Positions 1 through 64,000 of a stretch of DNA of 64,000 bases are shown here, piece by piece. How positions within the stretch are numbered: position 1 is the stretch's first letter; each line of letters opens with the position of its first letter. The notes below the pieces were generated by a model. That model was not told the DNA's origin. It did no database searches and was given only the letters and a program-made list of their open reading frames with translations. The DNA is from Enterobacter phage phiEap-3. Made by a program: the position numbers and the translations under genes. The stretch is from the sequence record KT321315.1; one strand, given 5' to 3'.

Positions 1-1
1 C

Positions 2-2407
2 GTAGGCAATCCGGTTTCCCGTACCGTTGCTTATCAGAGCGCTAACACTACGTATGTGTTAGGATACGATCGCATATTTTACGGGCGCACGTCAACAGAT
101 ATTCGTTGGTCTTCTGATGAAGTTCGTTTTTCTGCTGATGATGTAACGTTTGCGAAGCTGGGGAACCAGTCAGGGTTAGATTTTGATGTTGACTCATACA
201 ACACGTATGCGCGTCTACCGGGCGGAGTGTCGAAGTATGCCGAAGCTATGGCTTGTTCTAGTGACTGGCTCTACGTGGCTGCTAAGAACGTTATGCGCCG
301 TATTGCGTTACGTAACACACCAATTGATACTGATCCTGGTTCGCCGACCTTTGGTGAACGTATTTTTGATGAAGTTTCATATACCATCGTACCAGGAAAT
401 GATAAAATTGTTGTTAAAAAAATGGACGTGCTGAATGACCGTCTGTACGTTCTGGTAACTGGTGAAGTTAAAACGGCGATGATGGATCCGACTGTCAAGG
501 CTAACGTGATCCCATCAAATGATGCTGGCGTTTATCTGTGGGATGAGACTGAAAAGACGTTTACCCGTGTTTATGGTAAAACCGAAGAGGAACGTTTTTA
601 TATCACTCATGAATATACCAATATGTCAACTAACGGCGACGAAGTTTACATTTCTGTTGGTAACTACAAATATCCAGGAACTTTGCCAGATCCAGATCTG
701 GTTGAAAAGTATCCGGAAGATGTGCATTCAGCGGTGAAATACGATCTTGTTCCTGGTTATACTGCGAGCATTTCGATTAACTTTGCTACAGTTCGAGCAA
801 ATCAGAACGATCCTACAGTATGGAACTTTGGGCCGCAAGAGTACTACAATGAAGCAAACTTTAGCTGGCATTTCCGCGATAAGGTTAGCACATGGATCAC
901 CAATGATAACCGTCCTCTGGTGGTTTATCCGGAAACCCTGTATACTCTGGTTACTGATAGCGCGTCTCCTGCGTCAACGATTCGTGTAAACCATGAAGTT
1001 TGGGACAAAGGAACAGTTACTATCTACTTGAATAATATCAAGTTTACTGGTTTTACGAAGTACACAAACGGCGTTCTGTTGTATCGCTCAGGTGGTAGGA
1101 TTATTGGATTCTATGAACTGTCATACCGTGCAAGGGATGAACTCACTATTTTCTGGAAACCTGATAACACTTTAATGGTGGCAAGTCTGGTTAATCAGGA
1201 ACGTGAAAACCCATACACGCCGGATATTGAACCTGGACTAATCGACCCTGATCTGAGTCACATGATCACTCGTTTTGCTCCGCAAAGCTATCTGGACAAC
1301 CAACAGTTCGAAAAATTTGGTGAATACTATCTGCAATATATTTCGTTGGGTAGCAACAGTTACTATAACAAATTGCTGAACCTCATCCGGAACAAATATC
1401 CGAGAGAGAAAAACAACGTTGAATATTTGTGGTCTGAAATTAACCGCCGTAACATTTACCTGGATAAAACCAAACGTGAGGCAGTGGTTAGATTTTTTGA
1501 ATCACGTGCAAGCGATTTCTATTCAACAAAAGGGATTGAGGCAAGTTATACGTTCCTGTTTAAATTGCTGTATAACGAAGATGTTTCCGTTGAGATCGAA
1601 AGCTCCAACAGTCTCGAATATGATATTTTGGTTAGTTCAACAAATATCAGTCAGGATATCGTAGGCCGGACGATCTATACACCAACTGGACGCGCTAACG
1701 TTACATACATCGAACGTGAATATGAAAATGGTCAATTGCGTTGGTCAATGACTCTGCATAATGCTCAAGGTAACTTTATCGAAGGACAGGTTGTCAAGTC
1801 AGAAAAAACCAATTTCACCGGAATGGTAATTCGTGGTGTTCGCGGTAAACAAATGGCTAACAACTCGATCGACTATATCAACCGTGGACGATCTTACTAT
1901 GTGATGAAAATTCGTTCAAATCTACCGACTTCCCGTTATAAGGATGACGTATTGAGGTTTGTTCATCCGGTAGGATTCGGCTTTATGGGTATCACGATGT
2001 TAACAGTATTCATCAACTCTGGTTTGTCAATGACTCATAACGAGACAATCATTGATATTCTGAGAAACTACCGTTTCGATAGTGGTTATCCTAAGTTCTG
2101 GCCTGATCGCATTGCGAGTATGGACGGTAACGGAAACCAACAATTCGACCTGGTTACTGGTGAACCTCTGTACACCGCACACCCGCGAGCGGGGGAACCT
2201 TTTGATGTGCCTCCGGAATATGACATTGAAGAAAAACCGCTTAACGGTGTTCTTCCTTCTGCGCGACGGTTCGATCAAAGTCCGTTGTTCGATTGCTCAG
2301 GCGTTAAATATTCACAGTTCCGTAATTTGGTGGATAGACGACTGAAAGATGATGCAGGAAACCCACGTGATCCAAATCCTCCATCACAGATTAAGGTAGG
2401 AAATTAA
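2..2407 (+). CDS. 7: Baseplate wedge protein gp7, C-terminal ~800 aa; the 5' end lies outside the window
   Basis: The reading frame is open from the window edge; the track 'M' at 56 is a GTG inside the frame. The ORF is larger than gp6 and sits immediately upstream of gp8 in the conserved T4 order 7-8-9-10-11-12-wac. Confidence 0.6.
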   Translation, partial: VGNPVSRTVAYQSANTTYVLGYDRIFYGRTSTDIRWSSDEVRFSADDVTFAKLGNQSGLDFDVDSYNTYARLPGGVSKYAEAMACSSDWLYVAAKNVMRRIALRNTPIDTDPGSPTFGERIFDEVSYTIVPGNDKIVVKKMDVLNDRLYVLVTGEVKTAMMDPTVKANVIPSNDAGVYLWDETEKTFTRVYGKTEEERFYITHEYTNMSTNGDEVYISVGNYKYPGTLPDPDLVEKYPEDVHSAVKYDLVPGYTASISINFATVRANQNDPTVWNFGPQEYYNEANFSWHFRDKVSTWITNDNRPLVVYPETLYTLVTDSASPASTIRVNHEVWDKGTVTIYLNNIKFTGFTKYTNGVLLYRSGGRIIGFYELSYRARDELTIFWKPDNTLMVASLVNQERENPYTPDIEPGLIDPDLSHMITRFAPQSYLDNQQFEKFGEYYLQYISLGSNSYYNKLLNLIRNKYPREKNNVEYLWSEINRRNIYLDKTKREAVVRFFESRASDFYSTKGIEASYTFLFKLLYNEDVSVEIESSNSLEYDILVSSTNISQDIVGRTIYTPTGRANVTYIEREYENGQLRWSMTLHNAQGNFIEGQVVKSEKTNFTGMVIRGVRGKQMANNSIDYINRGRSYYVMKIRSNLPTSRYKDDVLRFVHPVGFGFMGITMLTVFINSGLSMTHNETIIDILRNYRFDSGYPKFWPDRIASMDGNGNQQFDLVTGEPLYTAHPRAGEPFDVPPEYDIEEKPLNGVLPSARRFDQSPLFDCSGVKYSQFRNLVDRRLKDDAGNPRDPNPPSQIKVGN

Positions 2408-3400
2408 ATGGCACAACAAAACTTGTATCGGTCGGTAATTACTGCAAAATTCCGAACCGAAAACTTGATGAACTTCAAAGATATGATCGGCGATGCCGCC
2501 GATCTAAACACGATTTATATGTCTATTGGGCGAACTGAATCATGGGCGGATAACGAATCCGACCCTAACTTTGCCCCGCCATATCCAAATGATAGCACCG
2601 ATGGTGTTAGTGATATGTGGACGCATATGATCGGGGCTACTAAAGTTCCTGGTGATATGATAGATGCAATTTTACCACGTAAAGACTGGGGTGATACTCG
2701 CTATCCAAACCCGAAAATCTTTTACTTTAACGATATTGTTGTTGTAAACACCGCGCCTTATAACCGTACTGATCCGGGTAAAGGTTGGATGGTTTATCGT
2801 GTAGTTGATGTTCCTGATATCGGTTCTTGCTCCATTTCGAGCATTACCGGAAAACTTGAATGTATCAGGATCGGCGGTATCTGGAGTCCGTCTCATGAAT
2901 CCAGTGAACCTCCACGCGGAGAAGCTAACGGGATCGACATGGGCGACGGCTATAAATGGGAATACCTCTACACAATCCCGCCAGATGTCGTGATCAACCG
3001 CTGTACGAACGAACATATCGTAGTTCCTTTCCCTGGCGAACTGGAAGAGGATCCGGTACGTTGGGGTTATGATAACGTGATTCAATGGTATCCAGGACAA
3101 TACGATCTAGTGTATCGGTTGAAGGTGAATTCAATGCGTTTTCGTGCGTACATGGATTCTCTTTTCTTCCCGCAATCTACGCTCCCTGGTAACAAAGGGT
3201 TCCGTCAGATAAGTATTATTGTAAACCCGTTGATTAAAAAGGCAAGCCCGACCGAACCTGAAAAGAAAGCAACTGGTGATTACTATAATGCTAACGCGCT
3301 TGAACCTGATTCCGGACGTATGATTTACATGGAAAACAGACAACCTATTATTCGCTCCCTTGATCAGACTGAGGAAGTGAGTATTGTATTCGAATTCTAA
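2408..3400 (+). CDS. 8: Baseplate wedge protein gp8
   Basis: 330 aa versus 334 aa in T4. The ATG overlaps the gp7 stop (TAAATG). Position is between gp7 and gp9. Confidence 0.75.
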   Translation: MAQQNLYRSVITAKFRTENLMNFKDMIGDAADLNTIYMSIGRTESWADNESDPNFAPPYPNDSTDGVSDMWTHMIGATKVPGDMIDAILPRKDWGDTRYPNPKIFYFNDIVVVNTAPYNRTDPGKGWMVYRVVDVPDIGSCSISSITGKLECIRIGGIWSPSHESSEPPRGEANGIDMGDGYKWEYLYTIPPDVVINRCTNEHIVVPFPGELEEDPVRWGYDNVIQWYPGQYDLVYRLKVNSMRFRAYMDSLFFPQSTLPGNKGFRQISIIVNPLIKKASPTEPEKKATGDYYNANALEPDSGRMIYMENRQPIIRSLDQTEEVSIVFEF

Positions 3401-3409
3401 GGAAAAACA

Positions 3410-4273
3410 ATGGCTTACCAAACAGCAAAAAAACTAATTGATGTCGGTGAAATCGGCAACCCATCAACAGGCGATCCGCTTTATGATGGTGGTGTTAAAC
3501 TGAACGAAATGATCACCAACGTTTATAATGCGTTTGGTGATGTGCGTATGCTGTCTGCAAACGAAGGTGTCGGTAACATGGTGATCCATGCTACCGGATA
3601 CTATCAGAAATTACCACGCACTTACTATTCAAGTACACCGATCGAACTGGGTTCCCTGCATGACATGGATACTTCAACAGGTTCGATTACCGTTGTTCTT
3701 CCTTCTGGTAAGGTTGGCGAAGGTTGCTACTTCATAAATAGTACGGGTAGTGTCTCTGTTGATCGTCCTATCGCGTTTCGTCCTCAAGTTGGCGATACAA
3801 TCGCGGGGGTTGCAGACCAGTTGTACATCACGTCACCTTACACCTTTGTAAAAATATGGTGTACCAAAAAAGAAGGTGCGATCACAACATGGGATTATTC
3901 TGTAGAATCTATGTTCGGTTCTAAAACGATGCCTGTTGACACTACGGCGCTTGTACTGAAAGCAAACCCGACTGCTATTCCTATGTTCGGATATAGCGAA
4001 TTTAGCGGGGCTAAGGTGCTCGTATACGCAGAAAACGTAGCTGGTACAGTTACCAAAATGGCGGAAGTTTTAATGACCGTGGATCGTGTAAACAAAACGA
4101 TTTATTCAACGGAATACGCTATTTTGAAAAACAGTGAAGATGAAATGTTTACATTAAACTTTACTGTCGGTGCTGGTGATGTCGTATACGCTAACGTGCA
4201 AGCGATCAAAGAAGATCGAATTAAATTCACGATTAAAGCAATCGATACGATTAAATCAGGGATCGCGTCATGA
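3410..4273 (+). CDS. 9: Baseplate wedge / long-tail-fibre attachment protein gp9
   Basis: 287 aa versus 288 aa in T4. Synteny. An AAGGAAAAACAATG ribosome-binding site is present. Confidence 0.75.
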   Translation: MAYQTAKKLIDVGEIGNPSTGDPLYDGGVKLNEMITNVYNAFGDVRMLSANEGVGNMVIHATGYYQKLPRTYYSSTPIELGSLHDMDTSTGSITVVLPSGKVGEGCYFINSTGSVSVDRPIAFRPQVGDTIAGVADQLYITSPYTFVKIWCTKKEGAITTWDYSVESMFGSKTMPVDTTALVLKANPTAIPMFGYSEFSGAKVLVYAENVAGTVTKMAEVLMTVDRVNKTIYSTEYAILKNSEDEMFTLNFTVGAGDVVYANVQAIKEDRIKFTIKAIDTIKSGIAS

Positions 4274-6087
4274 AACAAGAAATTTTAATAGGTCAGGTTG
4301 TAGACGATGGTACAGGCGATTACCTGCGTCGAGGTGGTCAAAAGACTAACAGCAACTTTACAGAATTGTATAACATGTTGGGGGATGGTGAGATCCCCCA
4401 TCCAGCAGGTGCCTGGAAAACCTTTGCGGGTACGACGCTATCACCAAAATTTGGTGAATCATGGGCGTTGAATACCAGTGCAAACAAAATCACCGTAAAC
4501 CTCCCGAAAGGCGGCGTAGGCGACTATAACAAAGTTATTCGTCTGCGTGATGTGTGGTCGCGTTGGGCTACCAACAACGTTAGACTGATCCCCGCAACTG
4601 GTGATACTATCAAAGGTTCCCCAACTCCTAAAGATCTGTTTAAAGATTTTATGGATGTGGAACTGGTGTATTGTTCTCCGGGCCGTTGGGAATACGTCGA
4701 AAACAAACAGATTGACAAAATCACAACTTCGGATCTGGCAACAGTAGCAAAAGAAACGTATATTGCTACTCAGGGACAAACTGACTTCCCTAACGTATTC
4801 GGTGTTGGTAATGAATACAACCTGCAATCGTTCGAAGTTTACTATCGCGGTAACTTGCTGTTCATCGATGAGAAAGACGGATTCAATGCTGATAACTCAG
4901 ACTATGGATCGATTGGTTCTGCTCCTGGTGAACTGGTTGCGCTTGATGGTAATTCAGTACGCCTTAAAAACCCGTGTAACGCTGGTGACACTCTTCAATT
5001 TGTTACCTATCTAGATGGGTTAGCAACATGGCGGTCGAGCTATGAAGCGTATGTGATGCGCATGTATCAGACTGGTGATACTTCTCTGGAAACCGTTCCT
5101 GGTGAACAGTGGGTAGGCGATCTGACAACCAAAAAAGAGTTTACACCTGCTGAATTTGGTGTTAACCCTCGCGTGTTGATTAACCCTAACTCGTTTGAAC
5201 TGCTTCTCAACGGTAAACAACTGGTTAAAGGCGGTGACGCTGACTATCCGGCGTTTTCCTGTGAAGGTGCGGAAGGTGTTGATGAAAGTACGTGTGTTGG
5301 TAACTCTGGTACATGGGTTCCGTCAGGACAGGATTACAGCTTAGTATTCACTGATTCTGTAGTGACTTCAATCAAGTTTGCTCAGGAACTGGAATCCGGC
5401 GACGTTGTAACGATTCGTTGGTTTAACAATGATATTGGTACTCTGATGGATTGGGAAGGAACTGGCGGTATTAAAGAAAAAGCTGATAAGGTTTATCTCA
5501 ATAACGAAGAAGAAGTTATATTGACGAACCGTATCGAATATACCGATTATAATAACCCTTCTCAGAAAACAATGCGTAATACAGGGGAAACCTATCAGGG
5601 ACGTATTCTGGATATTCAGGCTATGTTTGATATTATCCACCCGATCGGAACCATCTATGAAAACGCACACAACCCGGCAAACCCTGCTGATTATATGGGC
5701 TTTGGTGGTTGGAAACGTTACGCAGAAGGTTATTTCCTGGCTGGCTGGACATCAAATGCAGCGGATCCTGATTTCGCATTAAACAATAATGATTTAGATA
5801 GTGGTGGTCAACCGAGTCATACGGCAGGTGGTACTGGTGGCGATCGTGGTACAGAAATCAAAATCATCAACGTTCCTGAACTTGTATCAAAAGATAAAGT
5901 TCTGATTGCTGATGAAAATGGTGCTGTGATCATTGGTGGTTGTCAGTTAGACCCTGATGCTTCTGGCCCTGGATACACTAAATACCGTGAGGATACATTG
6001 AAAGTGAATCAGGGTAACACATTACCTGATAAAATCAAAACTATTCCACCGTATATGACTGCACATCGCTGGATAAGGGTTGCATAA
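4270..6087 (+). CDS. 10: Baseplate wedge protein gp10
   Basis: 605 aa versus 602 aa in T4. ATGA overlap with gp9. Synteny. Confidence 0.8.
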   Translation: MKQEILIGQVVDDGTGDYLRRGGQKTNSNFTELYNMLGDGEIPHPAGAWKTFAGTTLSPKFGESWALNTSANKITVNLPKGGVGDYNKVIRLRDVWSRWATNNVRLIPATGDTIKGSPTPKDLFKDFMDVELVYCSPGRWEYVENKQIDKITTSDLATVAKETYIATQGQTDFPNVFGVGNEYNLQSFEVYYRGNLLFIDEKDGFNADNSDYGSIGSAPGELVALDGNSVRLKNPCNAGDTLQFVTYLDGLATWRSSYEAYVMRMYQTGDTSLETVPGEQWVGDLTTKKEFTPAEFGVNPRVLINPNSFELLLNGKQLVKGGDADYPAFSCEGAEGVDESTCVGNSGTWVPSGQDYSLVFTDSVVTSIKFAQELESGDVVTIRWFNNDIGTLMDWEGTGGIKEKADKVYLNNEEEVILTNRIEYTDYNNPSQKTMRNTGETYQGRILDIQAMFDIIHPIGTIYENAHNPANPADYMGFGGWKRYAEGYFLAGWTSNAADPDFALNNNDLDSGGQPSHTAGGTGGDRGTEIKIINVPELVSKDKVLIADENGAVIIGGCQLDPDASGPGYTKYREDTLKVNQGNTLPDKIKTIPPYMTAHRWIRVA

Positions 6088-6755
6088 TGGCTTACAACAA
6101 TATTTCAAAAACAAGGGAGGGCGCTCGCGTCCTCTCTAAAGAAGCAGATTACTTACAGTATGATACTTATGGTAAGTTGCCTCTGATCGGCGGTAAACGT
6201 TCGATCGGCGAACCAAACATTGACCAAACAAAACGCGGTGTTCTGTATGGAAACGTACAATCCGCAATTGATGACCTGTATACGCTTATCGAGCAAATCC
6301 CGATTAACGGCGTTGTTACCATGACTGAGGATGCCCCTCCAATCGCTGTACAGCAGGTTGAGAGCGTTTCTTTTGATGGTATTGTACAGAACATCGATTC
6401 AGACCAAGAACAGGCTGTAGTTCACGTATATGGCTTCCCTTTCATCTTTGATAATGGGACTAACGCCGCAACCGTTTGTGAAACTGCATACAACAAATTT
6501 TCTGAATTCGTTGCAGCGGAAAAATATTTCGCAGAAGTTAACCGCAAAGGTGTTGATGGTACGATCCTTGAATGTCGATTTATTGATAGTGTTCCGCACC
6601 CGGCAACAAATATCTCAGAAAACGGTATTCGTCAAATCGGAACTATCGACGTAGCCGCAAAAAATGGCTATGGTTCATGGGTTAAGTTGGGTTCTGGTTT
6701 CTTACCTGATGTTACTCCGCAAGTAACCGTGTATTACTTCAAACGAATTGCATAA
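6087..6755 (+). CDS. 11: Baseplate wedge / short-tail-fibre attachment protein gp11
   Basis: 222 aa versus 219 aa in T4. TAATG overlap with gp10. Synteny. Confidence 0.75.
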   Translation: MAYNNISKTREGARVLSKEADYLQYDTYGKLPLIGGKRSIGEPNIDQTKRGVLYGNVQSAIDDLYTLIEQIPINGVVTMTEDAPPIAVQQVESVSFDGIVQNIDSDQEQAVVHVYGFPFIFDNGTNAATVCETAYNKFSEFVAAEKYFAEVNRKGVDGTILECRFIDSVPHPATNISENGIRQIGTIDVAAKNGYGSWVKLGSGFLPDVTPQVTVYYFKRIA

Positions 6756-6764
6756 GGATAACAC

Positions 6765-8150
6765 ATGAGTAACAATACAATCAACCACGTAAGTGATAAA
6801 TCCATTTACGTGACATTTGACCCAACAGGTACTGATTGGCCTGATACCATAACCAACGTACAAGATGCGTTGGAAAAAATAGGTAGTTGGGCGCGTACTG
6901 ATACTGGGCTTCCTATCGCAACAACTTCTGTTCGTGGTATTGCTCAGATCGCAACCGAAGCTGATATTGACGCTGGCACGGATAACACTAAGATTGTTAC
7001 TCCGAAACTGTTAGCATACCGTATGCAGAACCCTAAAGCATCACAAACCGTATGGGGTTATACGAAGTATTCGACTGATGCGGAATCTACAACCGTAACT
7101 AACGATGCATCGTCTATTACTCCGCGATCACTGAACTATGTGTTCAATAACCGCAAAGGTACAGAATCGGTTTGGGGTTCTTCTAAAATCGCTACCACTG
7201 CACAGGCGGTTGCGGGTACAGATAACACTGTAACGATGACTCCGCTTAAAGTCAAGCAAGCGATCGCGTCTCTGGTTCCGGTTCAGTCAAGTGCGACCGA
7301 AAGCTCGCAAGGTCTGGTACAACTGGCAACAGTTGCACAGGTTCAGGCTGGTACGATCCGTGAAGGGTATGCAATTTCACCTTATACGTTTATTCGTTTA
7401 ACTGCAACTGAAAGCAACCTGGGCGTTATTCGTATCGCATCCCAGGCAGAAACGAACGCAGGGACTGATGACACCAAAGCAATTACCGCGAAAAAATTAA
7501 ATAATAGTCGCGCAACTGGTTCTCAATTCGGTGTTGTTAAATTAGCAACCACTGTAGGAAATGCAGCAAACACTGCACTTTCTTCTAATGCTAATGTATT
7601 ACCTAGCGATCGTAATGCGGTAATTAATGGTTCTCTTTATGAGAATAATGCAATATATAACAACAAATATCAGACGTGGACAGATCTTGATTGGCATTTC
7701 CCAGTAGGTGCTATTATCATGACGGGTTTCCAGACTGACCACGGCAGTTTGTATATTTGTGATGGACGTTCACTGAATAAAAATAATTACCCGTTACTGT
7801 TTGAGCGTATAGGTTATACATTTGGTGGTGGCGGCGATTGGTTTAACCTTCCAGACTGTCGAGGCGTTGCAGTACGTGGTCATGACCGTGGGCGTGGACT
7901 AAACCCTAATCGTGGGTATGGTACATATGAAGGCGATATGTTGGGCTGGCACGAACACCCATTACAGCTTATCTACCAGAACGGTGGCAACATTCCGAAA
8001 TGGCAAGCAGTTTACGAACTGAAAAGCGCCGAGAAGAATGACCAAAGCGCTCGCGTATTTGATGCTTCTATAACTAAAGCTACTGGTGTGGGCGGTGAAG
8101 AAACCCGCATGAAAAACATCGCATTAAACTACGTAATTCGTACTCAATAG
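6765..8150 (+). CDS. 12: Short tail fibre protein gp12
   Basis: Carries tandem 'xATxxxxGxxxxAT...NAGTDxTKAxTPKKL' repeats, which are also found at the N-termini of gp34 and gp37 in this window. Lies between gp11 and wac. Confidence 0.8.
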   Translation: MSNNTINHVSDKSIYVTFDPTGTDWPDTITNVQDALEKIGSWARTDTGLPIATTSVRGIAQIATEADIDAGTDNTKIVTPKLLAYRMQNPKASQTVWGYTKYSTDAESTTVTNDASSITPRSLNYVFNNRKGTESVWGSSKIATTAQAVAGTDNTVTMTPLKVKQAIASLVPVQSSATESSQGLVQLATVAQVQAGTIREGYAISPYTFIRLTATESNLGVIRIASQAETNAGTDDTKAITAKKLNNSRATGSQFGVVKLATTVGNAANTALSSNANVLPSDRNAVINGSLYENNAIYNNKYQTWTDLDWHFPVGAIIMTGFQTDHGSLYICDGRSLNKNNYPLLFERIGYTFGGGGDWFNLPDCRGVAVRGHDRGRGLNPNRGYGTYEGDMLGWHEHPLQLIYQNGGNIPKWQAVYELKSAEKNDQSARVFDASITKATGVGGEETRMKNIALNYVIRTQ

Positions 8151-8160
8151 AGGTTATTAA

Positions 8161-9912
8161 ATGATCATCGACAAATTAAATCCGTTGCCGAAGATCCCGT
8201 TTGTTGATGGCGTCCCAGATGACGCCACGACTCAAACGAAGATTCTTTGGATCAAAAACGGTGAAACTCTGGACGGTTCGCCAGATAAAGTGTCAAACAC
8301 TGGTAGTCTTAACCGAACTGGTGTAAACATCCAGCAGAACGCGGTTCAGTTAGAACAAAATACCATCACCCATAATAATAAAATCAACGAAGTAATCGAT
8401 CAGGTTAACTTGATTACTGAAAACATTGATGCTATTGGTGATGAAAGCGTAATCAAAAAAGTTAACCAGTTGGATCAGGATGTTCAGGCATTAACTTTAT
8501 CGAACACCCAAACACAGAACAAGGTAGCACAGTTAACCCTTTCTGTAAATGCTCAGAACGATGAAATTGGTGAATACGATCCAGAAAAGGATCCTAAACA
8601 CCGCACAATTCGTAATGATATCATTTACATCAAGAAAGAAGTTGGTTCATATCCGGGATTTAACGTTGATGGTGATGTTGATCCCTCTTCTACTGGTACT
8701 GGCCTTAAATACCGCGTACTGAGTAACCAACGTGCTATTTCTATGCAGGAAACCCGCATAACCAAACTGGAAGATGATTGGGCGCTTTCCGAAGTAGGAC
8801 AACTGACAGAAGAAGTAAAAGAACTTCGTGCTGAAATGGGTGATTCTGGTCTTGCCACAACCCGATCAATCTATGCGCGAATTAAGATCCTTGAGGATGG
8901 TTCTGTTGTAATGCAAAATGAACTTGATGCGATTAATAGTTATATTGGTCGCACGTCAGGTTCAACCAGTTCCATTAACGATCGTGTGAACAGTCTGGAA
9001 AACTCCGTTAGTTCTCTGGCTACACAAATCAACGATCCGGTAACTGGTATCACTGCACAAATTGCAACCATTAATGGTCAAATTGGTACGGTTTCTGCTC
9101 AGGGTAGTATCCGTTATGATATTGCGGAAAACAAACGCAGATTGATGGATATGGAAATGATTCTGGGTGAATCCGGTGATGAAGGATTGCAGGGGCAAGT
9201 TGCGATCTTAACTGGTGACATTGGCGAAGATTCAGATCCTACCAGTATCAAAGGCCGTTTGAGTGTTGTTGAAGGTGAATTACGCACCAACACTAGCGCA
9301 CTCTGGGAACTGCAAGGCGTTGTAGGTAACTCTTCTAGTGGCCTCGTTGCAACTAGCCAGCAGGTTAACAAAGAAATCTATGGTGATGGTGTTAGTGCCG
9401 ATCCTGTTACTCGCGCTGGTTTGAAAACGACAACCCGTAACCTGTTCACTCAGGTAGGCGATAACGCAGAAGGTAACGAAACGGGCATTTATGCACTGAT
9501 TGCCGACCTTAATAAACGTGTTGAGGATTTAGAAGCGTTGAACATTGCACAGGCACTTGCAGATCGCGTAACTATCGAAGATCTGAATGCTAAACTGGCT
9601 CTGTACATCAAAGAAGCTGACGCCGATCTCCGTTATGAGAGCAAAAACCCGCCGCTGGCATTCGGTACTAACCTAACTGGTGATACTGAATACACTACTG
9701 GCGATCCATTGTCTCTAAGCGTAACTATGACTGGTGGTGTTTCTCCGCTGTCTTACCAGTGGACGAAAAACGGTGTAAACGTTGGTACTGATGCTAACAC
9801 ATTTACCATCGATTCGCTACAGCCTTCTGATTCCGGAACCTACAAAGTAACGGTAACTGATGCAAGCCATAAAGTCATCGTTTCTGATGAACTGGCGATC
9901 ACTGTCGCTTAA
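8161..9912 (+). CDS. wac: Fibritin (whisker antigen control, Wac) with a C-terminal Ig-like, Hoc-type domain instead of a foldon
   Basis: The N-terminus 'LPKIPFVDGVPDD...ILWIKNGE' and 'RTIRNDIIYIKKEVGSYPG' resemble T4 Wac. The long central part is a heptad coiled-coil. The C-terminal ~88 aa (YQWTKNGVNVGTDANTFTIDSLQPSDSGTYKVTVTD) resemble the Hoc Ig repeats encoded at 28935-29996. Confidence 0.85.
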   Translation: MIIDKLNPLPKIPFVDGVPDDATTQTKILWIKNGETLDGSPDKVSNTGSLNRTGVNIQQNAVQLEQNTITHNNKINEVIDQVNLITENIDAIGDESVIKKVNQLDQDVQALTLSNTQTQNKVAQLTLSVNAQNDEIGEYDPEKDPKHRTIRNDIIYIKKEVGSYPGFNVDGDVDPSSTGTGLKYRVLSNQRAISMQETRITKLEDDWALSEVGQLTEEVKELRAEMGDSGLATTRSIYARIKILEDGSVVMQNELDAINSYIGRTSGSTSSINDRVNSLENSVSSLATQINDPVTGITAQIATINGQIGTVSAQGSIRYDIAENKRRLMDMEMILGESGDEGLQGQVAILTGDIGEDSDPTSIKGRLSVVEGELRTNTSALWELQGVVGNSSSGLVATSQQVNKEIYGDGVSADPVTRAGLKTTTRNLFTQVGDNAEGNETGIYALIADLNKRVEDLEALNIAQALADRVTIEDLNAKLALYIKEADADLRYESKNPPLAFGTNLTGDTEYTTGDPLSLSVTMTGGVSPLSYQWTKNGVNVGTDANTFTIDSLQPSDSGTYKVTVTDASHKVIVSDELAITVA

Positions 9913-9921
9913 CGATTAACA

Positions 9922-9941
9922 AGGGGCTTCGGCCCCTTTTG
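9922..9941 (+). terminator. Rho-independent terminator after wac
   Basis: GGGGC-TTCG-GCCCC followed by TTTT. Confidence 0.7.
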
Positions 9942-9950
9942 AGGATCTTT

Positions 9951-10877
9951 ATGATTACGAACAACCCAGCACAATTAAAAGATGAAATTCTGCGCCGTTT
10001 AGGTGCTCCGATCGTCAAAATCGAAGTGACAACCGATCAGGTTTATGACTGCATTCAACGAGCATTAGACCTATATGCAGAATATCATTACAATGGATCT
10101 AACAAAGGGTATATCATTCTTACCCTGGGGCCGGACAACCCGAAAAATATTTTCGATCTGAGTAAAGAACACATTTTCGCAATTACTAAAGTGTTGCGTA
10201 CTAACATGGGTTCCCTTGTATCGATGGATGGTACTGCGGTTTATCCGTGGTTTACTGATTTCCTGATGGGCCTTACTGGTGGTTCTCTGGGCGGTGGTGG
10301 TTGTGCATCACGTACCTACGGAATGAACGCATACGGCGCGGATATGGGCTATTTTACCCAGATGATGAGCTATCAGAGGTCAATGCAAGACCTCCTGTCT
10401 CCGCTTCCTGATTACTGGTATAACGACGACACAGGACAGTTTGCAGTATACGGAACCGTTAAAGATGGTGATATTGTTGTTATCGAAGCAATGATCAGAT
10501 CCTTTGTTGATGTACCCAGTATGGTCGGTAACGTCGCTGGATACGCTACAGCGGGTTCTGATGGTGAAGATAAGTCAACTATAGCAGATATATACAATAA
10601 CCCCTACAAAGCCGTCTCAGGCGGTGTGAAGGCTGGTCAAGGTATGAGCGTTCAGGGTTCATCCTCTGCGTATAACAACCGTTGGGTGAAAGATTACGCA
10701 ACTGCTCTTGTTAAAGAGGTAAACGGTCAGGTGCTGGCTAAGTTTCAGGGTATGCAATTGCCTGGTGGTGTTGCTCCGGATGGAACCCGACTGATTCAGG
10801 AAGCTATGCAAGAAAAAGAAAACCTCCGTCAAGAACTTCTGTTACTGTCTGATGCACTTCCAGTGTTGATGATGTAA
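9951..10877 (+). CDS. 13: Neck protein gp13
   Basis: 308 aa versus 309 aa in T4. The internal ATG carries a GAGGA ribosome-binding site; the track start at 9939 is TTG. Synteny after wac. Confidence 0.75.
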   Translation: MITNNPAQLKDEILRRLGAPIVKIEVTTDQVYDCIQRALDLYAEYHYNGSNKGYIILTLGPDNPKNIFDLSKEHIFAITKVLRTNMGSLVSMDGTAVYPWFTDFLMGLTGGSLGGGGCASRTYGMNAYGADMGYFTQMMSYQRSMQDLLSPLPDYWYNDDTGQFAVYGTVKDGDIVVIEAMIRSFVDVPSMVGNVAGYATAGSDGEDKSTIADIYNNPYKAVSGGVKAGQGMSVQGSSSAYNNRWVKDYATALVKEVNGQVLAKFQGMQLPGGVAPDGTRLIQEAMQEKENLRQELLLLSDALPVLMM

Positions 10878-10886
10878 GGAGGAAAA

Positions 10887-11633
10887 ATGCAAAATTGGGA
10901 TGAAAGTCTGTTTGCACAGTTAGAAGATGGTTCCGGCGTCGATCGGAACCTAAGACAAGAAGTAACAAACCCGTATGTTAACTGGTACAAGTATAACCCT
11001 ACTCAACAGTTACATGATTCACTAACAGCCGAAGCAATTCAAATGAAATCTCCGGATATGTATTACGTCCGTCGAGAATTTGTTAATATTGATAAAATTT
11101 TGGGTGAAGACCGTGAATCGAAGTTTACAAAATCGTGGAAAATTGCAGCATACATCGATTCGTATGCAAACTACGAAGGACAGAGAGACTTTTACAGCAA
11201 ATTTGGTATGATGTCAAACGATGAAATGACACTTGTGATCAATCCTCGTTTATTTGCACATCAAACCGATGGCGGGATCCCTGTTCTGGGAGATTTGATT
11301 TATTTCCCTATGGATAACAGCCTGTTTGAAATTACATGGATTGAGTTTGACCCGTTCTTCCAGTTCGGCGATCGTCCTCAACGTAAAATCAACCTCGTTA
11401 AATTTATCTATACTGGTGAAGAATTGGATCCTAAACTGCAACGAAATGAAGGGATTAACCTTGCTCCCGATGCTGATCTGGATCTCGAACCTATTCGAAA
11501 TCTTGATGGATTGGCTGATACCAATATTGAACAGTACGAAGAAGATCAAGCCTTTGAAGATGAAGGCGATGAATTCATTGAATCGTTTGATGTTGTTAAC
11601 GGGCGCGGATCACCGTTCGCACAGTTCCCATAA
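10887..11633 (+). CDS. 14: Neck protein gp14
   Basis: 248 aa versus 256 aa in T4. AGGAGGAAAAATG ribosome-binding site. Synteny. Confidence 0.7.
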   Translation: MQNWDESLFAQLEDGSGVDRNLRQEVTNPYVNWYKYNPTQQLHDSLTAEAIQMKSPDMYYVRREFVNIDKILGEDRESKFTKSWKIAAYIDSYANYEGQRDFYSKFGMMSNDEMTLVINPRLFAHQTDGGIPVLGDLIYFPMDNSLFEITWIEFDPFFQFGDRPQRKINLVKFIYTGEELDPKLQRNEGINLAPDADLDLEPIRNLDGLADTNIEQYEEDQAFEDEGDEFIESFDVVNGRGSPFAQFP

Positions 11634-11636
11634 ATA
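11629..11636 (+). promoter_or_regulatory. Late-promoter-like CATAAATA (gene 15)
   Basis: 7/8 match overlapping the gp14 stop. Confidence 0.3.
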
Positions 11637-11713
11637 TAACCAGGGGAAACCCTATACATGTAAGGGTATAGGAGAAATCTTATACCCGCTTTAACCCATA
11701 CAGGAAAAAGAAA

Positions 11714-12537
11714 ATGTTTGGCTACTGGTATAATAGTTCGCTGCGAAATTATATTGTCTTGATGGGTTGTCTTTTCAATCACGTGCAAGTTAAACGCATT
11801 CGCGGCGAACAAGAAAAATTTATCAAGGTTCCGATTACCTACGCATCAAAAGAAAAATTCCTGGCATCCATGAACAAGCTGAACTATGCATACAGTCAGG
11901 AAAATGTTGCTAAAACGGAAACAATTTTACCACGTATGAATCTATCTCTCGTTGATTTGCAGTATAACGCAATTCGTAAAACTGGGATCGCGGTAAACCA
12001 AAAAATGACGCAGTTACGCGCACCTGGAAAAACAGTAACGCAGTTTAACCCTGCTCCGTATCGTCTCATGTTCGAACTGGGAGTGTATACCCGTTACGAA
12101 GATGATGTGTTTCAGATCATAGAACAGATACTGCCATACTTCCAGCCGCATTTCAACTGTCGTATTACAGAATTACATAAAAACGACATTAAAATAGACC
12201 GAGATATTAAAATATCTCTGCAATCTGTTTCCCCTGATACATCGTTTGAAGGTGATGCAACGACACGGCGACACATTGAATGGTCTTTAATGTTTGAATT
12301 ACAGGGCTACCTGTATCCGCCTGTTAACGAGATTAAAGGCGAGATCAGAACAGTATACACGGATTTCTTTTCCAATATGAACCCGTTGGACAAAGACAAT
12401 TTTGAATCCGTTGATGCTCAGGTGGATCCGGTTGATATGCCTATACAGGATTACACGGGAGAAGAATACATTAAAACGTATGCTAATGATATCCCAATTC
12501 CTAGCGGTGATCAACCTCCTAAACCGAGGGGCCAATA

Positions 12538-12538
<1 letters not shown>
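11714..12538 (+). CDS. 15: Tail sheath stabiliser / tail completion protein gp15
   Basis: 274 aa versus 272 aa in T4. Synteny between gp14 and gp16. Confidence 0.7.
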
Positions 12539-14878
<2,340 letters not shown>

Positions 14879-14894
14879 TAGAGGAAACTTAATA

Positions 14895-16886
14895 ATGGCT
14901 TTAATCTCTCCAGGCATTGAAACTAAAGAAACATCGGTACAATCTACCGTTGTTCGAAATTCAACTGGTCGTGCTGCTATTGTTGGTAAATTTTCATGGG
15001 GGCCAGCTTACCAGATCCGTCAGATTTCTAACGAAGTCGAACTGGTAAATTATTTTGGCTCCCCAGACAATGACACCGCTGATTATTTCATGAACGCTGT
15101 AAACTTTTTACAGTTCGGTCAGGATCTGCGTGTTGTTCGTGTCGTCGATAAAGAAGCCGCAAAAAACGCAACCGCGATCTATAATCAGATCAAAACCACG
15201 ATCACCGCTGCTGGTTCTAACTATGCAGTAGACGATCAGATCAAAGTTAAACACAATAACGTTGTTATTGAAGAAGATGGTGCTGTTACAAGCGTTGATG
15301 ATCAGGGTAAAATCCTGTCTGTGTTCATTCCGAGCACTAAGATCATCGAACACGCTAAACAGGTTGGTGTATATCCGGATCTATCTAGTGGCTGGACTAC
15401 AGAAATCATTTCCAGTTCTTCTGGTGTTTCTGCTACGATTACAATCGACGGCGTAGAAGTTGATTCGGGTATTACTCTGCTCAACCTTGACACCGCAAAA
15501 GAAACTATTCAGGCAACTGATTTCCAGGAACTTTGCACCAAATATCAGCTACCGTCTGTTATTGCAATTTATCCGGGCGAAATGGGTAGCACCGTAACGG
15601 TTGAAATTCTGTCTAAAGCTGCATACGATTCTTCGGCTGTCATTAAGTCTTATCCTTCTGGTAAGTCTGGTAAAAACAGCGGTCGCAGTTCGATGAACTT
15701 TGGCCCTCAGAATGATAACCAATACGCGTTTATCGTTCGCCGTGGTGGTATTATCCAAGAAACGTTTATCGTGTCAACCGCTAAAGGTGATAAAGATATC
15801 TACGGTTCAACGATCTACATGGATGATTTCTTTGCAAACGGTGGTTCTCAGTATCTGTATGGTACGTCCCTAAACTGGCCTGTCGGATTCTCCGGCGTTC
15901 TGGAACTGGGCGGCGGTACTTCTGCAAACGCCACTGTAGGCGCTGATGAACTCATGGCTGGTTGGGATATGTTCGCAGATCGTGAATCTCTGCATGTTCC
16001 TCTGCTGATTGCGGGTGCTTGTGCTGGCGAAACTGCCGAAATTTCGTCTACTGTACAGAAACACGCTGTGTCTATCGGTGAAACCCGTTCAGATTGCGTT
16101 GTATTCGTTTCTCCGCCGCGTTCTGCTCTGGTTAATATCCCACTGGCTCAGGCCGTTGATAACCTCGTAGAATGGCGTACAGGCTACAAAATCGGTAATA
16201 CTACCCCAGTTGATAACAACATGAACGTAAGTTCAAGTTATGCGTTCATCGACGGTAACTATAAGTTCCAGTATGATAAATACAACGATGTTAACCGTTG
16301 GATCCCGCTCGCGGGTGATATGGCTGGCCTCTGTGTTTATACCGATCAGGTATCGCAACCGTGGATGTCTCCGGCTGGCTACAACCGTGGTCAACTGCGT
16401 AACTGCATCAAACTGGCTATCGAACCGACTAACGCACATCGCGATTCTATGTACCAGGTACAGATTAACGCGGTTACTGGTTTCTCTGGTGGTGCTGGAT
16501 ACATTCTGTACGGTGATAAAACCGCAACGACTGTTCCAAGCCCGTTTGACCGTATCAACGTTCGTCGCTTGTTCAACATGATCAAGAAAGACATCGGCGA
16601 TAACGCGAAATATAAACTGTTCGAGAATAACGATGATTTCACTCGTTCTTCCTTCCGTATGGATGCAGGACAGTATATGTCTAACGTTCGCGCTCTGGGC
16701 GGTGTATACGATTACCGTGTGGTTTGTGACACCACGAACAACACGCCGGATGTTATTGATCGCAATGAGTTTATTGCATCAATCTACGTCAAACCAGCAC
16801 GTTCTATCAACTACATCACACTGAACTTCGTAGCAACCTCAACTGGTGCGGATTTCGATGAGTTGATTGGATCAACGTCAGTATAA
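14895..16886 (+). CDS. 18: Tail sheath protein gp18
   Basis: The internal Met gives 'MALISPGIETKETSVQSTVV', matching the T4 gp18 N-terminus. The C-terminus 'SINYITLNFVATSTGADFDEL' matches T4. AATAATG ribosome-binding site after the gp17 stop. Confidence 0.9.
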   Translation: MALISPGIETKETSVQSTVVRNSTGRAAIVGKFSWGPAYQIRQISNEVELVNYFGSPDNDTADYFMNAVNFLQFGQDLRVVRVVDKEAAKNATAIYNQIKTTITAAGSNYAVDDQIKVKHNNVVIEEDGAVTSVDDQGKILSVFIPSTKIIEHAKQVGVYPDLSSGWTTEIISSSSGVSATITIDGVEVDSGITLLNLDTAKETIQATDFQELCTKYQLPSVIAIYPGEMGSTVTVEILSKAAYDSSAVIKSYPSGKSGKNSGRSSMNFGPQNDNQYAFIVRRGGIIQETFIVSTAKGDKDIYGSTIYMDDFFANGGSQYLYGTSLNWPVGFSGVLELGGGTSANATVGADELMAGWDMFADRESLHVPLLIAGACAGETAEISSTVQKHAVSIGETRSDCVVFVSPPRSALVNIPLAQAVDNLVEWRTGYKIGNTTPVDNNMNVSSSYAFIDGNYKFQYDKYNDVNRWIPLAGDMAGLCVYTDQVSQPWMSPAGYNRGQLRNCIKLAIEPTNAHRDSMYQVQINAVTGFSGGAGYILYGDKTATTVPSPFDRINVRRLFNMIKKDIGDNAKYKLFENNDDFTRSSFRMDAGQYMSNVRALGGVYDYRVVCDTTNNTPDVIDRNEFIASIYVKPARSINYITLNFVATSTGADFDELIGSTSV

Positions 16887-16891
16887 CATGT

Positions 16892-16910
16892 AAGGGGCTG
16901 AAAAGCCCCT
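16892..16910 (+). terminator. Hairpin after gp18
   Basis: AGGGGCT-GAAA-AGCCCCT. Confidence 0.55.
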
Positions 16911-16917
16911 ATAAATA
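16910..16917 (+). promoter_or_regulatory. T4-type late promoter TATAAATA (gene 19)
   Basis: Exact TATAAATA ~18 nt upstream of the gp19 ATG, immediately after the gp18 terminator hairpin. Confidence 0.75.
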
Positions 16918-16934
16918 CACATAGAGGTTAGAAA

Positions 16935-17420
16935 ATGCTTACTGATATTGTACGCGCCTTTGAATCCGGTGATTTCGCACGTCCGAACCTGTTCGAAGTA
17001 GAGATCCCGTACCTGGGCAAAAACTTTAAATTAAAATGTAAAGCCGCTACTATGCCAGCGTCTACCGTTGAAAAAGTTCCGGTAGGTTACATGAACCGCA
17101 AAATTAACGTTGCTGGTGACCGTACCTATGATGACTGGACAATCACGGTATATAACGACGATGCACACACAACCCGTGATGCAATCGTAGCATGGTCAAA
17201 CATGCTGCATGGTATGGGTGAAGACATTACAGGGGATATCCCTGCAAACTACAAAAAAACCGCTACGGTTAAACAGAAAAACCGTAACGACGAAGTAACC
17301 GCCGAACATACCATTTATGGCCTGTTCCCGACCAACGTTGGTGAGGTTACTTTAGACTGGGATAGCAACAACGAAGTGAGCACTTTTGAGTGTACTTTCG
17401 CGCTAGACTGGTGGGTTTAA
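16935..17420 (+). CDS. 19: Tail tube protein gp19
   Basis: 161 aa versus 163 aa in T4. Preceded by a TATAAATA late promoter. Synteny. Confidence 0.85.
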   Translation: MLTDIVRAFESGDFARPNLFEVEIPYLGKNFKLKCKAATMPASTVEKVPVGYMNRKINVAGDRTYDDWTITVYNDDAHTTRDAIVAWSNMLHGMGEDITGDIPANYKKTATVKQKNRNDEVTAEHTIYGLFPTNVGEVTLDWDSNNEVSTFECTFALDWWV

Positions 17421-17424
17421 ACGC

Positions 17425-17432
17425 TATAAATA
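17425..17432 (+). promoter_or_regulatory. T4-type late promoter TATAAATA (gene 20)
   Basis: Exact octamer after the gp19 stop, followed by a hairpin. Confidence 0.7.
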
Positions 17433-17433
17433 C

Positions 17434-17460
17434 AGGGGTAGCAATACCCCTTATCATTAT
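17434..17460 (+). terminator. Hairpin after gp19
   Basis: AGGGGTA-GCAA-TACCCCT followed by a T-rich tract. Confidence 0.5.
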
Positions 17461-17475
17461 TTTTCGGAGTTGTAA

Positions 17476-19050
17476 ATGAACTTTTTTGGATTAGACAATG
17501 TGTTAGGGTTTTTCAAAAATTTCGCCAAACAGGATGAAATGGAATTTGAAGCCCAATTAAAAGATGATACAGGTTCGATTGCGCCTCCGAAAAATAACGA
17601 TGGGGCGCACGAAATCGAAACGGACTTATCAAACCAGCGTTATTCTTCTGTGTTCCAACAGTTCTATTCCGGACAGGATCCGCGAATTCAGAACAAAACA
17701 CAGCTAATAAATACATACCGTGGGATCATGACATATCCGGAAGTGGAAAACGCTGTTTCTGAAATCATTAACGAAGCAATTGTTAATGAACAAGGAAAAG
17801 ATATTGTTACGATGGATCTTACTAAAACGAATTTTAGTAAAAATATCCAAGATAAGATCATGGAAGAACTCGATACCGTAATGAATATTCACGATTTCGA
17901 TAACCGAGGCTCTCGTTTATTCCGTGATTGGTATGTTGATTCGCGTATCTATTTCCATAAAATCATGCACAAAAATGAAGCTGACGGCATCAAAGAATTA
18001 CGCCAGTTAGATCCCCGTTGCATGGAACTGATCCGAGAATCGGTTACAGAAACCCTACCCGGTGGGGTTAAAATTTTCCGTGGCTATCGTGAATACTTCG
18101 TATACACCGCACCGAAAAACGGTTATAGCTACAACGGACAGATTTATAGTCACAATGACAAGGTAAAAATTCCTCGCTCTGCGATTGTTTACGCTCATAG
18201 CGGCCTTGAGGATTGCGACAACAACATTATAGGCTACCTGCACCGCGCGGTCAAGCCAGCTAACCAGTTGCGTTTGCTGGAAGATGCTATGGTGATTTAC
18301 CGTATTACCCGTGCGCCTGAACGTCGTGTGTTCTATATCGACGTAGGTCAGATGGGTGGCCCTAAAGCTACACAGTACGTAAATAACATTGCACAGGGCT
18401 TAAAAAACCGTGTTGTATATGACGCGAGCACTGGTAAAGTTAAGAATCAGCAAAATAACCTGTCAATGACAGAGGATTATTGGCTGATGCGTCGTGATGG
18501 TAAAGCAGTTACCGAAGTTTCAACGCTTCCTGGTGGCACTGCCTTCTCTGATATCGACGATGTTAAATGGTTTAACCGTAAGCTGTATGAAGCGTTACGT
18601 ATTCCGTTAAGCCGTATGCCTCGCGATGATGGCGGTATCCAGTTGGGTAACGATGGCGGTATTACCCGCGACGAATTGAACTTTAGCAAATTTATTCGCG
18701 AATTGCAAATTCAATTCAACCCTGTTCTTGCGGATCCGTTAAAAACTAACTTGATCGCGAAGAAAATCATTACAGAAGATGAATGGGATGAAAACGTAAG
18801 TAAGATTGCTTTTGTATATCAGCAAGATTCTTACTATTCCGAAATCAAAGATATTGAGATTTTGGAACGCCGTTTAAACCTGATGGGCCAACTTGAAGGG
18901 GTGGTCGGCAAATATATCTCCCATAAATACGTAATGAAAGAAGTTCTCCGGATGTCTGATGAGGAAATTCAAAGCGAAGCCAAACAGATAGAAGAAGAAT
19001 CAAAAGAAGAACGTTTTAAAAATCCAGAAGCGGAAGAGGAAAACTTTTGA
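17476..19050 (+). CDS. 20: Portal vertex protein gp20
   Basis: 524 aa, identical in length to T4 gp20. Late promoter upstream. Synteny. Confidence 0.9.
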   Translation: MNFFGLDNVLGFFKNFAKQDEMEFEAQLKDDTGSIAPPKNNDGAHEIETDLSNQRYSSVFQQFYSGQDPRIQNKTQLINTYRGIMTYPEVENAVSEIINEAIVNEQGKDIVTMDLTKTNFSKNIQDKIMEELDTVMNIHDFDNRGSRLFRDWYVDSRIYFHKIMHKNEADGIKELRQLDPRCMELIRESVTETLPGGVKIFRGYREYFVYTAPKNGYSYNGQIYSHNDKVKIPRSAIVYAHSGLEDCDNNIIGYLHRAVKPANQLRLLEDAMVIYRITRAPERRVFYIDVGQMGGPKATQYVNNIAQGLKNRVVYDASTGKVKNQQNNLSMTEDYWLMRRDGKAVTEVSTLPGGTAFSDIDDVKWFNRKLYEALRIPLSRMPRDDGGIQLGNDGGITRDELNFSKFIRELQIQFNPVLADPLKTNLIAKKIITEDEWDENVSKIAFVYQQDSYYSEIKDIEILERRLNLMGQLEGVVGKYISHKYVMKEVLRMSDEEIQSEAKQIEEESKEERFKNPEAEEENF

Positions 19051-19292
19051 TGAAAGAATTTATCGAAGCAATCAAAAGCGGTAATCTGGTGGAAGCTAAA
19101 AAAACTTTTTACTCCATCATGGAAGACCGCACAGAAGCGCTTCGTCACGAATTACGCGTTGAACTTGCCGAAGCTGTACGCATCGAAGGCGAAGAAGACA
19201 AAGAAAAAGACGACGAAGGCGCTGATAAAGATGACGAAAAGGGCGATAAAAAGCCAGCCGAGGATGATAAATCCGATAAAGATGATGAGTGA
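19047..19292 (+). CDS. 67: Prohead core protein gp67
   Basis: 81 aa. Acidic D/E/K-rich C-terminus as in T4 gp67. ATGA overlap with gp20. Confidence 0.7.
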   Translation: MMKEFIEAIKSGNLVEAKKTFYSIMEDRTEALRHELRVELAEAVRIEGEEDKEKDDEGADKDDEKGDKKPAEDDKSDKDDE

Positions 19293-19301
19293 GGTGTGTA
19301 A

Positions 19302-19706
19302 ATGCAACTTGACATCGAAATCACCGCCGAAGATCTCCAGGAACATTTAGACGAAGCGAAAGCCCGTGTAGATATTCTGGGTATCGATGAAGGCACGGTT
19401 AAAATCATCGAAAATTTGGCGGTCACCGAACCAAATTTAGCCCTTGCTATGATGGCGGTTGTTGAAGGTTTAACACTTGATGAGGTAATTGTCAAGCATG
19501 TTGATTCCCGTGGCAACGTAGAACGCCTCAAAGACAGGAAAACCCGTGAGCGTAATGCGTATCAGACGACCGGATTAACTAAATCCCAACGTCGCCAGAT
19601 CGCGCGTCGTGCTCTCAAAACAAAACGTGCTAACCCGTCAATTGCTACTCGCGCACAACGTAAGCGCAAGAAAGCATTGCGTAAACGTGCTGCACTGGGG
19701 CTATAA
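19302..19706 (+). CDS. 68: Prohead core protein gp68
   Basis: 134 aa versus 141 aa in T4. Basic C-terminus. Lies between gp67 and gp21. Confidence 0.7.
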   Translation: MQLDIEITAEDLQEHLDEAKARVDILGIDEGTVKIIENLAVTEPNLALAMMAVVEGLTLDEVIVKHVDSRGNVERLKDRKTRERNAYQTTGLTKSQRRQIARRALKTKRANPSIATRAQRKRKKALRKRAALGL

Positions 19707-19709
19707 ATA
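19702..19709 (+). promoter_or_regulatory. TATAAATA late-promoter motif overlapping gp68 stop / gp21 start
   Basis: GGCTATAAATATG: the stop codon of gene 68 lies inside the octamer. It may serve downstream genes. Confidence 0.5.
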
Positions 19710-20356
19710 TGAATGAATCCCAAATCAACGAAAACGGCGATATGCTTTTAATCGAAGAATGGGGTTTACCTTGCGGTGACGTTTCAGAATCTATTTTAGA
19801 ATCTGTTGGGGAATCAAAAGACGGTAAATTACGGATCGAAGGTATTTTCCTTCAAGCCGAAAAGGTTAACCGTAACCGTCGTTTGTATCCTAAAAACGTA
19901 CTTGAAGAAGCAGTTAACGATTATATTAGAACTCAAGTTAACACCCGTCAAGCATTAGGTGAAATGAATCACCCTCCGCGCCCGAATGTGGATCCGCGAA
20001 ATGCTTGCATCCTGATTGAAAAATTGTGGTGGAAGGGTAACGATGTTTGGGGCCGCGCTGTTGTTGTTGAAGGCGACGGTGGTGATGGTGACAAACTGGC
20101 GGCGTTGATTCGTGCTGGTTGGGTTCCTGGTGTTTCTTCCCGTGGATTAGGTAAGCTCTCCGATTCCGGCAAAGGCTACGGCGTTGTACAAAAGGGCTTT
20201 AAATTAGCTGTAGGCGTTGATGTCGTCTGGGGGCCAAGCGCACCTGATGCATATGTTAAGCCTATAGTGGAAAATCAGCAAAGCAAACCGCTTGTTGAGA
20301 ATAATAGTGCTGATGACGCTTTTCGGGAATTGTCCGAGCGTTTGAAAGGTCTATAA
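19709..20356 (+). CDS. 21: Prohead core scaffold protease gp21
   Basis: 215 aa versus 212 aa in T4. Synteny 68-21-22. Confidence 0.8.
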   Translation: MNESQINENGDMLLIEEWGLPCGDVSESILESVGESKDGKLRIEGIFLQAEKVNRNRRLYPKNVLEEAVNDYIRTQVNTRQALGEMNHPPRPNVDPRNACILIEKLWWKGNDVWGRAVVVEGDGGDGDKLAALIRAGWVPGVSSRGLGKLSDSGKGYGVVQKGFKLAVGVDVVWGPSAPDAYVKPIVENQQSKPLVENNSADDAFRELSERLKGL

Positions 20357-20359
20357 ATA
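20352..20359 (+). promoter_or_regulatory. T4-type late promoter TATAAATA (gene 22)
   Basis: The gp21 stop lies inside the octamer, 30 nt upstream of the gp22 ATG. Confidence 0.7.
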
Positions 20360-20388
20360 CATTAAACAAAACAACAGGAAAATCAAAA

Positions 20389-21177
20389 ATGCTTAAAGAA
20401 CAACTGCTGGCGGAAGCCCAGAACCTGGATACTCCGGTCGAGTTAGACAGCATTTTCGAATCAGTTGAACTTTCTGATGACGTGAAAGCGACATTCACCA
20501 CTGTATTCGAACAAGCTGTAAAAGCTGGCGCTGCAAAACTCGCTGAATCCCACATTACCCAGATCGCGGAACGTTCCGATGAACTGGTCGAAGCTCAGGT
20601 AACTGAACGTGCCGCTGAAATCGAAACTAAGCTGTACGAAGATGCTGATAAATATTTTGCGCACATTTCCGAAGAATGGCTGAAAGAAAACAAAGAAGCC
20701 GTTTCCCGTGACATCAAAGCCGATCTGTTTGAATCCCTGATCATGGGCCTCAAAGAAGTTCTGGTTGAACATAACGTTGTCATTCCGGAAGAACAGGTTG
20801 ATGTAGTCGCCGAACTGGAAGACGAACTGACTGAGAATCAGCAGGAAGTTAAAACCCTGTTTGAAGCGAATCAGGAACTGACCAAAGAAATTTCAGAAAT
20901 GAAACGCAATGCAGTAGTTTCAGAGAAAACTAAAGGTTTGACCGAATCTCAGGTCGAAAAAGTAGAATCTCTGATTGAAGGGCTGGAATATTCCGCAACC
21001 TTCGAAAATAAACTCAGCGCAATTGTTGAAATGGTAGCAACCAAAGCTGAAAAACCCGTTGACGAGTCTGTAAATACTCCGCAAACGAAAGATGACTTTG
21101 TTCCGGTAGTTGAAAGTGTTCCGGCAGAGAAATCCAAGATCAATAAATATGTACAAGCGGCAAAAGCCCTTTCTTAA
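20389..21177 (+). CDS. 22: Prohead core scaffold protein gp22
   Basis: 262 aa versus 269 aa in T4. Highly acidic coiled-coil. TATAAATA lies ~30 nt upstream. Confidence 0.75.
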   Translation: MLKEQLLAEAQNLDTPVELDSIFESVELSDDVKATFTTVFEQAVKAGAAKLAESHITQIAERSDELVEAQVTERAAEIETKLYEDADKYFAHISEEWLKENKEAVSRDIKADLFESLIMGLKEVLVEHNVVIPEEQVDVVAELEDELTENQQEVKTLFEANQELTKEISEMKRNAVVSEKTKGLTESQVEKVESLIEGLEYSATFENKLSAIVEMVATKAEKPVDESVNTPQTKDDFVPVVESVPAEKSKINKYVQAAKALS

Positions 21178-21196
21178 TTTCAAAAGGTAAGAAACA

Positions 21197-22765
21197 ATGT
21201 CTAAGAAAAACGAATTGATGGAAAAATGGAACGATCTTCTGGAGTCTCAGGAAGGCTTACCGGATATCGCTACCAAATCCAAAAAACAACTGATTGCTGC
21301 CATTATGGAAGCACAGGAAAAAGACGCAGAAGTTGATCCGGTTTACCGCGACGAGAAAATCGTTGAATCCTTCGGTGGTTTCCTGGCGGAAGCTGAAATT
21401 GCTGGTGACCACGGTTACGACGCAACCAAAATCGCTTCTGGTAACTCAAGCGGTGCTATTACCAACATCGGCCCTGCTGTAATCGGTATGGTTCGCCGTG
21501 CGATTCCTAACCTGATCGCGTTCGATATCTGCGGTGTTCAGCCTATGACTGGCCCTACTGGTCAGGTGTTCGCTCTCCGCGCAGTGTACGGCAAAGATCC
21601 GCTGGCTTCCGGTGCTAAAGAAGCATTCCATCCGATGTTCTCTCCGGATAGCATGTACTCCGGTCAGGGCGCGGCTCCGAGCAACGGCTTTACCGAACTG
21701 GCTTCCGGTACTGCGATCGCTGACGGCGCTATCGTGTTCCACGATTTCGTTGAAACTGGTCGTGTGTTCCTCCAGAACGTTTCTGGCGCTCCGGTTACTG
21801 TAACTGGTTCTACCGACGATGCTCTGGATGCTGCTGTTATCGCCGAACAGGAAAAAGGTACTCTGGCTGAAATTTCTTACGGTATGGCTACCAGTGTAGC
21901 AGAACTGCAAGAACAGTTCAACGGTTCTACTGGCAACCCGTGGAACGAAATGGGCTTCCGTATCGATAAGCAGGTTATCGAAGCACGTAGCCGCCAACTG
22001 AAAGCACAGTACTCTGTAGAACTGGCTCAGGATCTCCGCGCTGTTCACGGTATGGACGCTGACGCCGAACTGTCTGCTATTCTGGCAACCGAAATCATGC
22101 TGGAAATCAACCGCGAAATCGTTGACATGATCAACTATACCGCACAGGTTGGTAAAACTGGTTTCACTCAGACCGTTGGCTCTAAAGCTGGTGCGTTTGA
22201 CTTCCAGGATCCGATTGATGTTCGTGGCGCTCGTTGGGCTGGTGAAAGCTACAAAGCTCTGCTGATTCAGATCGACAAAGAAGCAAACGAAATCGCACGT
22301 CAAACTGGTCGTGGTGCTGGTAACTTCATCATCGCTTCCCGTAACGTGGTTTCCGCTCTGGCTCGTATCGATAGCGGTATCACTCCGGCAGGTCAAGGTC
22401 TCCAGAAGACTCTGAACGTTGACACCACTAAAGCAGTATTCGCTGGTGTTCTGGGTGGCGTGTATAAAGTATACATCGACCAGTATGCACGTGGTGATTA
22501 CTTCACCGTGGGTTACAAAGGCGATAACGAAATGGATGCTGGTATCTACTACGCTCCGTATGTTGCGCTGACCCCGCTGCGTGGTTCTGATCCGAAGAAC
22601 TTCCAGCCAGTAATGGGCTTCAAAACTCGTTACGGTGTAGGTATCAACCCGTTTGCGAACTCTCGCTCTCAGGCTCCGTCCGACCGTATCACTTCTGGTA
22701 TGATTACCAAAGAAATGTTCGGTAAAAACGCATACTTCCGTAAAGTATACGTTAAAGGGCTGTAA
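21197..22765 (+). CDS. 23: Major capsid protein gp23
   Basis: 522 aa versus 521 aa in T4. Strong codon bias typical of highly expressed genes. Followed by a strong terminator. Confidence 0.95.
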   Translation: MSKKNELMEKWNDLLESQEGLPDIATKSKKQLIAAIMEAQEKDAEVDPVYRDEKIVESFGGFLAEAEIAGDHGYDATKIASGNSSGAITNIGPAVIGMVRRAIPNLIAFDICGVQPMTGPTGQVFALRAVYGKDPLASGAKEAFHPMFSPDSMYSGQGAAPSNGFTELASGTAIADGAIVFHDFVETGRVFLQNVSGAPVTVTGSTDDALDAAVIAEQEKGTLAEISYGMATSVAELQEQFNGSTGNPWNEMGFRIDKQVIEARSRQLKAQYSVELAQDLRAVHGMDADAELSAILATEIMLEINREIVDMINYTAQVGKTGFTQTVGSKAGAFDFQDPIDVRGARWAGESYKALLIQIDKEANEIARQTGRGAGNFIIASRNVVSALARIDSGITPAGQGLQKTLNVDTTKAVFAGVLGGVYKVYIDQYARGDYFTVGYKGDNEMDAGIYYAPYVALTPLRGSDPKNFQPVMGFKTRYGVGINPFANSRSQAPSDRITSGMITKEMFGKNAYFRKVYVKGL

Positions 22766-22783
22766 TAGCCAACTTTTCCAAGA

Positions 22784-22808
22784 GGGAACCGCAAGGTTCC
22801 CTTTTTTA
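22784..22808 (+). terminator. Rho-independent terminator after gp23
   Basis: GGGAACC-GCAA-GGTTCCC followed by TTTTTT. Confidence 0.8.
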
Positions 22809-22811
22809 TTA

Positions 22812-22819
22812 CATAAATA
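22812..22819 (+). promoter_or_regulatory. Late-promoter-like CATAAATA (gene 24)
   Basis: 7/8 match located after the gp23 terminator and before gp24. Confidence 0.4.
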
Positions 22820-22852
22820 AAGAAAAGTTTGTCAATAACGCAGGAACATAAA

Positions 22853-24142
22853 ATGAGTGAAAAATTTTACACAATTAACAAGCTGGTGCGTCAGTCACAG
22901 CTACCGCCTGGCCTGTCTAAAAAGGTTCTTGATGAGGCAACCGGAACAGAAACAATTAACGTAGCTAATACCCGTCCGGATCTGGTATCTCTTACCCGTG
23001 CGGTAAACAACCTGATCTACGGTGAACTTGTAGCGATTCAGGAAACTAATTTGCCTACCGCAACCCTGTTCGGTGTGCGTTATCGTAACCCTAAAGGCGA
23101 TATGACGTTTTCCAGCGCTGCTACCTATTCCGGTAAGTATGCAAGCCGTGATAACATTCAAGTTGGTGCGGTTGGTACTGCCTACACCAAAGGCCAAGTT
23201 TTCAAACACCCGACAAGCGATGTCGTATACGAAGCAACTGATAGCGTAACTCTCGCAGGTGCTGATATTGATGAAGCGATTATGGTCGCAGTATTCAGCA
23301 ATAAATTACGCCTGGCAAGCGAAGCCGCGCCAACAAGTCAGTATGAAACCAGCGAAGATATTAGCACAACTTCTTTCGAAATGGATCGTTGGAATATCAA
23401 CGTTCGTTCCCGTAAATTCAAAACTGAAATGACCGTGGAACTTATGCAGGATCTGGAAGCAAACCAATTCAACGCAGAAAATGTGATTGAAGATGTTCTG
23501 GGTACTGTTGCCAGCGAAGAAGTAAACAAAGATATCATCCAGACTCTGATCAACGTATCAAATCGTTACAACGTTGATGGTGTGGTCACAAATGGCATTT
23601 TCGATGCTACAACCGCATACACTGCAAAGGATGCTCCGGCTTTAGGTCGTTTCCTGTATCAATTAGTGTGTGAAATGGGGCAGGAAATGAATAGAACGAC
23701 TTCATTTGAAGCTACCTATGTCCTGGCCTCTTCTCGCGTTGTAGGCGTTCTGGCTGCGTCTGGTTGGATGCATGAAACTGATGAAACCCACCCGTTAGCA
23801 ACAGGTCGACTTAAAAACGGTTATTATGTCTATACTGACACCAATACACCGTTTGATTACCTGCTGACTGGTTGCAAGTACGATCTGGGTGAAATGGATC
23901 ATGTTGGCTCTCTGTTCTATACGCCATACACAGAAGCTGATCAGGCAGGTTCGATCAAGATTTCTGTTGATCCTCAATCCTTACAACCTAAAGTTGCTAT
24001 TCTGATGCGCTACGGTTTATCGGTTAACCCGTATACCACTGCTGCTAATGAAAGACTTGTGAAAGGTGATGACTGGGTAAACCTCTCAGGCAAATCTAAA
24101 ATGAGTCAGATTGTTGGTATCAAACTTCCTAAACTGGGTTGA
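22853..24142 (+). CDS. 24: Capsid vertex protein gp24
   Basis: gp23 paralogue, sharing the 'VELMQDLEANQFNA' and 'PYTEA' regions with T4 gp24. The internal ATG carries an AGGAACATAAAATG ribosome-binding site; the track start at 22829 is TTG. Confidence 0.9.
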   Translation: MSEKFYTINKLVRQSQLPPGLSKKVLDEATGTETINVANTRPDLVSLTRAVNNLIYGELVAIQETNLPTATLFGVRYRNPKGDMTFSSAATYSGKYASRDNIQVGAVGTAYTKGQVFKHPTSDVVYEATDSVTLAGADIDEAIMVAVFSNKLRLASEAAPTSQYETSEDISTTSFEMDRWNINVRSRKFKTEMTVELMQDLEANQFNAENVIEDVLGTVASEEVNKDIIQTLINVSNRYNVDGVVTNGIFDATTAYTAKDAPALGRFLYQLVCEMGQEMNRTTSFEATYVLASSRVVGVLAASGWMHETDETHPLATGRLKNGYYVYTDTNTPFDYLLTGCKYDLGEMDHVGSLFYTPYTEADQAGSIKISVDPQSLQPKVAILMRYGLSVNPYTTAANERLVKGDDWVNLSGKSKMSQIVGIKLPKLG

Positions 24143-24176
24143 TAGTATAACCCAACGGGGATAATATTCAATAGGT

Positions 24177-24205
24177 GGAGTAGGGAAACTTACTCCATCT
24201 TTTAA
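24177..24205 (+). terminator. Terminator after gp24
   Basis: GGAGTA-GGGAAACT-TACTCC followed by ATCTTTT. Confidence 0.55.
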
Positions 24206-24320
24206 TAATTATTATAATTAATATTAAATTAGATCTTGAATTTATAAATGATTTATGATAAAATTTATTAATTATAATTATTATAGATCAAATAATTTTT
24301 GAAATCAAGTAAAAATAAAT

Positions 24321-24349
24321 TTGATTTTATTAATTAGATCATGTATAAT
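24321..24349 (+). promoter_or_regulatory. Sigma70-like early promoter upstream of uvsY (TTGATT-17-TATAAT)
   Basis: -35 TTGATT and -10 TATAAT with a 17-nt spacer that contains a GATC. Confidence 0.5.
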
Positions 24350-24388
24350 TATTCTTTTAATAATATATTATATTAGATCAAATAAAAT

Positions 24389-24416
24389 TTGACTACAAAT
24401 TAATATAGTATATTAT
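24389..24416 (+). promoter_or_regulatory. Sigma70-like promoter upstream of uvsY (TTGACT-16-TATTAT)
   Basis: Consensus-like hexamers ~30 nt before the uvsY ATG. Confidence 0.45.
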
Positions 24417-24446
24417 AGATCAACTGGGTAAATTGGTGAGTATGTT

Positions 24447-24866
24447 ATGAGTTTGAAATTAGAAGATCTGCAAAATGAACTTGAGAAGGATATGCTGATA
24501 GATCCCCTCAAGTTGCAATCAGAATCAGCGGATATCCCGAAGATTTGGGCTAAATGGCTTCGATACCATTCAAACGCTAAGAAAAAATTGATCCAACTTC
24601 ATGCGAAAAAAGAAGCTGATGTGAAGGATCGTATGCTGTACTACACCGGAAGGCATGACAAAGAAATGTGCGAAGTGGTGTATACTGGGACTACTGAAAT
24701 CAAAATCGCGATCGCTGGGGATCCGAAGATTGTAGAAACCAACAAGCTGATCCAGTATTATGACATGGTGGTAGATTTCACCAGCAAAGCACTGGATATC
24801 GTCAAAAACAAAGGATACTCTATCAAAAACATGTTAGAGATCCGTAAATTAGAAAGTGGTGCATAA
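24447..24866 (+). CDS. uvsY: Recombination mediator UvsY
   Basis: 139 aa versus 137 aa in T4. 'LEDLQNELEKD', 'LYYTGR' and 'QYYDMVVDF' match T4 UvsY. Confidence 0.85.
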   Translation: MSLKLEDLQNELEKDMLIDPLKLQSESADIPKIWAKWLRYHSNAKKKLIQLHAKKEADVKDRMLYYTGRHDKEMCEVVYTGTTEIKIAIAGDPKIVETNKLIQYYDMVVDFTSKALDIVKNKGYSIKNMLEIRKLESGA

Positions 24867-25042
24867 TGTCTACTGAAAATGAAAAATGTGTAGTGTGCAA
24901 GTGTCCGGTTCCTTCTACTGGTTTTGTGACTGAATCCGGGCGCGTGTGTAGTACTATCTGTGCTGACTACATCGCAGAAAAAACAAAAAACGGCGAGATC
25001 AACGAATCCGATGATCTGAATGAAGTTCAAATGTTGCTGTAG
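24866..25042 (+). CDS. Small Cys-rich (CxxC...C...C) protein, uvsY.-1-like
   Basis: 58 codons. Translationally coupled to uvsY by a TAATG overlap. Zn-ribbon-like cysteine spacing. Below the 60-aa track cutoff. Confidence 0.5.
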   Translation: MSTENEKCVVCKCPVPSTGFVTESGRVCSTICADYIAEKTKNGEINESDDLNEVQMLL

Positions 25043-25051
25043 GAGAATCTT

Positions 25052-25132
25052 ATGATTGGATACGGTGAAGGAATTACAGATCGTGATGAACGTCCAGATC
25101 TCTTAGAATCTGACGAACATCCTGATTTTTAG
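25052..25132 (+). CDS. 26-codon micro-ORF (uvsY.-2 position)
   Basis: GGAG ribosome-binding site 6 nt upstream of the ATG. Ends right before the late promoter at 25135. Confidence 0.25.
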   Translation: MIGYGEGITDRDERPDLLESDEHPDF

Positions 25133-25134
25133 GA

Positions 25135-25142
25135 TATAAATA
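25135..25142 (+). promoter_or_regulatory. T4-type late promoter TATAAATA heading a non-coding unit
   Basis: Exact octamer. No ORF with a ribosome-binding site before terminator 25473-25504. Confidence 0.6.
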
Positions 25143-25472
25143 CTATCGTAGGGCAAGGGCATGTTTACCGATGAATGCATTTTCATAATCGGATAAACCT
25201 ATGGCCTATATGGAATGCAACATATATTCGTGATTGGGATTTTTTTCTCAACCTGGAACCTTTAGGCTAACAGTGTGCAACGGCACGAACTACGATTATA
25301 CCACAGTACCCGAAAGGGGCTTGATAAAAGAATGCTGGATGATAGGCGTACTCTTTTGCGCCGTCCGATGGAGTTTACCTTCGGCGGGGTGATTGATAAC
25401 ATACCTTCGATCAAGGGCATGTGAATAGAATAGCCAGAATAGTACAGCACTGGCGTTAAGCAAATGTACAAA

Positions 25473-25504
25473 AGCCCCTTCCTTTCGGTTGGGGCTTCTT
25501 TTTT
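25473..25504. terminator. Bidirectional terminator between the non-coding unit and uvsW.1
   Basis: AGCCCC-(12 nt)-GGGGCT flanked by AAAA and TCTTTTTT. Confidence 0.65.
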
Positions 25505-25736
25505 AGAACTTTTCTTCTTCTCCGCTTTCGAGTTCGGCCTTTAATTCTTCGGCTCGACCTTTCAGCGCATCGCGCATAGAAATATCGTCTGACGGTGCAA
25601 CATCAACTTCTTTTACACGATTTTTGTAATATTTTTCAAGCTCTTTAAGGCCGTCCATAGTACGGCAAGAGGCGACCTTGCTCATGAAATCATCAATAGC
25701 CGCCTCATAAAGTCGAAAATCGTTGAAACTCTTCAT
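25503..25736 (-). CDS. uvsW.1: UvsW.1 (small UvsW-associated protein)
   Basis: 77 aa versus 76 aa in T4. Lies immediately 3' of uvsW on the same strand. Confidence 0.7.
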   Translation of the reverse strand: MKSFNDFRLYEAAIDDFMSKVASCRTMDGLKELEKYYKNRVKEVDVAPSDDISMRDALKGRAEELKAELESGEEEKF

Positions 25737-25744
25737 TTTAACCT

Positions 25745-27244
25745 CTAAATTTCGATTTGTTTGATCACGTAGTCAAACTTTTCTTCATTGTAAATGCGTA
25801 CTCGTTCGATCGCGTGTTTCATACCATAGTTTTTGTATGAATATTTATTTTTAGCATTTTTGGACTTTGCCAGCGTTGCTAAGTTATCAACCAAATCCCA
25901 AACAGTAGCAAGAGATTTAGAATCATGTTTACGCAGTACGCGCCCAATTGACTGTTTGACTATAACAGCAGATTTGCAAGGATGTCCGAAGATTATGTGA
26001 TGCAGGTTCTTAACAGAAATACCTGTACTCAGTACACCAATAGAACCGATTACGATCAGCCCCTTCGTTGATTCCGCGATCCGTTTCATTTCGTTTCGCT
26101 CATCAATTCCCGTTTCCCCAGAAATGTATACAACGTTGTCATATACCTTTTTGAGTTGCTCATACAGCCATTTACCATGTTTGATCTGATTGAACATCAC
26201 AAACACGTTTTCATCTTTTTCCCTTGCCAGTTTCAACGCCAGCTTACAGATCCATGCGTTACGCCTGGTATGCGATGTTATATACTTGATTTCGCTTTGG
26301 TAATCAGCCCCCTTCATTTTCTTAATCTCATCCTCTTTATATCTCATGAAGATGGTATTAATTCGAAGGTTGGTAACTTGACCTTCCTGCATCAACCGAT
26401 TTGTATCAACTGGCTTGAAGATTTGACCAAAAGCGCCAATGTATTGCATCATGTTTGCTTTGCCTTCTTTCAGAGAACCAGAAAGGCCAAACTTGAAAAT
26501 ACACTGATCCATTGTGTTGATGATCTTCTGTATGCTTTGTCCGGTTGATTTGTGGCATTCATCCACCATCAAACACATGAACTGCTGAAACCACTCAGGA
26601 GGCATTTTAACAGCCGATTGCCACGTAGACACGTAGATCAATGCATTACTGTTTTTAGCAGTTCCTGACCGTATTCCAAGCATTGCCTCGCGAGGTAAAA
26701 GGCGATAGTTGACGATATCACCGATCATCTGATCAACAAGGGCAGTTGTTGGGACAATGATTAGTACTTTGCCTGTGTAATTTTCCAGACACCAACGAGA
26801 TATCAATCCCTGAATAAGAGATTTACCCGCTGACGTTGGGAGGTTAAGCACAGCACGGCGGTTTTTAATCGCATGAAACACCGATTGTTTTTGATACCAA
26901 TACGGATCAATTTGCTTGTTTCCGTCGTATACTGGGTGTTCTTCTAACCACTTGTCAAAATCTGGCTGGGTAATTTCTTCTGTTTCGTGGATCTTAGGAT
27001 CCATCCAGATAGAATACCCGCGAGACTCCGCGAATTTTGTTACAAGATAGGCTAAACCGTAGGGCAGTTTCCCGTTATAGTCCATCAAGTATATGTAGCC
27101 GTTCCATCCACCATATTTGTATTTTGCCTGGTACTGATAACCTGGCGGCTGGAAGCTGAAATAGTCGCGCAATTCATAGACTATGTTAGCCTCTGCCTGA
27201 ATCTGCACATGACTAGTGTTAAGGAATTTGACTTCGATATCCAC
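25745..27244 (-). CDS. uvsW: UvsW SF2 DNA/RNA helicase
   Basis: 499 aa versus 503 aa in T4. 'NLPTSAGKS' Walker A, 'DECH' box, 'VLIIVPTTAL' and 'TVWDLVD' are collinear with T4 UvsW. Confidence 0.9.
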   Translation of the reverse strand: MDIEVKFLNTSHVQIQAEANIVYELRDYFSFQPPGYQYQAKYKYGGWNGYIYLMDYNGKLPYGLAYLVTKFAESRGYSIWMDPKIHETEEITQPDFDKWLEEHPVYDGNKQIDPYWYQKQSVFHAIKNRRAVLNLPTSAGKSLIQGLISRWCLENYTGKVLIIVPTTALVDQMIGDIVNYRLLPREAMLGIRSGTAKNSNALIYVSTWQSAVKMPPEWFQQFMCLMVDECHKSTGQSIQKIINTMDQCIFKFGLSGSLKEGKANMMQYIGAFGQIFKPVDTNRLMQEGQVTNLRINTIFMRYKEDEIKKMKGADYQSEIKYITSHTRRNAWICKLALKLAREKDENVFVMFNQIKHGKWLYEQLKKVYDNVVYISGETGIDERNEMKRIAESTKGLIVIGSIGVLSTGISVKNLHHIIFGHPCKSAVIVKQSIGRVLRKHDSKSLATVWDLVDNLATLAKSKNAKNKYSYKNYGMKHAIERVRIYNEEKFDYVIKQIEI

Positions 27245-27314
27245 TATGTGTATCCTATATACGGTTTATATGAATATTTATAGGCTAAATAATGATAAAC
27301 ATTGGAGAAATACA

Positions 27315-27893
27315 ATGAGTATTGATTACGAAAAGGTTGAAGGTTTCAAAGCCTTAGAACAAAAAGAAGCCAAATTACAGCTTGCTACCTACGCGCAAGA
27401 AACGTTTGATGTCAAACTGAACCGCCAGAAGTCATTCGAAAATATGCTTGCTGATCTGGAAGCTGCTGTACCAGCAGAAAAGCCGGAACTGTTGATCGAC
27501 TCCCCTGATCCGGAAATTGCTACATACGAAGGCGAACAATCCGTTCCTGGTGTTGCTCCGGAAGTTGCAGACCAGATTGAAATTGTTCCTGACGCTCTAC
27601 AAGCTCCTGTAAGCGATTCTGAGACGGTTTCTGATGAACTGGCATGGATGGAAGGGTTTACCCCGTCTATCATCATGATGGGCCGCTCTGTTTCGAATAC
27701 TGGCTTTTATACGTGTCCGTATTGGATCTATGATTGGATGAAACAAAATCCGGATTGGTATAAGCACCCTGATGGTTGCCCTCATTATTCAGCGCGTCAA
27801 ACCCTCAAGTCGCTGGCGTGGTACATGCACCGTGATGGGATGGTTACTGTACGGGAAACCAGAAACAGCCAGTTCGACACGTTCAAAAAATAA
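27315..27893 (+). CDS. Hypothetical protein (acidic N-terminal half, Cys/His/Trp-rich C-terminus)
   Basis: The internal ATG carries a GGAGAAATACAATG ribosome-binding site. Divergent from uvsW. Confidence 0.5.
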   Translation: MSIDYEKVEGFKALEQKEAKLQLATYAQETFDVKLNRQKSFENMLADLEAAVPAEKPELLIDSPDPEIATYEGEQSVPGVAPEVADQIEIVPDALQAPVSDSETVSDELAWMEGFTPSIIMMGRSVSNTGFYTCPYWIYDWMKQNPDWYKHPDGCPHYSARQTLKSLAWYMHRDGMVTVRETRNSQFDTFKK

Positions 27894-27906
27894 TTTTAAA
27901 AAGTAG

Positions 27907-27935
27907 TTGACCTTACCCTGCTGTTCGAGTATATT
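27907..27935 (+). promoter_or_regulatory. Sigma70-like early promoter (TTGACC-17-TATATT)
   Basis: Upstream of gene 27986-28297. Confidence 0.45.
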
Positions 27936-27985
27936 TGTATTCGAAGGCGGGGGAATGGCTCTCGCAGTGAAGAAGGAAATACAAA

Positions 27986-28297
27986 ATGAACATGATGAAA
28001 AATGCTTACTACCCAGTTCTGTTTGTTTGGGCTAATGGTGAAGTTAAGAAAATCGTCAATTCTAAAGCTCCTTATTACACTGTTGGTGAAGCACTTCGCC
28101 ACGCTGCGGAAGCAAATTATCCCGTTCATGCCGAACCTGGTTATGCTCGTTGGAACGGTTCTAAATGGGTTGCTGATACCTGGGACAACTACGAAGAAGA
28201 AAGAATGGAGTGTGATCCTGATTACGTATCTCGTCAAATGGAAGCTCATATGATTGCAGATCGTAGACTGGATAATGAAGCTCGCGGATTCTATTGA
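27986..28297 (+). CDS. Hypothetical protein
   Basis: Sigma70-like promoter at 27907-27935. AAGGAAATACAAAATG ribosome-binding site. Hairpin terminator directly downstream. Preferred over the antisense ORF 27896-28249. Confidence 0.5.
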   Translation: MNMMKNAYYPVLFVWANGEVKKIVNSKAPYYTVGEALRHAAEANYPVHAEPGYARWNGSKWVADTWDNYEEERMECDPDYVSRQMEAHMIADRRLDNEARGFY

Positions 28298-28303
28298 TTA
28301 ACA

Positions 28304-28327
28304 AGGGGCTACGGCCCCTTTTCTTTT
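28304..28327 (+). terminator. Rho-independent terminator
   Basis: GGGGC-TACG-GCCCC followed by TTTTCTTTT. Confidence 0.7.
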
Positions 28328-28336
28328 AGGTGAAAT

Positions 28337-28906
28337 ATGAACTTAAACCACGAATGTTTAAAAGATTTGAGCGATGGTAACGAAATTGGTAACGTTATTT
28401 TTCTTGATATCGATGGCGTTCTAAATAATATGCGGTGCATGAAATTTGGTGAACATATGGACATCGAATGCGCACGACACTTACGCCGGATAGTGAATCA
28501 CGCTAATTGTGATATCGTCATTTCCTCTACGTGGAGAATCGGCAACAGTACCCATAATCTACGTGAAATATTTTATCCGTGGGGATTGTATCGGATCATT
28601 GGTAAAACTTGCACCAACTTCCCTCATAGCACTGGAATGCGTGGTGATGAAATCAAGGCATGGATCGATACTTTCGGATGTAAAAACTATCTCATTCTTG
28701 ATGATGATACCGATATGCTTTCTTCACAAAAAGATCATTTTATTAAAACTGATGGGTTCGTTGGGTTGACCGAAGAACAATCCACTTATGCGATCCGTAA
28801 CATTTTCGGGGTTACTACTCCGTTTTGTCCTGAATGTAATGGGTATGGACGTGTTAACGGCTACGACAAATGCGGAACGTGTAACGGTAAAATACTCCGG
28901 CTATAA
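28337..28906 (+). CDS. HAD-superfamily phosphatase with C-terminal CxxC-x-CxxC zinc ribbon
   Basis: HAD motif I 'FLDIDGVLN', motif II 'VISSTW' and motif IV 'LILDDDTD'. The C-terminus is 'CPECNGYGRVNGYDKCGTCNGK'. Confidence 0.6.
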   Translation: MNLNHECLKDLSDGNEIGNVIFLDIDGVLNNMRCMKFGEHMDIECARHLRRIVNHANCDIVISSTWRIGNSTHNLREIFYPWGLYRIIGKTCTNFPHSTGMRGDEIKAWIDTFGCKNYLILDDDTDMLSSQKDHFIKTDGFVGLTEEQSTYAIRNIFGVTTPFCPECNGYGRVNGYDKCGTCNGKILRL

Positions 28907-28909
28907 ATA
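28902..28909 (+). promoter_or_regulatory. T4-type late promoter TATAAATA (hoc)
   Basis: GGCTATAAATACC ~26 nt upstream of the hoc ATG. Confidence 0.75.
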
Positions 28910-28934
28910 CCAATAAACATAAGAGGTTAAATTT

Positions 28935-29996
28935 ATGGCAATTCCTTCTGTAACAATTAGCGCCAACAAAAACGAACTTTTGATTGGCGAAACTTTGACC
29001 TTAGAGGTTGAAACTACTGAACTAGATCCGGGTGATGTGTTTCTGGCCTATCGTTGGCAAAAAGATGGTGTAGATATTCCAAGCGCAACCGCCGATACTT
29101 ACACAACTACTGTTGACGGTACAACTGCTGGCGATTATACCCTGATTTTAAAACACGGTGCTGATGAAGAATCAGCAACAGAAACCACGTCTGATACAAT
29201 CACCGTGACCACTTATCCTGTAATCGCATTTGGTACTGATTTACCTGCAACAAAATCTGTTGTTACTGGTAAAGAACTTACCCTGACTGTTGCGGTAACT
29301 GGCGGTAAAGCCCCGTATACCTACGTATGGAAACGCGGTTCTACTGTTGTTAGTGGTGATTCTGCAACCTTAACAATTAGCGCTGCTGCAAGTGGTGATG
29401 TTGGTTCATATACGGTAGAAGTGACGGATTCACTGGGTAACAGAAAAACTTCTGGTGCTTGTGCTGTTAGCGTTACGCCTGCTCTTGCATTTGATAAAAA
29501 CCTAAGCCCTACCTCTTCCGTAACACAGGATTCTGAATTGATCCTTAGTGTAACTGTATTGGGTGGTACTTCTCCTTATTCTTATGCATGGACTAAGGAT
29601 GATTCTCCGGTTGGCGACGATGCGGATACTCTTACCATAGCAAGTGCGGCTCTTGATGATGCAGGTTCGTATAAAGTTGTAGTCACTGATGCGAATTCAG
29701 ATACCATCACATCAACTGTATGTGTCGTAACTGTTAATCAAAATTCTGATGATCTCGTTTCTAAATGGACGGTTCACCCGATTCCGTGGCGTGATACCAG
29801 TTTTACCCCGATCGGTTATTGGGTACTTGATGAAATTCTGTATCAGAAAGCACAGGGTAAAGATTGGAAAACTGATTATGCTGATTACAAGTATAGTGAG
29901 GAAGTACAAACGATCCTGAAAGCGTTTATGGAAAATGGTGAATGTGAGATCCAGGATTCACGAAACGGTTATATTCATAAAATGAGTGAAATCTAA
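28935..29996 (+). CDS. hoc: Hoc (highly immunogenic outer capsid protein): three Ig-like repeats plus a C-terminal capsid-binding domain
   Basis: Three ~88-aa internal repeats with the 'YxWxKxG...D(S/A)GxYxVxVTD' Ig signature. TATAAATA late promoter at 28902. The domain architecture matches T4 Hoc. Confidence 0.8.
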   Translation: MAIPSVTISANKNELLIGETLTLEVETTELDPGDVFLAYRWQKDGVDIPSATADTYTTTVDGTTAGDYTLILKHGADEESATETTSDTITVTTYPVIAFGTDLPATKSVVTGKELTLTVAVTGGKAPYTYVWKRGSTVVSGDSATLTISAAASGDVGSYTVEVTDSLGNRKTSGACAVSVTPALAFDKNLSPTSSVTQDSELILSVTVLGGTSPYSYAWTKDDSPVGDDADTLTIASAALDDAGSYKVVVTDANSDTITSTVCVVTVNQNSDDLVSKWTVHPIPWRDTSFTPIGYWVLDEILYQKAQGKDWKTDYADYKYSEEVQTILKAFMENGECEIQDSRNGYIHKMSEI

Positions 29997-30006
29997 GAGG
30001 CTTTAA

Positions 30007-30282
30007 ATGGCAACTGAAAAATGGACTACGGTTCATCCTATTCCGTGGAGAAATACCAGTTTTACATATCTTCCATACTGGCTATACGATATTATCGTTG
30101 ATGCTTTTGAGAAAGGCGAAGACTGGCGTGATTATGCGGAAGAAAAATATAAATTAGAGTTTGATACTCTGAAAGAGGCGTTTGAAGATTATGGTGATAT
30201 TCATGTAATCGAATCTCGTAATGGTAAACTGGTTAGTCTGTTGTCATTGACTCCTGCTCCTGAACCAGATCCTGACCAATAA
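30007..30282 (+). CDS. Stand-alone paralogue of the Hoc C-terminal (capsid-binding) domain
   Basis: 'KWTTVHPIPWRNTSFTYLPYWLYD...ESRNGK' aligns with the Hoc C-terminus 'KWTVHPIPWRDTSFTPIGYWVLDE...DSRNGY'. GAGG ribosome-binding site. Confidence 0.6.
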   Translation: MATEKWTTVHPIPWRNTSFTYLPYWLYDIIVDAFEKGEDWRDYAEEKYKLEFDTLKEAFEDYGDIHVIESRNGKLVSLLSLTPAPEPDPDQ

Positions 30283-30295
30283 AATAAGGCAAACA

Positions 30296-30814
30296 ATGAA
30301 TACACTTCTTTTTGATTTCGACGACACTTTAGCAGAATTTTCTCAGGCTTTTTATGATAAGTTCGGTGTACGTCCGGAAGGAACGCCAAAAGAACGATAT
30401 GACGAAATGGCGGCTTCTTTGGTGCGTACTGATTTTTATAAAAACCTTCCCCGTATTCAGGCTGGGATCGACCTCCTTCAATGGAGTTTCCAACGCCGAA
30501 TCGGTGATCCTGCTACTTTGCTGCTTCGCGCGGAAGCGGTCAGCCCTCTTTGGGTTATGAAAGAAAAACTGAACTATACAGATAAGATTTGCGCTGAACT
30601 GGGGATCTCTCGTCTCGATTTTAGTCGCATTGACTATCCGGAACAGTTCGCAGAACATGCCTATCGTGGTGTTCTGATTTCCCGCAACCAGAAACATCTT
30701 GAAATCTGGAACAATTCTCATCTAGCTAATAAAGTTCCTGGTATTTTCCTTGCGGAAACACTGGAAGAAAATATTCAGCTAGTCACGGAAGCGCTTGCAA
30801 AGGCTAATCAATAA
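30296..30814 (+). CDS. NT5C-like 5'(3')-deoxyribonucleotidase (HAD family), paralogue A
   Basis: Motif I 'LLFDFDDTLAEF'. 'TDFYKNLPRIQAGIDLL' parallels 'TDFYENLEPIKEGFELF' in the convergent gene. Confidence 0.55.
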   Translation: MNTLLFDFDDTLAEFSQAFYDKFGVRPEGTPKERYDEMAASLVRTDFYKNLPRIQAGIDLLQWSFQRRIGDPATLLLRAEAVSPLWVMKEKLNYTDKICAELGISRLDFSRIDYPEQFAEHAYRGVLISRNQKHLEIWNNSHLANKVPGIFLAETLEENIQLVTEALAKANQ

Positions 30815-30821
30815 CAAAAAA

Positions 30822-30848
30822 GGGAACCGCAATGGTTCCCTTTCTTTT
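30822..30848. terminator. Bidirectional terminator between convergent NT5C paralogues
   Basis: GGGAACC-GCAAT-GGTTCCC with AAAAAA on the 5' side and TTTCTTTT on the 3' side. Confidence 0.75.
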
Positions 30849-31311
30849 ACAATCTTTTTAATTCATCAAGCGCGGTTTTCTTATCACCAACAAAGAGGAT
30901 TGCTTTACCTCCTGCTTTTCTGAAAGGCAACACCGCTTTTGCCCGATCGTCAAACAGAATTCCTTTACCAGCGAATGCTGCTTTTTCATGGCTACTTTTA
31001 ACGTAGTGGAATTCTGGAACGTAACCCAATACTTTTTGTAATGCTTTACGTTTTTGTTCGGCAACACCGTCAGAATTGAATTTACCGACACTGGTTAGTA
31101 TTGCTACATCACCAAGTGTTCTTAAATGATGGAATAATTCAAATCCTTCTTTGATTGGTTCCAGATTTTCGTAGAAATCAGTTTTGGCAATTTTTGCTTT
31201 GCACTTTTTCAACTCATCTTCTGTCATCATCGAGGGTTCGCCATACATTGGCACAAATGAACCTTCCCAGTCGAACAATACACCATCCATATCAAAGAAA
31301 AACTTATTCAT
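30847..31311 (-). CDS. NT5C-like 5'(3')-deoxyribonucleotidase (HAD family), paralogue B
   Basis: Motif I 'FFFDMDGVLFDW', typical of the NT5C family. Shares the bidirectional terminator 30822-30848 with paralogue A. Confidence 0.6.
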   Translation of the reverse strand: MNKFFFDMDGVLFDWEGSFVPMYGEPSMMTEDELKKCKAKIAKTDFYENLEPIKEGFELFHHLRTLGDVAILTSVGKFNSDGVAEQKRKALQKVLGYVPEFHYVKSSHEKAAFAGKGILFDDRAKAVLPFRKAGGKAILFVGDKKTALDELKRL

Positions 31312-31360
31312 ATCAATTCCTCAGTTTGTGTATGCATACTATAATGTTTAATCATTAATG

Positions 31361-32200
31361 TCAACCCCAAGTGTCAGTTTTCGGTGCGTATGCTGCAACT
31401 TTAGCCACAATTTCCTTATCCAGTTCAGCTACCGATTTCTGAGGCTTACCACGGGCTTTAACTTTGATGTAGTTTGACTTAACAACAAACATACCTTTAT
31501 TGCTTGATTTCTTGATCTCGCTATCAACACCAACTTTGTTAAAGCTGATCCAAATATCGCCGTCCATATACTGTTTAAGAGAATCACCCATGTTCAGGAT
31601 CTTCGCCATAGTAAGGGCCGCGCCTTCGTGGGTATCCATGAGAATTTCTTTAGGAACTACACGATCGCGTTTCTGGTTCTGCTGCATAGCAATATGCACA
31701 TCGTTCATAACCCATACGATATGTACGTTTTCTTTCTTGTATCCCAGCTTTTCGACATCACGCGCGATACTTGCCAGCTTGCTCATACCTTTTAACGTTA
31801 CGTCAAAGATGAGGTTAGGTTTACGATCTTCTGGTGCTGCCATAATACCGGAATAAACACGGTTTTGGTTTTTGTTGGAAATGTTGAAAACGTCGGCGAT
31901 CACATGATGGAGGGTAGATACGTTTTCTGGGTTTTTGAGGTTCATTGTTTTGACATCATGGCCCGTTTGTTTCTTGATCTCTGCTGCGAGTTTATCGCTA
32001 CCCATTACAAGTTTTTTCAGGGCGTCAACGTCCAGGGTGATACCTTCGATGCCTAGCAGTTTTTCCAGTGTGAAACCTTTACCGGAACCAGCACCGCCAG
32101 CCAGAATAACAACCTGACCAAACTTAGGATAAGCACGGCCCCCGAAGGTGATCAGCGCTTCGGTTAAGGTGCTTTCTGTGAATTGTTTAAATGACTTCAT
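31361..32200 (-). CDS. P-loop NTPase / nucleotide-kinase-like protein
   Basis: Walker A 'ILAGGAGSGKG' (adenylate-kinase-like GxxGxGKG) and Walker B-like 'LIFDVT'. 279 aa. Confidence 0.5.
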   Translation of the reverse strand: MKSFKQFTESTLTEALITFGGRAYPKFGQVVILAGGAGSGKGFTLEKLLGIEGITLDVDALKKLVMGSDKLAAEIKKQTGHDVKTMNLKNPENVSTLHHVIADVFNISNKNQNRVYSGIMAAPEDRKPNLIFDVTLKGMSKLASIARDVEKLGYKKENVHIVWVMNDVHIAMQQNQKRDRVVPKEILMDTHEGAALTMAKILNMGDSLKQYMDGDIWISFNKVGVDSEIKKSSNKGMFVVKSNYIKVKARGKPQKSVAELDKEIVAKVAAYAPKTDTWG

Positions 32201-32314
32201 GTAAAATTCTCCAGTTTATTTTCTATTATTTATTGACATGCTTTCTGACAGTGGTGTATGGTTATGGTGTTCGACGGATAGGCCGGAAGAACTTTAAACC
32301 ATAAGGTATATGAT

Positions 32315-33190
32315 ATGAAAATTGATTTACATCGCTTCATTACAGAATTTTCCCGCGACCGCGACATGGACTCTTTCAACTACTACTCCCGTGAAATTGA
32401 AGATCGTTTTGCGGCTCATGTTGGGTTCCGTCGCCACCATACCCCTAAAATGCGCCCTGACCACGATCCGAAGTATAGCCCTATTACGTGGCAAGCCCCG
32501 ATCGATGGTTACGTTGAAGGGATCCGGATCATGACGTTTAACGCGATGTATGGAAATGCTTTGATCCATATTGCACGTGAGAAAAAGGCAGAATTCCCTA
32601 ACGGCTGGCGTATTGATGAAGTGATTCAAAACCTTATGCAGTTACGACGTGAATACAAAGCGGGTATGTGTCTGCGTAATGAACAGTATCCGATGTATAA
32701 AACGTATGCCTATATCTCTAAGCATCTAATTAATTCCATGTTTTACATCGTTGGTAATCATGGTTCCGCTATAGATATTGGTTCTTATGAAATCGTGGCT
32801 TATGCTCGCGAACAAGGAAAGGCCGCTGCACTGAAAATCATTGAATCTGGTGCTATCATTCTTAACCATCGCATTGATACTATTGCTTACTATGGCGATC
32901 AGGTTGAGGTTGAAGGCGTACACCATGAACGATTCAACAAAGCCGTATTTACTAAAAGTGGTTATGCTTATGGTAATGACATTATAACTTCTGCTGTCCC
33001 TTTCGTTCGTCTAACTGTTGAAGGATTTGGAGAAAGGTTGCCTTATAAACCGTCAGAAGCTCAAATGTGTGCGGCTGCTGAAAGAATCGCCAAAAAGCGG
33101 AAAATGTATACCGATGAATACCTGGCGTATGTCAACAAGACAAAAGAAGATGCAGATCGAGAAATTTCTTGCATGGATTTATGCCTTTGA
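32315..33190 (+). CDS. Hypothetical protein
   Basis: 291-aa ORF divergent from the kinase-like gene. No recognisable motif. Confidence 0.5.
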   Translation: MKIDLHRFITEFSRDRDMDSFNYYSREIEDRFAAHVGFRRHHTPKMRPDHDPKYSPITWQAPIDGYVEGIRIMTFNAMYGNALIHIAREKKAEFPNGWRIDEVIQNLMQLRREYKAGMCLRNEQYPMYKTYAYISKHLINSMFYIVGNHGSAIDIGSYEIVAYAREQGKAAALKIIESGAIILNHRIDTIAYYGDQVEVEGVHHERFNKAVFTKSGYAYGNDIITSAVPFVRLTVEGFGERLPYKPSEAQMCAAAERIAKKRKMYTDEYLAYVNKTKEDADREISCMDLCL

Positions 33191-33222
33191 TATAATGTAA
33201 GCATCTTTTTAAGGGAGGATGC

Positions 33223-33540
33223 ATGAAAACGATACATTGCAGAAGTGAAAACGTTGTTTACTATCACGGTTCGTGTACTGCTGCTGGTATTGAAAGCATG
33301 TTATTGCCTCCCTGTGATTCTGATACTCTGTCTGAAAAAGGCAGAAAGAAAAATTTAGATCGTGTTTTCTTTACCGCTGATATCGGGTTAGCTCGTATAT
33401 ACGCTGGAAGGGCCGCGCGTTCTATAGGTGGGGATCCTGTTCTGTACAGGGTTGTGTGTCCGGTTGATGTTGTATGTATGAACGAAGACAAAGGCGCGAG
33501 CGTTTACCATGCAGCATGGGCGTTTTGTGAGGAATTATGA
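33223..33540 (+). CDS. Small Arr-like putative ADP-ribosyltransferase
   Basis: 'YYHGS...RVFFTADIGLARIYA...LYRVVCP' resembles the H-G-T/S, YFS/T and Y-x-V-E motifs of rifampin ADP-ribosyltransferase (Arr). GGGAGGATGCATG ribosome-binding site. Confidence 0.35.
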   Translation: MKTIHCRSENVVYYHGSCTAAGIESMLLPPCDSDTLSEKGRKKNLDRVFFTADIGLARIYAGRAARSIGGDPVLYRVVCPVDVVCMNEDKGASVYHAAWAFCEEL

Positions 33541-33593
33541 ATGATAGCGTGTTGGCGTATCTCGTTTTCTTGTTGGGATATCGCTTAGAAGTG

Positions 33594-33713
33594 ATGGGCG
33601 GGTATTCATCAATGTATGGTGATTTAACGGCTATCTGGATGGTTGGGTTAGGGGTTGCTTTTACATTCCTTTCCTTTGCAATTATTAATGAATCGGAAAA
33701 GGATATTGTATGA
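33594..33713 (+). CDS. 39-aa hydrophobic micro-protein (single transmembrane helix)
   Basis: Stop overlaps the next ATG (ATGA at 33710). 'IWMVGLGVAFTFLSFAII' is a transmembrane helix. Below the track cutoff. Confidence 0.25.
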   Translation: MGGYSSMYGDLTAIWMVGLGVAFTFLSFAIINESEKDIV

Positions 33714-34036
33714 AACTATATCATGTGATCTACTCTGGTGTTTTAGGCATTGACAAACAAATGTTAGTTGATGTAATGTGTAAAAAACTCGATGAACGAA
33801 TTGGAACCCGATACAAAAATCATGTATCGGAAAGTATCTTCATCAACGTTGACCATCCAAATGACATGGAAGAAATGGTTAATACTCTTGATGATCAGCA
33901 GATCCCGTTTGTTGACAATTTCAACATGAGCGCTGGAGTGTATACGGTAGTAACTTTTGTTCTAAAAAATGTTGACAGCCGAAACGATAGCGTGTTGAAT
34001 GTAGTTGCAAAAATCGATTCTACCAAAGGAAAATAA
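33710..34036 (+). CDS. Hypothetical protein
   Basis: 108 aa. Translationally coupled to its neighbours. Confidence 0.45.
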   Translation: MKLYHVIYSGVLGIDKQMLVDVMCKKLDERIGTRYKNHVSESIFINVDHPNDMEEMVNTLDDQQIPFVDNFNMSAGVYTVVTFVLKNVDSRNDSVLNVVAKIDSTKGK

Positions 34037-34037
34037 T

Positions 34038-34394
34038 ATGAAAATTGTACACCGTAGCATTTCCGAACTGTCCCAAGCCGAAAAAGTGCAAATCCATTTC
34101 AAATTCAATGATTTGCGTAAAGGTTATGCCGAAATTGCCCGTGAACATGGGTTAGATAACGGCGATATTTACCAGGTAGTACAGGAAATTGAACGTATCC
34201 GCGCGTTCCGTTCTGCAAATCTCCCTGTTAAAAATGCAATGCGCCGCGAAGCGATCGAAATCCATCGTAAGCGTGTGTACAATTTAGAACGTGCTAAACG
34301 TCCGATGAAGAAAGAAAAGAAACCTCGCCCGTTTAAACGCGAACATCTTAACACCTCTATGGCGCTGGCGTTTCAAGATGCGGGGATTATCTAA
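34038..34394 (+). CDS. HTH protein with sigma-70 region-4-like motif and basic C-terminal tail
   Basis: 'LSQAEKVQIHFKFNDLRKGYAEIAREHGLDNGDIYQVV' fits the sigma70_r4 / LuxR-type HTH. The C-terminus is 'KRPMKKEKKPRPFKRE'. AAAGGAAAATAATATG ribosome-binding site. Confidence 0.45.
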   Translation: MKIVHRSISELSQAEKVQIHFKFNDLRKGYAEIAREHGLDNGDIYQVVQEIERIRAFRSANLPVKNAMRREAIEIHRKRVYNLERAKRPMKKEKKPRPFKREHLNTSMALAFQDAGII

Positions 34395-34918
34395 TGCGTA
34401 AATCTGCGATGGATCGTTGGGCTAGTATTGCTACTTCAAACGTAAAACCAAATCAAGCCGCACCTGATGTAGAAGCGGTTCGTAAAGCAAAAGAACCTGA
34501 GATCGTGGCCCTTAGCCCTGAACTCATCGAGCATCGCCGTCGTGCGTCTGCTATTGAACTGGATCTGCGTATTGCGCGTTCATACAATCTCAAGCATGAA
34601 CACGCCGCAAAGAACAACCATTCTTTTGACCTTACTCTGGAAGATTGGAAAGTGTTGATGACAACTGAACGTTGTCAGTATTCCGGCAAGATGTTTAGCA
34701 ATAAACCAGGTAGCCCGTATGCCCGTACAATGGAACGTATTAATCCACGTCTGGGATATACACAAGAAAATACAATAGCGGTTATCAACGCCGCTAATGC
34801 CGAAAAATCACAGCTTGATGCATTCGTTAAGGGTGATGTCATTCTGGATGAAGTAAAAGTGAAGTTGCTGCGTAAAGCACTTTATCAAGTCGAAAAACGT
34901 GTGAAAATGAAAGGTTAA
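34394..34918 (+). CDS. Hypothetical protein with degenerate HNH-like motif
   Basis: 'ERINPRLGYTQENTIAVINAANAEKS' mirrors the HNH pattern [DH]HIxP...GG...NL..LC..CN..K, but the His and Cys positions are replaced. Confidence 0.45.
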   Translation: MRKSAMDRWASIATSNVKPNQAAPDVEAVRKAKEPEIVALSPELIEHRRRASAIELDLRIARSYNLKHEHAAKNNHSFDLTLEDWKVLMTTERCQYSGKMFSNKPGSPYARTMERINPRLGYTQENTIAVINAANAEKSQLDAFVKGDVILDEVKVKLLRKALYQVEKRVKMKG

Positions 34919-34921
34919 ATT

Positions 34922-35941
34922 ATGTTTAAGAAATATTCTTCTCTGACTAACCATTATGAAGGTAAGTTCATCAATGGTGTAATTATGAACGGGCTTACTG
35001 GCGGTGTGTGGGTTGCGCGTGAAAAGATCCACGGTGCTAACTTTAGCTTTATCACCGATGACGGTATTACCGTTACCCCCGCAAAGCGTACTGATGTTGT
35101 TAAGCCAGCCGAAGATTTTTATGGCTGTTCAGCAGTAGTTGCAAAGTATTCCCCAGGGATCCGTAAGATGTGGGAAACCCTCAAAAAGACCGGAACTTAT
35201 GATGATTTGGTTATTCAAGTCTACGGTGAATTTGCGGGGCGCGGTGTACAGAAAGATGTTGATTACGGCGAAAAAGATTTCTATGTATTCGATATCCGTG
35301 TAAATGGTGAATTCCTTCCGGATAACCTGTGCTCGCTAATCTCTCGATCTCATGGCCTGAAAATGGCCCCGCTGTTGGGATATGGTACTTTTGAAGAGAT
35401 CAAAGAACTGCCGATCACGTTTGAATCCGTTGTGAATAAAGCAAATAGCGGCATTGGTAGCGATAATACAGTATATGGTGAATTCGTATATCCTATCATG
35501 GAAGTTGAAGAGGGAAACATTGCAGAAGGTTTTGTAATGAAACCTGTTTCACCTGCTTTTATGCCAAACGGTGAACGCGTTGCAATCAAATGCAAAACAA
35601 CCAAATTCACTGAGAAGAAAGCGAAGAAAGCAACCCGCTTTAATGCTCCGGTTTCACTGTCAGAAAAAGACAAAAACCAACTCGATGAGTTTGTTTGTTA
35701 CCTTACAGAGAACCGTGTGAAAAACGTTCTTTCGAAACTGGATCTGGCTTCGATCACTGCGAAAGATTTCGGTCGCATTATGGGCTTAACGGTTCAGGAT
35801 GCTATTGAAGAAATCAGCCGTAATCATGGGCCTTTCCTCGAACAGTTCGAAGACCCAGCAATGGCTAAAAAGCTGTTTGTAACCGAAGCCCAAAACATGA
35901 TTCGCCCTGTATGGGGCAAAATCCTGAACCATGAATTTTAA
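34922..35941 (+). CDS. rnlB: RNA ligase 2 (RnlB)
   Basis: 339 aa versus 334 aa in T4. The N-terminus 'MFKKYSSLTNHYEGKF...GGVWVAREKIHGANFS' is near-identical to T4 Rnl2 and includes the KxHG adenylylation motif. 'GLTVQD' is conserved. Confidence 0.9.
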   Translation: MFKKYSSLTNHYEGKFINGVIMNGLTGGVWVAREKIHGANFSFITDDGITVTPAKRTDVVKPAEDFYGCSAVVAKYSPGIRKMWETLKKTGTYDDLVIQVYGEFAGRGVQKDVDYGEKDFYVFDIRVNGEFLPDNLCSLISRSHGLKMAPLLGYGTFEEIKELPITFESVVNKANSGIGSDNTVYGEFVYPIMEVEEGNIAEGFVMKPVSPAFMPNGERVAIKCKTTKFTEKKAKKATRFNAPVSLSEKDKNQLDEFVCYLTENRVKNVLSKLDLASITAKDFGRIMGLTVQDAIEEISRNHGPFLEQFEDPAMAKKLFVTEAQNMIRPVWGKILNHEF

Positions 35942-36512
35942 TCAGATTCTGGTTGATGCAAAAGCGGCTACCCTGATCGGTAGCCGTAAACCTCCTGAAC
36001 GTATCGCAAACATTGCTGTTAAAATCGGACGTGCTTTGAACGAACGCGGGATCAGGGCTTATTCTGGCGGCGCTCCTGGTATGGATAGTCACTTTCTGTT
36101 TGACTATAGTCCGGATAACAGGTGTATAATCCTTCCTGAGAACGGTTTTAACGGCCTTTTCTCAAACGGAAAGGATATCATCGACTTTCGAGATTTAAAC
36201 ACACAGAAAGCCGCTGACGAAGCCAGAAAGGTAGCAGGTAACTTCGATACACAGAATGAATACGTTCAAAGAAGGTATGCGCGAAACACGATTCAAGTTC
36301 TTCGTGAAAATCTTGACAATCCAACTGACTTTGTTTTATTTTGGGCGGAAGAACGTGAAGGATGTGTTAAAGGTGGAACCGCGATCGCTGTAAGATTGGC
36401 TAGGTTGTACAGGGTTCCATGTTTCAATCTCTTCAAAGAAAGTGTATTGAACGATGTGTGTGATACGTTAGGGATTAATATCAAACCCCCAACGTTGGAT
36501 TTTTTATGGTAA
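35931..36512 (+). CDS. DprA/Smf-like (SLOG superfamily) Rossmann-fold protein
   Basis: 'LIGSRKPPERIANIAVKIGRALNERGIRAYSGGAPGMDS' matches the GSR...SGGAxGxD signature of DprA/SLOG. Overlaps the rnlB 3' end. Confidence 0.5.
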   Translation: MNFNQILVDAKAATLIGSRKPPERIANIAVKIGRALNERGIRAYSGGAPGMDSHFLFDYSPDNRCIILPENGFNGLFSNGKDIIDFRDLNTQKAADEARKVAGNFDTQNEYVQRRYARNTIQVLRENLDNPTDFVLFWAEEREGCVKGGTAIAVRLARLYRVPCFNLFKESVLNDVCDTLGINIKPPTLDFLW

Positions 36513-37030
36513 TTGAACATGCGCCCTTACTTCGTGAAACATACGAAAGATGGGCTGTTAATAACGCAATAGGTGAAAATATGATTCATGTACGTAGTAT
36601 CGGTGCTGACGGCGAAACTCCGGTTCCAGTAGAAGGCCGATCCCCCACTCTCGCAGAACGAGCAAGAGAAATTATCAACGATCAGAATGCTAAGATGATC
36701 GAACATGCGCGGGATACAATCACAAAGGGTGTTCTGAAACACGCAACACAACAAAACCTTATCTATGATATGAAGCACGATATCGGCTCTTGTCTGGGTA
36801 TTGAATGTACTCGCTATGCATTCCAACGAATTGCTGAATGGTTGGAAGAAGAAGGGCTAAAATTCGATACAGAAGAAAAACGCAACGCCGCTAAGATCAC
36901 AAATTCTCTGGCTAGTAAGTACAATCAAACGTATCGAAACCAGGAAGAACGCGAAGTGTTTGGTTTCAAAATTCCTGAAAGGAAAACAGATCGCCGTGTA
37001 AGTGAATTCACTTTTTACATTAGTTGGTAA
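36506..37030 (+). CDS. Hypothetical protein
   Basis: 174 aa. Start overlaps the upstream gene. Confidence 0.45.
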   Translation: MVIEHAPLLRETYERWAVNNAIGENMIHVRSIGADGETPVPVEGRSPTLAERAREIINDQNAKMIEHARDTITKGVLKHATQQNLIYDMKHDIGSCLGIECTRYAFQRIAEWLEEEGLKFDTEEKRNAAKITNSLASKYNQTYRNQEEREVFGFKIPERKTDRRVSEFTFYISW

Positions 37031-37107
37031 AAAGGTGTTGACGGGGGTTGGTTATAGTAGTATTCTAACTCCCGTAGACAAGACACTAACTCAGAAGGAT
37101 AAACATC

Positions 37108-37368
37108 ATGGAAATCGTAATGAAAGCAACTTATGCTGGATATTGCCTGGAAGCAAAAGGTGTTGCTAACAATGGCAAAGGCTTACGGGCCAATGTTGAA
37201 GCAATGCTGGATGAATTACATGCAATGTACGAATACGACAACGTAGCGGGTAGCGTTCTTATCCAGACGTTGGAAGTTGATGGTGTTGATTGTGCTGGTT
37301 GGTGGGATGCTTACATTGACTACAACGATAACCGGGTTTACCTGTTGAGCAACAAAGATTATTTCTAA
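37108..37368 (+). CDS. Hypothetical protein
   Basis: 86 aa. AAGGATAAACATCATG ribosome-binding site. Confidence 0.4.
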   Translation: MEIVMKATYAGYCLEAKGVANNGKGLRANVEAMLDELHAMYEYDNVAGSVLIQTLEVDGVDCAGWWDAYIDYNDNRVYLLSNKDYF

Positions 37369-37377
37369 GGAACCACT

Positions 37378-37827
37378 ATGAGCGATGAAGCTGAGGCTTT
37401 AGAAGATTGGGCTGATTTTGATGACGAAGAAGACGGGGAATATTTCTGCGTTAACAGTGGTGCTTACAAAGACCGTTTAGAACTTCGTGAACTTTTATCC
37501 GGTTCCTCTCAAATATCAGGATCCAAACGAAAAAGTAGTAAACAAAAAGTTCAATATAGTGATGGTTCTGTACGTGATGAAACCGTTGTTGCTGAATTTC
37601 GTGGTCGGGTTATCACAAAAGAACGACAAATTGATGTAAAGAACTTGTATGAAGTGGCTAAGGCTGCTAAAATAGGTTCTGTGATTGTTTGCCCTGTGTG
37701 CAAAGAAAAACACACAAAGACAACGTATCACAAAGTTTTCTGTTCGAATGGCAGAAAAACCAGTAAGGATTGTAAGTCTAAATATCACAATACAATCCAT
37801 CCCGAACGACTGGATCGGGTATTTTAA
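37378..37827 (+). CDS. Hypothetical protein (acidic N-terminus, C-terminal CPVC...C zinc-ribbon-like)
   Basis: 149 aa. AAGGAACCACTATG ribosome-binding site. Confidence 0.45.
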   Translation: MSDEAEALEDWADFDDEEDGEYFCVNSGAYKDRLELRELLSGSSQISGSKRKSSKQKVQYSDGSVRDETVVAEFRGRVITKERQIDVKNLYEVAKAAKIGSVIVCPVCKEKHTKTTYHKVFCSNGRKTSKDCKSKYHNTIHPERLDRVF

Positions 37828-37854
37828 AATAAACTTAAAACGTGGAGTACGTTT

Positions 37855-39288
37855 ATGAACAACAAAACTTTCGAAGAACTGAACAGCATCATCACTTCCG
37901 TAGATTCCTATAAGGTTTCTCACTGGTCGCAATATCCAACTGGCTCCGAAGAGGCGCTGTTTTATATTGAATCTCGTGGTGGTAAATTTGATCAAGTAGT
38001 TACGGCTGGCTGTAACCGCCTTGCGCAAATCCTATCACGTCCGGTGACTATGGAAAACGTAGATTTTGCTAATCGGTTGTACAAAATGCACTTTGGGCGT
38101 GAAATCTTCAACTACAAAGGTTGGAAAGAAATTGCAGAACTGGGTTACATCCCTCTTGAATTCAGAGCGATTCCGGAAGGAACCCCAGTAGCGGTTAAAA
38201 ATCCGGTTGCAACTTTCCATGCTGGGAAAAATGCGCTGTGGTTAGCAGGACACGTAGAAACCCTGGCGATCAGGGGAGTATGGTTCCCTTCAACCGTAGC
38301 AACGCTATCCCGCGAATGTAAAAAAGTGTTGAAGAAATATCTCAAGAAAACCTCCGATCTCGAAGGTGAAGCATTTGATATGGTATTACGTACCCGTTTG
38401 CATGACTTCGGCGCACGTGGAACCTCTTCTGCTGAATCTGCTGGTATTGGTGGCCTCGCGCACCTGTATAACTTCCTCGGTACTGATACCGTAGAAGCGC
38501 TGATTATGGCTATCTCTCTGTTTGAAGATTGTCAGAAAGCGTTTGATGATGGTGAAATGGCGGCTGGTATTTCAATTCCTGCTCGCGAACATTCCACTAC
38601 CGTTTCTTACGGCAAAGAAAACGAAGACCTTGCATACAAAAACAGTATTGAGATCTTCGGTGAAGGGATGTATGCATGTGTGTATGATTCCTGGGATTTT
38701 AAAGCGGCGGTTCGCCGTATCGCAGAATATAAAGATTCTATTCTTTCTAAGGGCGGTACTCTGGTAGTTCGTCCGGATTCTGGTGATATGGTAGACAATA
38801 TCATGTACGCTCTTGAAGAACTGGGCCGTATCTTTGGCTATACAGTGAACTCAAAAGGGTATAAAGTACTACACCCAGCAGTAAGGATCATTCAAGGCGA
38901 TGAAATTCATGGCCCTGAAACAATCAATCGGGTGTTGAACTGGATGGAGTCTAACCGTTGGGCGTCTGAAAACATCGCGTTCGGTATGGGCGGCGGATTG
39001 CTTCAAGAAGTTACCCGCGATACTCAAAAATATGCGATGAAAATGTGCGCAATCAAAATTAACGGTGTGTGGACTGGTGTTTATAAATGTCCAAAAGGCG
39101 CTGAATGGAAAAAGAGTAAAAAAGGGTTGTTGATGACTATCACTGATGGTGTTAACTTTAAAACCATTGATACTCTGGAACAGAAAGTGCCGGAAGGCTG
39201 GAAAGATGCTATGATCACATACTATGTCAACGGAAAGATTACTGCCCGTGACACTTTAGAGGAAATTAGGAACCGTGCCGGGATTTAG
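37855..39288 (+). CDS. nadV: Nicotinamide phosphoribosyltransferase (NadV/NAMPT)
   Basis: 477 aa. 'HDFGARG', 'GTDT', 'RPDSGD' and 'GMGGGLLQ' are signatures of the NAMPT/NAPRTase family. Confidence 0.85.
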   Translation: MNNKTFEELNSIITSVDSYKVSHWSQYPTGSEEALFYIESRGGKFDQVVTAGCNRLAQILSRPVTMENVDFANRLYKMHFGREIFNYKGWKEIAELGYIPLEFRAIPEGTPVAVKNPVATFHAGKNALWLAGHVETLAIRGVWFPSTVATLSRECKKVLKKYLKKTSDLEGEAFDMVLRTRLHDFGARGTSSAESAGIGGLAHLYNFLGTDTVEALIMAISLFEDCQKAFDDGEMAAGISIPAREHSTTVSYGKENEDLAYKNSIEIFGEGMYACVYDSWDFKAAVRRIAEYKDSILSKGGTLVVRPDSGDMVDNIMYALEELGRIFGYTVNSKGYKVLHPAVRIIQGDEIHGPETINRVLNWMESNRWASENIAFGMGGGLLQEVTRDTQKYAMKMCAIKINGVWTGVYKCPKGAEWKKSKKGLLMTITDGVNFKTIDTLEQKVPEGWKDAMITYYVNGKITARDTLEEIRNRAGI

Positions 39289-39577
39289 TATCCGCAAAAA
39301 CGACAAAGGAACCGTGATTTTCTATGACAACATGCCCCTTGTAGCTCGCAAGGGGCTTTTTGCTAAAATCGCTGGGTATTCCTTTAAACTGGAAGAAGTC
39401 AACGACGAAACACTAAAAGAGATCGTAAGAATTGCCTTACAGTTAAGAGGTAAGAAAGACGAACAAAGAGCTATTGACATGATCAATAAATTGGGCGAAA
39501 CTCAATGCTTCATAGTGAATCGTGGTTACAAGTACGATACCATTGCAAAATTTGAAAAAGGGCTTTGTGAATTATGA
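39275..39577 (+). CDS. Hypothetical protein
   Basis: 100 aa. Overlaps the nadV 3' end and is ATGA-coupled to dam. Confidence 0.4.
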   Translation: MPGFSIRKNDKGTVIFYDNMPLVARKGLFAKIAGYSFKLEEVNDETLKEIVRIALQLRGKKDEQRAIDMINKLGETQCFIVNRGYKYDTIAKFEKGLCEL

Positions 39578-40425
39578 GTTATTATGGTGTGATCCCATAC
39601 ACAGGAAACAAGCAAAAGCTACTTCCTGAATTGTTCAAATTATTTCCGGACAGAAACAGCTATATGCGATTCATTGACTGTTTTTGTGGTGGTTTGAGTG
39701 TGTCACTAAACGTCCCTAAACCCGTTCTAAGCAACGATTACGATCGGACGTTGATTGATATGTATAAGCGCCTTCAAATGCTTCCTGACCTCTCTCCGGT
39801 GCGAGAATTGATTAAACAACATGGGCTGGGTAAGAACGAGAAAGAAGCGTATCTCACATTTCGTGATGCATATAATAAGAACAAGGATCCGCTATGGCTC
39901 TATATTCTGATCCTGCATTCGTTTAGTAATGTTAATCGAACCAACGATAAAGGCGATTTTAACGCCAATTTTGGTTGTAGAACGTTGAATGATTCTACCG
40001 TTAAACGGTTTGAACACTTCAAAAACAATGTTCGGGGAATTGAATTCTCTAGCGCATCGTTTAAGGATCTTGATATCTGTTTGAATGATTTTGTGTACTG
40101 CGATCCGCCGTACCTGATCACTGATGCAGTTTATAACAAATTCTGGAACGAAGAACGCGAGCATGAATTATATGATTTTCTCGATAATTTAAACTCTGAT
40201 GGTATCAAGTTTGGTTTATCAAACGTGACACATCATGCAGGAAAGCAAAATGATATCCTGATCGAGTGGATGCAAAAATATAATGTGCATAACCTCGATA
40301 AAAAGTATCTGTTAGGCCAGCATACTGATTCTTACGAACAAAATAAAACGCAAGAAGTCTACGTGTGCAACTACCAGAAACGCGACGTAAATACATACCC
40401 TGAAACACTGGATGACTTAATGTAA
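39574..40425 (+). CDS. dam: DNA adenine methyltransferase (Dam, GATC)
   Basis: 'YTGNKQKLLPEL', 'FCGGLSVSLN', 'DPPY' and 'YNKFW' are collinear with T4 Dam. Confidence 0.9.
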   Translation: MSYYGVIPYTGNKQKLLPELFKLFPDRNSYMRFIDCFCGGLSVSLNVPKPVLSNDYDRTLIDMYKRLQMLPDLSPVRELIKQHGLGKNEKEAYLTFRDAYNKNKDPLWLYILILHSFSNVNRTNDKGDFNANFGCRTLNDSTVKRFEHFKNNVRGIEFSSASFKDLDICLNDFVYCDPPYLITDAVYNKFWNEEREHELYDFLDNLNSDGIKFGLSNVTHHAGKQNDILIEWMQKYNVHNLDKKYLLGQHTDSYEQNKTQEVYVCNYQKRDVNTYPETLDDLM

Positions 40426-40433
40426 GGTAACAT

Positions 40434-40709
40434 ATGTTTAAGATTTTTGGTTATATCCCTTCTGTTTACAATTGCGCTCCATGCCTGAATTCTAAACGTC
40501 TCCTGGACGCAAAACGAAAAGAATATGAGTTTGTTTCTGTAGCCGATGAAAAAGACGCAGACGGCAAACCGATCCTGAATGAAACGGTCATTTCTGAACT
40601 CGAAAGCCTGTTGGGTACTCGTAGACTGACCATGCCTCAAATTTTCCACGATGGTAAGCACATCGGCGGCTTTGACCAACTGCGTGAGTACGTTCGCACG
40701 TTGGGATAA
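40434..40709 (+). CDS. nrdC: Glutaredoxin (NrdC)
   Basis: 91 aa. 'MFKIFGY', 'LTMPQIFHDGKHIGGFDQLREY' and a CAPC active site; near-identical to T4 NrdC. Confidence 0.85.
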   Translation: MFKIFGYIPSVYNCAPCLNSKRLLDAKRKEYEFVSVADEKDADGKPILNETVISELESLLGTRRLTMPQIFHDGKHIGGFDQLREYVRTLG

Positions 40710-40740
40710 ATATTAACACCTTTATTTGATTGGTGTTATT

Positions 40741-41223
40741 ATGCTCACTAAACGTATTACTAAGAAAGATTATCCATCCATTAAACAAGCTCTTTTTGAA
40801 CAGCAAAACGGCTTGTGCGCGTTATGTGGTCGCCCTTTAGAGGGCGACCTTGAAAAACATCACCTTGACCATGATCATGCTCTATCTGGCTCTAATGCCG
40901 GACGTGTGCGCGGCCTCCTATGTAACCTATGCAACGGTACAGAAGGTATCGTAAAGCACAAATTCAATCGTTCGGGTCTGGTTTCCCGTGATGTTGATTA
41001 CATTGAATGGCTAGAAAGCCTGGTAGCATACCTCAAACGCGACTATTCACAAAACCGTATGCACGACAAATTTATACCCGATAAGGTTAAATGGTTTACA
41101 CGCCTGACTAAATCGGATATGATAGCCGAAATGATTTCTATGGGCTTTGAGTACTCAGAAACTGAGGATCGCAAGGCTTTAGCAAAGAGCTATAGAAGAC
41201 AATTAATGAAGGCAACCAAATGA
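40741..41223 (+). CDS. 49: Endonuclease VII (gene 49 Holliday junction resolvase)
   Basis: 'QNGLCALCGRPL', 'HLDHDH', 'GRVRGLLCNLCN', 'KHKFNRSGL' and 'DYIEWLE' are near-identical to T4 endo VII. The track start at 40726 is TTG. Confidence 0.9.
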   Translation: MLTKRITKKDYPSIKQALFEQQNGLCALCGRPLEGDLEKHHLDHDHALSGSNAGRVRGLLCNLCNGTEGIVKHKFNRSGLVSRDVDYIEWLESLVAYLKRDYSQNRMHDKFIPDKVKWFTRLTKSDMIAEMISMGFEYSETEDRKALAKSYRRQLMKATK

Positions 41224-43343
41224 AAGTAGAAAAACGCGACGGAACAATCGTCGATTTCGATCAAGAAAAAATTCGTAACGCAGTTTATAAAGCTGGCGGT
41301 ACAATGACGGATGAAGACAGTGCGATTATGCTTGTGTTGCGTAGTCAGATCCGCAACGGTAAAGCAATGAAGATTTCGCAAATTCAAGAACTTGTTGAAG
41401 AATCTTTGATGAAGACAAATCCGACTGTTGCCCGTGCATATATCGAATATCGTCATGATCGTGATATCGCCCGTGAACAAAACGGAAAATTATTCCGTGA
41501 TATCAAGGGTTTGATGACTCTTAGTAACAAAGAATTAACCAACGAAAACGCAAACAAAGATTCTCGCGTATTCCCGACTAAACGCGATCTTCTGGCGGGT
41601 ATCGTTTCTAAACACATGGCGCGTAACCATATTCTACCGAAACATATTGTAGCGGCGCATGATTCCGGTGATATTCATTATCACGATCTGGATTACAGCC
41701 CGTTCACCCCATACACTAACTGCTGTCTTGTTGACCTGAAAGGCATGTTAGAAAATGGGTTCCGGATGGGTAACGCTGATATCGAACCGCCCAAATCAAT
41801 CGGTGTTGCTACTGCTCTTATGGCTCAAATCACCGCACAGATTGCTTCTCACCAGTACGGCGGGACAACCTTTGCAAATGTCGATCAGGTGCTGGCCCCT
41901 TACGTTGAAATGACGTACAACAAACACTTTAAAGACGCTGTTTGGTATGGGGTTCCTAAATCAAAACAGTATGCGATGGAAAAAACAGAAAAGGATGTAT
42001 TCGATGCGTTCCAGTCATACGAATATGAAGTAAACACCTTACATACTGCAAATGGACAGACGCCTTTTGTCACAATCACTTTTGGTATGGGTACTGGTTG
42101 GCGCGAACGCATGATCCAGAAAGCAATTCTGAAAAACCGTATTCGTGGACTGGGTAAAAAGGGCATTACTCCTGTATTCCCAAAACTGGTTATGTTTATG
42201 GAAAAGGGGATTAACCTTAATCCGGAAGACAGAAACTATGATATTAAGAAATTGGCCCTGGAATGTTCTTCAAAGCGTATGTATCCGGATATTATTAGCG
42301 CGGCTAATAACCGTCGTATTACTGGCTCTAGCATTCCTGTATCTCCTATGGGTTGTCGTAGTTTCCTTAGCGTGTGGAATGATGAGCACGGTAATGAAAT
42401 TCTTGATGGACGTAATAACCTGGGCGTTGTGACAATCAACCTTCCTCGTATTGCGATTGAAGCCGAAGCACAGGAAGATGAAGACGCGCATGATGCATTT
42501 TGGCGTATCCTTGATGAACGTCTGGAACTGTGTTTTGAAGCTCTGATGACTCGTATTGATAGTCTCAGAGGGGTTAAAGCCAGTGTAGCCCCGATCCTTT
42601 ATACAGAGGGTGCGTTTGGTGTACGGTTGAAACCTGATGATGAAATTCTGGAACTGTTCAAAAATGGGCGTAGTTCTATCAGTCTCGGATACATCGGATT
42701 GCATGAAACTCTGATGCTTTTCGGATCTGGACAGCACCCATTCGACCGGATCGGTTCTCAGAACATGGGTAGACTGATCCTGGAATATCTACGCGCTGCG
42801 ACCGAAGCATGGAAAAAGAAAACCGGATTTGGGTTTAGTCTGTATTCAACCCCTGCTGAATCTCTATGTCATCGTTTCTGCAAACTGGACTATGAGAAAT
42901 TCGGAAGTATCAAAGGGATCACAGATAAAGGCTGGTACACTAACAGTTTTCATCTGGACGTTGACCGCAAGGTAACACCGTTCGAGAAAATCGACTATGA
43001 AGCCGATTATCATTACATTGCAACTGCTGGACATATCAGCTATGTAGAATTCCCTGATATGAAAAACAACCTGGAAGCCCTTGAAAAAGTCTGGGATTAT
43101 GCAATGGATAAACTGGACTACTTCGGAACTAACCTTCCGGTCGATAAATGCTTTGAATGTGGCTCTGATGATGAATTTAAGCCAACAGAAGACGGTTTTC
43201 ATTGTACCCATTGTGGGAATCAGGATCCGGAAAAAATGAGCGTCACGCGCCGTACATGCGGCTATTTGGGTGCTCCCGCTGTCCGTGGGTTCAACGAAGG
43301 TAAGAACAAAGAAATGATGCATCGTATTAAGCATCAAAATTAA
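41220..43343 (+). CDS. nrdD: Anaerobic ribonucleoside-triphosphate reductase NrdD (uninterrupted)
   Basis: 707 aa. N-terminal ATP cone. C-terminal glycyl-radical motif 'RRTCGYLG' with a Zn-ribbon 'CFECGSDD...CTHCGN'. No intron. Confidence 0.9.
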   Translation: MKVEKRDGTIVDFDQEKIRNAVYKAGGTMTDEDSAIMLVLRSQIRNGKAMKISQIQELVEESLMKTNPTVARAYIEYRHDRDIAREQNGKLFRDIKGLMTLSNKELTNENANKDSRVFPTKRDLLAGIVSKHMARNHILPKHIVAAHDSGDIHYHDLDYSPFTPYTNCCLVDLKGMLENGFRMGNADIEPPKSIGVATALMAQITAQIASHQYGGTTFANVDQVLAPYVEMTYNKHFKDAVWYGVPKSKQYAMEKTEKDVFDAFQSYEYEVNTLHTANGQTPFVTITFGMGTGWRERMIQKAILKNRIRGLGKKGITPVFPKLVMFMEKGINLNPEDRNYDIKKLALECSSKRMYPDIISAANNRRITGSSIPVSPMGCRSFLSVWNDEHGNEILDGRNNLGVVTINLPRIAIEAEAQEDEDAHDAFWRILDERLELCFEALMTRIDSLRGVKASVAPILYTEGAFGVRLKPDDEILELFKNGRSSISLGYIGLHETLMLFGSGQHPFDRIGSQNMGRLILEYLRAATEAWKKKTGFGFSLYSTPAESLCHRFCKLDYEKFGSIKGITDKGWYTNSFHLDVDRKVTPFEKIDYEADYHYIATAGHISYVEFPDMKNNLEALEKVWDYAMDKLDYFGTNLPVDKCFECGSDDEFKPTEDGFHCTHCGNQDPEKMSVTRRTCGYLGAPAVRGFNEGKNKEMMHRIKHQN

Positions 43344-43348
43344 TCAAA

Positions 43349-43378
43349 AAGCCCTTGACTTCGGTTGAGGGCTTTTGT
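43349..43378 (+). terminator. Terminator after nrdD (UUCG tetraloop)
   Basis: AGCCCTTGAC-TTCG-GTTGAGGGCT followed by TTTG. Confidence 0.6.
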
Positions 43379-43385
43379 TATATTG
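43355..43385 (+). promoter_or_regulatory. Promoter embedded in terminator hairpin (TTGACT-18-TATATT)
   Basis: The -35 lies in the hairpin stem and the -10 just 3' of the T-tract. Upstream of ORF 43410. Confidence 0.4.
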
Positions 43386-43409
43386 GGCCTATCGAAAAGG
43401 AGACATATT

Positions 43410-43652
43410 ATGAAACTGACTAAGAAAATGACCGATGTAGTGGCATGTGCGTTTGCATTAGGCTACAAAGTTGAAAATCATCCAACTCGCGTTGAAGTCA
43501 TCAACCCTATCAAGGGCCGTCCTGGTTTGGTTCTGTGTGAAGACGGTACAGCATATCGTAATGATGTCTCTTTAGAACTGGCAACTACTATCCGCACCGC
43601 AAAACAAATGAAAGATGTTCTCATTAGCGGCGCAAAATTGAGGGCTTTATGA
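43410..43652 (+). CDS. Hypothetical protein
   Basis: Internal ATG with an AAAAGGAGACATATTATG ribosome-binding site. Downstream of the composite terminator/promoter. Confidence 0.4.
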   Translation: MKLTKKMTDVVACAFALGYKVENHPTRVEVINPIKGRPGLVLCEDGTAYRNDVSLELATTIRTAKQMKDVLISGAKLRAL

Positions 43653-44146
43653 TGTATTGGACAAAAGATAAATTTGTTTTTCGTGATGATACGTGCTTTG
43701 GGACTGCATACCGAAACTTAGCTATTCGTGGCGGTTCGTTTTCTGCTAATGATTTGTCTAAGGTAGTATTCCCTATTAAAGTTACTGAGTATGACGTATT
43801 CGGTGTTAAAGGGTTTACTGATTACTTTGGTACAAAGTTTGAATCGGAATCTTACATTTTTACTAATAACGATCGTGAATTGTTCAAAAAACACGTTGTT
43901 GTTAAAGAGAAACCGCTATTACCAAAAGAAGATGAAGCAAAGGAAATCTATGATCTCCTGAATATGCTTGATAATCTCGGTACTTGTCATCTGTTCGGTA
44001 AACGCGCCCGTAAAGCGAAAGATGTTCTCAATCTGTTACGCTCTCGCCGTAATTACCTGATCCGGGAAGCGGAACGTAATCTGAAAAATTCAGAAAAACA
44101 AGTTGATTTTCATAAATCAACCCTTGCGAAATTAAAGGCTTTGTGA
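43649..44146 (+). CDS. Hypothetical protein
   Basis: 165 aa. ATGA-coupled. Confidence 0.45.
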   Translation: MMYWTKDKFVFRDDTCFGTAYRNLAIRGGSFSANDLSKVVFPIKVTEYDVFGVKGFTDYFGTKFESESYIFTNNDRELFKKHVVVKEKPLLPKEDEAKEIYDLLNMLDNLGTCHLFGKRARKAKDVLNLLRSRRNYLIREAERNLKNSEKQVDFHKSTLAKLKAL

Positions 44147-44352
44147 TGTTTCCGTTATATGCTAAAGTGCGTCGAAATGTCGGTGATTCATATCAGGAAT
44201 GGAGTGAATGGCTACGCGAAACAAAGTCATTCTACATTTCAAAAGCAACTGATATGAAAGGTCGTAATATTCGCTATCGTAAACCCAGTGGTAAACGAGT
44301 GAATGGGATAGATTACATTGTTCTTGATTCGATTCGGGATGATATAAAATGA
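44143..44352 (+). CDS. Hypothetical protein
   Basis: 69 aa. ATGA-coupled. Confidence 0.4.
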   Translation: MMFPLYAKVRRNVGDSYQEWSEWLRETKSFYISKATDMKGRNIRYRKPSGKRVNGIDYIVLDSIRDDIK

Positions 44353-44861
44353 TTAGCAAGATCCTTGATAAGTTATTTCCTTCCCGTATTGTTGAACGCG
44401 AGAAGAGACAAAATCGTTTTCAGAACGCTATTGACTATCTTGAAGAAATTCGATTTCAGAAATTCCTTGAAGATAAAAAGATGCGTGAAGATGAGAAGCA
44501 CCCAAATTCTAAAATGGCTGACGGTGTAACAAAATGCGCGGTTGGTCGGACGTGGAAACGAAAAGACTACAAGGATCTTGTTTCTGCGATACCACGCGGA
44601 AGCCTGGAAGATTACTCAAAAGCAACGGGCCGATCTTATACCGGATGTCTTAACAGACTCTGTATGATTGGTGTTGTTAAGAGAATGACTCCTACGTATA
44701 ATCATGTTTATATGGCTATCGTAAAGAAAAGAAGGTTGCAATTCTATGCAGCATCTGGGGAATCTATCAATCTAATTGATGATTTAATTGAAGTTGGGTA
44801 TGTAGACGACGGGAAATTTTTAAAAGCTCCTGATTATCTACGCGGTAAACTATTGAAATAG
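44349..44861 (+). CDS. Hypothetical protein
   Basis: 170 aa. ATGA-coupled. Confidence 0.45.
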   Translation: MISKILDKLFPSRIVEREKRQNRFQNAIDYLEEIRFQKFLEDKKMREDEKHPNSKMADGVTKCAVGRTWKRKDYKDLVSAIPRGSLEDYSKATGRSYTGCLNRLCMIGVVKRMTPTYNHVYMAIVKKRRLQFYAASGESINLIDDLIEVGYVDDGKFLKAPDYLRGKLLK

Positions 44862-44870
44862 GTATAAATT

Positions 44871-45122
44871 ATGATTTTCAACAAAGCAAATTCACGTAAT
44901 TTGAACTATCTACGCTGTGAACTGGAAGCTAACGAAATTGAACTGTTTTTCTGTGGGGCTACAGATCCGGAACACAAATTGCATTGGGTATCAGGTGAGA
45001 TTGTAAGCCTAACCGATCAGATTGTCGAAGAGGCTACCCGCCGCGATGCAATCGTTAAAATTGGTGCTGTTGATGTGAACTATGAAGGACATCCTTCATT
45101 TTTCATTCAATATTATCCATAA
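44871..45122 (+). CDS. Hypothetical protein
   Basis: 83 aa. Confidence 0.4.
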   Translation: MIFNKANSRNLNYLRCELEANEIELFFCGATDPEHKLHWVSGEIVSLTDQIVEEATRRDAIVKIGAVDVNYEGHPSFFIQYYP

Positions 45123-45127
45123 AAGTA

Positions 45128-45156
45128 TTGACCTGTATAACTGAATGTAGTAACAT
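45128..45156 (+). promoter_or_regulatory. Sigma70-like promoter (TTGACC-17-TAACAT)
   Basis: Upstream of gene 45162-45377. Confidence 0.35.
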
Positions 45157-45161
45157 CCTTC

Positions 45162-45377
45162 TTGTCAACTAAGGAGGATGTTATGAAAATCAAAAACACT
45201 GCTACTGAAACTCTTTGCAACGAAATTGCAGAAATGTACTGGAGTAAAGGTCACTTAGAGGCTATGAAAGAGTTTCAAAAGTGGTGTGATACCCAAAAGT
45301 TAGCTAAATGGGAATACATCGTTATTGTTGAACGGATCAAAGAACTGATCCTCGTGAAGAAAGGTAACATGAAATGA
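45162..45377 (+). CDS. Hypothetical protein
   Basis: 71 aa. Sigma70-like promoter 45128-45156. TAAGGAGGATGTTATG ribosome-binding site. Confidence 0.4.
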   Translation: MSTKEDVMKIKNTATETLCNEIAEMYWSKGHLEAMKEFQKWCDTQKLAKWEYIVIVERIKELILVKKGNMK

Positions 45378-45901
45378 TTCAACTGAAATTAGACACAAAT
45401 GCGGTGTTAAGCCTGTTTCCAGAAGGTTCAACCGCTCGCGTAGATCTCCAATCTGCTATCATCAAAAACGTGGTGAATAGCGTAGTTGGTAAGCGTGTTA
45501 GCGAAGAAATCAACAAACGGATCCAGGAACAGTTAGCTGTTCTAATGCCGAACTCATCCGAAATTACACAGGTCATCAAATCTGAATTCTCGGATTACGT
45601 CGAAAAACGTTATGGGTATTCTAATGTTTTCGATGTCAATTATGGCAATGTTCGCGAACTGTCTGGTAAAATCAAAGAATCGGTAAAACAGCAATGCCAA
45701 ACCATTCTTAAAGATATCGAGAAAGAGGCGATTGCTCATGCAACAGAAAACATTATTGCAGACGAAGCCGCGTTTATCGCTCGCGTCTCTAATCACCTGG
45801 AAGTTACTGTACGCAAAGCAGTAATGCAACGGGTTAACACTCAGTTCCCAGACATTATTGACGAAGCGATCAGAGAACGTCTGTTTGGTGAAAAAGCATG
45901 A
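45374..45901 (+). CDS. Hypothetical protein
   Basis: 175 aa. ATGA-coupled to nrdG. Confidence 0.45.
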   Translation: MIQLKLDTNAVLSLFPEGSTARVDLQSAIIKNVVNSVVGKRVSEEINKRIQEQLAVLMPNSSEITQVIKSEFSDYVEKRYGYSNVFDVNYGNVRELSGKIKESVKQQCQTILKDIEKEAIAHATENIIADEAAFIARVSNHLEVTVRKAVMQRVNTQFPDIIDEAIRERLFGEKA

Positions 45902-46389
45902 ATTACGACCGCATCTATAATATGGATGTGGTCAACGGAAAAGGGATCCGTGTTGTTTTGTTTGTGACTGGATGCAATCATAAATGCGAAGGTTGTTATA
46001 ACAAATCGACGTGGAACCCTTGCAACGGAACACCGTACACGGAAGAGACAGAAAACCATCTGATTTCTCTGTTGAGTAATCCGCATGTTGATGGACTTAC
46101 ATTAACTGGCGGCGATCCGCTTTACCGTGACAACTATCCTACTATCCTAAAACTGCTTGAGCGCGTTTCTAAGGAACTTCCAAAGAAAAACGTATGGTTA
46201 TGGACAGGATATACCCTGGAGGCTTTACAGGCCGACCCAGAACGTTCTAAGCTACTTCCTTACATTGATGTTCTGATTGATGGTAAGTATGAGAAAGATT
46301 TGCCAACGAAAAAGCCGTTTCGCGGTTCAGATAATCAACGTATGATCGAATTCGCTAAAAATTCGATAGAAATTAAAAATATTGCTTGA
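45898..46389 (+). CDS. nrdG: Anaerobic ribonucleotide reductase activase NrdG (radical SAM)
   Basis: 'CNHKCEGC' CxxxCxxC cluster. 163 aa versus 156 aa in T4. Confidence 0.85.
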   Translation: MNYDRIYNMDVVNGKGIRVVLFVTGCNHKCEGCYNKSTWNPCNGTPYTEETENHLISLLSNPHVDGLTLTGGDPLYRDNYPTILKLLERVSKELPKKNVWLWTGYTLEALQADPERSKLLPYIDVLIDGKYEKDLPTKKPFRGSDNQRMIEFAKNSIEIKNIA

Positions 46390-46458
46390 CCTAATGTGTA
46401 ACTATGGTAATCTTACCACATCGTAAATGACGATTAACTTTAATTGAGAGATAATATC

Positions 46459-47418
46459 ATGATCCTGAATTTCAAAACCCGTAAAGAAGCGCGTAACTAC
46501 TGCTGGAAGTGGAACATTCCCCTGAAAACCATCCGTAATACAGGGCGCGGTTCTTGCCCGTGGACAGTTCAAGCAAATGAACTGAAAACGTTCGTGGTTG
46601 GTAAAACTTACAAACTGGTTGACCGTGAAGGGTTTACTACCAATTCACACGGCGGATCTAACACCGCAAACACTATCCAGGCGAGACAGATCGAAAAATT
46701 CCTGAATAACGAGGTAAAAATTATCTCGAAAACCAATTCAGATACTTTCAAAATTGAGCATACTCCGGAAATGACTTTTAGCTCTCTGCGTTCGTGGGAA
46801 GCTCGTTATTTCGTCGAAGTTGGCGCGGCTCCGGTTAAGAAAACGAAAGCTAAACCGAAAAAAGTCAACGTTACGGCTCCGGTTGCACCTGTTGCACCAG
46901 TAACCGCAGATCTTGATCAAATGCTTGATGGTGGTTCGGCAATGTCGGTTGAACTGGATCCGACTAAATTTGTTGAAGGCCGTTCGTATGTTCTGGTTAA
47001 GCCACACCAGTTTAGAACACGTTGTAGCGCTAACCACTCGATCAAATCATATACCGATGAACACAGTAATGGTGTATACACCGTTTACCATACGAATAAT
47101 CTCAATCAACATCAATTGAGCAAAACGGTAGAAACCATTGATTCCCCGACCGGAAAAGTTGGTTACTATCTGGTTGATTCTGAACGTTCGTTCTTCCGTG
47201 AACTGGCGACCGGAACTGTTGATGAACCTGTTAGCGTTTCCGGTAATAGCGCTATCGCTATCAACGTAGACGAAGCGGCTAAGAAAGAAGAAATCGCAAA
47301 AGCAATGGCACAGCTTGAAGAAGCGGTTAAAACCCATGATGACGCGCTTCAAAATCTGCGTACTGCTTCCGACCTGGTTCGCAAAGCTGCTCGTAAAGTA
47401 GCAGAAGTAAGCAAGTAA
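46459..47418 (+). CDS. Hypothetical protein (Ala/Pro/Val linker 'APVAPVAPV', C-terminal coiled-coil)
   Basis: Internal ATG; the track start at 46444 is TTG. Followed by terminator 47427-47448. Confidence 0.5.
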   Translation: MILNFKTRKEARNYCWKWNIPLKTIRNTGRGSCPWTVQANELKTFVVGKTYKLVDREGFTTNSHGGSNTANTIQARQIEKFLNNEVKIISKTNSDTFKIEHTPEMTFSSLRSWEARYFVEVGAAPVKKTKAKPKKVNVTAPVAPVAPVTADLDQMLDGGSAMSVELDPTKFVEGRSYVLVKPHQFRTRCSANHSIKSYTDEHSNGVYTVYHTNNLNQHQLSKTVETIDSPTGKVGYYLVDSERSFFRELATGTVDEPVSVSGNSAIAINVDEAAKKEEIAKAMAQLEEAVKTHDDALQNLRTASDLVRKAARKVAEVSK

Positions 47419-47426
47419 ATTAAACT

Positions 47427-47448
47427 GGGTGCTCCGGCACCCTTTTTT
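47427..47448 (+). terminator. Rho-independent terminator
   Basis: GGGTGC-TCCG-GCACCC followed by TTTTTT. Confidence 0.75.
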
Positions 47449-47460
47449 ATGAGGTGACAC

Positions 47461-48129
47461 ATGGAATTATTAGCAGGTAAATCTTATACCCTGAACATCG
47501 ACGCTAAAGAATTTGCAGAAAAAACCTGGCGAAATGCTTTAGCTGAATTGATCAAAAACAACGGCTATATCACAATCGATCGTATTGCGATTGGTGATAC
47601 TGAGGACATTGCTTATGTTCTGCAAGATGATTTCGAATACGAGATCCCTAGCCATATCTGGAAATACTTCAAAGCATATGATTTGCCGGAAGAAGAACCG
47701 AAGATCGCTACTAAAGAAGAAGTCGCCGCGCCTGTTTTAAATTTTGTATCTTCCGATCCTAAAATGTGGATGACTGTAAAACCTGTTCAACAAGATATCA
47801 ATGATCTGCGATTTGATTATCCTTTTGTCAAGCGGATCACTTCGATTTCTGTACTACCAGCGCCGACTGATTCACAGGCACTTGAATTTGCATTACAGCA
47901 TGTTTTCGGTGATAATAAGCTGTACGCGATTGACAAGGAAGCTGCTATTGATGAACAGAAAAAGGAAATCATCAACCTTCTTTCTCTGCATCAACAACTT
48001 GAAGCGGTGGAATTGATTGAGCGTATGCTTTCTGATACAAAGAAAGATATCATTAGCAAAATCACTCCGGCACGAAGGAAAGCAATTGATGAAAATCGAG
48101 ATTTACGGTATTCCCGAATCGCTTCATAA
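47461..48129 (+). CDS. Hypothetical protein
   Basis: 222 aa. AGGTGACACATG ribosome-binding site. Confidence 0.45.
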   Translation: MELLAGKSYTLNIDAKEFAEKTWRNALAELIKNNGYITIDRIAIGDTEDIAYVLQDDFEYEIPSHIWKYFKAYDLPEEEPKIATKEEVAAPVLNFVSSDPKMWMTVKPVQQDINDLRFDYPFVKRITSISVLPAPTDSQALEFALQHVFGDNKLYAIDKEAAIDEQKKEIINLLSLHQQLEAVELIERMLSDTKKDIISKITPARRKAIDENRDLRYSRIAS

Positions 48130-48370
48130 ATGTTACGGCTGTATTGAAGCTCGGAAATTACTTGATGAGCATGGATTAGAATACGAATTTTATTCTGTTC
48201 TAAAGCCAGCAAATAACAGTGTGGGGTTTGATTACGATCGACCCCGCATTGAAGAGTTAGCGAAACGTGTTCGTAGTCGAAGCATGGCATTTACTTACCC
48301 TCGGATCTTTGTAGATGGTAATTTTATTGGCGGTTATATGCAATTGAAAGAGTATTTGGGTGAAGCATGA
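48089..48370 (+). CDS. Glutaredoxin-like protein (NrdH/Grx, CYGC active site)
   Basis: 'MKIEIYGIPESLHKCYGCIEARKLL...RIFVDGNFIGGYMQLKEY'. GAAGGAAAG ribosome-binding site. Start lies 41 nt inside the upstream ORF. Confidence 0.6.
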   Translation: MKIEIYGIPESLHKCYGCIEARKLLDEHGLEYEFYSVLKPANNSVGFDYDRPRIEELAKRVRSRSMAFTYPRIFVDGNFIGGYMQLKEYLGEA

Positions 48371-48666
48371 ATAAAGAATACATTCGCAAAGTAGCAAACG
48401 CTATTCACGCAACAACTATTGATTTTCTGGAAGGATTTGATCATATTATCCATCCCGAAACGTTGGATAGTTGGGAAGCCAAACTGTTTAAAAGCATCAA
48501 TGAACAGTTTCCGGAAAAAGTTAAACGCTGGTTTGTTAGACAGGAAATCGTAGCAACGATCCTTAATGAACGTGGTGTTGAGGCGTTCGGTGTAACCCCT
48601 CTATATAAACGAAACCAGATTACAGACGAAACAATCAAGAAATATAAAAAGATGGTTCGGAAGTAA
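48367..48666 (+). CDS. Hypothetical protein
   Basis: 99 aa. ATGA-coupled. Confidence 0.4.
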   Translation: MNKEYIRKVANAIHATTIDFLEGFDHIIHPETLDSWEAKLFKSINEQFPEKVKRWFVRQEIVATILNERGVEAFGVTPLYKRNQITDETIKKYKKMVRK

Positions 48667-48681
48667 TAAATAATCAGTTAA

Positions 48682-48702
48682 ATGGCCTTCGGGCCATTTT
48701 TT
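48682..48702 (+). terminator. Rho-independent terminator before gp34
   Basis: ATGGCC-TTCG-GGCCAT followed by TTTTT. Confidence 0.7.
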
Positions 48703-48705
48703 GTA

Positions 48706-48713
48706 TATAAATA
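48706..48713 (+). promoter_or_regulatory. T4-type late promoter TATAAATA (gene 34)
   Basis: Exact octamer after the terminator, ~33 nt before the gp34 ATG. Confidence 0.75.
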
Positions 48714-48745
48714 TTGGTATTGAATACAATATAGGAAAAAAGATA

Positions 48746-51700
48746 ATGGTAGCTAAATCATTCCGCGCACGAAGTGGCCTTGATGCTGCTGGTGAAAAAG
48801 TTATCAACGTTGGGAAGGCTGATCGTAATACGCTGAGTGACGGCGTTAACGTTGACTTTTTCAATGAATTTAACGGAATCCAGCAGTATGACCCGACCCG
48901 TGGTTATTCTCAAGACATGGCGATCATTTATGCGCGTCGTATCTGGTACGCAAAACAGAATATTGCTTCCCCTGCTGGGGCTTTCGACGAATCCAAATGG
49001 ATCGCAACTCGTAATGACCCGAAATGGGTTTATAGTAACGTAACCACTCCAGACGGTAGCATTATTGAATCTGGTAGTTACATTATGGCTGATGGACGCT
49101 TTACTGAACTTCTGTACCTGCTGCCGGACAACCCGACAGAGGGCGACGTAATCACGTTTAAAGATTGCGGTGGTTTAGTAGGTGTGAACAGTATCCTTGT
49201 TAAGTCTAACACCCGTCAGATCCGTTTACGTGCGGTACAATCGGCACAGTATAGACTGACCCACCCGTACATGATCGCAACGTTTATCTATAACGGTAAC
49301 GTATGGCGTGTTGCTGAAACTCTGGACAACCGTGATTCTGAGATCGTGAACGCAACCGGAACAGGTTCATTCCAGTTACAATCTGGTATGACAGTTTTCC
49401 GTAATAGTGCTACAGGTAAAATTACTCTCCAGTTGCCGAAATATGCAAATGATGGTGATGTGATCACAACCTATGACGCTGATAAAATGAACTCTATCAA
49501 CATAGCCGTTTTGCAGATTTATCCAGGTAGTGGACACACTATTTCTGATGGTGCAAGTACTGGTGTTACTTCGGTAACTAGCCAGAAATCCGGCTTTGGT
49601 ATGTTCATCTTTGATGCACAGAATAGCCAATGGAAAGTATATGATGCTGATAACCGTGTTCGTCTGCGTCGTATCTATAGTGATTTAAACGCAGTTCCTA
49701 ACGATTACGTTTTTGTTACTGCAAACCCTTCTGGGACTATACCAAACGTTACAGTTACCCTTCCAACTGATGTTGCCGATGGTGATCGCGTTTACGTATC
49801 CCTTTACATGATGGGTAAAAACCAGAACTGTACAATCAAAGTTAAAGATGGTACAACGGACAAGATCCGCACCAACAAAAATATGATGCAGTTCCCGCAG
49901 CGCAAAGATTATCCGCCTGATGATTGGTTTAGTGTAACTTCATTAGCGTTTAATGCTGGTAGCGATTACCTCCCGTATATCGAGTTTTCTTATCTGAAAG
50001 CTACGAAAGAATGGGTTGTTGCTAATTATCGTCCAATCGTTGAACGTGTTGATGCAACTAACAGATCGCGTACTGGTGTTATTGCTCTGGCTGCACAGGC
50101 AGAAGTAAACAAAAACTTGGAAGATAACCCGAACGATGAAACCGCTATTACTCCGAAGACGTTAGCAAATAAAACTGCTACTGAAACCCGTCGTGGTATT
50201 GCGCGTTTAGCGACAACTGCTGAGGTTAACAAACTTTCAACCGATACCTATCTGGATGATGTGATTGTTACCCCTAAGAAGCTGAACGAAAGAACAGCAA
50301 CTGAAACCCGTCGTGGGCTGGCAGAAATCGCAACTCAGGCAGAAACCAACGGAAGCACCGATGATATTACTATTGTAACCCCTAAAAAGTTGCATAACCG
50401 TATTGCATCGCCGACCTTGACTGGTATCCTTGCCCTTGTTGCTACTGGTGGTGCTCCTAACACTAACACGGATCGTGCTCAGGCTGGTACTGGGGTTTAT
50501 GACCATTCAGATTATCAGAAAGCGGTAACGCCTAAAACTCTTCGTGAGTATAAAGCGACTCAGTTACAATCCGGTGCTGTATGGCTGGCTTCTGAAACCG
50601 AAGTTATTAACGGTACTGTTGCAAGTTCAAACATTCCGACCGTTGTTACTCCGGAAATGCTGCACAAGAAAACCTCTACTGATGGTCGTATTGGTTTGAT
50701 CGAGATTGCTACTCAGACAGAAACCAACGCAGGGACTGATTACACGCGAGCGGTAACGCCTAAAACGCTTAACGATCGTGCTGCAACAGAAACGCTGACA
50801 GGTATCATTGCAATTGCAACCACTGCCGAAGTATCAGCAGGTACTGTAACGAATAAAGCGATCGTGCCGTCTAAACTGAAAGGTTATCTGGACGATACAA
50901 GTCATATTACTGTTGCTACTGCTGACGGATTAACTCAATCTGGTACTATCTGGACTACGGTTAACATCGGTATTCAATCAGCAACTGAAACCCAACGTGG
51001 TACTTTACGCGTTGCTACGCAGTCTGAGACGAACGCAGGGACATTAGATACAGTATTTGTCACCCCTAAGAAGTTACACGCTAAGAAAGCGACTGAGAGC
51101 GCAGAAGGTATCATTCAGGTGGCTACGGCTGCTGAAACTACTGCTGGCACCGTTGCAAACAAGGCTGTTTCTCCTAAGAACTTGAAAAATACAATTCAGG
51201 TTGATACTTCATGGCAAGCTACCGATCTGGTACGTGGTACTGTGAAGCTGTCTAAGGGGCTTGGTACTTGGTCGGGTAATGATGTGGCTGGTTCTACTCT
51301 TCCGGATGATGGTTATGCCGCTGTAGGTGTTGCTGTTTCTCCGTATGAACTGAACTTAACACTGAAACACTATCTGCCGATCGGGGCTAAAGCGGTTGAT
51401 GCTGATAAGCTGGATAACCTGGATTCTTCCCAGTTCATTCGTCGTGATGTTAATCAGACGGTTAACGGGGCATTGACTCTAACGAAAGCAACCACTGTAC
51501 AGGCTGACATTAACTCAACAGCCGACGCAAGTTTCCGGGTAATGAATGTTAGTGGAGATCTGAACGTTGGTGATGGTTCATCGATGGGTAAACTTCGTTT
51601 GAATGGTGGTTCATCTAACGACTGGTCAATTCAAGCAAGTTCAGCCTCTGGGCGTATTGCAATGATCTCAACGGGTAACACTGGCACAGTTCATCTTTCT

Positions 51701-52519
51701 GTGTATAATGATACTCGCGGCGTTGTAGCTAACGTTAAATTCCAGGCTCCTGAAATTCAGGCGATTAGCAAAGTGACGCTGGGTAATGATACAGTGATCA
51801 CGGCTGCTGGTTCTGTTCTCTCTATGGGTACGAAAAACAAGACAACTAAGATCCTAACTTCGGACGCTGGTAACATTTTGGCAGAAGAATCTGGGAACTC
51901 TTATAAAGTCTTTACTGAGAAGAACGCGCAAACCTTGCTGAATCCTACGTATGTACGTAAAGCAGGTGATACGATGTCTGGACGGTTGACGGTAAGCAAC
52001 AGTTCAATTATCATCGCAGGTCAAGCGGCTTGGTCAACGCTGGATGCAGTAACAGAAGCATCTAGGGGTAACTGGACGGCTGAGATCACAGCATCGGCGC
52101 AATACAACGTGCTTCCAGGTTATGCGGTTCCGGTTCTTGAACCTGATCCAATTAATCCGGATATCATGATTGTAACCCGTTATACCTATGTTAAAGCACC
52201 TGGTACTTTAACGCAGTTTGGTAACGGAACTGCATTCACTTATCAGATTTGGGCACCTCGTCCGACCTCCGGTGCTGGTGTTAATGCGCTGGCGCAATCC
52301 TTCTGGATCCGTCAGATGAACCCAATTACGGGTAAATTTGATGAGTGGGGCCGCATGTATACGAGCAACAACCCGCCTACTGCTGGTGAGATTGGTGCAA
52401 CGTCTGCTGTTGGTACTACAGTTAAAAACATGACTGTTACCGATTGGATCAAAGTTGGTAACGTTAGGATTTACCCAGATCCGGTTACTCAGACAGTTAA
52501 ATTTGAGTGGGTGGCATAA
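48746..52519 (+). CDS. 34: Long tail fibre proximal subunit gp34
   Basis: 'MVAKSFRARSGLDAAGEKVINVGKADRNTLSDGVNVDF...QQYDPTRGY', 'RARLGVIALA' and 'TATETRRGIARLATTAEVN' repeats; C-terminus 'IYPDPVTQTVKFEWVA' as in T4 gp34. Late promoter at 48706. Confidence 0.9.
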   Translation: MVAKSFRARSGLDAAGEKVINVGKADRNTLSDGVNVDFFNEFNGIQQYDPTRGYSQDMAIIYARRIWYAKQNIASPAGAFDESKWIATRNDPKWVYSNVTTPDGSIIESGSYIMADGRFTELLYLLPDNPTEGDVITFKDCGGLVGVNSILVKSNTRQIRLRAVQSAQYRLTHPYMIATFIYNGNVWRVAETLDNRDSEIVNATGTGSFQLQSGMTVFRNSATGKITLQLPKYANDGDVITTYDADKMNSINIAVLQIYPGSGHTISDGASTGVTSVTSQKSGFGMFIFDAQNSQWKVYDADNRVRLRRIYSDLNAVPNDYVFVTANPSGTIPNVTVTLPTDVADGDRVYVSLYMMGKNQNCTIKVKDGTTDKIRTNKNMMQFPQRKDYPPDDWFSVTSLAFNAGSDYLPYIEFSYLKATKEWVVANYRPIVERVDATNRSRTGVIALAAQAEVNKNLEDNPNDETAITPKTLANKTATETRRGIARLATTAEVNKLSTDTYLDDVIVTPKKLNERTATETRRGLAEIATQAETNGSTDDITIVTPKKLHNRIASPTLTGILALVATGGAPNTNTDRAQAGTGVYDHSDYQKAVTPKTLREYKATQLQSGAVWLASETEVINGTVASSNIPTVVTPEMLHKKTSTDGRIGLIEIATQTETNAGTDYTRAVTPKTLNDRAATETLTGIIAIATTAEVSAGTVTNKAIVPSKLKGYLDDTSHITVATADGLTQSGTIWTTVNIGIQSATETQRGTLRVATQSETNAGTLDTVFVTPKKLHAKKATESAEGIIQVATAAETTAGTVANKAVSPKNLKNTIQVDTSWQATDLVRGTVKLSKGLGTWSGNDVAGSTLPDDGYAAVGVAVSPYELNLTLKHYLPIGAKAVDADKLDNLDSSQFIRRDVNQTVNGALTLTKATTVQADINSTADASFRVMNVSGDLNVGDGSSMGKLRLNGGSSNDWSIQASSASGRIAMISTGNTGTVHLSVYNDTRGVVANVKFQAPEIQAISKVTLGNDTVITAAGSVLSMGTKNKTTKILTSDAGNILAEESGNSYKVFTEKNAQTLLNPTYVRKAGDTMSGRLTVSNSSIIIAGQAAWSTLDAVTEASRGNWTAEITASAQYNVLPGYAVPVLEPDPINPDIMIVTRYTYVKAPGTLTQFGNGTAFTYQIWAPRPTSGAGVNALAQSFWIRQMNPITGKFDEWGRMYTSNNPPTAGEIGATSAVGTTVKNMTVTDWIKVGNVRIYPDPVTQTVKFEWVA

Positions 52520-53643
52520 TGTCAAACTTAATGGCGGGGTTCGGCCCCGATTTTGTAGAAACGCAAATTCTATCGGAAACAAACAGCGTAACTTACAGAA
52601 TAACCGCAAAGGCAACACATCCCAATGCGGTTCCTAATCAGTATGAGTTTACACTAAATCAAAAGGCGGTAGGGACACCGCCTAGTGTTGGGATCAACGT
52701 ATGGAGAATTAACAATGCTATAGTTGATCCAATTAAAACCTTCACATTATCGAATGATAATTCATCGACTGCAAACAAAGCGTTTGTTGAATATATGGAT
52801 GCTCAAACTTCTGGGCTGTATTTGATAATGACTAACGGTGAATACAAAACAAGCCAAATCGTTGATGATTGGTTTGCTAAAAACAGATCCGTTATGTGGC
52901 AAGGTGCTGATTTCGCTCAGAGATTCCCAAATTCCGCATATGTTGCGTTGTATGGGGCCGCAAAATCTCGTATACTGATTGAATCGTTTTACGCAAACGA
53001 TGGAGTTTTAAAAGAAGATTCACGCGCATCAATCGATCTTGTCTATGATAATGTTGGTGATGTTGGGCGAACTGGTGTACCTTTCCGATCTGTTGAAGAT
53101 ACGGAAGAATACAATTCAACCAATGGATCTGAATATAAAGTGTATCCTGTTGCAAACCCAGTGATCTCTAAACTGGCTGATTACGGTATGGCTCCTGGAT
53201 TAGCTATGATGATTACTGGTGATTTTTACGCCAGTAAAGCATTATTGGATGCTGGATCAACAACAAGGGTTACTGTTCGATGGTTTACGGGTACTGCTCA
53301 AACTTCATCATCGGTGATTGAAGTTCCTGCAAACAAACCGGATGAGTGGTTACGATTTGAACAGTTCTATACGATCCCTAGTGGTTGTGATGGATTTAAC
53401 GTTGCTGTATCTCGTTATCCTAAACCCGCTACGGATAGTTTATCTGCGATTCGTAACTTCGTGATGGTTCAGGTATCTGCTGCCGAAGCTGATCAAAACT
53501 TTGCTGCACAGTTTGGGGTTAACGGTATCAGAATGAACAACATGATCGATGGTGGAACACCGTATATATTTGAATTGCCGAATACTAAGGTTTATCCTGG
53601 TGGCGATTATTCTGCTTCCGAATTCCGTGAAGTTGATGCATAA
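52519..53643 (+). CDS. 35: Long tail fibre hinge protein gp35
   Basis: ~375 aa versus 372 aa in T4. TAATG overlap with gp34. Lies between 34 and 36. Confidence 0.75.
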   Translation: MSNLMAGFGPDFVETQILSETNSVTYRITAKATHPNAVPNQYEFTLNQKAVGTPPSVGINVWRINNAIVDPIKTFTLSNDNSSTANKAFVEYMDAQTSGLYLIMTNGEYKTSQIVDDWFAKNRSVMWQGADFAQRFPNSAYVALYGAAKSRILIESFYANDGVLKEDSRASIDLVYDNVGDVGRTGVPFRSVEDTEEYNSTNGSEYKVYPVANPVISKLADYGMAPGLAMMITGDFYASKALLDAGSTTRVTVRWFTGTAQTSSSVIEVPANKPDEWLRFEQFYTIPSGCDGFNVAVSRYPKPATDSLSAIRNFVMVQVSAAEADQNFAAQFGVNGIRMNNMIDGGTPYIFELPNTKVYPGGDYSASEFREVDA

Positions 53644-53647
53644 ACAA

Positions 53648-53667
53648 AGGCCCGGATCATCGGGCCT
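53648..53667 (+). terminator. Stem-loop after gp35
   Basis: AGGCCCG-GATCAT-CGGGCCT. No clean T-tract; runs into the late promoter. Confidence 0.4.
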
Positions 53668-53675
53668 TATAAATA
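53668..53675 (+). promoter_or_regulatory. T4-type late promoter TATAAATA (gene 36)
   Basis: Follows the stem-loop after the gp35 stop; ~18 nt before the gp36 ATG. Confidence 0.7.
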
Positions 53676-53692
53676 TGTAAAAAGGGGTTATT

Positions 53693-54361
53693 ATGGCAGA
53701 TTTAAAAGCTGGTTCTACAGTCGGGGGTTTACCTATTTGGCACTCCGGCACATTTCCGCTGGTTCCGGTTGGTAATACTCTAACCTATCGCGGATATAAG
53801 GTTTATACTGAAAACGATAAACCGCAAGCATCAAATAACGACTTCGTTTCTAAAGCAAGCGGTGGTCAATATTTGGGTGTAGTTGCCTTTAAACAGGGGC
53901 TACAAATTAACGCTACTTTCACAGGCGGAAGTGACCAGAACGGTTTATATTCTGGTGATGGTGATGGTGCGACATTATCAAAAGCCAACATAGATCTTGT
54001 ATCATGGTACGGTATTGGTATTCGTTCATCTTCCGGAACTAATGGTCGCGTATTAGTCATCAACGCTCGAAATGGTGATTTAAACACTCAGGGTAATATC
54101 ACGGTTGAAAAACAAATCAGTATTACAACCGCTAACCCTACTGACGCAAGTCATGCAACACGAAAAAGTTATGTTGATGGTCAGATAAATACTGTCACAA
54201 CAAATGCTAATAGCAGGGTATTACGCGCTGGCGATACAATGACAGGGCTATTAACTGCCCCGCAATTCGCGAGCACAGGCGCGGCTTCCCGTCCCGAACA
54301 CGTACCACGGCTCGACCAGGTAATTACTAAAGGGACTATCATAGATTTTGGATCTTATTAA
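53693..54361 (+). CDS. 36: Long tail fibre distal connector gp36
   Basis: 222 aa versus 221 aa in T4. TATAAATA at 53668. Synteny. Confidence 0.8.
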   Translation: MADLKAGSTVGGLPIWHSGTFPLVPVGNTLTYRGYKVYTENDKPQASNNDFVSKASGGQYLGVVAFKQGLQINATFTGGSDQNGLYSGDGDGATLSKANIDLVSWYGIGIRSSSGTNGRVLVINARNGDLNTQGNITVEKQISITTANPTDASHATRKSYVDGQINTVTTNANSRVLRAGDTMTGLLTAPQFASTGAASRPEHVPRLDQVITKGTIIDFGSY

Positions 54362-54369
54362 GGTGAAAC

Positions 54370-57300
54370 ATGGCTGATTTAGCAAAAATTCAATTCCTAC
54401 GTAGCACAGTTGCGGGGAAAACACCTACTACAAGTCAGCTTGCAGATGGTGAACTGGCGATCAACATGGCTGATTATGCCATTTACACGAAAAATGGTTC
54501 TTCGATCGTTCAGTTAGCGGGTAAAGGTATCCCAGAAACAAATACCAAAAAATTAACAGTAAATGGGCCTAGTGCTCTTAATGATACCGTTACCGTAGCG
54601 GAAGGTAAAACTATTACTTTCACCAACGCGGATTTGAGCGGGGGTATGGTTCGTCATATCACTGGTAAAAACGCGCTTAACGATGGTTGGTACATCGGTT
54701 CTGGTGGTGAGAGCAATAAAGGGTTTTTAGAAATCGGTACAATTGATGACGGTGATGAAGAGATCCGTTTCGTTTCCCGTGGTTCTGGTGATACTGTTCG
54801 CCGTACTCTGAAACTTATTGATTCCGGTGGTAACACTCGCGTACCAGGTAACATCTATATTGATGAAGCTATGGGCGGTGCTGGTTCTGCTTTTATTTCA
54901 AAAAGTAAAGCATATTTCGGTGCTGGCGGTGCTGATATCTATATGCGTAACACTGCTGGCGGTGCAACAAATCAGTTAACGATCACTGATGGCGGCGAAT
55001 TGCTGTTTCAAGCAAAACCTGTATACTGGGACGGTCGTAAACCGACTTTAACCGAATTGGGGATCGGTCGGGTTGAAAACGCGCGTCAGCTTGAGCAAGA
55101 TAATTTCCCTGTAACTACTGGCAACGAAACCCGTTGGATCAAAGTTGCTCTGTTAAAAGATCCGGCTTCCGGTCAGAGTCGCTTGCAACTGATGGTGACT
55201 AACGGCGGTAACTATGGTTCTACGCGTAGTTCTATCGACTTTATTGATTGTACTGCTCGAAGCATTCCAGCGACATTAACAAGCGGTAACGTTCGTTCTT
55301 ACTTGCAAGTTCGTCGTTTAGGGGATACTGCAATTGATAATGTTAACCAGATGCGTTATAGCCTTGTTCGTACCTCAGAAGGGTTAGAACTGTGGTTTAC
55401 TCAACGCGCATTCATTGGTGGTGTTAAAGTTGCGCTGTTGTCTATCGCTGGCGGTGCTGCTACTGAATATTATCTGCCTACTGGTTACACGATTTCTGCA
55501 ACTGCTCCGGAAGGTTTGGTTGAGAGTGTGGTTATTCGTATCTATGATGAAATGAATAAGCCTAACCTTGACGATGGTACTGATGGTATTCTGTCTGTTG
55601 CTAAAGGTGGTACAGGTGCAAGTACAGCGGCTGCTGCTCGTACAAACTTAGGTTTGGGTACTGCTGCAACCCGTGATGTTGGTACAGGTTCCGGACAAGT
55701 AATGCTTGTTGGTGCTTACGGTTTGGGCGGTAAGGGTACATCATATACCGTTTCTAACGCTCGCGACTATCTGAAACAACTGCGTACTGATGGTTCTCAG
55801 TTCATGCGAAATACGCTTGGTACTGAAATTAACTATGGTATGGGCGCAAGTTTTTATAGCTCTGTATCAGATGTTCATGCGGTGATCTCGGTTGATTGGA
55901 ATACTGGACGCGTTAAAGTTGGTGCAACTAATGATGCTAACTTAAACTCAGATACCGGAAAAATCAGCTCTCAGGAACTGTACGGTACTGCATTTAAACC
56001 AACTCCGGATGACGTAGGGGCTGTTGCTCGTACTGGTGATGGTATGACAGGTGATCTGTCTATTACCAAAGTGTCTCCCGGATTCCATTTAAATGCTGAG
56101 AGCGGAAACTCCGTAATTTGGTTTAAGTATAAAGGGGTTGAAAGTGGTGCTGTGTGGGCGTTGCCTAATACTGCCTCTTCTGGTGAAGTTCGCATTCGTG
56201 CCAGAACGTCGGGCGGAACGACTGGGGGCGAATTCTCATTTAAATCAGACGGTACATTTACATCACCGGGTAATATTAACATCACATATGGTGCATTTAA
56301 CGGTCGAACTGTTAATACATCCTATGCGAACTTTAATAACACAAGTTCAACAACAACCGAACAAACCGTTTCTATTAGTGGTTCGCAGCACACTCCGCTG
56401 TTACTGAATAGACCGACTAACTCAAACTTGTCTATCGGGTTTAAACTTTCCGGAATGAACATGAAACGTTTGGGTATCGATGTAAACGGCGATATTCGTT
56501 ACGGTGAAGCCGAAAACCAGACACAAAACGCATGGCTGTTGACTTCGGATACCATAAACAGATGGAGTGTTAACTTCGGGCGTGATATTAACGTTGCAGG
56601 TGTAGTTAATTCAACTGGTGGATTTGCTGGCCCTGTTACTGCATATGATTTGACCGGGGTAACTCAGGATCTTGATGCTTTAACATTGAACAATGCCGAA
56701 CCAGGACATATTAAAGTTTATTCGTGCCGTAGTATGGGTGGCGGTGATAACATCACCAATAAACCTTCCGGCGTAGGTGGTAACTTTATTGTTATCGTTG
56801 AATGTCTCCGTAAAGTAGGCGATACTGATTACACTAACCGTCAAGTATTACGCGCATCGGACAATAAACGCAGTTGGGAACGTTGGTTTACTGTTAGCGG
56901 TACTGCTAAAGCCTGGACACCGTGGAGAATGAACGTTGTTAGCGGAAACGATGACGATGTATCATTTAAATCTGTTACCACGACTACAGGAAACCTGAAC
57001 AGTGGAAACGATCTGATTGTTGCTAACAACGCTCGCGTAGGCGGCAACTTAGGGTTAGGTGGTGCTTCTTCCACGACGTACACTGATAAAGGTGTTGTGA
57101 TTGGTAACGGTAGTGCTCTGTTAGAAACTACTGATGGTCGCGTGATTATTGGTAGTTCTGGTGCTGGTCGTGCCGTTGAATTGCGTCCTGGTGGCCCAAC
57201 TCAAACCAACAACGGGATCAAAGTGACTGCTACCTCTGGAAGTGGTGGTGATACTGCGATCGAGTATGCACAAGGGGCGAAAATTCGTTCTAATAACGGC

Positions 57301-58554
57301 GGCGCGTTGATTATTTCTGCTAAAGCAGGTCAAGCAATTTATCTGCGACCGCAAGGTGATACATCCAGCACAAACGAAACCCGTATTGATTCAAACGGTA
57401 GTATCACGGTTAACGGCAATATTAACGCTAACGGTACATTAACTTGTACTGGCGGTGCTGTTAACGGTGAACTTACTGTTAACAACGTTGGCCCGATCCT
57501 GAAAAAAGGTGTTAGAACTTATGCAGATGGTTCAGTAACTGTTAATGAAACCGACGGCATCAAGATGTTTGGCAACGGTACTATATCTGGTACTATGAGA
57601 TTAGTTGAACGTGTTAACGATACTACGTTTATTGGTCTTCAAACATCGCTTAATGCAGATACCAATGGTTGGTTTGAGTTTCACCATAACGGGATGCTTC
57701 GAGCAAACCATGCGGAACTGACAACAGGTCTTCGTGTTAAAGGTTCTCCGATTATTCAGCCAACAAGCGACAACAATGCTTGGGCGTCTATTAACTTTAG
57801 ACATACTGACGGTACTACAAATCGTGGTATTTTGTTTGCTGATGCTGCTGGTAATATCGGGTTTAGTAATATAAACGGTAAAAACGTTATATGGAACACT
57901 GGTAACTACTTTATCATTCAGCAAGGCGAACTGAACGTTGGTGTTAACAACGGTGGTACTGGTGAAGGTAACGAAGATAGAAACAAAGCCAACTTCTACA
58001 ACAAAGGTTCTATTGATTGCGCAGGTACACGCGCATATCAAGATACAAACGATAATAATCGTTGGGTTCGTGAAGTTCGTGGCGTAAGACATCTTATGCA
58101 AGGAACTGATCTTGGTTCTGAAAACATATTTGTTGAACGTGTTGGACAGCGCCATTTCCATATGCTTCATGTATTTGGGGCTAACAGTAATGGTTGGTTT
58201 GAATTCCGTAATAATGGTGATATGTCGTGTAACGGTACGTTGTACGCACAGGATGTTTATATAACTTCCGATAAACGACACAAACGTAATATCACTAAAG
58301 TTGAAAGCTCCGAAGAAATTTTGAGCAAAATGTCAGCTTATAATTACGAAGTTCGAGATCCTACAGCAGATGATGCATGGACAAAAGCAACGGGGCTTAT
58401 TGCTCAGGAAGTTCAGGAAGTTCTTCCTACTGCTGTTGATGATTCAGATCCTGAACATATTCGCTTGAACTATAACGCGATTGTTGCGGTTCTTGTAGAA
58501 CAGGTCAACAAGTTAACTGCTAAAGTTAATGAACTTGAAAGAAAACTTAATTAA
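54370..58554 (+). CDS. 37: Long tail fibre distal subunit gp37 with C-terminal S74 intramolecular chaperone domain
   Basis: The N-terminus 'MADLAKIQFLRSTVAGKTPT...ADGELAINMADY' is gp37-like. The C-terminal ~100 aa 'SDKRHKRNI...GLIAQEVQEVLP...LNYNAIVAVLVEQVNKL' match the endosialidase / T5-pb1 type self-cleaving chaperone. Confidence 0.9.
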   Translation: MADLAKIQFLRSTVAGKTPTTSQLADGELAINMADYAIYTKNGSSIVQLAGKGIPETNTKKLTVNGPSALNDTVTVAEGKTITFTNADLSGGMVRHITGKNALNDGWYIGSGGESNKGFLEIGTIDDGDEEIRFVSRGSGDTVRRTLKLIDSGGNTRVPGNIYIDEAMGGAGSAFISKSKAYFGAGGADIYMRNTAGGATNQLTITDGGELLFQAKPVYWDGRKPTLTELGIGRVENARQLEQDNFPVTTGNETRWIKVALLKDPASGQSRLQLMVTNGGNYGSTRSSIDFIDCTARSIPATLTSGNVRSYLQVRRLGDTAIDNVNQMRYSLVRTSEGLELWFTQRAFIGGVKVALLSIAGGAATEYYLPTGYTISATAPEGLVESVVIRIYDEMNKPNLDDGTDGILSVAKGGTGASTAAAARTNLGLGTAATRDVGTGSGQVMLVGAYGLGGKGTSYTVSNARDYLKQLRTDGSQFMRNTLGTEINYGMGASFYSSVSDVHAVISVDWNTGRVKVGATNDANLNSDTGKISSQELYGTAFKPTPDDVGAVARTGDGMTGDLSITKVSPGFHLNAESGNSVIWFKYKGVESGAVWALPNTASSGEVRIRARTSGGTTGGEFSFKSDGTFTSPGNINITYGAFNGRTVNTSYANFNNTSSTTTEQTVSISGSQHTPLLLNRPTNSNLSIGFKLSGMNMKRLGIDVNGDIRYGEAENQTQNAWLLTSDTINRWSVNFGRDINVAGVVNSTGGFAGPVTAYDLTGVTQDLDALTLNNAEPGHIKVYSCRSMGGGDNITNKPSGVGGNFIVIVECLRKVGDTDYTNRQVLRASDNKRSWERWFTVSGTAKAWTPWRMNVVSGNDDDVSFKSVTTTTGNLNSGNDLIVANNARVGGNLGLGGASSTTYTDKGVVIGNGSALLETTDGRVIIGSSGAGRAVELRPGGPTQTNNGIKVTATSGSGGDTAIEYAQGAKIRSNNGGALIISAKAGQAIYLRPQGDTSSTNETRIDSNGSITVNGNINANGTLTCTGGAVNGELTVNNVGPILKKGVRTYADGSVTVNETDGIKMFGNGTISGTMRLVERVNDTTFIGLQTSLNADTNGWFEFHHNGMLRANHAELTTGLRVKGSPIIQPTSDNNAWASINFRHTDGTTNRGILFADAAGNIGFSNINGKNVIWNTGNYFIIQQGELNVGVNNGGTGEGNEDRNKANFYNKGSIDCAGTRAYQDTNDNNRWVREVRGVRHLMQGTDLGSENIFVERVGQRHFHMLHVFGANSNGWFEFRNNGDMSCNGTLYAQDVYITSDKRHKRNITKVESSEEILSKMSAYNYEVRDPTADDAWTKATGLIAQEVQEVLPTAVDDSDPEHIRLNYNAIVAVLVEQVNKLTAKVNELERKLN

Positions 58555-58574
58555 GGGGCTTCGGCCCCTTTTCG
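58555..58574 (+). terminator. Rho-independent terminator after gp37
   Basis: GGGGC-TTCG-GCCCC followed by TTTT. Confidence 0.7.
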
Positions 58575-58585
58575 GAGGTTAACTA

Positions 58586-59113
58586 ATGGCTATTTCCGGC
58601 CCACTAGTTGGAAGTTCGGCGGTTAATGAAACTGGACAACGATCCATGATTCAAGCTGCTGCCGTCGTTCGACTCGGTACACCGTTTTATATGTCTCAAT
58701 TAATTGGGCGTAGCAAATGGCATTTTACTTTTGTTCCCCAGGAACGTTGGTATAACAACACTCGTTGGCGTGGTGTTTGGCGTAAAGGCGCTGATACTAA
58801 CGTATGGTACAACATTTCTGACTCTGCTTATACTATTGTTGGTGATTATAACGGTAAGCAAATAGGTACTATTGGCGCCGTTGGTGATGTAATAGAAAAC
58901 GGGTCTAACTTAACTATTTTTGATGGTCCAAATAGAAATGTTCGCATTCTCTTCACTCGTGTAGATAATAATCAACAATGGACGTTTGATTTCAGGATAT
59001 CAAGTTATATGCGTGATGGATTCAGAAACTATGATGCAATGAGTAGAGATTGGTATGGATTCTTGAATGCTAATGTGGGTGTTACTATTTCCGGAATCAT
59101 TACTGAGATCTAA
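58586..59113 (+). CDS. Hypothetical protein in gp38 position (not T4- or T2-type gp38)
   Basis: 175 aa. GGAGGT ribosome-binding site. Lies between gp37 and t. No Gly-rich adhesin motifs and no similarity to T4 gp38. Confidence 0.5.
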   Translation: MAISGPLVGSSAVNETGQRSMIQAAAVVRLGTPFYMSQLIGRSKWHFTFVPQERWYNNTRWRGVWRKGADTNVWYNISDSAYTIVGDYNGKQIGTIGAVGDVIENGSNLTIFDGPNRNVRILFTRVDNNQQWTFDFRISSYMRDGFRNYDAMSRDWYGFLNANVGVTISGIITEI

Positions 59114-59120
59114 TTTTTAA

Positions 59121-59146
59121 GGCTACCATACAGGTAGCCTTTTTTG
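59121..59146 (+). terminator. Rho-independent terminator
   Basis: GGCTACC-ATACA-GGTAGCC followed by TTTTTTG. Confidence 0.7.
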
Positions 59147-59192
59147 TTGTATCCTAAATATACCTATAGTAACCTAAGAAGAGTCTTATAAA

Positions 59193-59840
59193 ATGGCTGA
59201 GAGAAATCCCGTAGATAAACTAGCCTTATTTGATCGGGTAATCTCGTTTGTGATGGGTGTGAAAACATGGAAACAATTGCTGATAAAAATAATTCTAATA
59301 ATGGTTATGTTTCTTATGGTAGTAACTTGGTACAAATGGACTGATATATTCCCGATGATAAAAGGTGCCCTTGTAGTCGATACAAGGGCTATCGAAATGG
59401 AAAGAACAGAAAAGTTTAATCAATCCGCGTTGGAACAGTTGAGCATAGTTCATCTTACTTCCAACGCGGATTTTTCAGCGGTACTGGCATTCAGACCAAA
59501 GAATATAAACTATTTTGTTGACATTGTAGAATATCAGGGTAAATTACCATCCCAAATCGATCCTAAAAACCTCGGTGGTTATCCGATCGATAAAACATCC
59601 GAAGAATACACGAATCATATAAATGGCTTGTACTATTCATCAACTACAGCAAGTTCCTACCTACCGACACGCGATTTTGTGCCAGTAGCTTATACTTTTA
59701 GTTGCCCTTATTTCAATCTTGATAACTACTATTCTGGATCGGTTTTGATGGAATGGTATGCAAAGCGGCCTGATATACCAGATATGAAGCTAAACATCAT
59801 ATGTGGACAGGCCGCGCGCATTTTAGGTCGAGCGAGGTGA
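59193..59840 (+). CDS. t: Holin t
   Basis: 215 aa versus 218 aa in T4. The N-terminal transmembrane segment, 'LEQLSIVHLTSNADFSAV..FRPKN(I/L)NYFVDI' and the C-terminus 'ICGQAARILGRAR' are near-identical to T4 T. Confidence 0.9.
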   Translation: MAERNPVDKLALFDRVISFVMGVKTWKQLLIKIILIMVMFLMVVTWYKWTDIFPMIKGALVVDTRAIEMERTEKFNQSALEQLSIVHLTSNADFSAVLAFRPKNINYFVDIVEYQGKLPSQIDPKNLGGYPIDKTSEEYTNHINGLYYSSTTASSYLPTRDFVPVAYTFSCPYFNLDNYYSGSVLMEWYAKRPDIPDMKLNIICGQAARILGRAR

Positions 59841-60122
59841 TTAACGTAATGCTGGTGTTAAATTGTGTGATCTTCCAATAGCCCGTTTGATTGCTTTAAA
59901 GAAGTTCATCACCGGGCTATTTTTCTCGTAAATATCCCAAACTTTCAATTTGTCCCACGGATCCGGAACATAATCTTCATTCCTTGCCGAAACCCCCAAC
60001 GTAACCCGCCTGTATCCAGCGCTGTCGTGATAATACACGAAGAATGGCCTACCTATTGGCGCAACCTTACAACCTCTCTTAGCGGCTCTCATAGCCTCAT
60101 CGAACGTCATGGATTCCCCCAA
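59841..60122 (-). CDS. Hypothetical protein
   Basis: 93 aa. Abuts the t stop with zero spacer, convergent. Not AsiA-like. Confidence 0.4.
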   Translation of the reverse strand: MGESMTFDEAMRAAKRGCKVAPIGRPFFVYYHDSAGYRRVTLGVSARNEDYVPDPWDKLKVWDIYEKNSPVMNFFKAIKRAIGRSHNLTPALR

Positions 60123-60397
60123 AAATTTCTGTGTGTGAATGGTCGAATTCCGATAGTTTCACTCAAAATGAATACCGGATGATCTAGCTCATCGTGATTT
60201 TCTTCGTCAATGACGATATCCCAATCAGTAGCCTTTTGTTCTTCTACAGTGGCAATGAATACCTGGTTTACTTCACACTTGCGGTGTGTACGTCTGATGA
60301 TTGTATCCCCTTCACGAAACACAATCATATCAGGGTTGGTAGTACGGTACGCGGTTTTACCCGCGCACACTTCATTAAGCATATCTTCGTATGTCAT
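60107..60397 (-). CDS. Hypothetical protein
   Basis: 96 aa. Overlaps its neighbours. Confidence 0.4.
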   Translation of the reverse strand: MTYEDMLNEVCAGKTAYRTTNPDMIVFREGDTIIRRTHRKCEVNQVFIATVEEQKATDWDIVIDEENHDELDHPVFILSETIGIRPFTHRNFWGNP

Positions 60398-61194
60398 TAT
60401 AAAACCTTTACACGTTGAACGATGGTTTGTTTAACGCCTTTGTATTCTCCGTGCTCTTTAACGGTTGCTTTGAAAGTGATTTCGTCACCTTCGTTTGCAA
60501 TGTTATTACCGAAGTAAACAACAACATTACCATCAACATTAATTTTTGTCATAAATCTTTCTACAGAAGTGTAGTAAGAAACTTGAGTATATCCCAGTGA
60601 AATCACTTTCTCAACGGTTCCGGTCATTTCCAGACGCTGTTTGATTTCACCTATGTGGTTAGCTTTAGAAATGCGTTCCTGGCGCTCTTGTTCCCACTGT
60701 TCGCGGATTTCTTCGCGTTTGGCGATATAATCCTTCTCCAGTGCAACACCCATGCAGTAAGCGCATACAGCGTCGAATACAGGGCTGTTTTTATTGTCTT
60801 CTTTAGACTGGTCAGCCCACCAAAGAACAGTAAACATAGGCATTTCTGCAATTACTTCGCCTTTACGCTTGCCAATCGGCATGATCCCTTGCTCCAGCAG
60901 TTCCAGTTTTTCAGTATCAAACACTGACAGCTTACCGCGACGTTCGAACAGATCGAAATCTGCAAAGCCCTGGAATACCATTTTGAAAGTATCAGTTTCA
61001 GTTAAACGGGCTGAAACACGGTCGAAATACTCACGCGCTTTCGCTTCCGCTTTCTCCGGATCGGTAGATAAGTTGCAGATATAGTTATCAGAAGTATAAC
61101 CGCCACCTCTACGCTCAACACGCAAGGTATACATTGCATTTTTACGACCAGAAGAAATGAAGTAAGTGGTAGTAACTACGGTTGCGTTAGTCAT
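60397..61194 (-). CDS. Hypothetical protein (265 aa)
   Basis: Internal Met with an AAGGAGA ribosome-binding site. A TTGACT-18-TATATT promoter is embedded in the hairpin at 61229-61268. Confidence 0.5.
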   Translation of the reverse strand: MTNATVVTTTYFISSGRKNAMYTLRVERRGGGYTSDNYICNLSTDPEKAEAKAREYFDRVSARLTETDTFKMVFQGFADFDLFERRGKLSVFDTEKLELLEQGIMPIGKRKGEVIAEMPMFTVLWWADQSKEDNKNSPVFDAVCAYCMGVALEKDYIAKREEIREQWEQERQERISKANHIGEIKQRLEMTGTVEKVISLGYTQVSYYTSVERFMTKINVDGNVVVYFGNNIANEGDEITFKATVKEHGEYKGVKQTIVQRVKVL

Positions 61195-61228
61195 GGTATT
61201 TCTCCTTAAAGGGTATCTCGTTTCGATA

Positions 61229-61262
61229 TGGCTAATATAGCAAAAGCCCCTGACCGAAGTCA
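61229..61262 (-). promoter_or_regulatory. Promoter embedded in terminator hairpin (TTGACT-18-TATATT), minus strand
   Basis: The reverse complement reads AAAGCCCTTGACTTCGGTCAGGGGCTTTTGCTATATT. Upstream of gene 60397-61194. Confidence 0.4.
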
Positions 61263-61268
61263 AGGGCT
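61245..61268 (-). terminator. Hairpin terminator (minus strand), composite with promoter
   Basis: On the - strand: AGCCCTTGAC-TTCG-GTCAGGGGCT followed by TTTG. Confidence 0.5.
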
Positions 61269-61274
61269 TTTTAA

Positions 61275-61502
61275 TCATTCATTCGAATCTTTCATTGTTT
61301 TATGAAGATGAATATCAAAAATTTTCCAGTACGCCTTTCCGCGAGGATAAATTTTTGCGTTGTCAATATCGTTGTTGCTTCCCCATGTGTTGTTTGGGCC
61401 ACGACATCGATTTTTTATATAATCTGTATGCCAGAATAAGCGCTGAACCGATGATTCCGTACCTAATGGATCTTCTTTACTGAACAGAATTTGTATACTC
61501 AT
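61275..61502 (-). CDS. Hypothetical protein
   Basis: 75 aa. Followed by hairpin 61245-61268. Confidence 0.35.
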   Translation of the reverse strand: MSIQILFSKEDPLGTESSVQRLFWHTDYIKNRCRGPNNTWGSNNDIDNAKIYPRGKAYWKIFDIHLHKTMKDSNE

Positions 61503-61831
61503 AAGAAGAACCCAGTGCGAACAATCAGATCGATTTTCTTTTCTGGTTCAAACGGTGATTTGCTATCGATGTTACACTGATAGAACATACCAACATACTT
61601 TTCAGGAATGTTGGATTCACGCGCCCATTTCAGGTTGTCATCGGTATTCGGCCCCAGCATGAGGTTAACAACATCAACAGCATAATCCTGTTCTTTGGTG
61701 TTACCGGAACCGTTTACATAATGCCCGTGGGCGGTTTTGAGGATCTCAATTACTTCGCTATCGTCAGTTTCGACTTTGTAAAGCGTTGTATTTTCAGGAA
61801 TTTCTTCAAGAATGATCAAAGCGGTTTTCAT
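61499..61831 (-). CDS. Hypothetical protein (110 aa; track ORF extends to 61918)
   Basis: The internal Met carries an AAGGT ribosome-binding site. The upstream ATG at 61918 lacks a Shine-Dalgarno sequence. Confidence 0.4.
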   Translation of the reverse strand: MKTALIILEEIPENTTLYKVETDDSEVIEILKTAHGHYVNGSGNTKEQDYAVDVVNLMLGPNTDDNLKWARESNIPEKYVGMFYQCNIDSKSPFEPEKKIDLIVRTGFFL

Positions 61832-61943
61832 CACACTTACCTTTGTGTTTCTGTTTACGTTTTGCTTCTTTAAATGCTCGCTTGCGATCGCGGTGAGTAG
61901 AAGCGCGGTTGAAATCATGTTTCGCTACCAAATTATTCATATA

Positions 61944-61980
61944 AGCCCCTTAAAGAAAAATATTTAGGGGCTTTCGCCCC
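61944..61980 (-). terminator. Terminator after coiled-coil gene (minus strand)
   Basis: On the - strand: GGGGCGAAAGCCCC followed by TAAATATTTTT. An alternative longer stem AGCCCCT/AGGGGCT is possible. Confidence 0.55.
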
Positions 61981-61984
61981 TGTA

Positions 61985-62233
61985 TCAATCCAGCAGTTTG
62001 CGGATCTTGTCTGCGATACGTCCGGCGCGGGTTGCGCTTGCGGTATGATCGCTTTCTTTTGAAGCCAGTTCCGCCAGCTTACGCTGATGTTCTTCTTCTG
62101 CTGCTTGGCGATCTGCTGCAACCTGTGCAACCTGCTCATTATCGTGAGCAATACGCGCTTCCAGTTCAGACAGGGTTTTGTCGAAAGTTGCTACGATTTC
62201 ATCTACAGAACGAATTTTATTAAACAGTTTCAT
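61985..62233 (-). CDS. Small coiled-coil protein
   Basis: 82 aa. GAG ribosome-binding site. Followed on the - strand by a hairpin plus T-tract. Confidence 0.4.
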   Translation of the reverse strand: MKLFNKIRSVDEIVATFDKTLSELEARIAHDNEQVAQVAADRQAAEEEHQRKLAELASKESDHTASATRAGRIADKIRKLLD

Positions 62234-62269
62234 AATTTATCTCAATTGGTTAGTTTTAATCAGTATACA

Positions 62270-62707
62270 TCAATATGGTTGAAATTCAAAATCATAAATG
62301 TCATTCAGTGCGCGGTTCCACTCGGTGTAGTTTTCACCAGCACCATAACGCATTTGAATAGCACTTTCGAACGTTGATCCGTTAAGGTTCGGGAAACCGA
62401 ACAGGTTTTTGATTTTGTCATGTGCTACATAGTACAGAGAAGCACTTTCCAGCATCGCAACCATCGCAGACGGTTCGTGTTCGCGGCGCTTGATACGTAA
62501 CAGAGTACGACTAGCGCCAGTTTTACGGCGTTGATTTGGTGCTACGTAGAAACGGAATACTACGCGCCCTGTTTTATCATCAACTACCAGGTAAAACCCG
62601 TTTTCTTTCAGATCCACGCCTTCGAATTTCTTGAAGGTTCCGCGTTTCATGTCACCAATTTTAATTGCATATTTGTGAATGTCAAGTCTTGTCAGAATTC
62701 TTTTCAT
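62270..62707 (-). CDS. ndd: Ndd-like nucleoid disruption protein
   Basis: 145 aa versus ~151 aa in T4. 'GFYLVV..KTGR', 'FYVAPNQRRKTG...RIKRRE' and the C-terminus '..F.F.QPY' parallel T4 Ndd as recalled. Lies next to rIIB as in T4. Confidence 0.45.
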   Translation of the reverse strand: MKRILTRLDIHKYAIKIGDMKRGTFKKFEGVDLKENGFYLVVDDKTGRVVFRFYVAPNQRRKTGASRTLLRIKRREHEPSAMVAMLESASLYYVAHDKIKNLFGFPNLNGSTFESAIQMRYGAGENYTEWNRALNDIYDFEFQPY

Positions 62708-63056
62708 CTTTTTTCGATACCAGTTTGCCTAATTTTGTAATTTCGCCTGTTTTTACGTTAACAAACAAGGCGATGCTCAGAAACGGGATGCTAATAACTA
62801 CGCTGATCAATGTAAACAGAAAACGTATCACAAAAAGAACAGCACGTTCAAGATATCGTTGCATCCACGCGATTCCTAAACAAGTATACCCCACTATAAA
62901 GGTGGTTGCAACATAAAATGCACCAAATCCTTTACGAAATACGTAACCTTTTCCAGATTCGATCTGGTCATCGGCCCACATTTCACGGGCAGTTTTCAGA
63001 ATAGATTCACCACTCGCGCGGGTTTCGTTAGCCGAAGGCATGTTTTTAAATTTCAT
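62682..63056 (-). CDS. Small membrane protein (2 transmembrane helices) in denB position
   Basis: 124 aa. Hydrophobic segments 'FGAFYVATTFIVGYTCLGIAW' and 'VLFVIRFLFTLISVVISIPFLSIALFV'. Confidence 0.4.
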   Translation of the reverse strand: MKFKNMPSANETRASGESILKTAREMWADDQIESGKGYVFRKGFGAFYVATTFIVGYTCLGIAWMQRYLERAVLFVIRFLFTLISVVISIPFLSIALFVNVKTGEITKLGKLVSKKDEKNSDKT

Positions 63057-63101
63057 GATAGTCTCCTATGCGCCCAGAACTCTCCAGGCGCGGTTGTTTA
63101 G

Positions 63102-64000
63102 TTAGTAATGGCTAAAACCATAGGTAACATCAATCATGACTTTATAACGGCATACACGCATTTTTGCGTTATTGTAATCCACTGGGATCGCTACTACGTC
63201 AGCAGGATCCACCTTTACCTGAATGACTCTACCAATACCGCCCCCGTAATGTGGAAGGTATGATTTAGCCGCAACGTGTAGGCCAGTAGAACAGGTGCGC
63301 GTTTTATCTTCGTCTACCATGTTTCGAGGCATGGATACAGTCACACCAGGACTATTATCAAATTTGCCAGTCGCGAGATCTTTATAGTTATCGCGTACAC
63401 GTTTCCAGGCAAGAAAACAACCATCATCGGTCAGTTCAATGTCATTATGTACAAGGAACCCGTAAAGCTGGTATACCGCATCGCGTGAAGGGTTTCGCAT
63501 CAACCGTTCAAAGAAGTTTACCAGGTGTTCATACGGACGATCGTTATACATTTCGCGAATGATTCGTTGAGTGATATCAGAATCAAACACTACATCTTTA
63601 TATAGAAGCTGATGACCAATGATTTTAATGTTGCCTTTGCTATAGGTTCGGATCGCTTCCTGAGTATCCAAACAACGCACCGCGCCTTTAACATCACCAG
63701 CTTTCAACATTTCATGCGCTTTCTTAAAGTTCGGATGTGTTTCACCCGCCATGAAAACGCGCCCTTCGTATACAACCGTAATGAACGATTCAGAACCGAT
63801 CATACGCGGTACAGTGTCTGATACTTTAGGCTTTTGTTTTACGTCCCTTTTCTTCGGGAACTCCGCTAACTTGCGGTTGATAACGCGCCCAATGGTTCGG
63901 GCGCTTACGTTGAACTGTTGGGCCAGTGCTGTTTTACTTGCCCCCGTCAACCATCCATTATAGATAGCTTTCTGTTGTACTTCGTCAAGAATTTTGACCA
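63102..64000 (-). CDS. rIIB: rIIB (lysis-inhibition / Rex-exclusion protein), N-terminus outside window
   Basis: 'NPSRDAVYQLYGFLVHNDIELTDDGCFLAWKRVRDNY', 'TCSTGLHV' and 'DYNNAKMRVCRYKV' are collinear with the T4 rIIB C-terminal half. The frame is open to the window edge. Confidence 0.85.
   Translation of the reverse strand, partial: VKILDEVQQKAIYNGWLTGASKTALAQQFNVSARTIGRVINRKLAEFPKKRDVKQKPKVSDTVPRMIGSESFITVVYEGRVFMAGETHPNFKKAHEMLKAGDVKGAVRCLDTQEAIRTYSKGNIKIIGHQLLYKDVVFDSDITQRIIREMYNDRPYEHLVNFFERLMRNPSRDAVYQLYGFLVHNDIELTDDGCFLAWKRVRDNYKDLATGKFDNSPGVTVSMPRNMVDEDKTRTCSTGLHVAAKSYLPHYGGGIGRVIQVKVDPADVVAIPVDYNNAKMRVCRYKVMIDVTYGFSHY

Follow-up and report, generated by a model that had tools for sequence, protein, structure and literature searches.

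The gap between gene 24 and uvsY of Enterobacter phage phiEap-3 (KT321315.1) carries five GATC sites, and this feature is real and strongly non-random. The gap is one of three A+T-rich, GATC-bearing islands, and we give a probability of roughly one half to the reading that these are early sigma70 promoter islands tuned by GATC methylation, the link to the phage-encoded Dam methyltransferase included. The DNA analyzed was a stretch of 64,000 nucleotides, referred to here as the window. Judged by sequence, the window belongs to Slopekvirus, in the Klebsiella phage KP15/KP27/Miro group, and Slopekvirus records (KP15, KP27, Miro, PMBT1, and approximately 110 others) show 99% identity to it. Literature searches returned nothing on Slopekvirus transcription, methylation, or origins, and nothing on the three GATC islands or the Pseudotevenvirus element described below.

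GATC sites and promoters between gene 24 and uvsY

The local gene order is gene 23 (21197-22765), gene 24 (22829-24142), a terminator hairpin, a 304-nt non-coding gap, uvsY (24447-24866, plus strand; PF11056, E=2e-37), and a uvsY.-2 homolog. Gene 24 lies on the same strand as uvsY, and the uvsW helicase gene (25745-27244, minus strand) is near uvsY. The intrinsic terminator of gene 24, at 24176-24203 on the plus strand, consists of a tGGAGTA-loop-TACTCCa hairpin followed by a T-run, and the KP27, Miro, and Matisse records each annotate a terminator at the corresponding site. Because gene 24 closes with this terminator, uvsY, which encodes a recombination mediator, requires a promoter of its own. 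Functional uvsY promoters very probably lie within the A+T-rich part of the gap.

The full gap (24143-24446) is 82% A+T. Its A+T-rich part, island C (24199-24446), has the terminator at its left edge and is non-coding, with an A+T content of 87-89%. It contains no plus-strand open reading frame of at least 30 amino acids, and Rfam gave no match for island C, the whole window, or the Pseudotevenvirus element. The first-pass annotation had described a spacer of about 240 nt with 85-90% A+T, in agreement with the 242 nt and 86.8% measured for 24205-24446.

The five GATC sites begin at 24232, 24286, 24337, 24376, and 24418, with distances of 54, 51, 39, and 42 bp between them, and are packed into 190 bp of 88% A+T DNA. 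Local composition predicts 0.18-0.39 sites, and none of 5000 Markov-1 simulations reached five. The number and the spacing of approximately 40-54 bp had been called correctly, but the proposed consensus T(T/A)AGATC(A) matches only three of the five sites. TWAGATC was dropped for this reason and because it occurs at chance level in the window (20 matches, 16.4 expected). We use TAGATC instead, which is common to all five sites, always on the plus strand; four of the five extend to WTAGATCA, and four of the five TAGATCA occurrences in the 64-kb window fall inside the gap. The description of these units as iteron-like did not hold up, as the shared core is just 6-8 nt and there are no initiator-type tandem iterons; a search for tandem repeats of at least 17 nt in the gap found none. 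Longer direct repeats are present (41 nt at 76% identity, 40 nt at 70%, and the exact 13-nt repeat TATTATAGATCAA at 24279 and 24411), and these are evidently diverged copies of promoter modules rather than iterons.

Three predicted promoters point to uvsY and two point back to gene 24. On the plus strand, P1 (24236-24264, TTGAAT-N17-TAAAAT, its -10 preceded two bases earlier by TG) is the weaker, matching the consensus at 9/12 positions. P2 (24321-24349, TTGATT-N17-TATAAT) and the uvsY-proximal P3 (24389-24416, TTGACT-N16-TATTAT) each match at 10/12. The inferred leader from P3 is about 24 nt long, with a Shine-Dalgarno sequence, GGTGAG, at 24434-24439. On the minus strand, a promoter at 24308->24280 (TTGATT-N17-TATAAT, 10/12) stands back-to-back with P2, with 12 bp separating the two -35 hexamers, and a second promoter-like site lies at 24395->24367 (TAGTCA-N17-TATAAT, 10/12). 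The KP27 record annotates promoters at the equivalents of this second site and of P3. In total, island C holds four matches of at least 10/12, compared with 0.93 in composition-matched shuffles (P=0.02). Two sigma70-like promoters interleaved with GATC had been noted before and correspond to P2 and P3; the two minus-strand promoters, which are equally strong, had been overlooked.

Every GATC in island C lies inside or beside a promoter hexamer or spacer, and the TA flank of each of the five either runs on into a hexamer or abuts one. TAGATC #1 (24230-24235) places its GATC directly against the P1 -35 hexamer (aGATCTTGAAT), an arrangement, GATCTTGAAT, that is also present in island B and has the counterpart GATCTTGAAA in phage Lw1. 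TAGATC #2 (24284-24289) reads on the minus strand as the GATC-TA of GATCTATAAT and covers -16 to -13 and the first bases of the -10 in the promoter at 24308->24280. The next two units sit in promoter spacers, #3 (24335-24340) in that of P2 and #4 (24374-24379) in that of the second minus-strand site. TAGATC #5 (24416-24421) lies just 3' of the P3 -10, where transcription would start or close to it; its GATC begins 1 nt past the -10, and on the minus strand it forms the second GATCTATAAT. Two inverted repeats overlie this layout. IR-1 (24205-24223/24266-24284; 19-nt arms, 95% complementary) encloses TAGATC #1 and P1, and IR-2 (24360-24375/24401-24416; 16-nt arms, 94% complementary) encloses TAGATC #4 and the P3 -35. 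As single-stranded DNA, island C folds better than its shuffles (z=-2.6).

The gap is 95-100% conserved within Slopekvirus, though not every site is kept. Among nine Slopekvirus genomes, RCIP0020 has lost both GATC #2 (GACC) and #3, and Matisse has lost #3, so individual sites appear dispensable in natural isolates. No excess conservation of GATC was found in these nine genomes: three changes occurred in 20 GATC columns where about one was expected from approximately 14 variable columns in 250, a weak test at 95-100% identity.

GATC-rich islands across the genome and the phage Dam

For genome-wide island counts, KP27 1-111500 was joined to the window as a pseudo-genome standing for the 174-kb genome. 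Large A+T-rich islands number just three in it: island A, in the interval from rnh to gene 55 (KP27 31.17-31.44 kb), with nine GATC; island B, between gene 3 and KP27_206 (KP27 100.48-100.76 kb), with eight; and island C, near 135.1 kb in KP27 coordinates, with the five described above. Together they hold 22 GATC, whereas the 23 other orders of the same four bases number 0-5 each. In nearest-neighbour calculations no other duplex region is as unstable as these three, whatever the window size (z 4.6-7.6, with the next best at approximately 3.5), and the lowest stability is that of island C (z=5.3-7.6). In a control of 1.48 Mb of unrelated viral loci, no 250-bp segment combined at least 75% A+T with at least five GATC. 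A scan of IMG/VR with TTTAGATCTGATCT for such islands in other phage groups gave only chance matches, KP15 apart. We also noticed that public assemblies of these phages break at the islands.

The other two islands are likewise rich in promoter matches of at least 10/12 (six vs 0.64 in shuffles for island A, three vs 0.42 for island B). A promoter family of the form cTTGAnn-N13-GATC-TATAAT-aATTATTAATTAA..ATTTTATCA recurs in the islands, with plus-strand members at 31237 in island A and at 100516 and 100632 in island B. Its best-conserved member in island C is the minus-strand promoter at 24308->24280, which is 74% identical to an island B promoter module over 116 nt. Across these four modules TGATCTATAA is invariant while the spacers vary. 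P1 is a degenerate paralog, a decayed copy of the island B member at KP27 100632. Of the six copies of GATCTATAAT in 174 kb, five fall within islands, and the islands resemble one another at 65-75% over 100-200 nt. Regular GATC periodicity is confined to island C. In islands A and B the spacing is irregular, at 5-47 bp, so helical phasing is not a feature of the family, and several tight GATC clusters there, such as TAGATCTGATCTATAGATCATTAGATCTA, fall outside the promoter hexamers. Cumulative GC skew reaches its two minima at islands A and B and shows no shift at island C. Since these minima coincide with switches in gene orientation, they are not independent evidence for origins.

As had been proposed, the phage encodes a Dam, a GATC N6-adenine methyltransferase orthologous to T4 Dam, at 39574-40425 on the plus strand. 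The gene is full-length and matches PF02086 (E=2e-34), and its product shares about 56% identity with T4 Dam (PDB 1YFJ/1Q0S, E=2e-84). The anatomy of island C also fits well with the earlier suggestion of a Dam-modulated promoter cluster. In Dam-sensitive promoters such as IS10 pIN, dnaA P2, and the agn43/pap type, GATC lies inside or against the core elements, where methylation could alter the binding of polymerase or a regulator. Comparable placements are found here in the GATCTTGAAT arrangement at P1, in the P2 spacer, in both copies of GATCTATAAT, and at P3. Unlike those systems, island C combines many tandem and divergent promoters, and no OxyR- or Lrp-type regulator is implicated.

We favor the explanation that host-type sigma70 promoter modules, multiplied by duplication, make up the gap, in DNA that melts more easily than any other part of the genome. 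The GATC sites would then be Dam sites at fixed module positions, and not iterons bound by a protein: against the -35 (GATCTTGAAT), against the -10 of the opposite strand (GATCTATAAT, twice), in a 17-nt spacer, and at the start site nearest to uvsY. Early uvsY transcription would begin from P2 and P3, and from P1 farther upstream, behind the gene 24 terminator, and the two back-to-back promoters would fire toward gene 24. Unmodified host RNA polymerase is the presumed user of the island promoters early in infection, and GATC methylation may tune their use. In the major groove, the N6-methyl groups would project at positions -16 to -13 and at the edge of the -35, where sigma region 3/4 and the alpha-CTD make contact. 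On entry the sites would be fully methylated, the first round of replication would leave them hemimethylated, and host SeqA could possibly bind the denser GATC clusters of islands A and B.

Several observations count against this explanation. A+T-rich DNA readily yields promoter-like matches, and the P=0.02 obtained for island C alone is modest. The GATC sites are no better conserved than their surroundings in the nine Slopekvirus genomes, and several of the tight clusters in islands A and B lie outside hexamers. The predicted minus-strand promoters have no gene target and read antisense into gene 24. Pseudotevenvirus has Dam without dense GATC islands. Promoters alone would also not explain why there are three islands, or why these coincide with three copies of an unrelated element in that genus.

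A different element at the same loci in Pseudotevenvirus

Genomes of the sister genus Pseudotevenvirus (RB16, RB43, Lw1, Margaery, CfP1) carry a different element of approximately 150 bp at the 24|uvsY, rnh|55, and gp3|KP27_206-homolog loci, between flanking genes that are about 77% identical to those of Slopekvirus. The element contains two direct and two inverted copies of a 12-nt iteron, GARCGAAGYGAG, an invariant A+T core, TATATTTTATATATAGAG, and a conserved TTTTTAACCA a few tens of bases downstream. Flanking it are outward sigma70 promoters whose GATC either lies in the spacer or abuts the -35. The core occurs exactly three times per complete Pseudotevenvirus genome, always on one strand, and BLAST found two or three copies of the element in each of 63 records, none of them annotated. 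A perfect inverted repeat of 7-11 bp surrounds the core in each copy. Three clades have three different stems (AACTACAT/ATGTAGTT, ATGTACTG/CAGTACAT, and AAATGTCC/GGACATTT). These differences are compensatory, and within a genome the three paralogs have changed in concert. The same element lies upstream of uvsY in a distant clade (IMG/VR 3300019879_000001, with UvsY 71-74% identical), and therefore the iteron/hairpin element is probably the ancestral state.

Neither the iteron GARCGAAGYGAG nor the core TATATTTTATATATAGAG has a match in the Slopekvirus pseudo-genome. Descent of the islands from the Pseudotevenvirus element was considered and rejected, as Smith-Waterman alignments at the three syntenic pairs were no better than shuffles (z -0.8 to 1.4); a CTACA/TGTAG stem shared with island A had hinted at such descent. 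GATC-bearing promoters recur in Pseudotevenvirus and the distant clade, in the forms TTGACTtcttGATC..TATAAT, GATCTTGAAA, and TTGATT..attGATCtcTATAAT, in DNA that is otherwise unrelated. Element and islands are thus alike in occupying the same three loci, three per genome, with an A+T-rich center, inverted repeats, and GATC-bearing sigma70 promoters. They differ in that Slopekvirus lacks both the iterons and the covarying 7-11-bp stem, with no sequence similarity between the two. The islands are a syntenic replacement of the iteron/hairpin element. Dam is also encoded in Pseudotevenvirus (79-87% amino acid identity), although the dense GATC islands are absent.

Known origins, early promoters, and rival explanations

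The first-pass annotation had proposed an oriF-type origin here, noting that T4 oriF maps to the uvsY promoter. The T4 record agrees on that location, where a 76-bp gap between gene 25 and uvsY holds a MotA box with its -10 (aaTGCTTca-N12-TATAAT) and no GATC repeats; the Mot box consensus is (a/t)(a/t)TGCTT(t/c)A, placed at -30. T4 oriF is defined by a promoter that depends on MotA together with A+T-rich DNA that unwinds, and T4 origin function requires only a promoter plus an unwinding element that is exchangeable (PMC3016281). Island C resembles oriF in lying directly upstream of uvsY and in joining promoters to easily unwound DNA (87-89% A+T downstream of P1, P2, and the minus-strand promoter). 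In T4, UvsW removes R-loops, and uvsW is near uvsY here too. In contrast to T4, the gap is 304 bp long, has five GATC and -35/-10 sigma70 promoters on both strands, and borders gene 24 rather than gene 25. RB43-like phages lack MotA and middle promoters (PMC1524935), no GCTT or AAGC indicative of a Mot box occurs in 24143-24446, and comparison with the T4 region showed unrelated sequence, which rejects homology. Membership in the oriF type fails for these three reasons.

A resemblance to oriC and P1 oriR had also been suggested. In E. coli oriC, the dnaA promoter region, and P1 oriR, SeqA sequesters clusters of Dam-methylated GATC that lie in A+T-rich DNA. As in those origins and the dnaA promoter region, GATC is in excess in the most A+T-rich DNA of the replicon, GATC falls at promoter -35 and -10 elements, and Dam is available. 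The resemblance does not go beyond GATC in A+T-rich DNA, however, because DnaA boxes are missing: TTWTNCACA has six matches in the window and none in 22873-33777. Initiator iterons are likewise missing. Island C spacing, at 39-54 bp, is also wider than the approximately 31 bp or less preferred by SeqA, and this is a virulent phage that also replicates by recombination. The T7 primary origin is similar in having tandem promoters that lead into non-coding A+T-rich DNA, but its promoters are for T7 RNA polymerase, it has no GATC motif, and there is one primary site.

Ordinary early promoters of this phage are of the PeSL type, with a GC stem-loop, TTGCAT..TATATT, and a short leader, and are neither GATC-bearing nor A+T-rich (PMC4122927). 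PeSLs are repeated early promoter-stem-loop cassettes of T4-like phages (PMC2839356, PMC4122927). Like them, the islands are paralogous sigma70-type promoter cassettes scattered in a T4-like genome. Where PeSLs have a stem-loop and SD-ATG, the islands have no GC stem-loop and long non-coding A+T-rich DNA downstream. Since PeSL promoters lack both GATC and A+T richness, the island promoters form a separate class.

Because a promoter leading into long non-coding A+T-rich DNA also characterizes T4 and T7 origins, an origin role may overlie the promoter role. In its fullest form, this idea makes the islands the three origins of the phage: an island transcript would stay hybridised in the A+T-rich DNA and prime the leading strand, with Dam methylation lowering duplex stability and/or allowing a SeqA-type, once-only control. 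Such R-loop origins are compatible with the promoters, and we regard them as a possibility of some weight, though less probable than the promoter explanation. They would account for the coupling of promoters to long non-coding A+T-rich DNA in all three islands, the only large A+T-rich and least stable regions of the genome, and for minus-strand promoters that have no coding target. The modest demands of T4 origins, a promoter and an exchangeable unwinding element, are in keeping with this, as is the origin-like iteron/hairpin element at the same three loci in Pseudotevenvirus. Islands A and B lie at GC-skew minima and strand switches, as T4 oriE, oriF, and oriG do (PMC3016281), but gene orientation fully accounts for the minima, and island C is at no skew shift. 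Without MotA or a Mot box the oriF mechanism could not be copied literally, and there is no detectable homology to T4 oriF or to the Pseudotevenvirus element. In addition, rU:dA-rich hybrids are weak, so an R-loop may not persist in 88% A+T DNA.

An origin of the oriC or P1 oriR kind, in which an initiator or DnaA/SeqA would bind the TAGATC(A) units and melt the DNA under Dam control, is much harder to sustain, and we consider it improbable. It draws on the five same-orientation units 39-54 bp apart in A+T-rich DNA, on the presence of Dam, and on the likeness of the minus-strand GATCTA and its A+T-rich flank to the oriC 13-mers GATCTnTTnTTTT. The conserved unit is only 6-8 nt, however, spacing in the sister islands is irregular, and the gap lacks both DnaA boxes and tandem repeats of at least 17 nt. 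Promoter modules account for every unit, and natural isolates can do without two of them. The KP27 annotation shows no Rep-type initiator in the parts inspected, up to 111.5 kb and from 135.6 kb onward, and Pfam and PHROG assignments for small neighbors considered as candidate binding proteins (KP27_206, the a-gt.5-like protein, uvsY.-2) were uninformative. A third explanation would require no role for methylation at all: one promoter cassette that happened to contain GATC was duplicated in tandem and inverted orientation, and the islands would be no more than strong promoters with flanks that resemble UP elements. The units do fall within diverged duplicates, the islands share 65-75% similarity, and some isolates have lost GATC sites with no obvious consequence. 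Mere duplication sits poorly with 22 GATC against 0-5 for any other permutation in paralogs that have diverged to about 70%, with an invariant TGATCTATAA between variable spacers, with several GATC clusters outside the duplicated modules, and with the lack of any comparable segment in 1.48 Mb of unrelated viral DNA. We therefore consider this by-product explanation unlikely, though less so than an initiator-bound origin.

Promoter islands tuned by methylation remain our preferred reading, and the three islands are the leading candidates for the sites at which early transcription, and possibly also DNA replication, starts in this phage genome. To our knowledge, T4 is essentially the only T4-like phage whose replication origins and immediate-early control regions have been mapped, and T4 origins are not conserved in its relatives. 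The three Slopekvirus islands and the three syntenic Pseudotevenvirus elements provide a short list of candidate control or origin loci, in the case of Slopekvirus for a genus widely used in Klebsiella phage therapy. A broader and more speculative proposal, to which we give a low probability, is that RB43-like relatives of T4 have exactly three cis elements, candidate origins, at fixed loci, whose sequence has been swapped wholesale between genera. Pseudotevenvirus and the distant clade would use the iteron/hairpin element and Slopekvirus the GATC islands, where methylation state would gate the firing of both origins and early promoters. If this is true, a virulent phage would run a methylation clock before changing to the recombination-driven mode of replication that depends on uvsY. 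If these loci are indeed gated by methylation, this would also give a role to the phage-encoded Dam, whose function has long been unclear in T-even-like phages.

An unannotated element in Pseudotevenvirus and an ORF in a distant clade

The sister genus Pseudotevenvirus carries an element of approximately 150 bp, without annotation, in three copies, which lie at the three loci occupied in Slopekvirus by the GATC islands. The copies can be seen in RB16 between 24 and uvsY (L002:775-975), in RB16 between rnh and 55 (L011:880-1090), in Lw1 between gp3 and gp190 (L012:545-725), and in alignment A2. The element contains four GARCGAAGYGAG iterons, two direct and two inverted; its A+T core is invariant, and its stem, of 7-11 bp, covaries. 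Every copy is on the same strand, and the copies show concerted evolution. An Rfam search with this element gave no match. In the distant clade that has an iteron/hairpin element upstream of uvsY, the interval from that element to uvsY contains a small ORF, Cys-rich and zinc-ribbon-like (L020:2290-2500 and L021:2290-2500), whose sequence begins MKIIKIESDWSCKHCGG.

GATC content and promoter cassettes in Slopekvirus

GATC is strongly over-represented across the whole window, with 415 sites against 235 ± 15 expected. In the Slopekvirus pseudo-genome (KP27 positions 1-111500 plus the window), GATC has the highest count of the 24 G/A/T/C permutations, at 1146, and CTAG the lowest, at 78. Within island A, the A+T-rich GATC island between rnh and 55, TAGATCTGATCTATAGATCATTAGATCTA packs four GATC sites into 27 bp (L007:31340-31369, KP27 sequence) and is not within any predicted promoter. 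Close to this run is a perfect 18-bp palindrome, CTACAATGATCATTGTAG. Island A also holds two copies of GATCTGATC, which is present in island B (between gp3 and KP27_206) as well.

The KP27 promoters annotated as "putative middle" are promoter-early stem-loop (PeSL)-type cassettes, for example at 24998-25026, 55495-55523, and 93265-93293. Their GC stem-loop contains the -35 TTGCAT and also serves as the upstream terminator, with TATATT and then a conserved leader, acacacatcgaaacgaaa, following it.

A candidate late RNA and a small ORF downstream of uvsY

A late promoter, TATAAATA, is located at window 25135 and is followed by approximately 340 nt of non-coding sequence of ordinary G+C content (25135-25505), which separates uvsY.-2 from uvsW.1 and is closed by a strong terminator (25473-25505). 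Folded as RNA, this stretch gives a z-score of -2.5, and an Rfam search with it returned no family; we consider it a candidate late non-coding RNA. Directly 3' of uvsY.-2 is a 26-codon ORF (25053-25132) with a good Shine-Dalgarno sequence, taGGAGaatcttATG, which has no corresponding annotation in KP27.

Assembly breaks and inverted modules at islands B and C

Many public assemblies start, end, or are split inside island B (KP27 100623-100637) or island C, in the 24-uvsY gap (window 24277-24446). Examples include PSKm2DI, P-KP2, KLB10, phiKp_1, _9, _15, _18, _19, and _23, and the IMG/VR contigs L015 and L018. Several are split into 35-kb and 141-kb contigs, corresponding exactly to the B-to-C segment. 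These breaks likely result from the inverted promoter modules that the islands share, poor coverage of the 88% A+T DNA, or both. The best-conserved promoter modules of island B (KP27 100516-100560, plus strand) and island C (window 24308-24260, minus strand) are inverted copies separated by 34.5 kb, and they bracket the entire baseplate-to-head structural gene block.

Follow-up and report, generated by a model that had tools for sequence, protein, structure and literature searches.

Does the longest non-coding interval of the 64-kb window, that is, of the whole 64,000-nucleotide stretch of DNA analysed here, carry a gene and, if so, what would its product be? The interval (25133-25502, 370 nt) separates the uvsY operon from the convergent gene uvsW.1. 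The initial annotation had rightly recognized it as the largest non-coding interval, but the accompanying remark that other spacers measure 0-80 nt did not hold, as a 304-nt spacer is present at 24143-24446 upstream of uvsY. Our analysis indicates that this 370-base gap in the genome of a T4-like Klebsiella phage encodes two folded RNA domains, not protein. The locus comprises the following elements:

25052..25132, + strand: 26-codon micro-ORF that closes the uvsY operon, ending in DERPDLLESDEHPDF (ORF list)
25135..25142, + strand: T4-type late promoter box TATAAATA, positions -13 to -6 (exact match)
25148, + strand: predicted transcription start, a G and the sixth base after the box (from the box spanning -13 to -6, PMC1524935)
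25146..25295, + strand: module A, a structured RNA domain of ~150 nt with six helices (consensus folds, pair counts)
25296..25305, + strand: short A-B linker UUAUACCACA (read from the sequence)
25306..25469, + strand: module B, a structured RNA domain of ~165 nt with five helices and an H-type pseudoknot (alignment A1, consensus fold)
25470..25504, both strands: bidirectional intrinsic terminator AAAAGCCCCUUCCUUUCGGUUGGGGCUUCUUUUUU, common to the convergent uvsW.1 (fold energies, U-tracts)
25503..25736, - strand: uvsW.1, convergent gene (ORF list; Pfam UvsW-1, PF11637, E=5.5e-18)

The micro-ORF, which matches PHROG 6828 (E=1.2e-9), marks the upstream border of the RNA cassette, and homologues ending in DERPDL or DEHPDF were found ahead of the RNA array in all relatives. 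Directly after its stop codon, we confirmed the exact plus-strand late box reported by the initial annotation at 25135-25142. T4-type late promoters consist of an 8-bp box at -13 to -6 and do not require a -35 element (PMC1524935, PMC2988020); late transcription would accordingly be expected to start at 25148. The window holds nine exact late boxes, compared to 3.8 expected. For seven of them, an ORF on the same strand starts 0-44 nt downstream; the mechanical ORF call at the eighth (48706) starts slightly upstream of the box; and, alone among the nine, the box at 25135 has no ORF after it. Instead, ~330 nt without a conserved ORF lead to the bidirectional terminator. The position of the box is kept in relatives: TAAATA precedes module A by 6-9 nt in P60_7, GAP161 and JC221, and module B by exactly 5 nt wherever B comes first or follows another module, C, the exception being module B placed directly after module A. 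In at least eight lineages, TAAATA stands at a fixed distance from the module 5' end, while the bases in between differ. Compared with M1, KP15, RB43 and Kiwi, the A-B linker shows a degenerate ATTATA plus 5 nt (from 25295) where B-first phages have TAAATA plus 5 nt, and may represent the remnant of a decayed promoter.

At the downstream end, the strong bidirectional hairpin shared with uvsW.1, likewise noted in the initial annotation, was recovered at 25470-25504. It combines a G+C-rich hairpin with a U-tract on both strands (UUCUUUUUU on the plus and UUUUGU on the minus strand) between convergent genes, with folding energies of -16.2 kcal/mol (z = -2.9) on the plus strand and -17.5 kcal/mol (z = -3.9) on the minus strand; the uvsW.1 stop codon lies inside its T-run. 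The terminator is present in one copy in the window, whereas the genomes of relatives each carry several copies of an identical 22-mer. According to the literature, a bidirectional terminator after uvsW.1 is conserved in T4-like phages.

Module A, the first of the two domains, comprises the following helices:

25146-51/25290-95, + strand: helix P1
25156-75/25182-207, + strand: long hairpin
25208-12/25221-25, + strand: hairpin
25227-32/25284-89, + strand: helix P4
25235-39/25246-50, + strand: helix
25251-55/25271-76, + strand: helix

Covariation across relatives, which the initial annotation had suggested as a check, proved strong on the plus strand in both modules. For module A, an alignment of 10 sequences from two loci showed canonical pairing in 98.0% of pair cells and compensatory changes at 20 of 35 pairs, with about six independent lineages contributing and pair counts that are not tree-aware. 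In this set, P1 and P4 each displayed 3-4 pair types, and sliding it out of register left only 30-48% of cells paired and 1-4 compensatory pairs. Across four lineages, 97.3% of cells were paired and 10 of 46 pairs were compensatory. The conserved unpaired core is made up of GGCAAGGGCAUG, GGCCUAU and CCUGGAACCUUUAGGCUAACAGUGUGCAAC. The corresponding covariance model, R2, scored 144 bits at 25144-25297, the single copy in the window, and the single-sequence fold reached z = -2.9. Module A further aligned with the copies in the rIII-30.9 spacer of six Tevenvirinae-type phages, in which the helices are kept through covariation. The resulting family, defined in the present analysis as a P1-closed domain with helices P1 and P3-P6 and the cores GGCAAGNGCAUG, GGCCUAU and CCYGGAACCUUUARGCUAACRGUGUGCAAC, includes the module A of the window. 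It is widespread in Straboviridae and present in 407 phage records (~400 genomes, 90-99% identity); the Tevenvirinae copies are found between rIII and 30.9, a different locus that carries the family in hundreds of T4-like phages without a late box.

Module B follows the linker and folds into five helices, the 3'-most of which takes part in a pseudoknot:

25309-11/25316-18, + strand: 5' GAAA hairpin
25334-36/25345-47, + strand: helix
25352-71/25378-96, + strand: 15-pair helix with the conserved loop ARUUUA
25404-07/25414-17, + strand: helix
25433-37/25450-54, + strand: helix
25442-46/25465-69, + strand: H-type pseudoknot, in which loop GUACA pairs with UGUAC; the third loop is A-rich

Here, 97.7% of cells were paired and 15 of 32 pairs were compensatory (about five independent lineages, pair counts not tree-aware), compared with 37-43% and 0-3 compensatory pairs in slid alignments. 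Within the pseudoknot, the change from GUAC/GUAC to GACAC/GUGUC in Phynn accounts for two compensatory pairs, and the loops are more conserved than the stems. RNAalifold had instead closed module B by pairing its 5' GUAC with the 3' GUAC; we preferred the pseudoknot because Phynn breaks this closing pair of segments but covaries in the pseudoknot. A closing helix of CUUGAU with GUUAAG, seen in the single-sequence fold, is Slopekvirus-only and unconserved in Pseudotevenvirus, so we do not claim it. A strand test based on invariant G-U pairs yielded 97.7% pairing on the plus strand versus 86.3% on the minus strand. Covariance model R1 scored 175 bits at 25303-25472, again the single copy in the window. 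In contrast to the widespread module A family, module B, with ~180 records, is restricted to Slopekvirus, Pseudotevenvirus and two unclassified relatives. Run against metagenomes and bacterial genomes, a 23-base module B pattern matched nothing but Slopekvirus contigs, a single phage-like contig within a bacterial assembly and one chance hit.

The interval does not behave like coding sequence. The initial annotation had listed no ORF of more than 30 codons with a ribosome-binding site; longer ORFs (69, 55, 52 and 49 aa) do occur, but they lack such a site, use TTG or GTG starts, are unconserved and have no match in Pfam or PHROG. We looked for a conserved coding frame in the homologous regions of relatives and found none: indels of 1 and 2 nt separate the relatives, and the first, second and third codon positions hold 17, 23 and 21 of the variable columns, indicating no codon-position bias. 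Small protein genes on the minus strand, as annotated in M1 (gp227c), Kiwi (CDS0229/0230) and JC221 (JC221_170), are nevertheless suggested by gene callers, and two stop-free minus-strand frames do run across module B in the window, M1 and RB43. We regard this reading as close to refuted. The CDSs annotated across the region in relatives begin with a TTG inside the terminator, the stem of which is the sole purine-rich stretch upstream; the indels are accompanied by A-run length polymorphism; codon periodicity and family matches (Pfam, PHROG) are absent; the frames do not stay open in Margaery, L010 and Phynn; and the substitutions are compensatory within RNA helices.

In relatives, the same spacer holds a shuffled array of modules, with the architectures A+B, B alone, C+B, A+D, C+D and B+E at one locus; modules B, C, D and E belong to the Slopekvirus/Pseudotevenvirus group. 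Modules are present, absent or swapped even among near-identical phages (for example, A+B, B alone or C+B). Sequence identity of the modules to those of JC221 and RB43 is 81-84%, compared to 76-78% for the flanking genes, and module A shares 99.3% identity with its counterpart in GAP161, a Pseudotevenvirus, although the flanking genes are only 77-78% identical. The flanks of the array are conserved, consisting of a 17-nt repeat in the upstream micro-ORF and the multi-copy terminator downstream, and every module has a terminal helix that closes it. Module C, in turn, begins at the stop codon of the upstream ORF without a promoter of its own, and the junction between module B and the terminator varies, with KP15, RB43, Margaery, ENT3 and JC221 inserting hairpins or modules of 30-130 nt. 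Searches of the 64-kb window with blastn and the covariance models R1 and R2 revealed no further copies of modules A-E, scanning viral contigs with a broad motif gave nothing but chance matches beyond the known clade, and a module A 17-mer scan added one random match. By sequence comparison, the modules behave as accessory cassettes that are gained, lost, swapped and moved between genera.

We then compared the modules with known RNAs and systems. Against the 4227 models of Rfam 15, which include riboswitches, ribozymes, group I/II introns, 6S, RNase P and tmRNA, the locus gave only chance-level matches at E values up to 10; 12 homologous loci gave nothing, and the whole window gave no match at gathering level. 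ARAGORN predicted no tRNA or tmRNA genes across the window, and a test for host-RNA mimicry detected no similarity to E. coli genomes. A literature search found neither a description of these RNAs nor a transcriptome for this phage group. Inspection by eye for CsrA sponging (GGA motifs), mimicry of the tRNA-Lys anticodon loop (UUUA loop) and likeness to c-di-GMP-I or preQ1 riboswitches was not rewarding, as motifs were unconserved or no model matched. Together, the comparisons show at least two previously undescribed structured RNA families in T4-like phages.

Partial parallels exist. T4 rnaC and rnaD (species 1 and 2) are likewise structured non-coding RNAs encoded by a T4-type genome, with a likewise unassigned function; at 120-140 nt they adjoin other RNA genes, as the modules do. 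They reside in the tRNA cluster and are cut from a tRNA precursor. They share no sequence similarity with the modules, and rnaC has a tRNA-like T-arm, whereas the modules are not tRNA-like and come with their own late box and intrinsic terminator. DapZ-type 3'-UTR sRNAs also combine a promoter at the upstream operon end with a shared operon terminator and a U-tail. Such sRNAs, short in length, rely on a conserved single-stranded seed and on Hfq; the RNA of the window, by contrast, would span ~355 nt with 11 covarying helices plus a pseudoknot, and its complementarity within the window is not above chance. GOLLD and ROOL, large orphan RNAs that phages often carry, and phi29 pRNA are further intricate RNAs with covariation support, known or presumed to function by way of their fold; their Rfam models do not match the modules, which are much smaller than GOLLD and ROOL, and nothing points to a pRNA-like packaging role. 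The 3' end of module B shares its topology with the H-type pseudoknot aptamers of preQ1-I and SAM-II: stem 1 is followed by a loop that contains one strand of stem 2, an A-rich loop 3 (GUUAAGCAAAU) and the second strand of stem 2. The loops nevertheless have other sequences, a 165-nt domain contains the pseudoknot as just one of its parts, and no Rfam riboswitch matches even at E up to 10. Moreover, there is neither a plus-strand gene downstream nor a conserved expression platform, and the terminator junction varies, arguing against a riboswitch. In the PeSLs of T4-type phages, an early promoter and a stem-loop shuffle protein ORFs in hyperplastic regions (PMC2839356, PMC4122927). Similarly, a promoter and a multi-copy stem-loop terminator here flank segments that are inserted, deleted and swapped between close relatives, but these segments specify structured RNA, and the promoter belongs to the late class.

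How, then, should the transcript be interpreted? The initial annotation had proposed a late sRNA. The underlying layout, a non-coding stretch between a genuine late box and a terminator, stood up, but the stretch comprises two separately closed domains that occur independently in other phages, rather than one simple sRNA. The internal features highlighted at that time fared less well. The direct repeat is real and 11 nt long (CAAGGGCATGT), a length reached in 23 of 2000 shuffles, but its core AAGGGCATGT occupies 25155-25164 and 25413-25422 instead of the positions first given, 25156 and 25425. The GNRA hairpin exists as the GAAA hairpin CCCGAAAGGGG at 25309-25319, and its loop CCGAAAGG is complementary to the terminator loop CCTTTCGG; however, the hairpin loop reads UUGU, UUU or UGUAAU in relatives while the terminator is unchanged, so that nothing supports a conserved loop-loop interaction. 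CGCCG and CGGCG are both present, but covariation favours another register, in which CCG (25361-63) pairs with CGG (25385-87) and CCGA (25365-68) with UCGG (25381-84). The direct repeat, the loop-loop complementarity and the CGCCG/CGGCG register are therefore not the conserved elements of the locus.

One alternative extends the antisense circuit suggested at the outset: the RNA, or a ligand-sensing fold within it, would tune read-through of the terminator, and the plus-strand transcript, antisense to uvsW.1/uvsW, would control the replication-mode switch. In its favour, the 3' strand of the pseudoknot stops 1-2 nt short of the terminator stem in the window, AAGGGGCUU (25314-22) could pair with the terminator 5' strand AAGCCCCUU (25472-80), and uvsW is transcribed late from the opposite strand. 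We nonetheless judge it very improbable, since the terminator is strong, no plus-strand gene follows, the inserts in five relatives leave the B-terminator junction unconserved, the hairpin loop varies against an unchanged terminator and the module A family also occupies an unrelated locus. Complementarity offers no help either: within the other 63.5 kb of the window, which covers part of the phage genome, the longest complement measures 12 nt, a length that shuffled sequence also reaches. A DNA-level element, such as a replication origin, a recombination hotspot or a protein-binding array forming hairpins in single-stranded DNA, is scarcely credible. The locus does adjoin recombination genes, G-T wobble pairs are possible in single-stranded DNA and T4 has an origin at uvsY; that origin, however, is the uvsY promoter rather than a site downstream of the operon, the one-strand pairing bias, the conserved-loop pseudoknot and the promoter/terminator frame are typical of an RNA product, and the presence of module A at another locus in other phages is hard to reconcile with this idea.

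Two further alternatives accept the RNA folds but assign them another role. The modules could be cis-acting 3'-UTR elements of the uvsY-operon mRNA (or of the rIII mRNA in Tevenvirinae) that stabilize the mRNA 3' end or insulate two convergent late units, without constituting a separate RNA gene. The arrays come last in a transcription unit at either locus, with a terminator immediately behind them, and module C is promoterless. The missing late box of the Tevenvirinae copies implies that the late promoter is not intrinsic to the module A family, so that the RNA could act within a longer mRNA 3' end. In addition, uvsW has its own late box on the minus strand (27275-27282), making transcription at the terminator convergent and late from both sides. 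We still consider this reading unlikely: a plain terminator hairpin already protects the 3' end, the domains are far more elaborate than this would need, the fixed distance of the late box from the module 5' end implies a modules-only transcript, and T4-type phages have a uvsY-operon/uvsW.1 junction without any module. Alternatively, the modules could be selfish or relic cassettes, for example intron-like or ribozyme remnants, that spread by flank recombination with little or no benefit. Their swapping in near-identical phages, the near-identity of module A across genera, the conserved flanks and the self-closed folds would fit such mobility. On the other side, compensatory substitutions signify that purifying selection has acted on the folds over the long term, a homing endonuclease, a transposase and an intron core are all absent, the Rfam group I/II and ribozyme models yield nothing at E up to 10, and the family persists in ~400 genomes at 90-99% identity, rendering this explanation rather doubtful.

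On balance, we favour as the probable reading that the interval is an accessory gene for a highly structured non-coding RNA of ~355 nt, with two autonomous domains, that acts through its fold. Late in infection, a gp55-type RNA polymerase would start at ~25148, six bases past TATAAATA, possibly supplemented by read-through from the uvsY operon, and the transcript would end at the bidirectional terminator (25470-25504). The RNA is predicted to fold into module A, with six helices including its own closing helix, and module B, with five helices and the 3' H-type pseudoknot. Compensatory stems combined with invariant loops and junctions suggest that it most likely works through its three-dimensional structure, be it as a binder of a protein or small ligand or as a catalyst, while action by base-pairing with a target or by translation seems unlikely. 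It would presumably act in trans. The accessory-like presence and absence, swapping and horizontal exchange, taken by themselves, point to a dispensable, host-dependent role, perhaps that of a decoy or sponge during host takeover or in counter-defence.

Phage genomes are annotated nearly entirely as protein genes, and GenBank records either show nothing in this interval or place spurious hypothetical proteins there. The ~400 isolates carrying module A infect Escherichia, Shigella, Klebsiella, Yersinia, Enterobacter and others, and many of them are phage-therapy candidates; several module carriers infect E. coli K-12 and are engineerable, among them the phages dhaeg and RZ, whose module A lies in the rIII-30.9 spacer. 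Given their behaviour as accessory cassettes, the modules are good candidates for RNA-only host-interaction or counter-defence functions. More broadly, and as a tentative proposal, T4-like phages might carry exchangeable arrays of RNA-only accessory genes at the ends of transcription units, which would constitute a new functional class. If this is true, each fold would bind or inactivate a specific host factor, defence protein or signalling nucleotide, or represent a new ribozyme, and such arrays, the one described here under its own late promoter, would parallel, at the RNA level, the islands of anti-defence proteins in phages.

The spacer at 25133-25502 is a locus for a non-coding, two-domain structured RNA on the + strand, with a late-promoter box on one side and a terminator on the other. 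The window derives from a Slopekvirus-type T4-like phage most closely related to the KP15/KP27/Matisse group of Klebsiella phages, and the flanking genes were confirmed as uvsY (PF11056), a DUF2685 protein gene on the uvsY side and a micro-ORF, all on the + strand, with uvsW.1 and uvsW converging on the - strand.

Spacer elements and borders (coordinates, strand, element)
25052-25132, + strand, 26-codon micro-ORF (PHROG 6828)
25135-25142, + strand, exact late-promoter box TATAAATA
25146-25295, + strand, module A
25306-25469, + strand, module B
25470-25504, bidirectional, hairpin with T-runs on both strands (-16.2 and -17.5 kcal/mol)
25503-25736, - strand, uvsW.1 (PF11637)

At 370 nt, the spacer is the longest non-coding interval of the window, as the initial annotation had stated; its range of 0-80 nt for all other spacers was wrong, with 304 nt upstream of uvsY as the second longest. 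The exact late promoter and the strong hairpin that also ends uvsW.1 were likewise placed correctly, while several coordinates and internal features had to be corrected. Of its sRNA reading, the structured, non-coding + strand RNA stood, but the single simple unit gave way to two domains. A 237-nt apparent gap at 48130-48366 was rejected as a non-coding spacer, as the region codes. The A+T-rich 304-nt spacer (24143-24446) separates the capsid vertex gene from uvsY and contains most of the 14 sigma-70-like promoter matches found in 24000-26500 (8.2 expected); by position it is the counterpart of the region that holds the uvsY promoter and origin in T4.

ORFs of 49-69 codons with TTG or GTG starts occur on both spacer strands, and the minus-strand ORFs annotated in some GenBank records start abutting the terminator stem. 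No candidate matched Pfam or PHROGs, relatives differ by 1- and 2-nt indels and by A-run length, variable columns are spread over the codon positions without bias (17/23/21), and the open frames are broken in Margaery, Phynn and locus L010. The spacer is thus non-coding, as initially described, and a minus-strand protein is a less likely reading. Hypothetical proteins are annotated across RNA modules in M1 (gp227c, L003:1530-1706), Kiwi (CDS0229/0230, L004:1475-1839) and JC221 (JC221_170/171, L002:2417-2593 and 2894-3013); those over module B, M1 gp227c and Kiwi CDS0230, have a TTG start directly at the terminator stem. Since none is conserved among relatives, these ORFs are probably gene-caller artefacts.

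T4-type late promoters are defined by an 8-bp box that covers -13 to -6 and is somewhat tolerant at its first positions (PMC1524935, PMC2988020), which places the predicted +1 at G25148. Seven of the nine exact boxes in the window sit 0-44 nt upstream of an ORF start and that at 48706 falls at the beginning of a long called ORF, leaving 25135 as the only one without any ORF after it. Among relatives, TAAATA lies 6-9 nt from module A, and exactly 5 nt before the G of GUACCC in module B at loci with B leading the array or standing behind module C; the five intervening bases vary (CTAGC, GATGT, GAAGT, CTGGT, CATGT). A module B directly behind A is preceded by a degenerate box (ATTATA in the window). 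Because this spacing is kept while the bases between differ, there is good comparative evidence for the predicted function of 25135-25142 as a late promoter. One of the seven boxes near ORF starts (27275-27282, - strand) lies 31 nt before the uvsW start, so uvsW and uvsW.1 are probably late too and converge on the terminator of the RNA unit; the + strand called ORF 27216-27893, which contains this box, probably starts further downstream. The T-run of the terminator overlaps the uvsW.1 stop codon, and a conserved bidirectional terminator following uvsW.1 is on record in the literature. Its 22-mer GCCCCTTCCTTTCGGTTGGGGC recurs exactly in several copies per genome in KP15-, RB43- and related phages (loci L009, L011, L039, L042, L045, L049 and L050 among them) and once in the 64-kb window; it is also present in some Tequatrovirus-size contigs.

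A blastn search of 50,697 phage records matched the interval in part in 180, and only P60_7, mtp5, K41P2 and JC221 matched most of it. In about 25 loci that were read directly, the spacer is bordered by the conserved end of the micro-ORF and by the identical terminator, and its interior is a patchwork of separate modules.

Module arrangements in the spacers read
A+B: window, P60_7, K41P2, JC221 (here with C upstream and E downstream)
B alone: M1, KP15, RB43
C+B: Kiwi, L019
A+D: GAP161
C+D: L018, L020
B+E: ENT3
Spacer absent: T4-type phages (L025-L030)

The full-length match of mtp5 equals that of P60_7 and K41P2. Module C (L004:1528-1672 in Kiwi, L010:470-612, L002:2362-2510) starts with GCCAUAGGCA, and its closing helix includes the upstream stop codon; mini-module D (L008:1390-1560, L020, L022, L023) starts with UUAGAAUAG; module E (L072:524-650, L002:2855-2985) follows B in ENT3 and JC221. 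Compensatory changes occur in the small alignments of C and E. At the homologous locus of Pantoea phage Phynn (L006:689-757), a 69-nt tRNA-like element annotated as tRNA-Ser combines a T-arm with a G3-U70 acceptor pair. The ends of the Rfam tmRNA model give it 40 bits (threshold 47), and among the RNA modules it may represent a tRNA-like gene of alanine type or one resembling a mini-tmRNA.

Module B was aligned from eight distinct sequences of about five lineages, easily from column 43 on; for 25306-25350, we claim only a hairpin and one invariant 3-pair helix because the alignment between genera is poor. RNAalifold and pair counts gave helices of 3, 15, 4 and 5 pairs, the loop of the last (GUACA, 25442-46) pairing with the 3' end (UGUAC, 25465-69). 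Phynn has GACAC/GUGUC here, two compensatory pairs that exclude the 5'-3' closure proposed by RNAalifold. Overall, 97.7% of 256 cells were canonical and 15 of 32 pairs had changed on both sides, compared to 37-43% pairing and 0-3 compensatory pairs after sliding by 1-3 columns; none of 500 shuffles reached the observed values. Pairing on the - strand dropped to 86.3%, owing to invariant G-U pairs. Stems vary, whereas loops and junctions are invariant (GGCGUA, the ARUUUA loop, UUGRUAANAUAC, AGAAU and A-rich loop 3). The covariance model found exactly one copy per locus (175 bits in the window) and none in Tevenvirinae loci. Scans of metagenome and bacterial-genome contigs gave no module B outside Slopekvirus-like contigs except in one contig of a Flagellimonas marina assembly (NZ_JBHSCL010000010.1, L070). 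With 178,077 bp, the latter is as long as a phage genome, and its uvsY/module B/uvsW.1 locus (7150-7900; module B, 181.6 bits) is of the Pseudotevenvirus type; the contig is probably phage DNA within a bacterial assembly.

Module A belongs to a large phage RNA family. By blastn with the JC221 spacer, its 27-38-nt core (GGAACCUUUAAGCUAACGGUGUGCAAC) was also found in hundreds of further T4-like phages, which carry a full homologue on the coding strand of the ~350-400-nt rIII-30.9 spacer (L079:1103-1250, L080:1099-1247, L081:1099-1247 and L083-L087, all Tevenvirinae-type phages). Carriers include Gaprivervirus VR26 and SP18, Jiaodavirus JD18, Kanagawavirus IME523, a Dhakavirus, two Tequatrovirus isolates and SonariX. 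The VR26 copy matched 407 records (in 396, the match covered 80% of its length or more), most of them with no annotation or a hypothetical-protein label. In these rIII-30.9 spacers, module A has no late-promoter box in front of it. Pairing reached 97.3% with 10 of 46 compensatory pairs in four uvsY-locus lineages, and 98.0% with 20 of 35 in a 10-sequence alignment across both loci (slid controls, 30-48% and 1-4). Closing helix P1 (CGUAG/CUACG, AUAGC/GCUAU, UAAAC/GUUUA) and P4 (UUCGUG/CACGAA versus CUUAUC/GAUAAG) are wholly changed between subgroups. The model from this alignment scored 144 bits at 25144-25297 and matched nowhere else in the window, nor in loci without module A, including T4. 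The T4 rIII-30.9 spacer (L082:3042-3285, - strand, 244 nt) instead has smaller hairpin modules, common to the VR26, JD18 and JC221/ENT3 arrays, among them a GTTCCCCTTGAGGGCTTG hairpin similar to that at the 5' end of module B and another resembling module E (GGTTATCC...GTTAAATATCC), with no Rfam match in this spacer.

The check by covariance across relatives proposed in the initial annotation thus came out positive, compensatory pairs in both domains lying far above slid controls as gauged by pair counts over a modest number of lineages. Rfam, also proposed there, gave no family for the locus; the interval resembled no tRNA or tmRNA, T4 rnaC/rnaD or E. coli genome sequence, and a literature search found its core sequences and locus in no paper.

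Both domains are under purifying selection for their fold, and both behave as exchangeable cassettes. Modules A and B share 81-84% identity with JC221 and RB43 (uvsY and uvsW.1, 76-78%), and module B shares 72% with Phynn, close to the flanking genes (72-74%). Module A is 99.3% identical to that of Pseudotevenvirus GAP161, where flanking genes reach only 77-78%, which indicates recent movement between genera. By analogy to the exchange proposed for PeSL cassettes, conserved flanks could mediate such transfer, the upstream flank being a 17-nt repeat in the micro-ORF and the downstream flank the multi-copy terminator. The two repeat copies, 27 nt apart (25085-25101 and 25112-25128, GATGAACGTCCAGATCT / GACGAACATCCTGATTT), end the micro-ORF with the repeated peptide motif DERPDL / DEHPDF, and each array in relatives starts immediately 3' of such a motif; in relative L016, a deletion runs exactly between the two copies.

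We propose that the RNA would be made late as a ~355-nt transcript, with uvsY read-through possibly adding to it. Foremost among the alternatives is a role in cis at the 3' ends of mRNAs, which is favored by the arrays ending transcription units in both the uvsY and rIII-30.9 loci and by the Tevenvirinae copies without a late box. The initially suggested antisense circuit on uvsW is less likely, as the window contains no antisense partner above chance; less likely, too, are a selfish cassette, set beside the selection on both folds, and a DNA-level element, set beside the higher + strand pairing. Phage tRNAs counter retron and Septu systems (10.1101/2023.03.15.532788, PMC13096335), the sole analogy by which a decoy or counter-defence role for the modules is suggested. 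Given invariant loops and junctions beside drifting stems, the RNA would act through its tertiary fold, either as a catalyst or by binding a protein or ligand; and since modules are present in some relatives and absent in others, its role would be accessory and host-dependent.

Follow-up and report, generated by a model that had tools for sequence, protein, structure and literature searches.

A stand-alone Hoc capsid-binding domain of the 'CBD-first' type encoded behind hoc in Enterobacter phage phiEap-3

The stretch of DNA analysed here (the window) comprises 64,000 nucleotides of Enterobacter phage phiEap-3 (KT321315.1), within which hoc and two small genes lie in tandem on the plus strand. 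The hoc gene (28935..29996, +; Pfam Ig_3, E 3.9e-21; PHROG 1149, E 6.2e-65) encodes a 353-aa protein in which three Ig_3 stretches (Pfam) precede a C-terminal capsid-binding domain (CBD; aa 271–353, nt 29745–29993). Across Slopekvirus hoc is dimorphic, a 1062-nt form being carried by 52 of 110 records and a 534-nt form with one Ig domain by 58. An exact-motif search placed a T4-type late promoter motif, TATAAATA, at 28902..28909 (+; a motif match only), 26 nt 5′ of the hoc ATG and overlapping the stop of the preceding HAD-like gene; in phage IME-CF2 the same arrangement of HAD-like stop and motif likewise lies directly 5′ of a Hoc gene, one in which the CBD comes first. The ORF of interest, mini-hoc (30007..30282, +), starts 10 nt past the hoc stop, and it has an ATG start and 91 codons that occupy exactly these coordinates. 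Its Shine–Dalgarno sequence, AAGAGG (29995..30000, +; annotated as the RBS in KLB10 and KLB3), overlaps the hoc stop (TAA, 29994–29996) and lies 6 nt ahead of the mini-hoc ATG, and translation of the two genes is probably coupled. An extension of hoc into mini-hoc by read-through or frameshifting was rejected, because the frames differ and read-through of the TAA would end after six codons. A 5′-3′ deoxyribonucleotidase (dNMPase) gene (30296..30814, +; PHROG 2643, E 6.5e-51; syntenic in KP27, IME-CF2, leN and Lemur_ER36) follows in the same direction 13 nt 3′ of mini-hoc, and is the final gene ahead of a terminator-like hairpin with a 13-bp stem (30816..30846; unstranded here, listed on the minus strand by the terminator scan and annotated on both strands in KP27), which closes the hoc/mini-hoc/dNMPase unit. 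The same scan found no terminator between hoc and mini-hoc, and a scan for sigma-70 promoters gave no excess over the shuffle expectation; the motif ahead of hoc, the ribosome-binding site on the hoc stop and the uninterrupted interval between the genes would be compatible with late expression of mini-hoc. The gene is already annotated as Hoc-like in databases. The earlier note on this DNA had placed it 'instead of' inh, which does not hold: inh, encoding the 192-aa prohead-protease inhibitor, is present at 27315..27893 (+; PHROG 1051, E 4.4e-62), 5′ of hoc, as in other T4-like phages.

The product of ORF 30007–30282 was confirmed to be a real, intact Hoc CBD. The earlier note had described it as a stand-alone CBD without Ig domains that aligns with the C-terminus of Hoc, and both observations are borne out. 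Indeed BLASTP matched it to aa 276–345 of the adjacent Hoc with 35 of 71 residues identical (49%, E 2e-20), the segments quoted in that note ('KWTTVHPIPWRNTSFTYLPYWLYD' and 'ESRNGK') are correct, and a Pfam search returned neither Ig nor any other domain, so that this 91-aa protein lacks the displayed string of Ig domains that marks a Hoc in the strict sense. Matches to Hoc-like PHROG families reached E 5.6e-62 (PHROG 14282), 1e-40 and 5.8e-23, and phmmer against the PDB matched residues 293–365 of T4 Hoc (E 2.6e-10). Column conservation was judged on a family alignment of 33 sequences, in which mini-Hoc keeps all of the invariant and near-invariant CBD positions (P11, W25, I30, S70 and G73; R15, D28, W40, Y48, T54, R71 and N72). 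The AF2 model (pLDDT 86.5, pTM 0.73) agrees with the structural resemblance to the Hoc CBD that had been anticipated: its only Foldseek match at E≤0.001 was 8t1x_X (E 3.7e-6, prob 1.00), the T4 Hoc C-domain on the gp23* capsomer, onto which it superposes with TM 0.67/0.64 and an rmsd of 2.1 Å, with a predicted base of four β-strands and two helices as in 8T1X. Residues ~10–81 make up the folded CBD. The acidic, proline-rich tail TPAPEPDPDQ (aa 82–91, nt 30250–30279), which has low pLDDT, is a leftover of an inter-domain linker, and the protein as a whole has a pI of 4.4.

In T4, each hexamer of the capsid offers a single Hoc site, and a conserved ESRNG loop lies at the capsomer centre (PMC10385173). 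Roles in binding have been described for His295, Arg300, Trp310, Asp313 and the Glu-Ser-Arg-Asn-Gly loop of T4 Hoc, and on the capsid side Asp336 and Arg344 of gp23 touch Hoc Arg300 and Asn358 (PMC10385173). mini-Hoc keeps H10, R15, W25 and D28 as the equivalents of these four Hoc residues, together with ESRNG (residues 69–73). The partner surface is also conserved: the gp23 docking loop of the window (22178..22234, +; T4 gp23 Gly326–Arg344 by phmmer alignment) reads GSKAGAFDFQDPIDVRGAR against GSKAGVFDFQDPIDIRGAR in T4, with 17 of 19 residues identical and both Asp336 and Arg344 kept. The T4 Hoc C-domain (~281–376; PDB 8T1X, 8T9R, 5VF3) and mini-Hoc therefore share homologous sequence, a predicted fold, the His/Arg/Trp/Asp and ESRNG determinants, acidity and a conserved docking loop, whereas mini-Hoc differs in that it stands alone without Ig domains, begins with the domain at its N-terminus, has Lys74 in place of Tyr360 and is only ~32–36% identical to the T4 domain. 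The two CBDs encoded side by side in phiEap-3 differ from one another at four of the ~13 positions equivalent to T4 contacts (Trp306, Gln354, Glu355 and Tyr360); they need not bind with the same strength, nor even at one and the same site.

On the evidence of its sequence, mini-Hoc is a member of a distinct 'CBD-first' lineage of Hoc proteins, which carry their anchor at the N-terminus and their payload at the C-terminus. The clade was found by exhaustive representative search, a word-indexed protein search having given only three close matches. mini-Hoc carries the CBD-first signatures KWTTV, Pro23 and Asp-Ile-Ile and not those of its neighbour, it is 58–83% identical to members of this clade against 44–49% to the CBD of the neighbouring Hoc, and it matches the profiles of the subfamily (PHROGs 14282, 11091 and 9703) over their first positions (1–90 of 246, 1–84 of 167 and 1–71 of 502). 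In its nearest relatives the CBD occupies residues 1–85 and is followed by a displayed Big_2, Ig_3 or GDSL-lipase payload, the one trait of the lineage that is missing in mini-Hoc. The same slot, between the HAD-like and dNMPase genes, is filled in the Pseudotevenvirus phages IME-CF2 and leN by a 167-aa CBD+Big_2 gene, the only Hoc-like locus in these phages; identity of mini-Hoc to the N-terminal CBD of Pseudotevenvirus Hocs is 72–74%. In the Slopekvirus-type phage Lemur_ER36, whose flanking genes are 99–100% identical in protein, a 164-aa CBD+Big_2 gene lies behind a 469-aa canonical Hoc, and the CBD of this second gene is 83% identical to mini-Hoc, including 'HVIESRNG(R/K)LVSLLSLTP' up to the domain junction. 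The mini-hoc ORF ends eight residues past the 'LVSLLSLTP' junction, with 13 nt to the next gene. This CBD-first orthology, together with the shared slot and junction, identifies mini-hoc as the second gene of a two-Hoc cassette, in an allele that has lost its payload. These comparisons place at the origin a CBD-first decoration protein in which a short linker joined the N-terminal CBD to a Big_2 Ig-like payload at the C-terminus; the architecture survives in the same slot in Pseudotevenvirus, as the only Hoc, and in Lemur_ER36, after the canonical Hoc; and in KP15/KP27-type Slopekvirus the payload was cleanly deleted just past '...LVSLLSLTP', leaving the CBD and a 10-residue stub. Gene fission, in which a Big_2 domain from another locus would dock on the stub, was considered and rejected. 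A tblastn search found the payload in only 67 records, with no KP15/KP27-type Slopekvirus among the matches listed; all but four of the matches were at least 89% identical to the IME-CF2 payload (Pseudotevenvirus-type), the rest being Lemur_ER36 and three weaker ones. Other Slopekvirus genomes thus lack Big_2 as far as the listed matches go, and the conclusion drawn is payload loss and not gene fission.

Several known proteins bear comparison with this arrangement. The CBD-first Hocs of Lemur_ER36 (164 aa) and of the Pseudotevenvirus phages RB43, RB16, IME-CF2 and leN (167 aa) occupy the orthologous slot and share the '...SLTP/FTPA' boundary with mini-Hoc, and that of Lemur_ER36 also lies behind a canonical Hoc; they differ in carrying the ~80-residue Big_2 payload that is deleted in mini-Hoc, and those of Pseudotevenvirus in being the sole Hoc of the phage. 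Two Hoc-type proteins in one phage have been documented for Muldoon and PG7 (PMC10385173), and Krischvirus JK32 has two tandem hoc genes. Proteins of 511 aa with an N-terminal CBD and a GDSL lipase are encoded by Enterobacter phage PG7, as its second Hoc-like protein (described by Fokine et al. 2023; PMC10385173), and, as homologues of it, by RZH and KLB31; they fall in the CBD-first clade and are 58–59% identical to mini-Hoc; the PG7 protein likewise coexists with a canonical Hoc, but it is encoded at a different locus, beside a topoisomerase gene, and bears a large enzymatic payload. The Hoc-like protein of Morganella phage vB_Mm5 (121 aa) resembles mini-Hoc in being a payload-less CBD with an acidic Pro/Glu-rich tail, encoded in the same uvsW–inh neighbourhood. 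It differs in that it is the only Hoc-like gene of its genome, has a tail of ~38 residues, and has a CBD that is only 45% identical to mini-Hoc with the canonical-type signatures Gly23 and Asp-Glu-Ile. T5 pb10 and P4 Psu offer an analogy only, each being a monomeric or dimeric protein that sits at the hexamer centre: pb10 combines an α-helical capsid-binding domain with an Ig-like domain and guards against genome loss in extreme conditions, whilst Psu, an α-helical knotted dimer, covers the central holes (PMC5292684). mini-Hoc is a small natural variant of the known Hoc family and not a new system.

A third, divergent copy of the CBD fold appears to lie in the same locus, in the C-terminal ~62 aa of Inh (nt 27693–27878). 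This link comes from profile comparisons alone, a single-sequence model of the Inh C-domain having a pLDDT of 43: hhalign of the CBD and Inh profiles gave Prob 94.9% and E 4.7e-8, and the CBD HMM scored 18–29 bits on five Inh proteins, whereas the best of 2000 shuffles reached 8.5 bits. mini-Hoc itself is not an Inh, as it matches only the C-terminal 62 positions of PHROG 1051, marginally (E 0.0086), and does not have the full Inh architecture of an N-terminal region and a CBD-like C-domain with CPxWIYDW and RETRNS. On a wider and rather doubtful reading, the Hoc anchor would be a general module for the centre of the gp23 hexamer that this one locus employs in three proteins (Inh, Hoc and mini-Hoc), and Inh would then also dock at hexamer centres.

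On balance we think it probable, with modest confidence, that the 91-aa protein represents the second of two Hocs in a cassette, cut down to its anchor and acting as a blank cap. Its likeliest role would be to cap the centres of gp23 hexamers, sites that it would share with the Ig-bearing Hoc, and by analogy with T4 competition between the two proteins for these centres would be the most economical mechanism. Late transcription starting from the TATAAATA motif at 28902 would cover mini-hoc as well as hoc, and with a ribosome-binding site overlapping the hoc stop the mini-hoc product would probably be made in amounts comparable to Hoc. Like the T4 Hoc C-domain, its β-sheet base and ESRNG loop would dock in the centre of the expanded gp23* hexamer. 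As a single CBD would fit each hexamer, a mixed capsid is expected, in which some hexamers bear an Ig fibre (Hoc) and others a small acidic blank cap; the cap would lower the density of fibres whilst the hexamer centres stay covered and negatively charged. A decoy, as suggested in the earlier note, or a cap serving immune evasion would be conjecture, as nothing found speaks for or against either. It is a more tentative and rather doubtful proposal that the payload-less CBD is a selected 'blank' in a two-component display, competing for the sole site on the hexamer, setting the density of Ig fibres and plugging the centres with negative charge. To our knowledge, no phage has been shown to gain from the dilution of its Hoc fibres. 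For Slopekvirus and Pseudotevenvirus, the literature searched yielded neither a usable virion proteome nor cryo-EM of the capsid: the KP15/KP27 paper is without a proteome, the phiEap-3 paper reports the genome only, and Hoc proteins were not reported from gel-band MS of ECLFM1 (Karamvirus). PMBT63 was set aside as a source of virion data, as its Hoc (468 aa, 46% identity to T4 Hoc) is of another type and its paper does not mention Slopekvirus.

It is unlikely, though it deserves the most weight among the alternatives, that the stub has been a vestigial remnant without selected function since the payload was deleted, tolerated and perhaps still expressed and binding, and conserved only through the recent kinship of the genomes. 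The gene is full-length in 110 of 110 other Slopekvirus records (one alignment piece each, at least 97.5% identity), which is weak evidence for function because these genomes are ~98% identical. The dN/dS (NG86) of mini-Hoc is 0.144 against Lemur_ER36 and 0.16–0.18 against IME-CF2 and leN; this is far below 1 and, as a rough estimate, limits a possible neutral period to about one-sixth of the branch at most, yet the 0.144 of its CBD compares with 0.067 for the canonical Hoc CBD over the same genome pair (Lemur_ER36), a roughly twofold difference. A relative-rate test gave the mini-Hoc branch 10 unique changes against 3 (p=0.05) with some outgroups and no excess with others, so that any excess is marginal. 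The Tyr360-equivalent contact residue is Lys, which fits decay, but all residues invariant in the family are kept. Among eight divergent genomes the CBD has acquired three synonymous changes and one conservative nonsynonymous change (E38D), and the seven-codon tail three nonsynonymous changes and an indel, so that changes within the genus spare the fold and cluster in the tail (CBD versus tail, p=0.001); a within-genus polymorphism test, which rests on four changes, gave p 0.03–0.11. Among 40 listed records the only length variant is +6 nt and in frame, this being the sole indel among the records examined, and the Shine–Dalgarno sequence and ATG are intact. Even Hoc can be dispensed with under laboratory conditions (PMC10385173), which lends the vestigial reading some support; against it, the sole Hoc of vB_Mm5 is a payload-less CBD, and a naked CBD can therefore be a maintained end state.

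Partitioning of sites, in which mini-Hoc and Hoc would prefer different classes of hexamer (for example those near the vertices or the portal, where a long fibre would clash) and so complement rather than dilute one another, is an improbable reading. In its favour, the two CBDs share only 44–49% identity, with several contact-equivalent positions differing, and the vertex-proximal hexamers of T4 depart from six-fold symmetry, which restricts the orientation of Hoc (PMC10385173). However, there is a single gp23, with a docking loop almost identical to that of T4, structural evidence for distinct sites is absent, and the orthologous CBD of Pseudotevenvirus is the only Hoc and therefore presumably serves all hexamers. 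Still less probable is a role during assembly, with the free CBD acting inside the cell on gp23 assemblies (for example by transient masking of the centres, or by modulating Hoc or Inh) and not stable in the virion. The sharing of the fold with Inh, a prohead-associated protease inhibitor of the same locus, would mean that use of the module extends beyond external display, but the nearest relatives of mini-Hoc are all of the decoration type with a displayed payload, mini-Hoc is much nearer to the Hoc CBDs than to Inh, and in T4 the Hoc site is present only after capsid expansion (PMC10385173). That the 3′ end of the neighbouring hoc was recently duplicated in tandem, the origin implied by the earlier note, can be dismissed: adjacency, shared orientation and a similar Shine–Dalgarno sequence (TAAGAGG) ahead of both genes would suit it, but it is ruled out by the low identity to the neighbouring CBD against 72–83% to same-slot CBD-first genes in other phages, by saturated synonymous sites (pS 0.67–0.84) and by the clade signatures.

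T4 display vaccines use Hoc as their standard scaffold, and the protein is also the model for the adherence of phages to mucus. A natural anchor-only Hoc co-expressed with a full-length Hoc would show that phages can regulate the number of fibres and not just their type. mini-Hoc also represents a minimal capsid anchor of ~80 residues with a free C-terminal end, the opposite polarity to the T4 Hoc anchor, and could serve in engineering. A natural comparison set exists on almost identical genomic backgrounds, in which the second gene occurs with (Lemur_ER36) or without its payload and Hoc with one Ig domain or three. If the blank has been selected, the adhesiveness of the surface would be tuned both by fibre length (1-Ig versus 3-Ig Hoc) and by fibre number; and if mini-Hoc is inert, the locus would still illustrate cleanly how modules are gained and lost at a defined domain junction.

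The 91-aa open reading frame at 30007..30282 (+), termed mini-Hoc, was found as the earlier note had described it, and its proposed relationship to the capsid-binding domain (CBD) at the C-terminus of Hoc is borne out by alignment, with 49% identity to residues 276-345 of the neighbouring Hoc (E 2e-20). It is matched by three PHROG 'Hoc-like head decoration' families (E 5.6e-62 to 5.8e-23) and, among PDB sequences, by residues 293-365 of T4 Hoc (E 2.6e-10). In a 33-sequence CBD alignment, the listed invariant and near-invariant columns of the family are kept in mini-Hoc, which retains the equivalents of T4 His295, Arg300, Trp310 and Asp313 alongside the Glu-Ser-Arg-Asn-Gly loop that cryo-EM has placed at the capsomer centre (PMC10385173). 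An AlphaFold2 model using this alignment as input (mean pLDDT 86.5) is folded over residues ~10-81, with low confidence in the final ten residues. When the model was compared with the PDB using Foldseek, the single significant match was 8t1x_X, the T4 Hoc C-domain on the gp23* capsomer (E 3.7e-6, TM 0.67/0.64, rmsd 2.1 Å over 74 columns), and the structural resemblance that the earlier note had proposed looking for is therefore present. The protein is small and acidic (pI 4.4, charge about -10), and Hoc-like annotations of its gene go back to KP15 and KP27, under the names 'Hoc large outer capsid protein', 'hoc_1' and 'Hoc-like head decoration'.

Klebsiella phages of the KP15/KP27 group (Slopekvirus, Straboviridae) match this region of the window at 98-99% identity, and the genes for gp23 (major capsid protein, 21197..22765) and gp24 (vertex protein, 22829..24142) lie within the window too. 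The local gene order begins with uvsW (-), followed by inh (27315..27893, +), a 103-aa ORF, a gene for a 189-aa HAD-like/zinc-ribbon protein (28337-28906, +) just before hoc, hoc itself (28935..29996, +), mini-hoc, and a 5'-3' deoxyribonucleotidase gene (30296-30814, +). The suggestion that mini-Hoc has replaced inh does not hold, because inh itself is there, preceding hoc in transcriptional order, which is the arrangement of other T4-like phages as well. The HAD-like protein carries a 'Swiss Army Knife RNA repair' HAD domain (PF18143, E 3.5e-29) and, at its C-terminus, a DnaJ-like CxxCxGxG zinc ribbon that scores under the Pfam curated cut-off. A terminator-like hairpin (30816-30846; annotated on both strands in KP27) follows the deoxyribonucleotidase gene and is flanked by this gene and a convergent one of the same family (30847-31311, -), the latter named from the KP27 annotation.

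The history of mini-Hoc is illuminated by Klebsiella phage vB_KpnM_Lemur_ER36 (PP738775.1), which was found using a Big_2 payload as the query. Its flanking genes are close to those of the window (protein identity 99-100%, dS 0.02-0.09) but the block of HAD-like gene, hoc and second hoc is divergent (dS 0.67-1.03; Lemur_ER36 locus 1734-4246 vs window 28337-30282), and recombination has evidently swapped this cassette, giving a mosaic; the HAD-like gene is part of what was exchanged. Lemur_ER36 encodes a 469-aa canonical Hoc with different Ig domains and, 10 nt past it and behind the same TAAGAGG Shine-Dalgarno sequence, a second Hoc of 164 aa. The first 83 residues of this second protein are 83% identical to mini-Hoc, both sharing the otherwise peculiar string 'HVIESRNG(R/K)LVSLLSLTP', and are followed by a Big_2 domain. 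Past the same junction mini-Hoc reads 'APEPDPDQ' and stops, and the following gene begins 13 nt on, so that no payload remnant is left there; nor was the Big_2 payload found elsewhere in Slopekvirus genomes among the matches listed in the payload search. Together, the Lemur_ER36 comparison and the absence of the payload elsewhere identify mini-Hoc as an allele, shorn of its payload, of the second member of a two-Hoc cassette, a gene of the 'CBD-first' type in which an N-terminal anchor precedes a C-terminal payload. The tandem two-Hoc arrangement is older than the deletion.

Loss of the payload might have left a vestigial remnant, and this reading retains a real share of the probability. The gene is present in 110/110 other Slopekvirus records, each with one full-length alignment of at least 97.5% identity, and among the records listed its length varies only through a 6-nt in-frame insertion that adds Ala-Pro to the tail. 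Compared with Lemur_ER36, the mini-Hoc CBD has a dN/dS of 0.144 (Nei-Gojobori), in a genome pair where the canonical Hoc CBD gives 0.067 and Inh and the HAD-like gene each give 0.10. Compared with Pseudotevenvirus, the mini-Hoc CBD gives 0.16-0.18, values that are if anything overestimates because dS is high (0.86-1.37). Across eight Slopekvirus genomes taken from the most divergent, three synonymous changes and one conservative nonsynonymous change (E38D) fall in codons of the CBD, whereas three nonsynonymous changes and an indel fall in the 7-codon tail; with such small numbers, Fisher tests gave p 0.03-0.11 for the CBD and p 0.001 for CBD versus tail. Relative-rate comparisons depended on the outgroup, some hinting at a longer branch for mini-Hoc (10 against 3 unique changes, p=0.05) and others not. 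Overall, the folded domain of mini-Hoc looks constrained, though selection on it may have been relaxed to some degree since the payload was lost.

An origin as a copy of the neighbouring hoc was rejected, the two CBDs being only 44-49% identical with synonymous sites saturated. The PHROG matches span the N-terminal 71-90 positions of far longer profiles. When 1.84 billion representatives were searched exhaustively, each of the best relatives (54-74% identity) was a protein of 165-246 aa with the CBD at residues 1-85; in most other matches the CBD is C-terminal, and a few short proteins consist of it alone. In CBD-first proteins, an architecture noted earlier for phage PG7 (Fokine et al. 2023; PMC10385173), the anchor is followed by Big_2, Ig_3 or GDSL-lipase payloads, the last in 511-aa proteins of Karamvirus and Kanagawavirus. 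In Pseudotevenvirus (IME-CF2, leN, RB43, RB16) a 167-aa CBD+Big_2 gene, with a CBD 72-74% identical to mini-Hoc, fills exactly the mini-hoc slot between the HAD-like and deoxyribonucleotidase genes and is the sole Hoc-like locus. The CBDs of a 184-aa relative and of the IME-CF2 protein (167 aa, locus 4001-4504) are 94% identical and share an 'FTPA' junction, but their payloads differ: Big_2 in IME-CF2 and, in the 184-aa protein, an Ig_3 domain that shares 45% identity with Ig2 in the Hoc of the window. Payload exchange is therefore modular, and Ig domains of one type can lie either N-terminal or C-terminal to the anchor. In the original RB43 record (AY967407.1, 143352-143852) only a 61-aa fragment of the CBD+Big_2 Hoc is annotated ('Hoc large outer capsid'), and the payload appears there as a hypothetical protein of its own; the region is contiguous in resequenced RB43 records, and the fragment probably reflects an error of sequencing or annotation rather than a second natural mini-Hoc.

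A T4-type late-promoter motif, TATAAATA, was matched at 28902-28909, ahead of hoc and overlapping the stop codon of the HAD-like gene, and a terminator scan found none downstream of hoc before 30816-30846. The mini-hoc Shine-Dalgarno sequence (29995-30000) overlaps the hoc stop codon, and Hoc and mini-Hoc are thus likely to be made together and at similar levels. In gp23, the loop at which Hoc docks is identical to that of T4 at 17/19 positions, and Asp336 and Arg344, which in T4 are partners of Hoc Arg300 and Asn358 (PMC10385173), are conserved. Since one CBD touches all six subunits of each expanded hexamer in T4, the two CBD proteins should share, and would compete for, ~155 sites, and the expected capsid would mix hexamers bearing Ig fibres with hexamers under a small acidic mini-Hoc cap. 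At contact-equivalent positions the co-encoded CBDs differ at four, including mini-Hoc Lys74 (T4 Tyr360), and their relative affinity, or even site preference, could differ. No virion proteome or capsid structure for Slopekvirus was found in the searched literature.

The C-terminal ~62 residues of Inh (window 27693-27878) are also homologous to the CBD (hhalign Prob 94.9%, E 4.7e-8): a CBD HMM scored 18-29 bits on five Inh proteins against ≤8.5 bits in 2000 shuffles, and CPYWIYDW, PDW and RETRNS in Inh pair with GYWVxDEI, DW and ESRNG. The fold is therefore common to three genes at the locus, a homology of which no mention was found in the searched literature. Hoc itself is dimorphic in Slopekvirus, with a 353-aa three-Ig form in 52/110 records, as in the window, and a 177-aa one-Ig form in 58/110, including KP15, KP27 (locus 3457-3990), Miro and Matisse, that reflects a clean in-frame loss of Ig2-Ig3; mini-hoc is constant across both backgrounds. 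In Klebsiella phage CPRSB (OM971649.1, 37036-37568) the one-Ig hoc has 533 rather than 534 nt, matches in two pieces and is annotated as two CDSs, and is therefore either frameshifted or a sequencing error. Across six closely related genomes, the variable sites of hoc Ig2-Ig3 (window 29217-29744) comprise 21 nonsynonymous and 25 synonymous ones, compared with 0 and 6 in the Hoc CBD, a pattern suggesting that selection on the displayed domains is relaxed or diversifying.

Phages with two Hoc-type proteins (Muldoon and PG7) and Hoc with an N-terminal anchor have already been described (PMC10385173), and Krischvirus JK32 likewise encodes two. No description was found in the searched literature of a phage that encodes both a full-length Hoc and one reduced to the anchor, of the latter's origin by clean payload deletion, or of payload-bearing and payload-less alleles on near-identical backgrounds. 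The sole Hoc-like gene of Morganella phage vB_Mm5 (PP397179.1, locus 3501-3866), in the same uvsW-inh neighbourhood, encodes a 121-aa CBD lacking a folded payload and ending in an acidic Pro/Glu-rich tail of ~38 residues; a stable end state can thus consist of the anchor alone. Given that the hexamer-centre proteins P4 Psu and T5 pb10 serve as plugs or stabilisers (PMC5292684), a capping role for mini-Hoc apart from display is conceivable by analogy.

Follow-up and report, generated by a model that had tools for sequence, protein, structure and literature searches.

The 64-kb stretch of phage DNA analyzed here (hereafter, the window) carries, at positions 37855–39288 of its forward strand, an open reading frame (ORF) that runs intact from ATG to stop and encodes a protein of 477 amino acids. 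From the ORF listing and from matches to Pfam, NCBIfam, and PHROG, this gene, nadV, is predicted to encode a nicotinamide phosphoribosyltransferase, specifically the Nampt of the NAD+ pathway termed NARP2. The original prediction had assigned a NAMPT-family enzyme to the same interval; its coordinates prove exact, and the motifs that it named (HDFGARG, GTDT, and RPDSGD) are found at residues 183–189, 209–212, and 306–311, together with the matching domains and the residue that specifies nicotinamide. The N-terminal NAMPT domain (PF18127, NAMPT_N; E = 2.6e-22, 79.4 bits against a cutoff of 25) spans 37888–38139 on the forward strand, or residues 12–95, and includes Tyr19, the equivalent of human Tyr18. 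The catalytic phosphoribosyltransferase barrel (PF04095, NAPRTase; E = 6.9e-41, 141 bits against a cutoff of 20.8) follows on the same strand at 38395–39132, or residues 181–426, as delimited by Pfam and by alignment to human NAMPT (3dgr). Over residues 10–475 the protein also scores above the cutoff of the NadV-type NCBIfam model NF006629 (463.7 bits against 405), and its PHROG assignment is 448, 'nicotinamide phosphoribosyl transferase' (E = 7.6e-166). ORFs that lie antisense to nadV, or within it in alternative frames, lack any PHROG match and are taken to be spurious.

Comparison with solved structures places the protein in the same family. E-values against NAMPT structures reach 2.9e-104, and each of the 32 PDB chains matched at E < 1e-10 bears the name NAMPT or pre-B cell enhancing factor related protein in its deposition; the top match, 7yqo ('Pre-B cell enhancing factor related protein'), scores 352.8 bits, and human NAMPT approximately 295. 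The two-domain architecture of human NAMPT (2GVJ, 3DGR) and of 7YQO is common to the phage protein, which shares 40.5% identity with human NAMPT over 452 aligned positions, the distinction being that NadV is here encoded by a phage, in contrast to the cellular NAMPT and NadV enzymes. In the human structures, Tyr18 and Phe193 stack against the ring, Asp219 recognizes the amide group of nicotinamide, and autophosphorylation of His247 couples ATP hydrolysis to the reaction; Arg196, Arg311, Asp313, Gly353–Asp354, Gly383–Gly384, and Arg392 are ligands of PRPP or phosphate. Every one of these residues is kept in the phage enzyme, with Tyr18, Phe193, Arg196, Asp219, and His247 mapping to Y19, F185, R188, D211, and H246, and the remaining ligands, in the order given from Arg311 onward, mapping to R306, D308, G348–D349, G379–G380, and R388. 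Outside this set, Ser275 of human NAMPT is Ala274 in the phage protein.

A ribosome-binding site (GGAG, 37845–37848, forward strand) can be read 6 nt 5′ of the ATG, and two small ORFs, probably co-transcribed with nadV, lie upstream on the same strand: one of 86 amino acids at 37108–37368 (PHROG 7372), and one of 149 amino acids at 37378–37827 (PHROG 7424), the latter with a Cys/His-rich C-terminus. The 77-nt gap 5′ of these ORFs contains a promoter-like site (TTGACG-17 nt-TATTCT, 37038–37066, forward strand), of a kind that a consensus scan finds no more commonly in the window than in shuffled sequence; the site coincides in position with a 'putative middle promoter' annotated in Klebsiella phage KP15, and no MotA box (TGCTT) is visible at it. 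Past the nadV stop codon by 46 nt, a terminator-like hairpin occupies 39334–39356 of the forward strand, with a 9-bp stem that includes six G-C pairs and is followed by a T-run (fold −25.4 kcal/mol, z = −2.33). The hairpin possibly closes the transcription unit, or it may regulate the next ORF; no known RNA family is found across the whole 64-kb window. The 86- and 149-residue ORFs were considered as possible members of an NAD+ pathway and rejected, as they adjoin nadV only in closely related Pseudotevenvirus, a neighborhood taken to be plain synteny, and do not occur in its vicinity in Aeromonas phage 25 or Vibrio phage D484. Genes of nucleotide metabolism, namely dam, nrdC, gene 49, nrdD, nrdG, and nrdH, also lie around nadV.

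Judged by its sequence, the window is Slopekvirus (Straboviridae), of the T4-like KP15 group of Klebsiella phages. DNA of the nadV region is 99.3–99.5% identical to that of many Klebsiella Slopekvirus phages, KP15 included (99.3%), and over 25 kb it is PSKm2DI, the closest relative, that matches best, with a DNA identity of 99.0%. At the protein level the NadV of the window is 100% identical to that of KP15 (KP15_212, ADE35043.1), which GenBank annotates as 'NadV; NAmPRT; part of pyridine nucleotide (NAD+) salvage pathway'. From approximately 111.5 kb onward the KP15 record aligns collinearly with the window; past the end of the record the alignment runs on into its start, such that window positions 63102–64000 correspond to KP15 positions 1–899, as would be expected of a circularly permuted genome. 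KP15 and the window share the gene order RnlB, DprA-like, three small ORFs, nadV, a small ORF, dam, nrdC, gene 49, and nrdD, and differ in that segD is absent from the window and that the hoc and tail-fiber regions diverge. The gene, its partner, and the pathway are already described, through the GenBank annotation, the NARP2 listing of Osterman et al., and the recognition of the trait as genus-wide in Slopekvirus, the nicotinamide-to-NAD+ salvage enzymes having been reported in all Klebsiella Slopekvirus phages (PLoS One, 2025). The paper on the KP15 and KP27 genomes does not mention an NAD+ salvage pathway.

The original prediction held that NatV, the bifunctional partner of NadV, was not to be found in the window and should lie elsewhere or be provided by the host; the absence is borne out, and so is a location elsewhere, the latter in the relatives KP15 and PSKm2DI. 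Within the window, tblastn with KP15 NatV returns nothing better than E = 3.7, neither the Nudix box nor the GxFxPxHxGH motif occurs once in the six reading frames, and Pfam scans of 28 window ORFs detect no CTP_transf_like, NUDIX, NadR, PnuC, Prs, or ART domain. In the KP15 genome, natV (nadM, KP15_110) occupies 75999–77060 of the minus strand, approximately 72 kb from nadV, which lies on the opposite strand. Its product comprises an N-terminal CTP_transf_like and a C-terminal NUDIX domain (Pfam), with HYGH at residue 18 and a Nudix box in which the catalytic REllEE is intact; its alignment to the bifunctional NadM/Nudix models covers their full length (E = 3e-76), at a score under their strict equivalog cutoffs, as would be expected of a diverged phage copy. 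PSKm2DI likewise carries an intact natV, encoding 352 amino acids at 96.6% identity and again approximately 72 kb from nadV, and by its position in these relatives the natV of this isolate would be expected outside the 64-kb window. Across a phage collection searched at a DNA identity of at least 95%, nadV and natV are each recovered in 111 records. The two proteins have also diverged to a similar extent between KP15 and Aeromonas phage 25 (52% identity for NadV, 50% for NatV), in keeping with parallel divergence; in the latter genome only 3.7 kb separates their genes, which share a strand and precede gene 49 and nrdD. This arrangement fits a scenario in which nadV and natV were once linked and later became separated in Slopekvirus and Pseudotevenvirus.

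Assignment to a particular pathway depends on the subgroup of NadV-like proteins to which the enzyme belongs. Osterman et al. divide those of phages into Adps-linked Namat (NARP1, approximately 80%) and a minority Nampt clade (NARP2), report that 94% of the phages carrying Nampt also encode Nmnat, and found no phage carrying both NARP1 and NARP2. The broader statement in the original prediction, that phage NadV normally pairs with NatV, needs to be narrowed: it stands for the Nampt clade, including KP15, and fails for the approximately 80% of homologs that are Adps-linked Namat. The KP15 protein is entered in the supplementary table of Osterman et al. as 'Nmnat-associated', that is, NARP2, and the enzyme of the window is a Nampt of this Nmnat-associated clade, not of the Adps-associated one. 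It is 52–53% identical to the NadV proteins of Aeromonas phage 25, where the gene is natV-linked, and of Vibrio phage D484, and only 29% identical to the Prs-linked homolog of Bacillus phage BPS10C. With the BPS10C Prs-like protein as query, tblastn gives no hit at E ≤ 1 in either KP15 (1–171989) or the window, and Pfam detects no Prs domain among the neighbors of nadV. The components of a further pathway, NARP3 (PnuC and NadR), are absent both from the 28 window ORFs, by Pfam, and from the annotated genes of KP15.

The NadV and NatV pair of Vibrio phage KVP40 was reportedly described by Lee, Li and Miller in 2017. Osterman et al. (2024) demonstrated that this NARP2 pair makes NAD+ and abolishes both type I Thoeris and DSR2 defense, that NARP2 raises NAD+ even in defense-free cells, and that the KVP40 operon is toxic in E. 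coli; the KVP40 ortholog has been shown to produce NMN from nicotinamide and PRPP. The earlier proposal that a NadV/NatV pathway can neutralize Thoeris and DSR systems is in this way substantiated for the KVP40 pair (type I Thoeris and DSR2). The KVP40 and KP15-like proteins represent the same two enzyme families, the same predicted chemistry, and the same Nmnat-associated clade. However, the KVP40 pair was handled as one operon (Osterman et al., 2024), whereas the Slopekvirus genes lie approximately 72 kb apart on opposite strands, and it is for KVP40 only that activity and counter-defense have been demonstrated. In the present comparison the NadV of Vibrio phage D484 (253 kb), approximately 53% identical to that of the window, stands in for KVP40 NadV; the stretch of KVP40 from 195 to 245 kb holds structural genes only and no NadV.

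We consider it very likely that nadV is the NadV/Nampt of a KP15-like Slopekvirus and that, together with NatV, it constitutes a NARP2 pathway that would sustain NAD+ against NAD+-cleaving defenses. In such a pathway, NadV would convert nicotinamide and PRPP to NMN, with ATP-dependent autophosphorylation of His246 as the probable driving force, and the bifunctional NMN adenylyltransferase/Nudix enzyme NatV (NadM) would then combine NMN with ATP to yield NAD+. The PRPP would be supplied by the host, because a phage Prs was not found. In addition, the Nudix portion of NatV may split ADP-ribose into AMP and ribose-5-phosphate, as its resemblance to bacterial NadM/Nudix enzymes suggests, and the ribose-5-phosphate could return to PRPP via the host Prs. 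The expected benefit to the phage is an NAD+ pool that would be held, or even raised, during infection, potentially allowing replication in spite of NAD+ cleavage by SIR2, TIR, or SEFIR-type effectors.

It is also conceivable, if doubtful, that the Slopekvirus NARP2 forms part of a wider and dispersed NAD+/ADP-ribose toolkit, rather than a stand-alone two-gene operon. Members of such a toolkit may include the Nudix half of NatV, acting in PRPP recycling; the DprA-like protein of the SLOG superfamily encoded three genes upstream of nadV (window 35931–36512); the macro-domain protein Tk.4; and NudE. Breakdown of immune signals derived from ADP-ribose is a possible role for these last three. If this were the case, the two products released by NADase effectors would both be dealt with by the split pathway, which would also blunt signaling of the Thoeris type.

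The NARP2 assignment has to be set against alternatives that concern the reaction itself. Many GenBank records label NadV homologs 'nicotinate phosphoribosyltransferase', a name that model NF006629 also bears, and a PncB-like enzyme acting on nicotinate might be supposed on that account. However, NadV possesses the NAMPT-specific N-terminal domain; its D211 corresponds to human Asp219, the amide-recognizing residue; the 32 solved relatives mentioned above were all deposited under NAMPT-type names (NAMPT or pre-B cell enhancing factor related protein); and against the PncB-type model NF006696 it scores 23 bits, with a cutoff of 503. We regard the 'nicotinate' label as a naming artifact because the amide-recognizing Asp is conserved and the PncB-type score is far below cutoff, and a PncB-like product as extremely improbable. 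A similarly negligible probability can be given to a Namat of the NARP1 type, which would join nicotinamide and ADPR-pyrophosphate (ADPR-PP) to form NAD+ in one step. Such an activity is suggested by the homology of Namat and Nampt, by the preponderance of Namat (approximately 80%) among phage homologs, and by the weak activity of KVP40 Nampt on ADPR-PP in vitro; the NARP1 Namat enzymes (of Bas63, SPbetaL1, and the BPS10C homolog) have a fold homologous to that of NadV, and GenBank names both 'nicotinamide phosphoribosyl transferase'. But Namat is partnered by Adps, whereas Slopekvirus NadV is partnered by Nmnat, with no Adps gene adjacent to it or anywhere in KP15. Membership in NARP1 was rejected on this ground: in neither KP15 nor the window does tblastn reveal an Adps/Prs-like gene that could provide ADPR-PP. 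The same conclusion is favored by the tabulation of the identical KP15 protein as Nmnat-associated, by the failure to find any phage that carries NARP1 together with NARP2, and by the gradient of identities, 29% to the Prs-linked homolog as against 40.5% to human NAMPT and 52–53% to NadV of Aeromonas phage 25 and D484.

With a NARP2-type Nampt as the preferred assignment, alternatives remain as to the use to which the NAD+ is put. T4-like phages classically ADP-ribosylate host proteins, and the NAD+ might feed transferases of the phage itself that modify host RNA polymerase, in the manner of T4 Alt, ModA, and ModB. Use of NAD+ by ADP-ribosyltransferases is indeed proposed in a paper on Slopekvirus (PLoS One, 2025). 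For this lineage, however, the idea was rejected: tblastn finds no homolog of Alt, ModA, or ModB in KP15 (1–171989) or the window, with the Srd and gp30 ligase controls detected in the same searches, and no ART domain is present in 10 large unannotated KP15 proteins or in the 28 window ORFs. T4 itself, moreover, has these transferases and is not known to carry nadV. We consider a role in supplying such enzymes highly unlikely. More serious consideration is due to the possibility, still somewhat unlikely in our view, that nadV is an auxiliary metabolic gene without a specific anti-defense role, providing NAD(P) for nucleotide and redox metabolism; the chemistry would be unchanged, and such a role may coexist with counter-defense. 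The phage encodes its own ribonucleotide reductases, thioredoxin/glutaredoxin, DHFR, and thymidylate synthase, genes of nucleotide metabolism surround nadV, NARP2 lifts NAD+ in infected cells free of defense systems, and these enzymes have been called auxiliary metabolic genes (PLoS One, 2025). Yet the consumption of PRPP by NARP2, together with the toxicity of the KVP40 operon, suggests a cost that would need a strong benefit, and the KVP40 pair abolishes Thoeris and DSR2 defense fully.

Deletion data from a close relative bear on the choice between counter-defense and plain metabolism. A 2026 paper reports that deletion of nadM in the KP15-like phage vB_KP_P4, with nadV intact and without complementation, reduced host range from 109 strains to 5. 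The same deletion lowered the efficiency of plating (EOP) to 0.142 on the sole strain of the plating assays, as a purely metabolic role might lead one to expect, but the loss of host range was far greater than the loss of EOP on that strain. Deletion of the dCMP deaminase or of a clamp-loader gene in vB_KP_P4 gave almost the same phenotype (2026 paper). The effect of the nadM deletion may be one on general fitness, rather than on counter-defense, because the other deletions look alike, EOP fell as well, and complementation was not included. The result fits a counter-defense role for the NadV and NatV pathway, which we continue to favor, and is non-specific with respect to it. KP15-like phages are broad-host-range candidates for phage therapy against Klebsiella, a breadth that may be due in part to NAD+ reconstitution. 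The genome of vB_KP_P4 (176,180 bp, 41.8% G+C) has a gap of 176 bp before nadM, as is found at positions 77061–77236 of KP15.

Three genes upstream of nadV (window 37855-39288, plus strand) lies a plus-strand ORF of 193 aa (35931-36512), directly 3' of RNA ligase 2 (34922-35941), and the same arrangement around this ORF is kept in Enterobacter phage Taquito. The encoded protein matches PHROG 768, a phage protein family described as DprA-like, at E=2.3e-60, and has a weak match to Pfam DNA_processg_A; because of these two matches, we place it in the SLOG superfamily. Viral SLOG proteins have been predicted to target ADP-ribose-derived signals (Iyer et al., 2022).

Further ADP-ribose-handling genes are present in the genome of Klebsiella phage KP15, the same genome that carries natV (KP15_110), and both lie outside the window: a stand-alone macro-domain protein, Tk.4 (KP15_116; positions 30495-30968 of L003, a stretch of the KP15 genome with its own coordinates; Macro E=5e-7; ThsA_Macro is also matched, weakly), and NudE (KP15_147; L003 47116-47523), a Nudix hydrolase that likewise stands alone. 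The immediate upstream neighbor of natV, also outside the window, is KP15_111 (L003 27237-28163), an SPFH/Band-7 family protein (E=4e-19); this is a membrane-scaffold family and is unusual in phage.

In the records of phages CPRSB (OM971649) and phT4A (KX130727), nadV and/or natV are annotated in two or three pieces. The fragments involve length differences of 1-3 bases, and may represent either sequencing errors or natural pseudogenes.

A strong plus-strand hairpin followed by a T-run (39334-39356) lies 46 nt past the nadV stop and abuts the ATG at 39332 that KP15's annotators picked as the start of the following ORF. The PHROG profile favors a longer, 100-aa version of this ORF, which begins with GTG at 39275 and overlaps the stop codon of nadV. 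The hairpin may serve either in termination or in the control of translation.

A minus-strand pair of adjacent genes (30847-32200), flanked by plus-strand blocks, encodes a Zeta-toxin-like P-loop kinase of 279 aa (Pfam E=9.5e-8) and a 154-aa NT5C-type 5'-nucleotidase (PHROG 2643, 5'-3' deoxyribonucleotidase). A 189-aa plus-strand ORF (28337-28906), annotated as hypothetical in KP15, contains HAD_SAK_2 (E=3.5e-29), the HAD domain found in RNA-repair proteins of the "Swiss Army Knife" type, as well as a C-terminal CxxC zinc-ribbon-like segment. Two other hypothetical proteins give weak, sub-threshold hints of PIN_12 (45374-45901, plus strand; E=8.7e-5) and of the T4 Ndd nuclear disruption protein (62270-62707, minus strand; E=8e-4).

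The window differs from KP15 at three places. Between gp23 and gp24 it has no SegD homing endonuclease (22758-22838); it carries about 520 additional bases in the hoc region (29220-29743), which forms a single 353-aa Ig-domain ORF (28935-29996); and the distal part of the large tail-fiber gene (57479-59119) has no megablast match to KP15.
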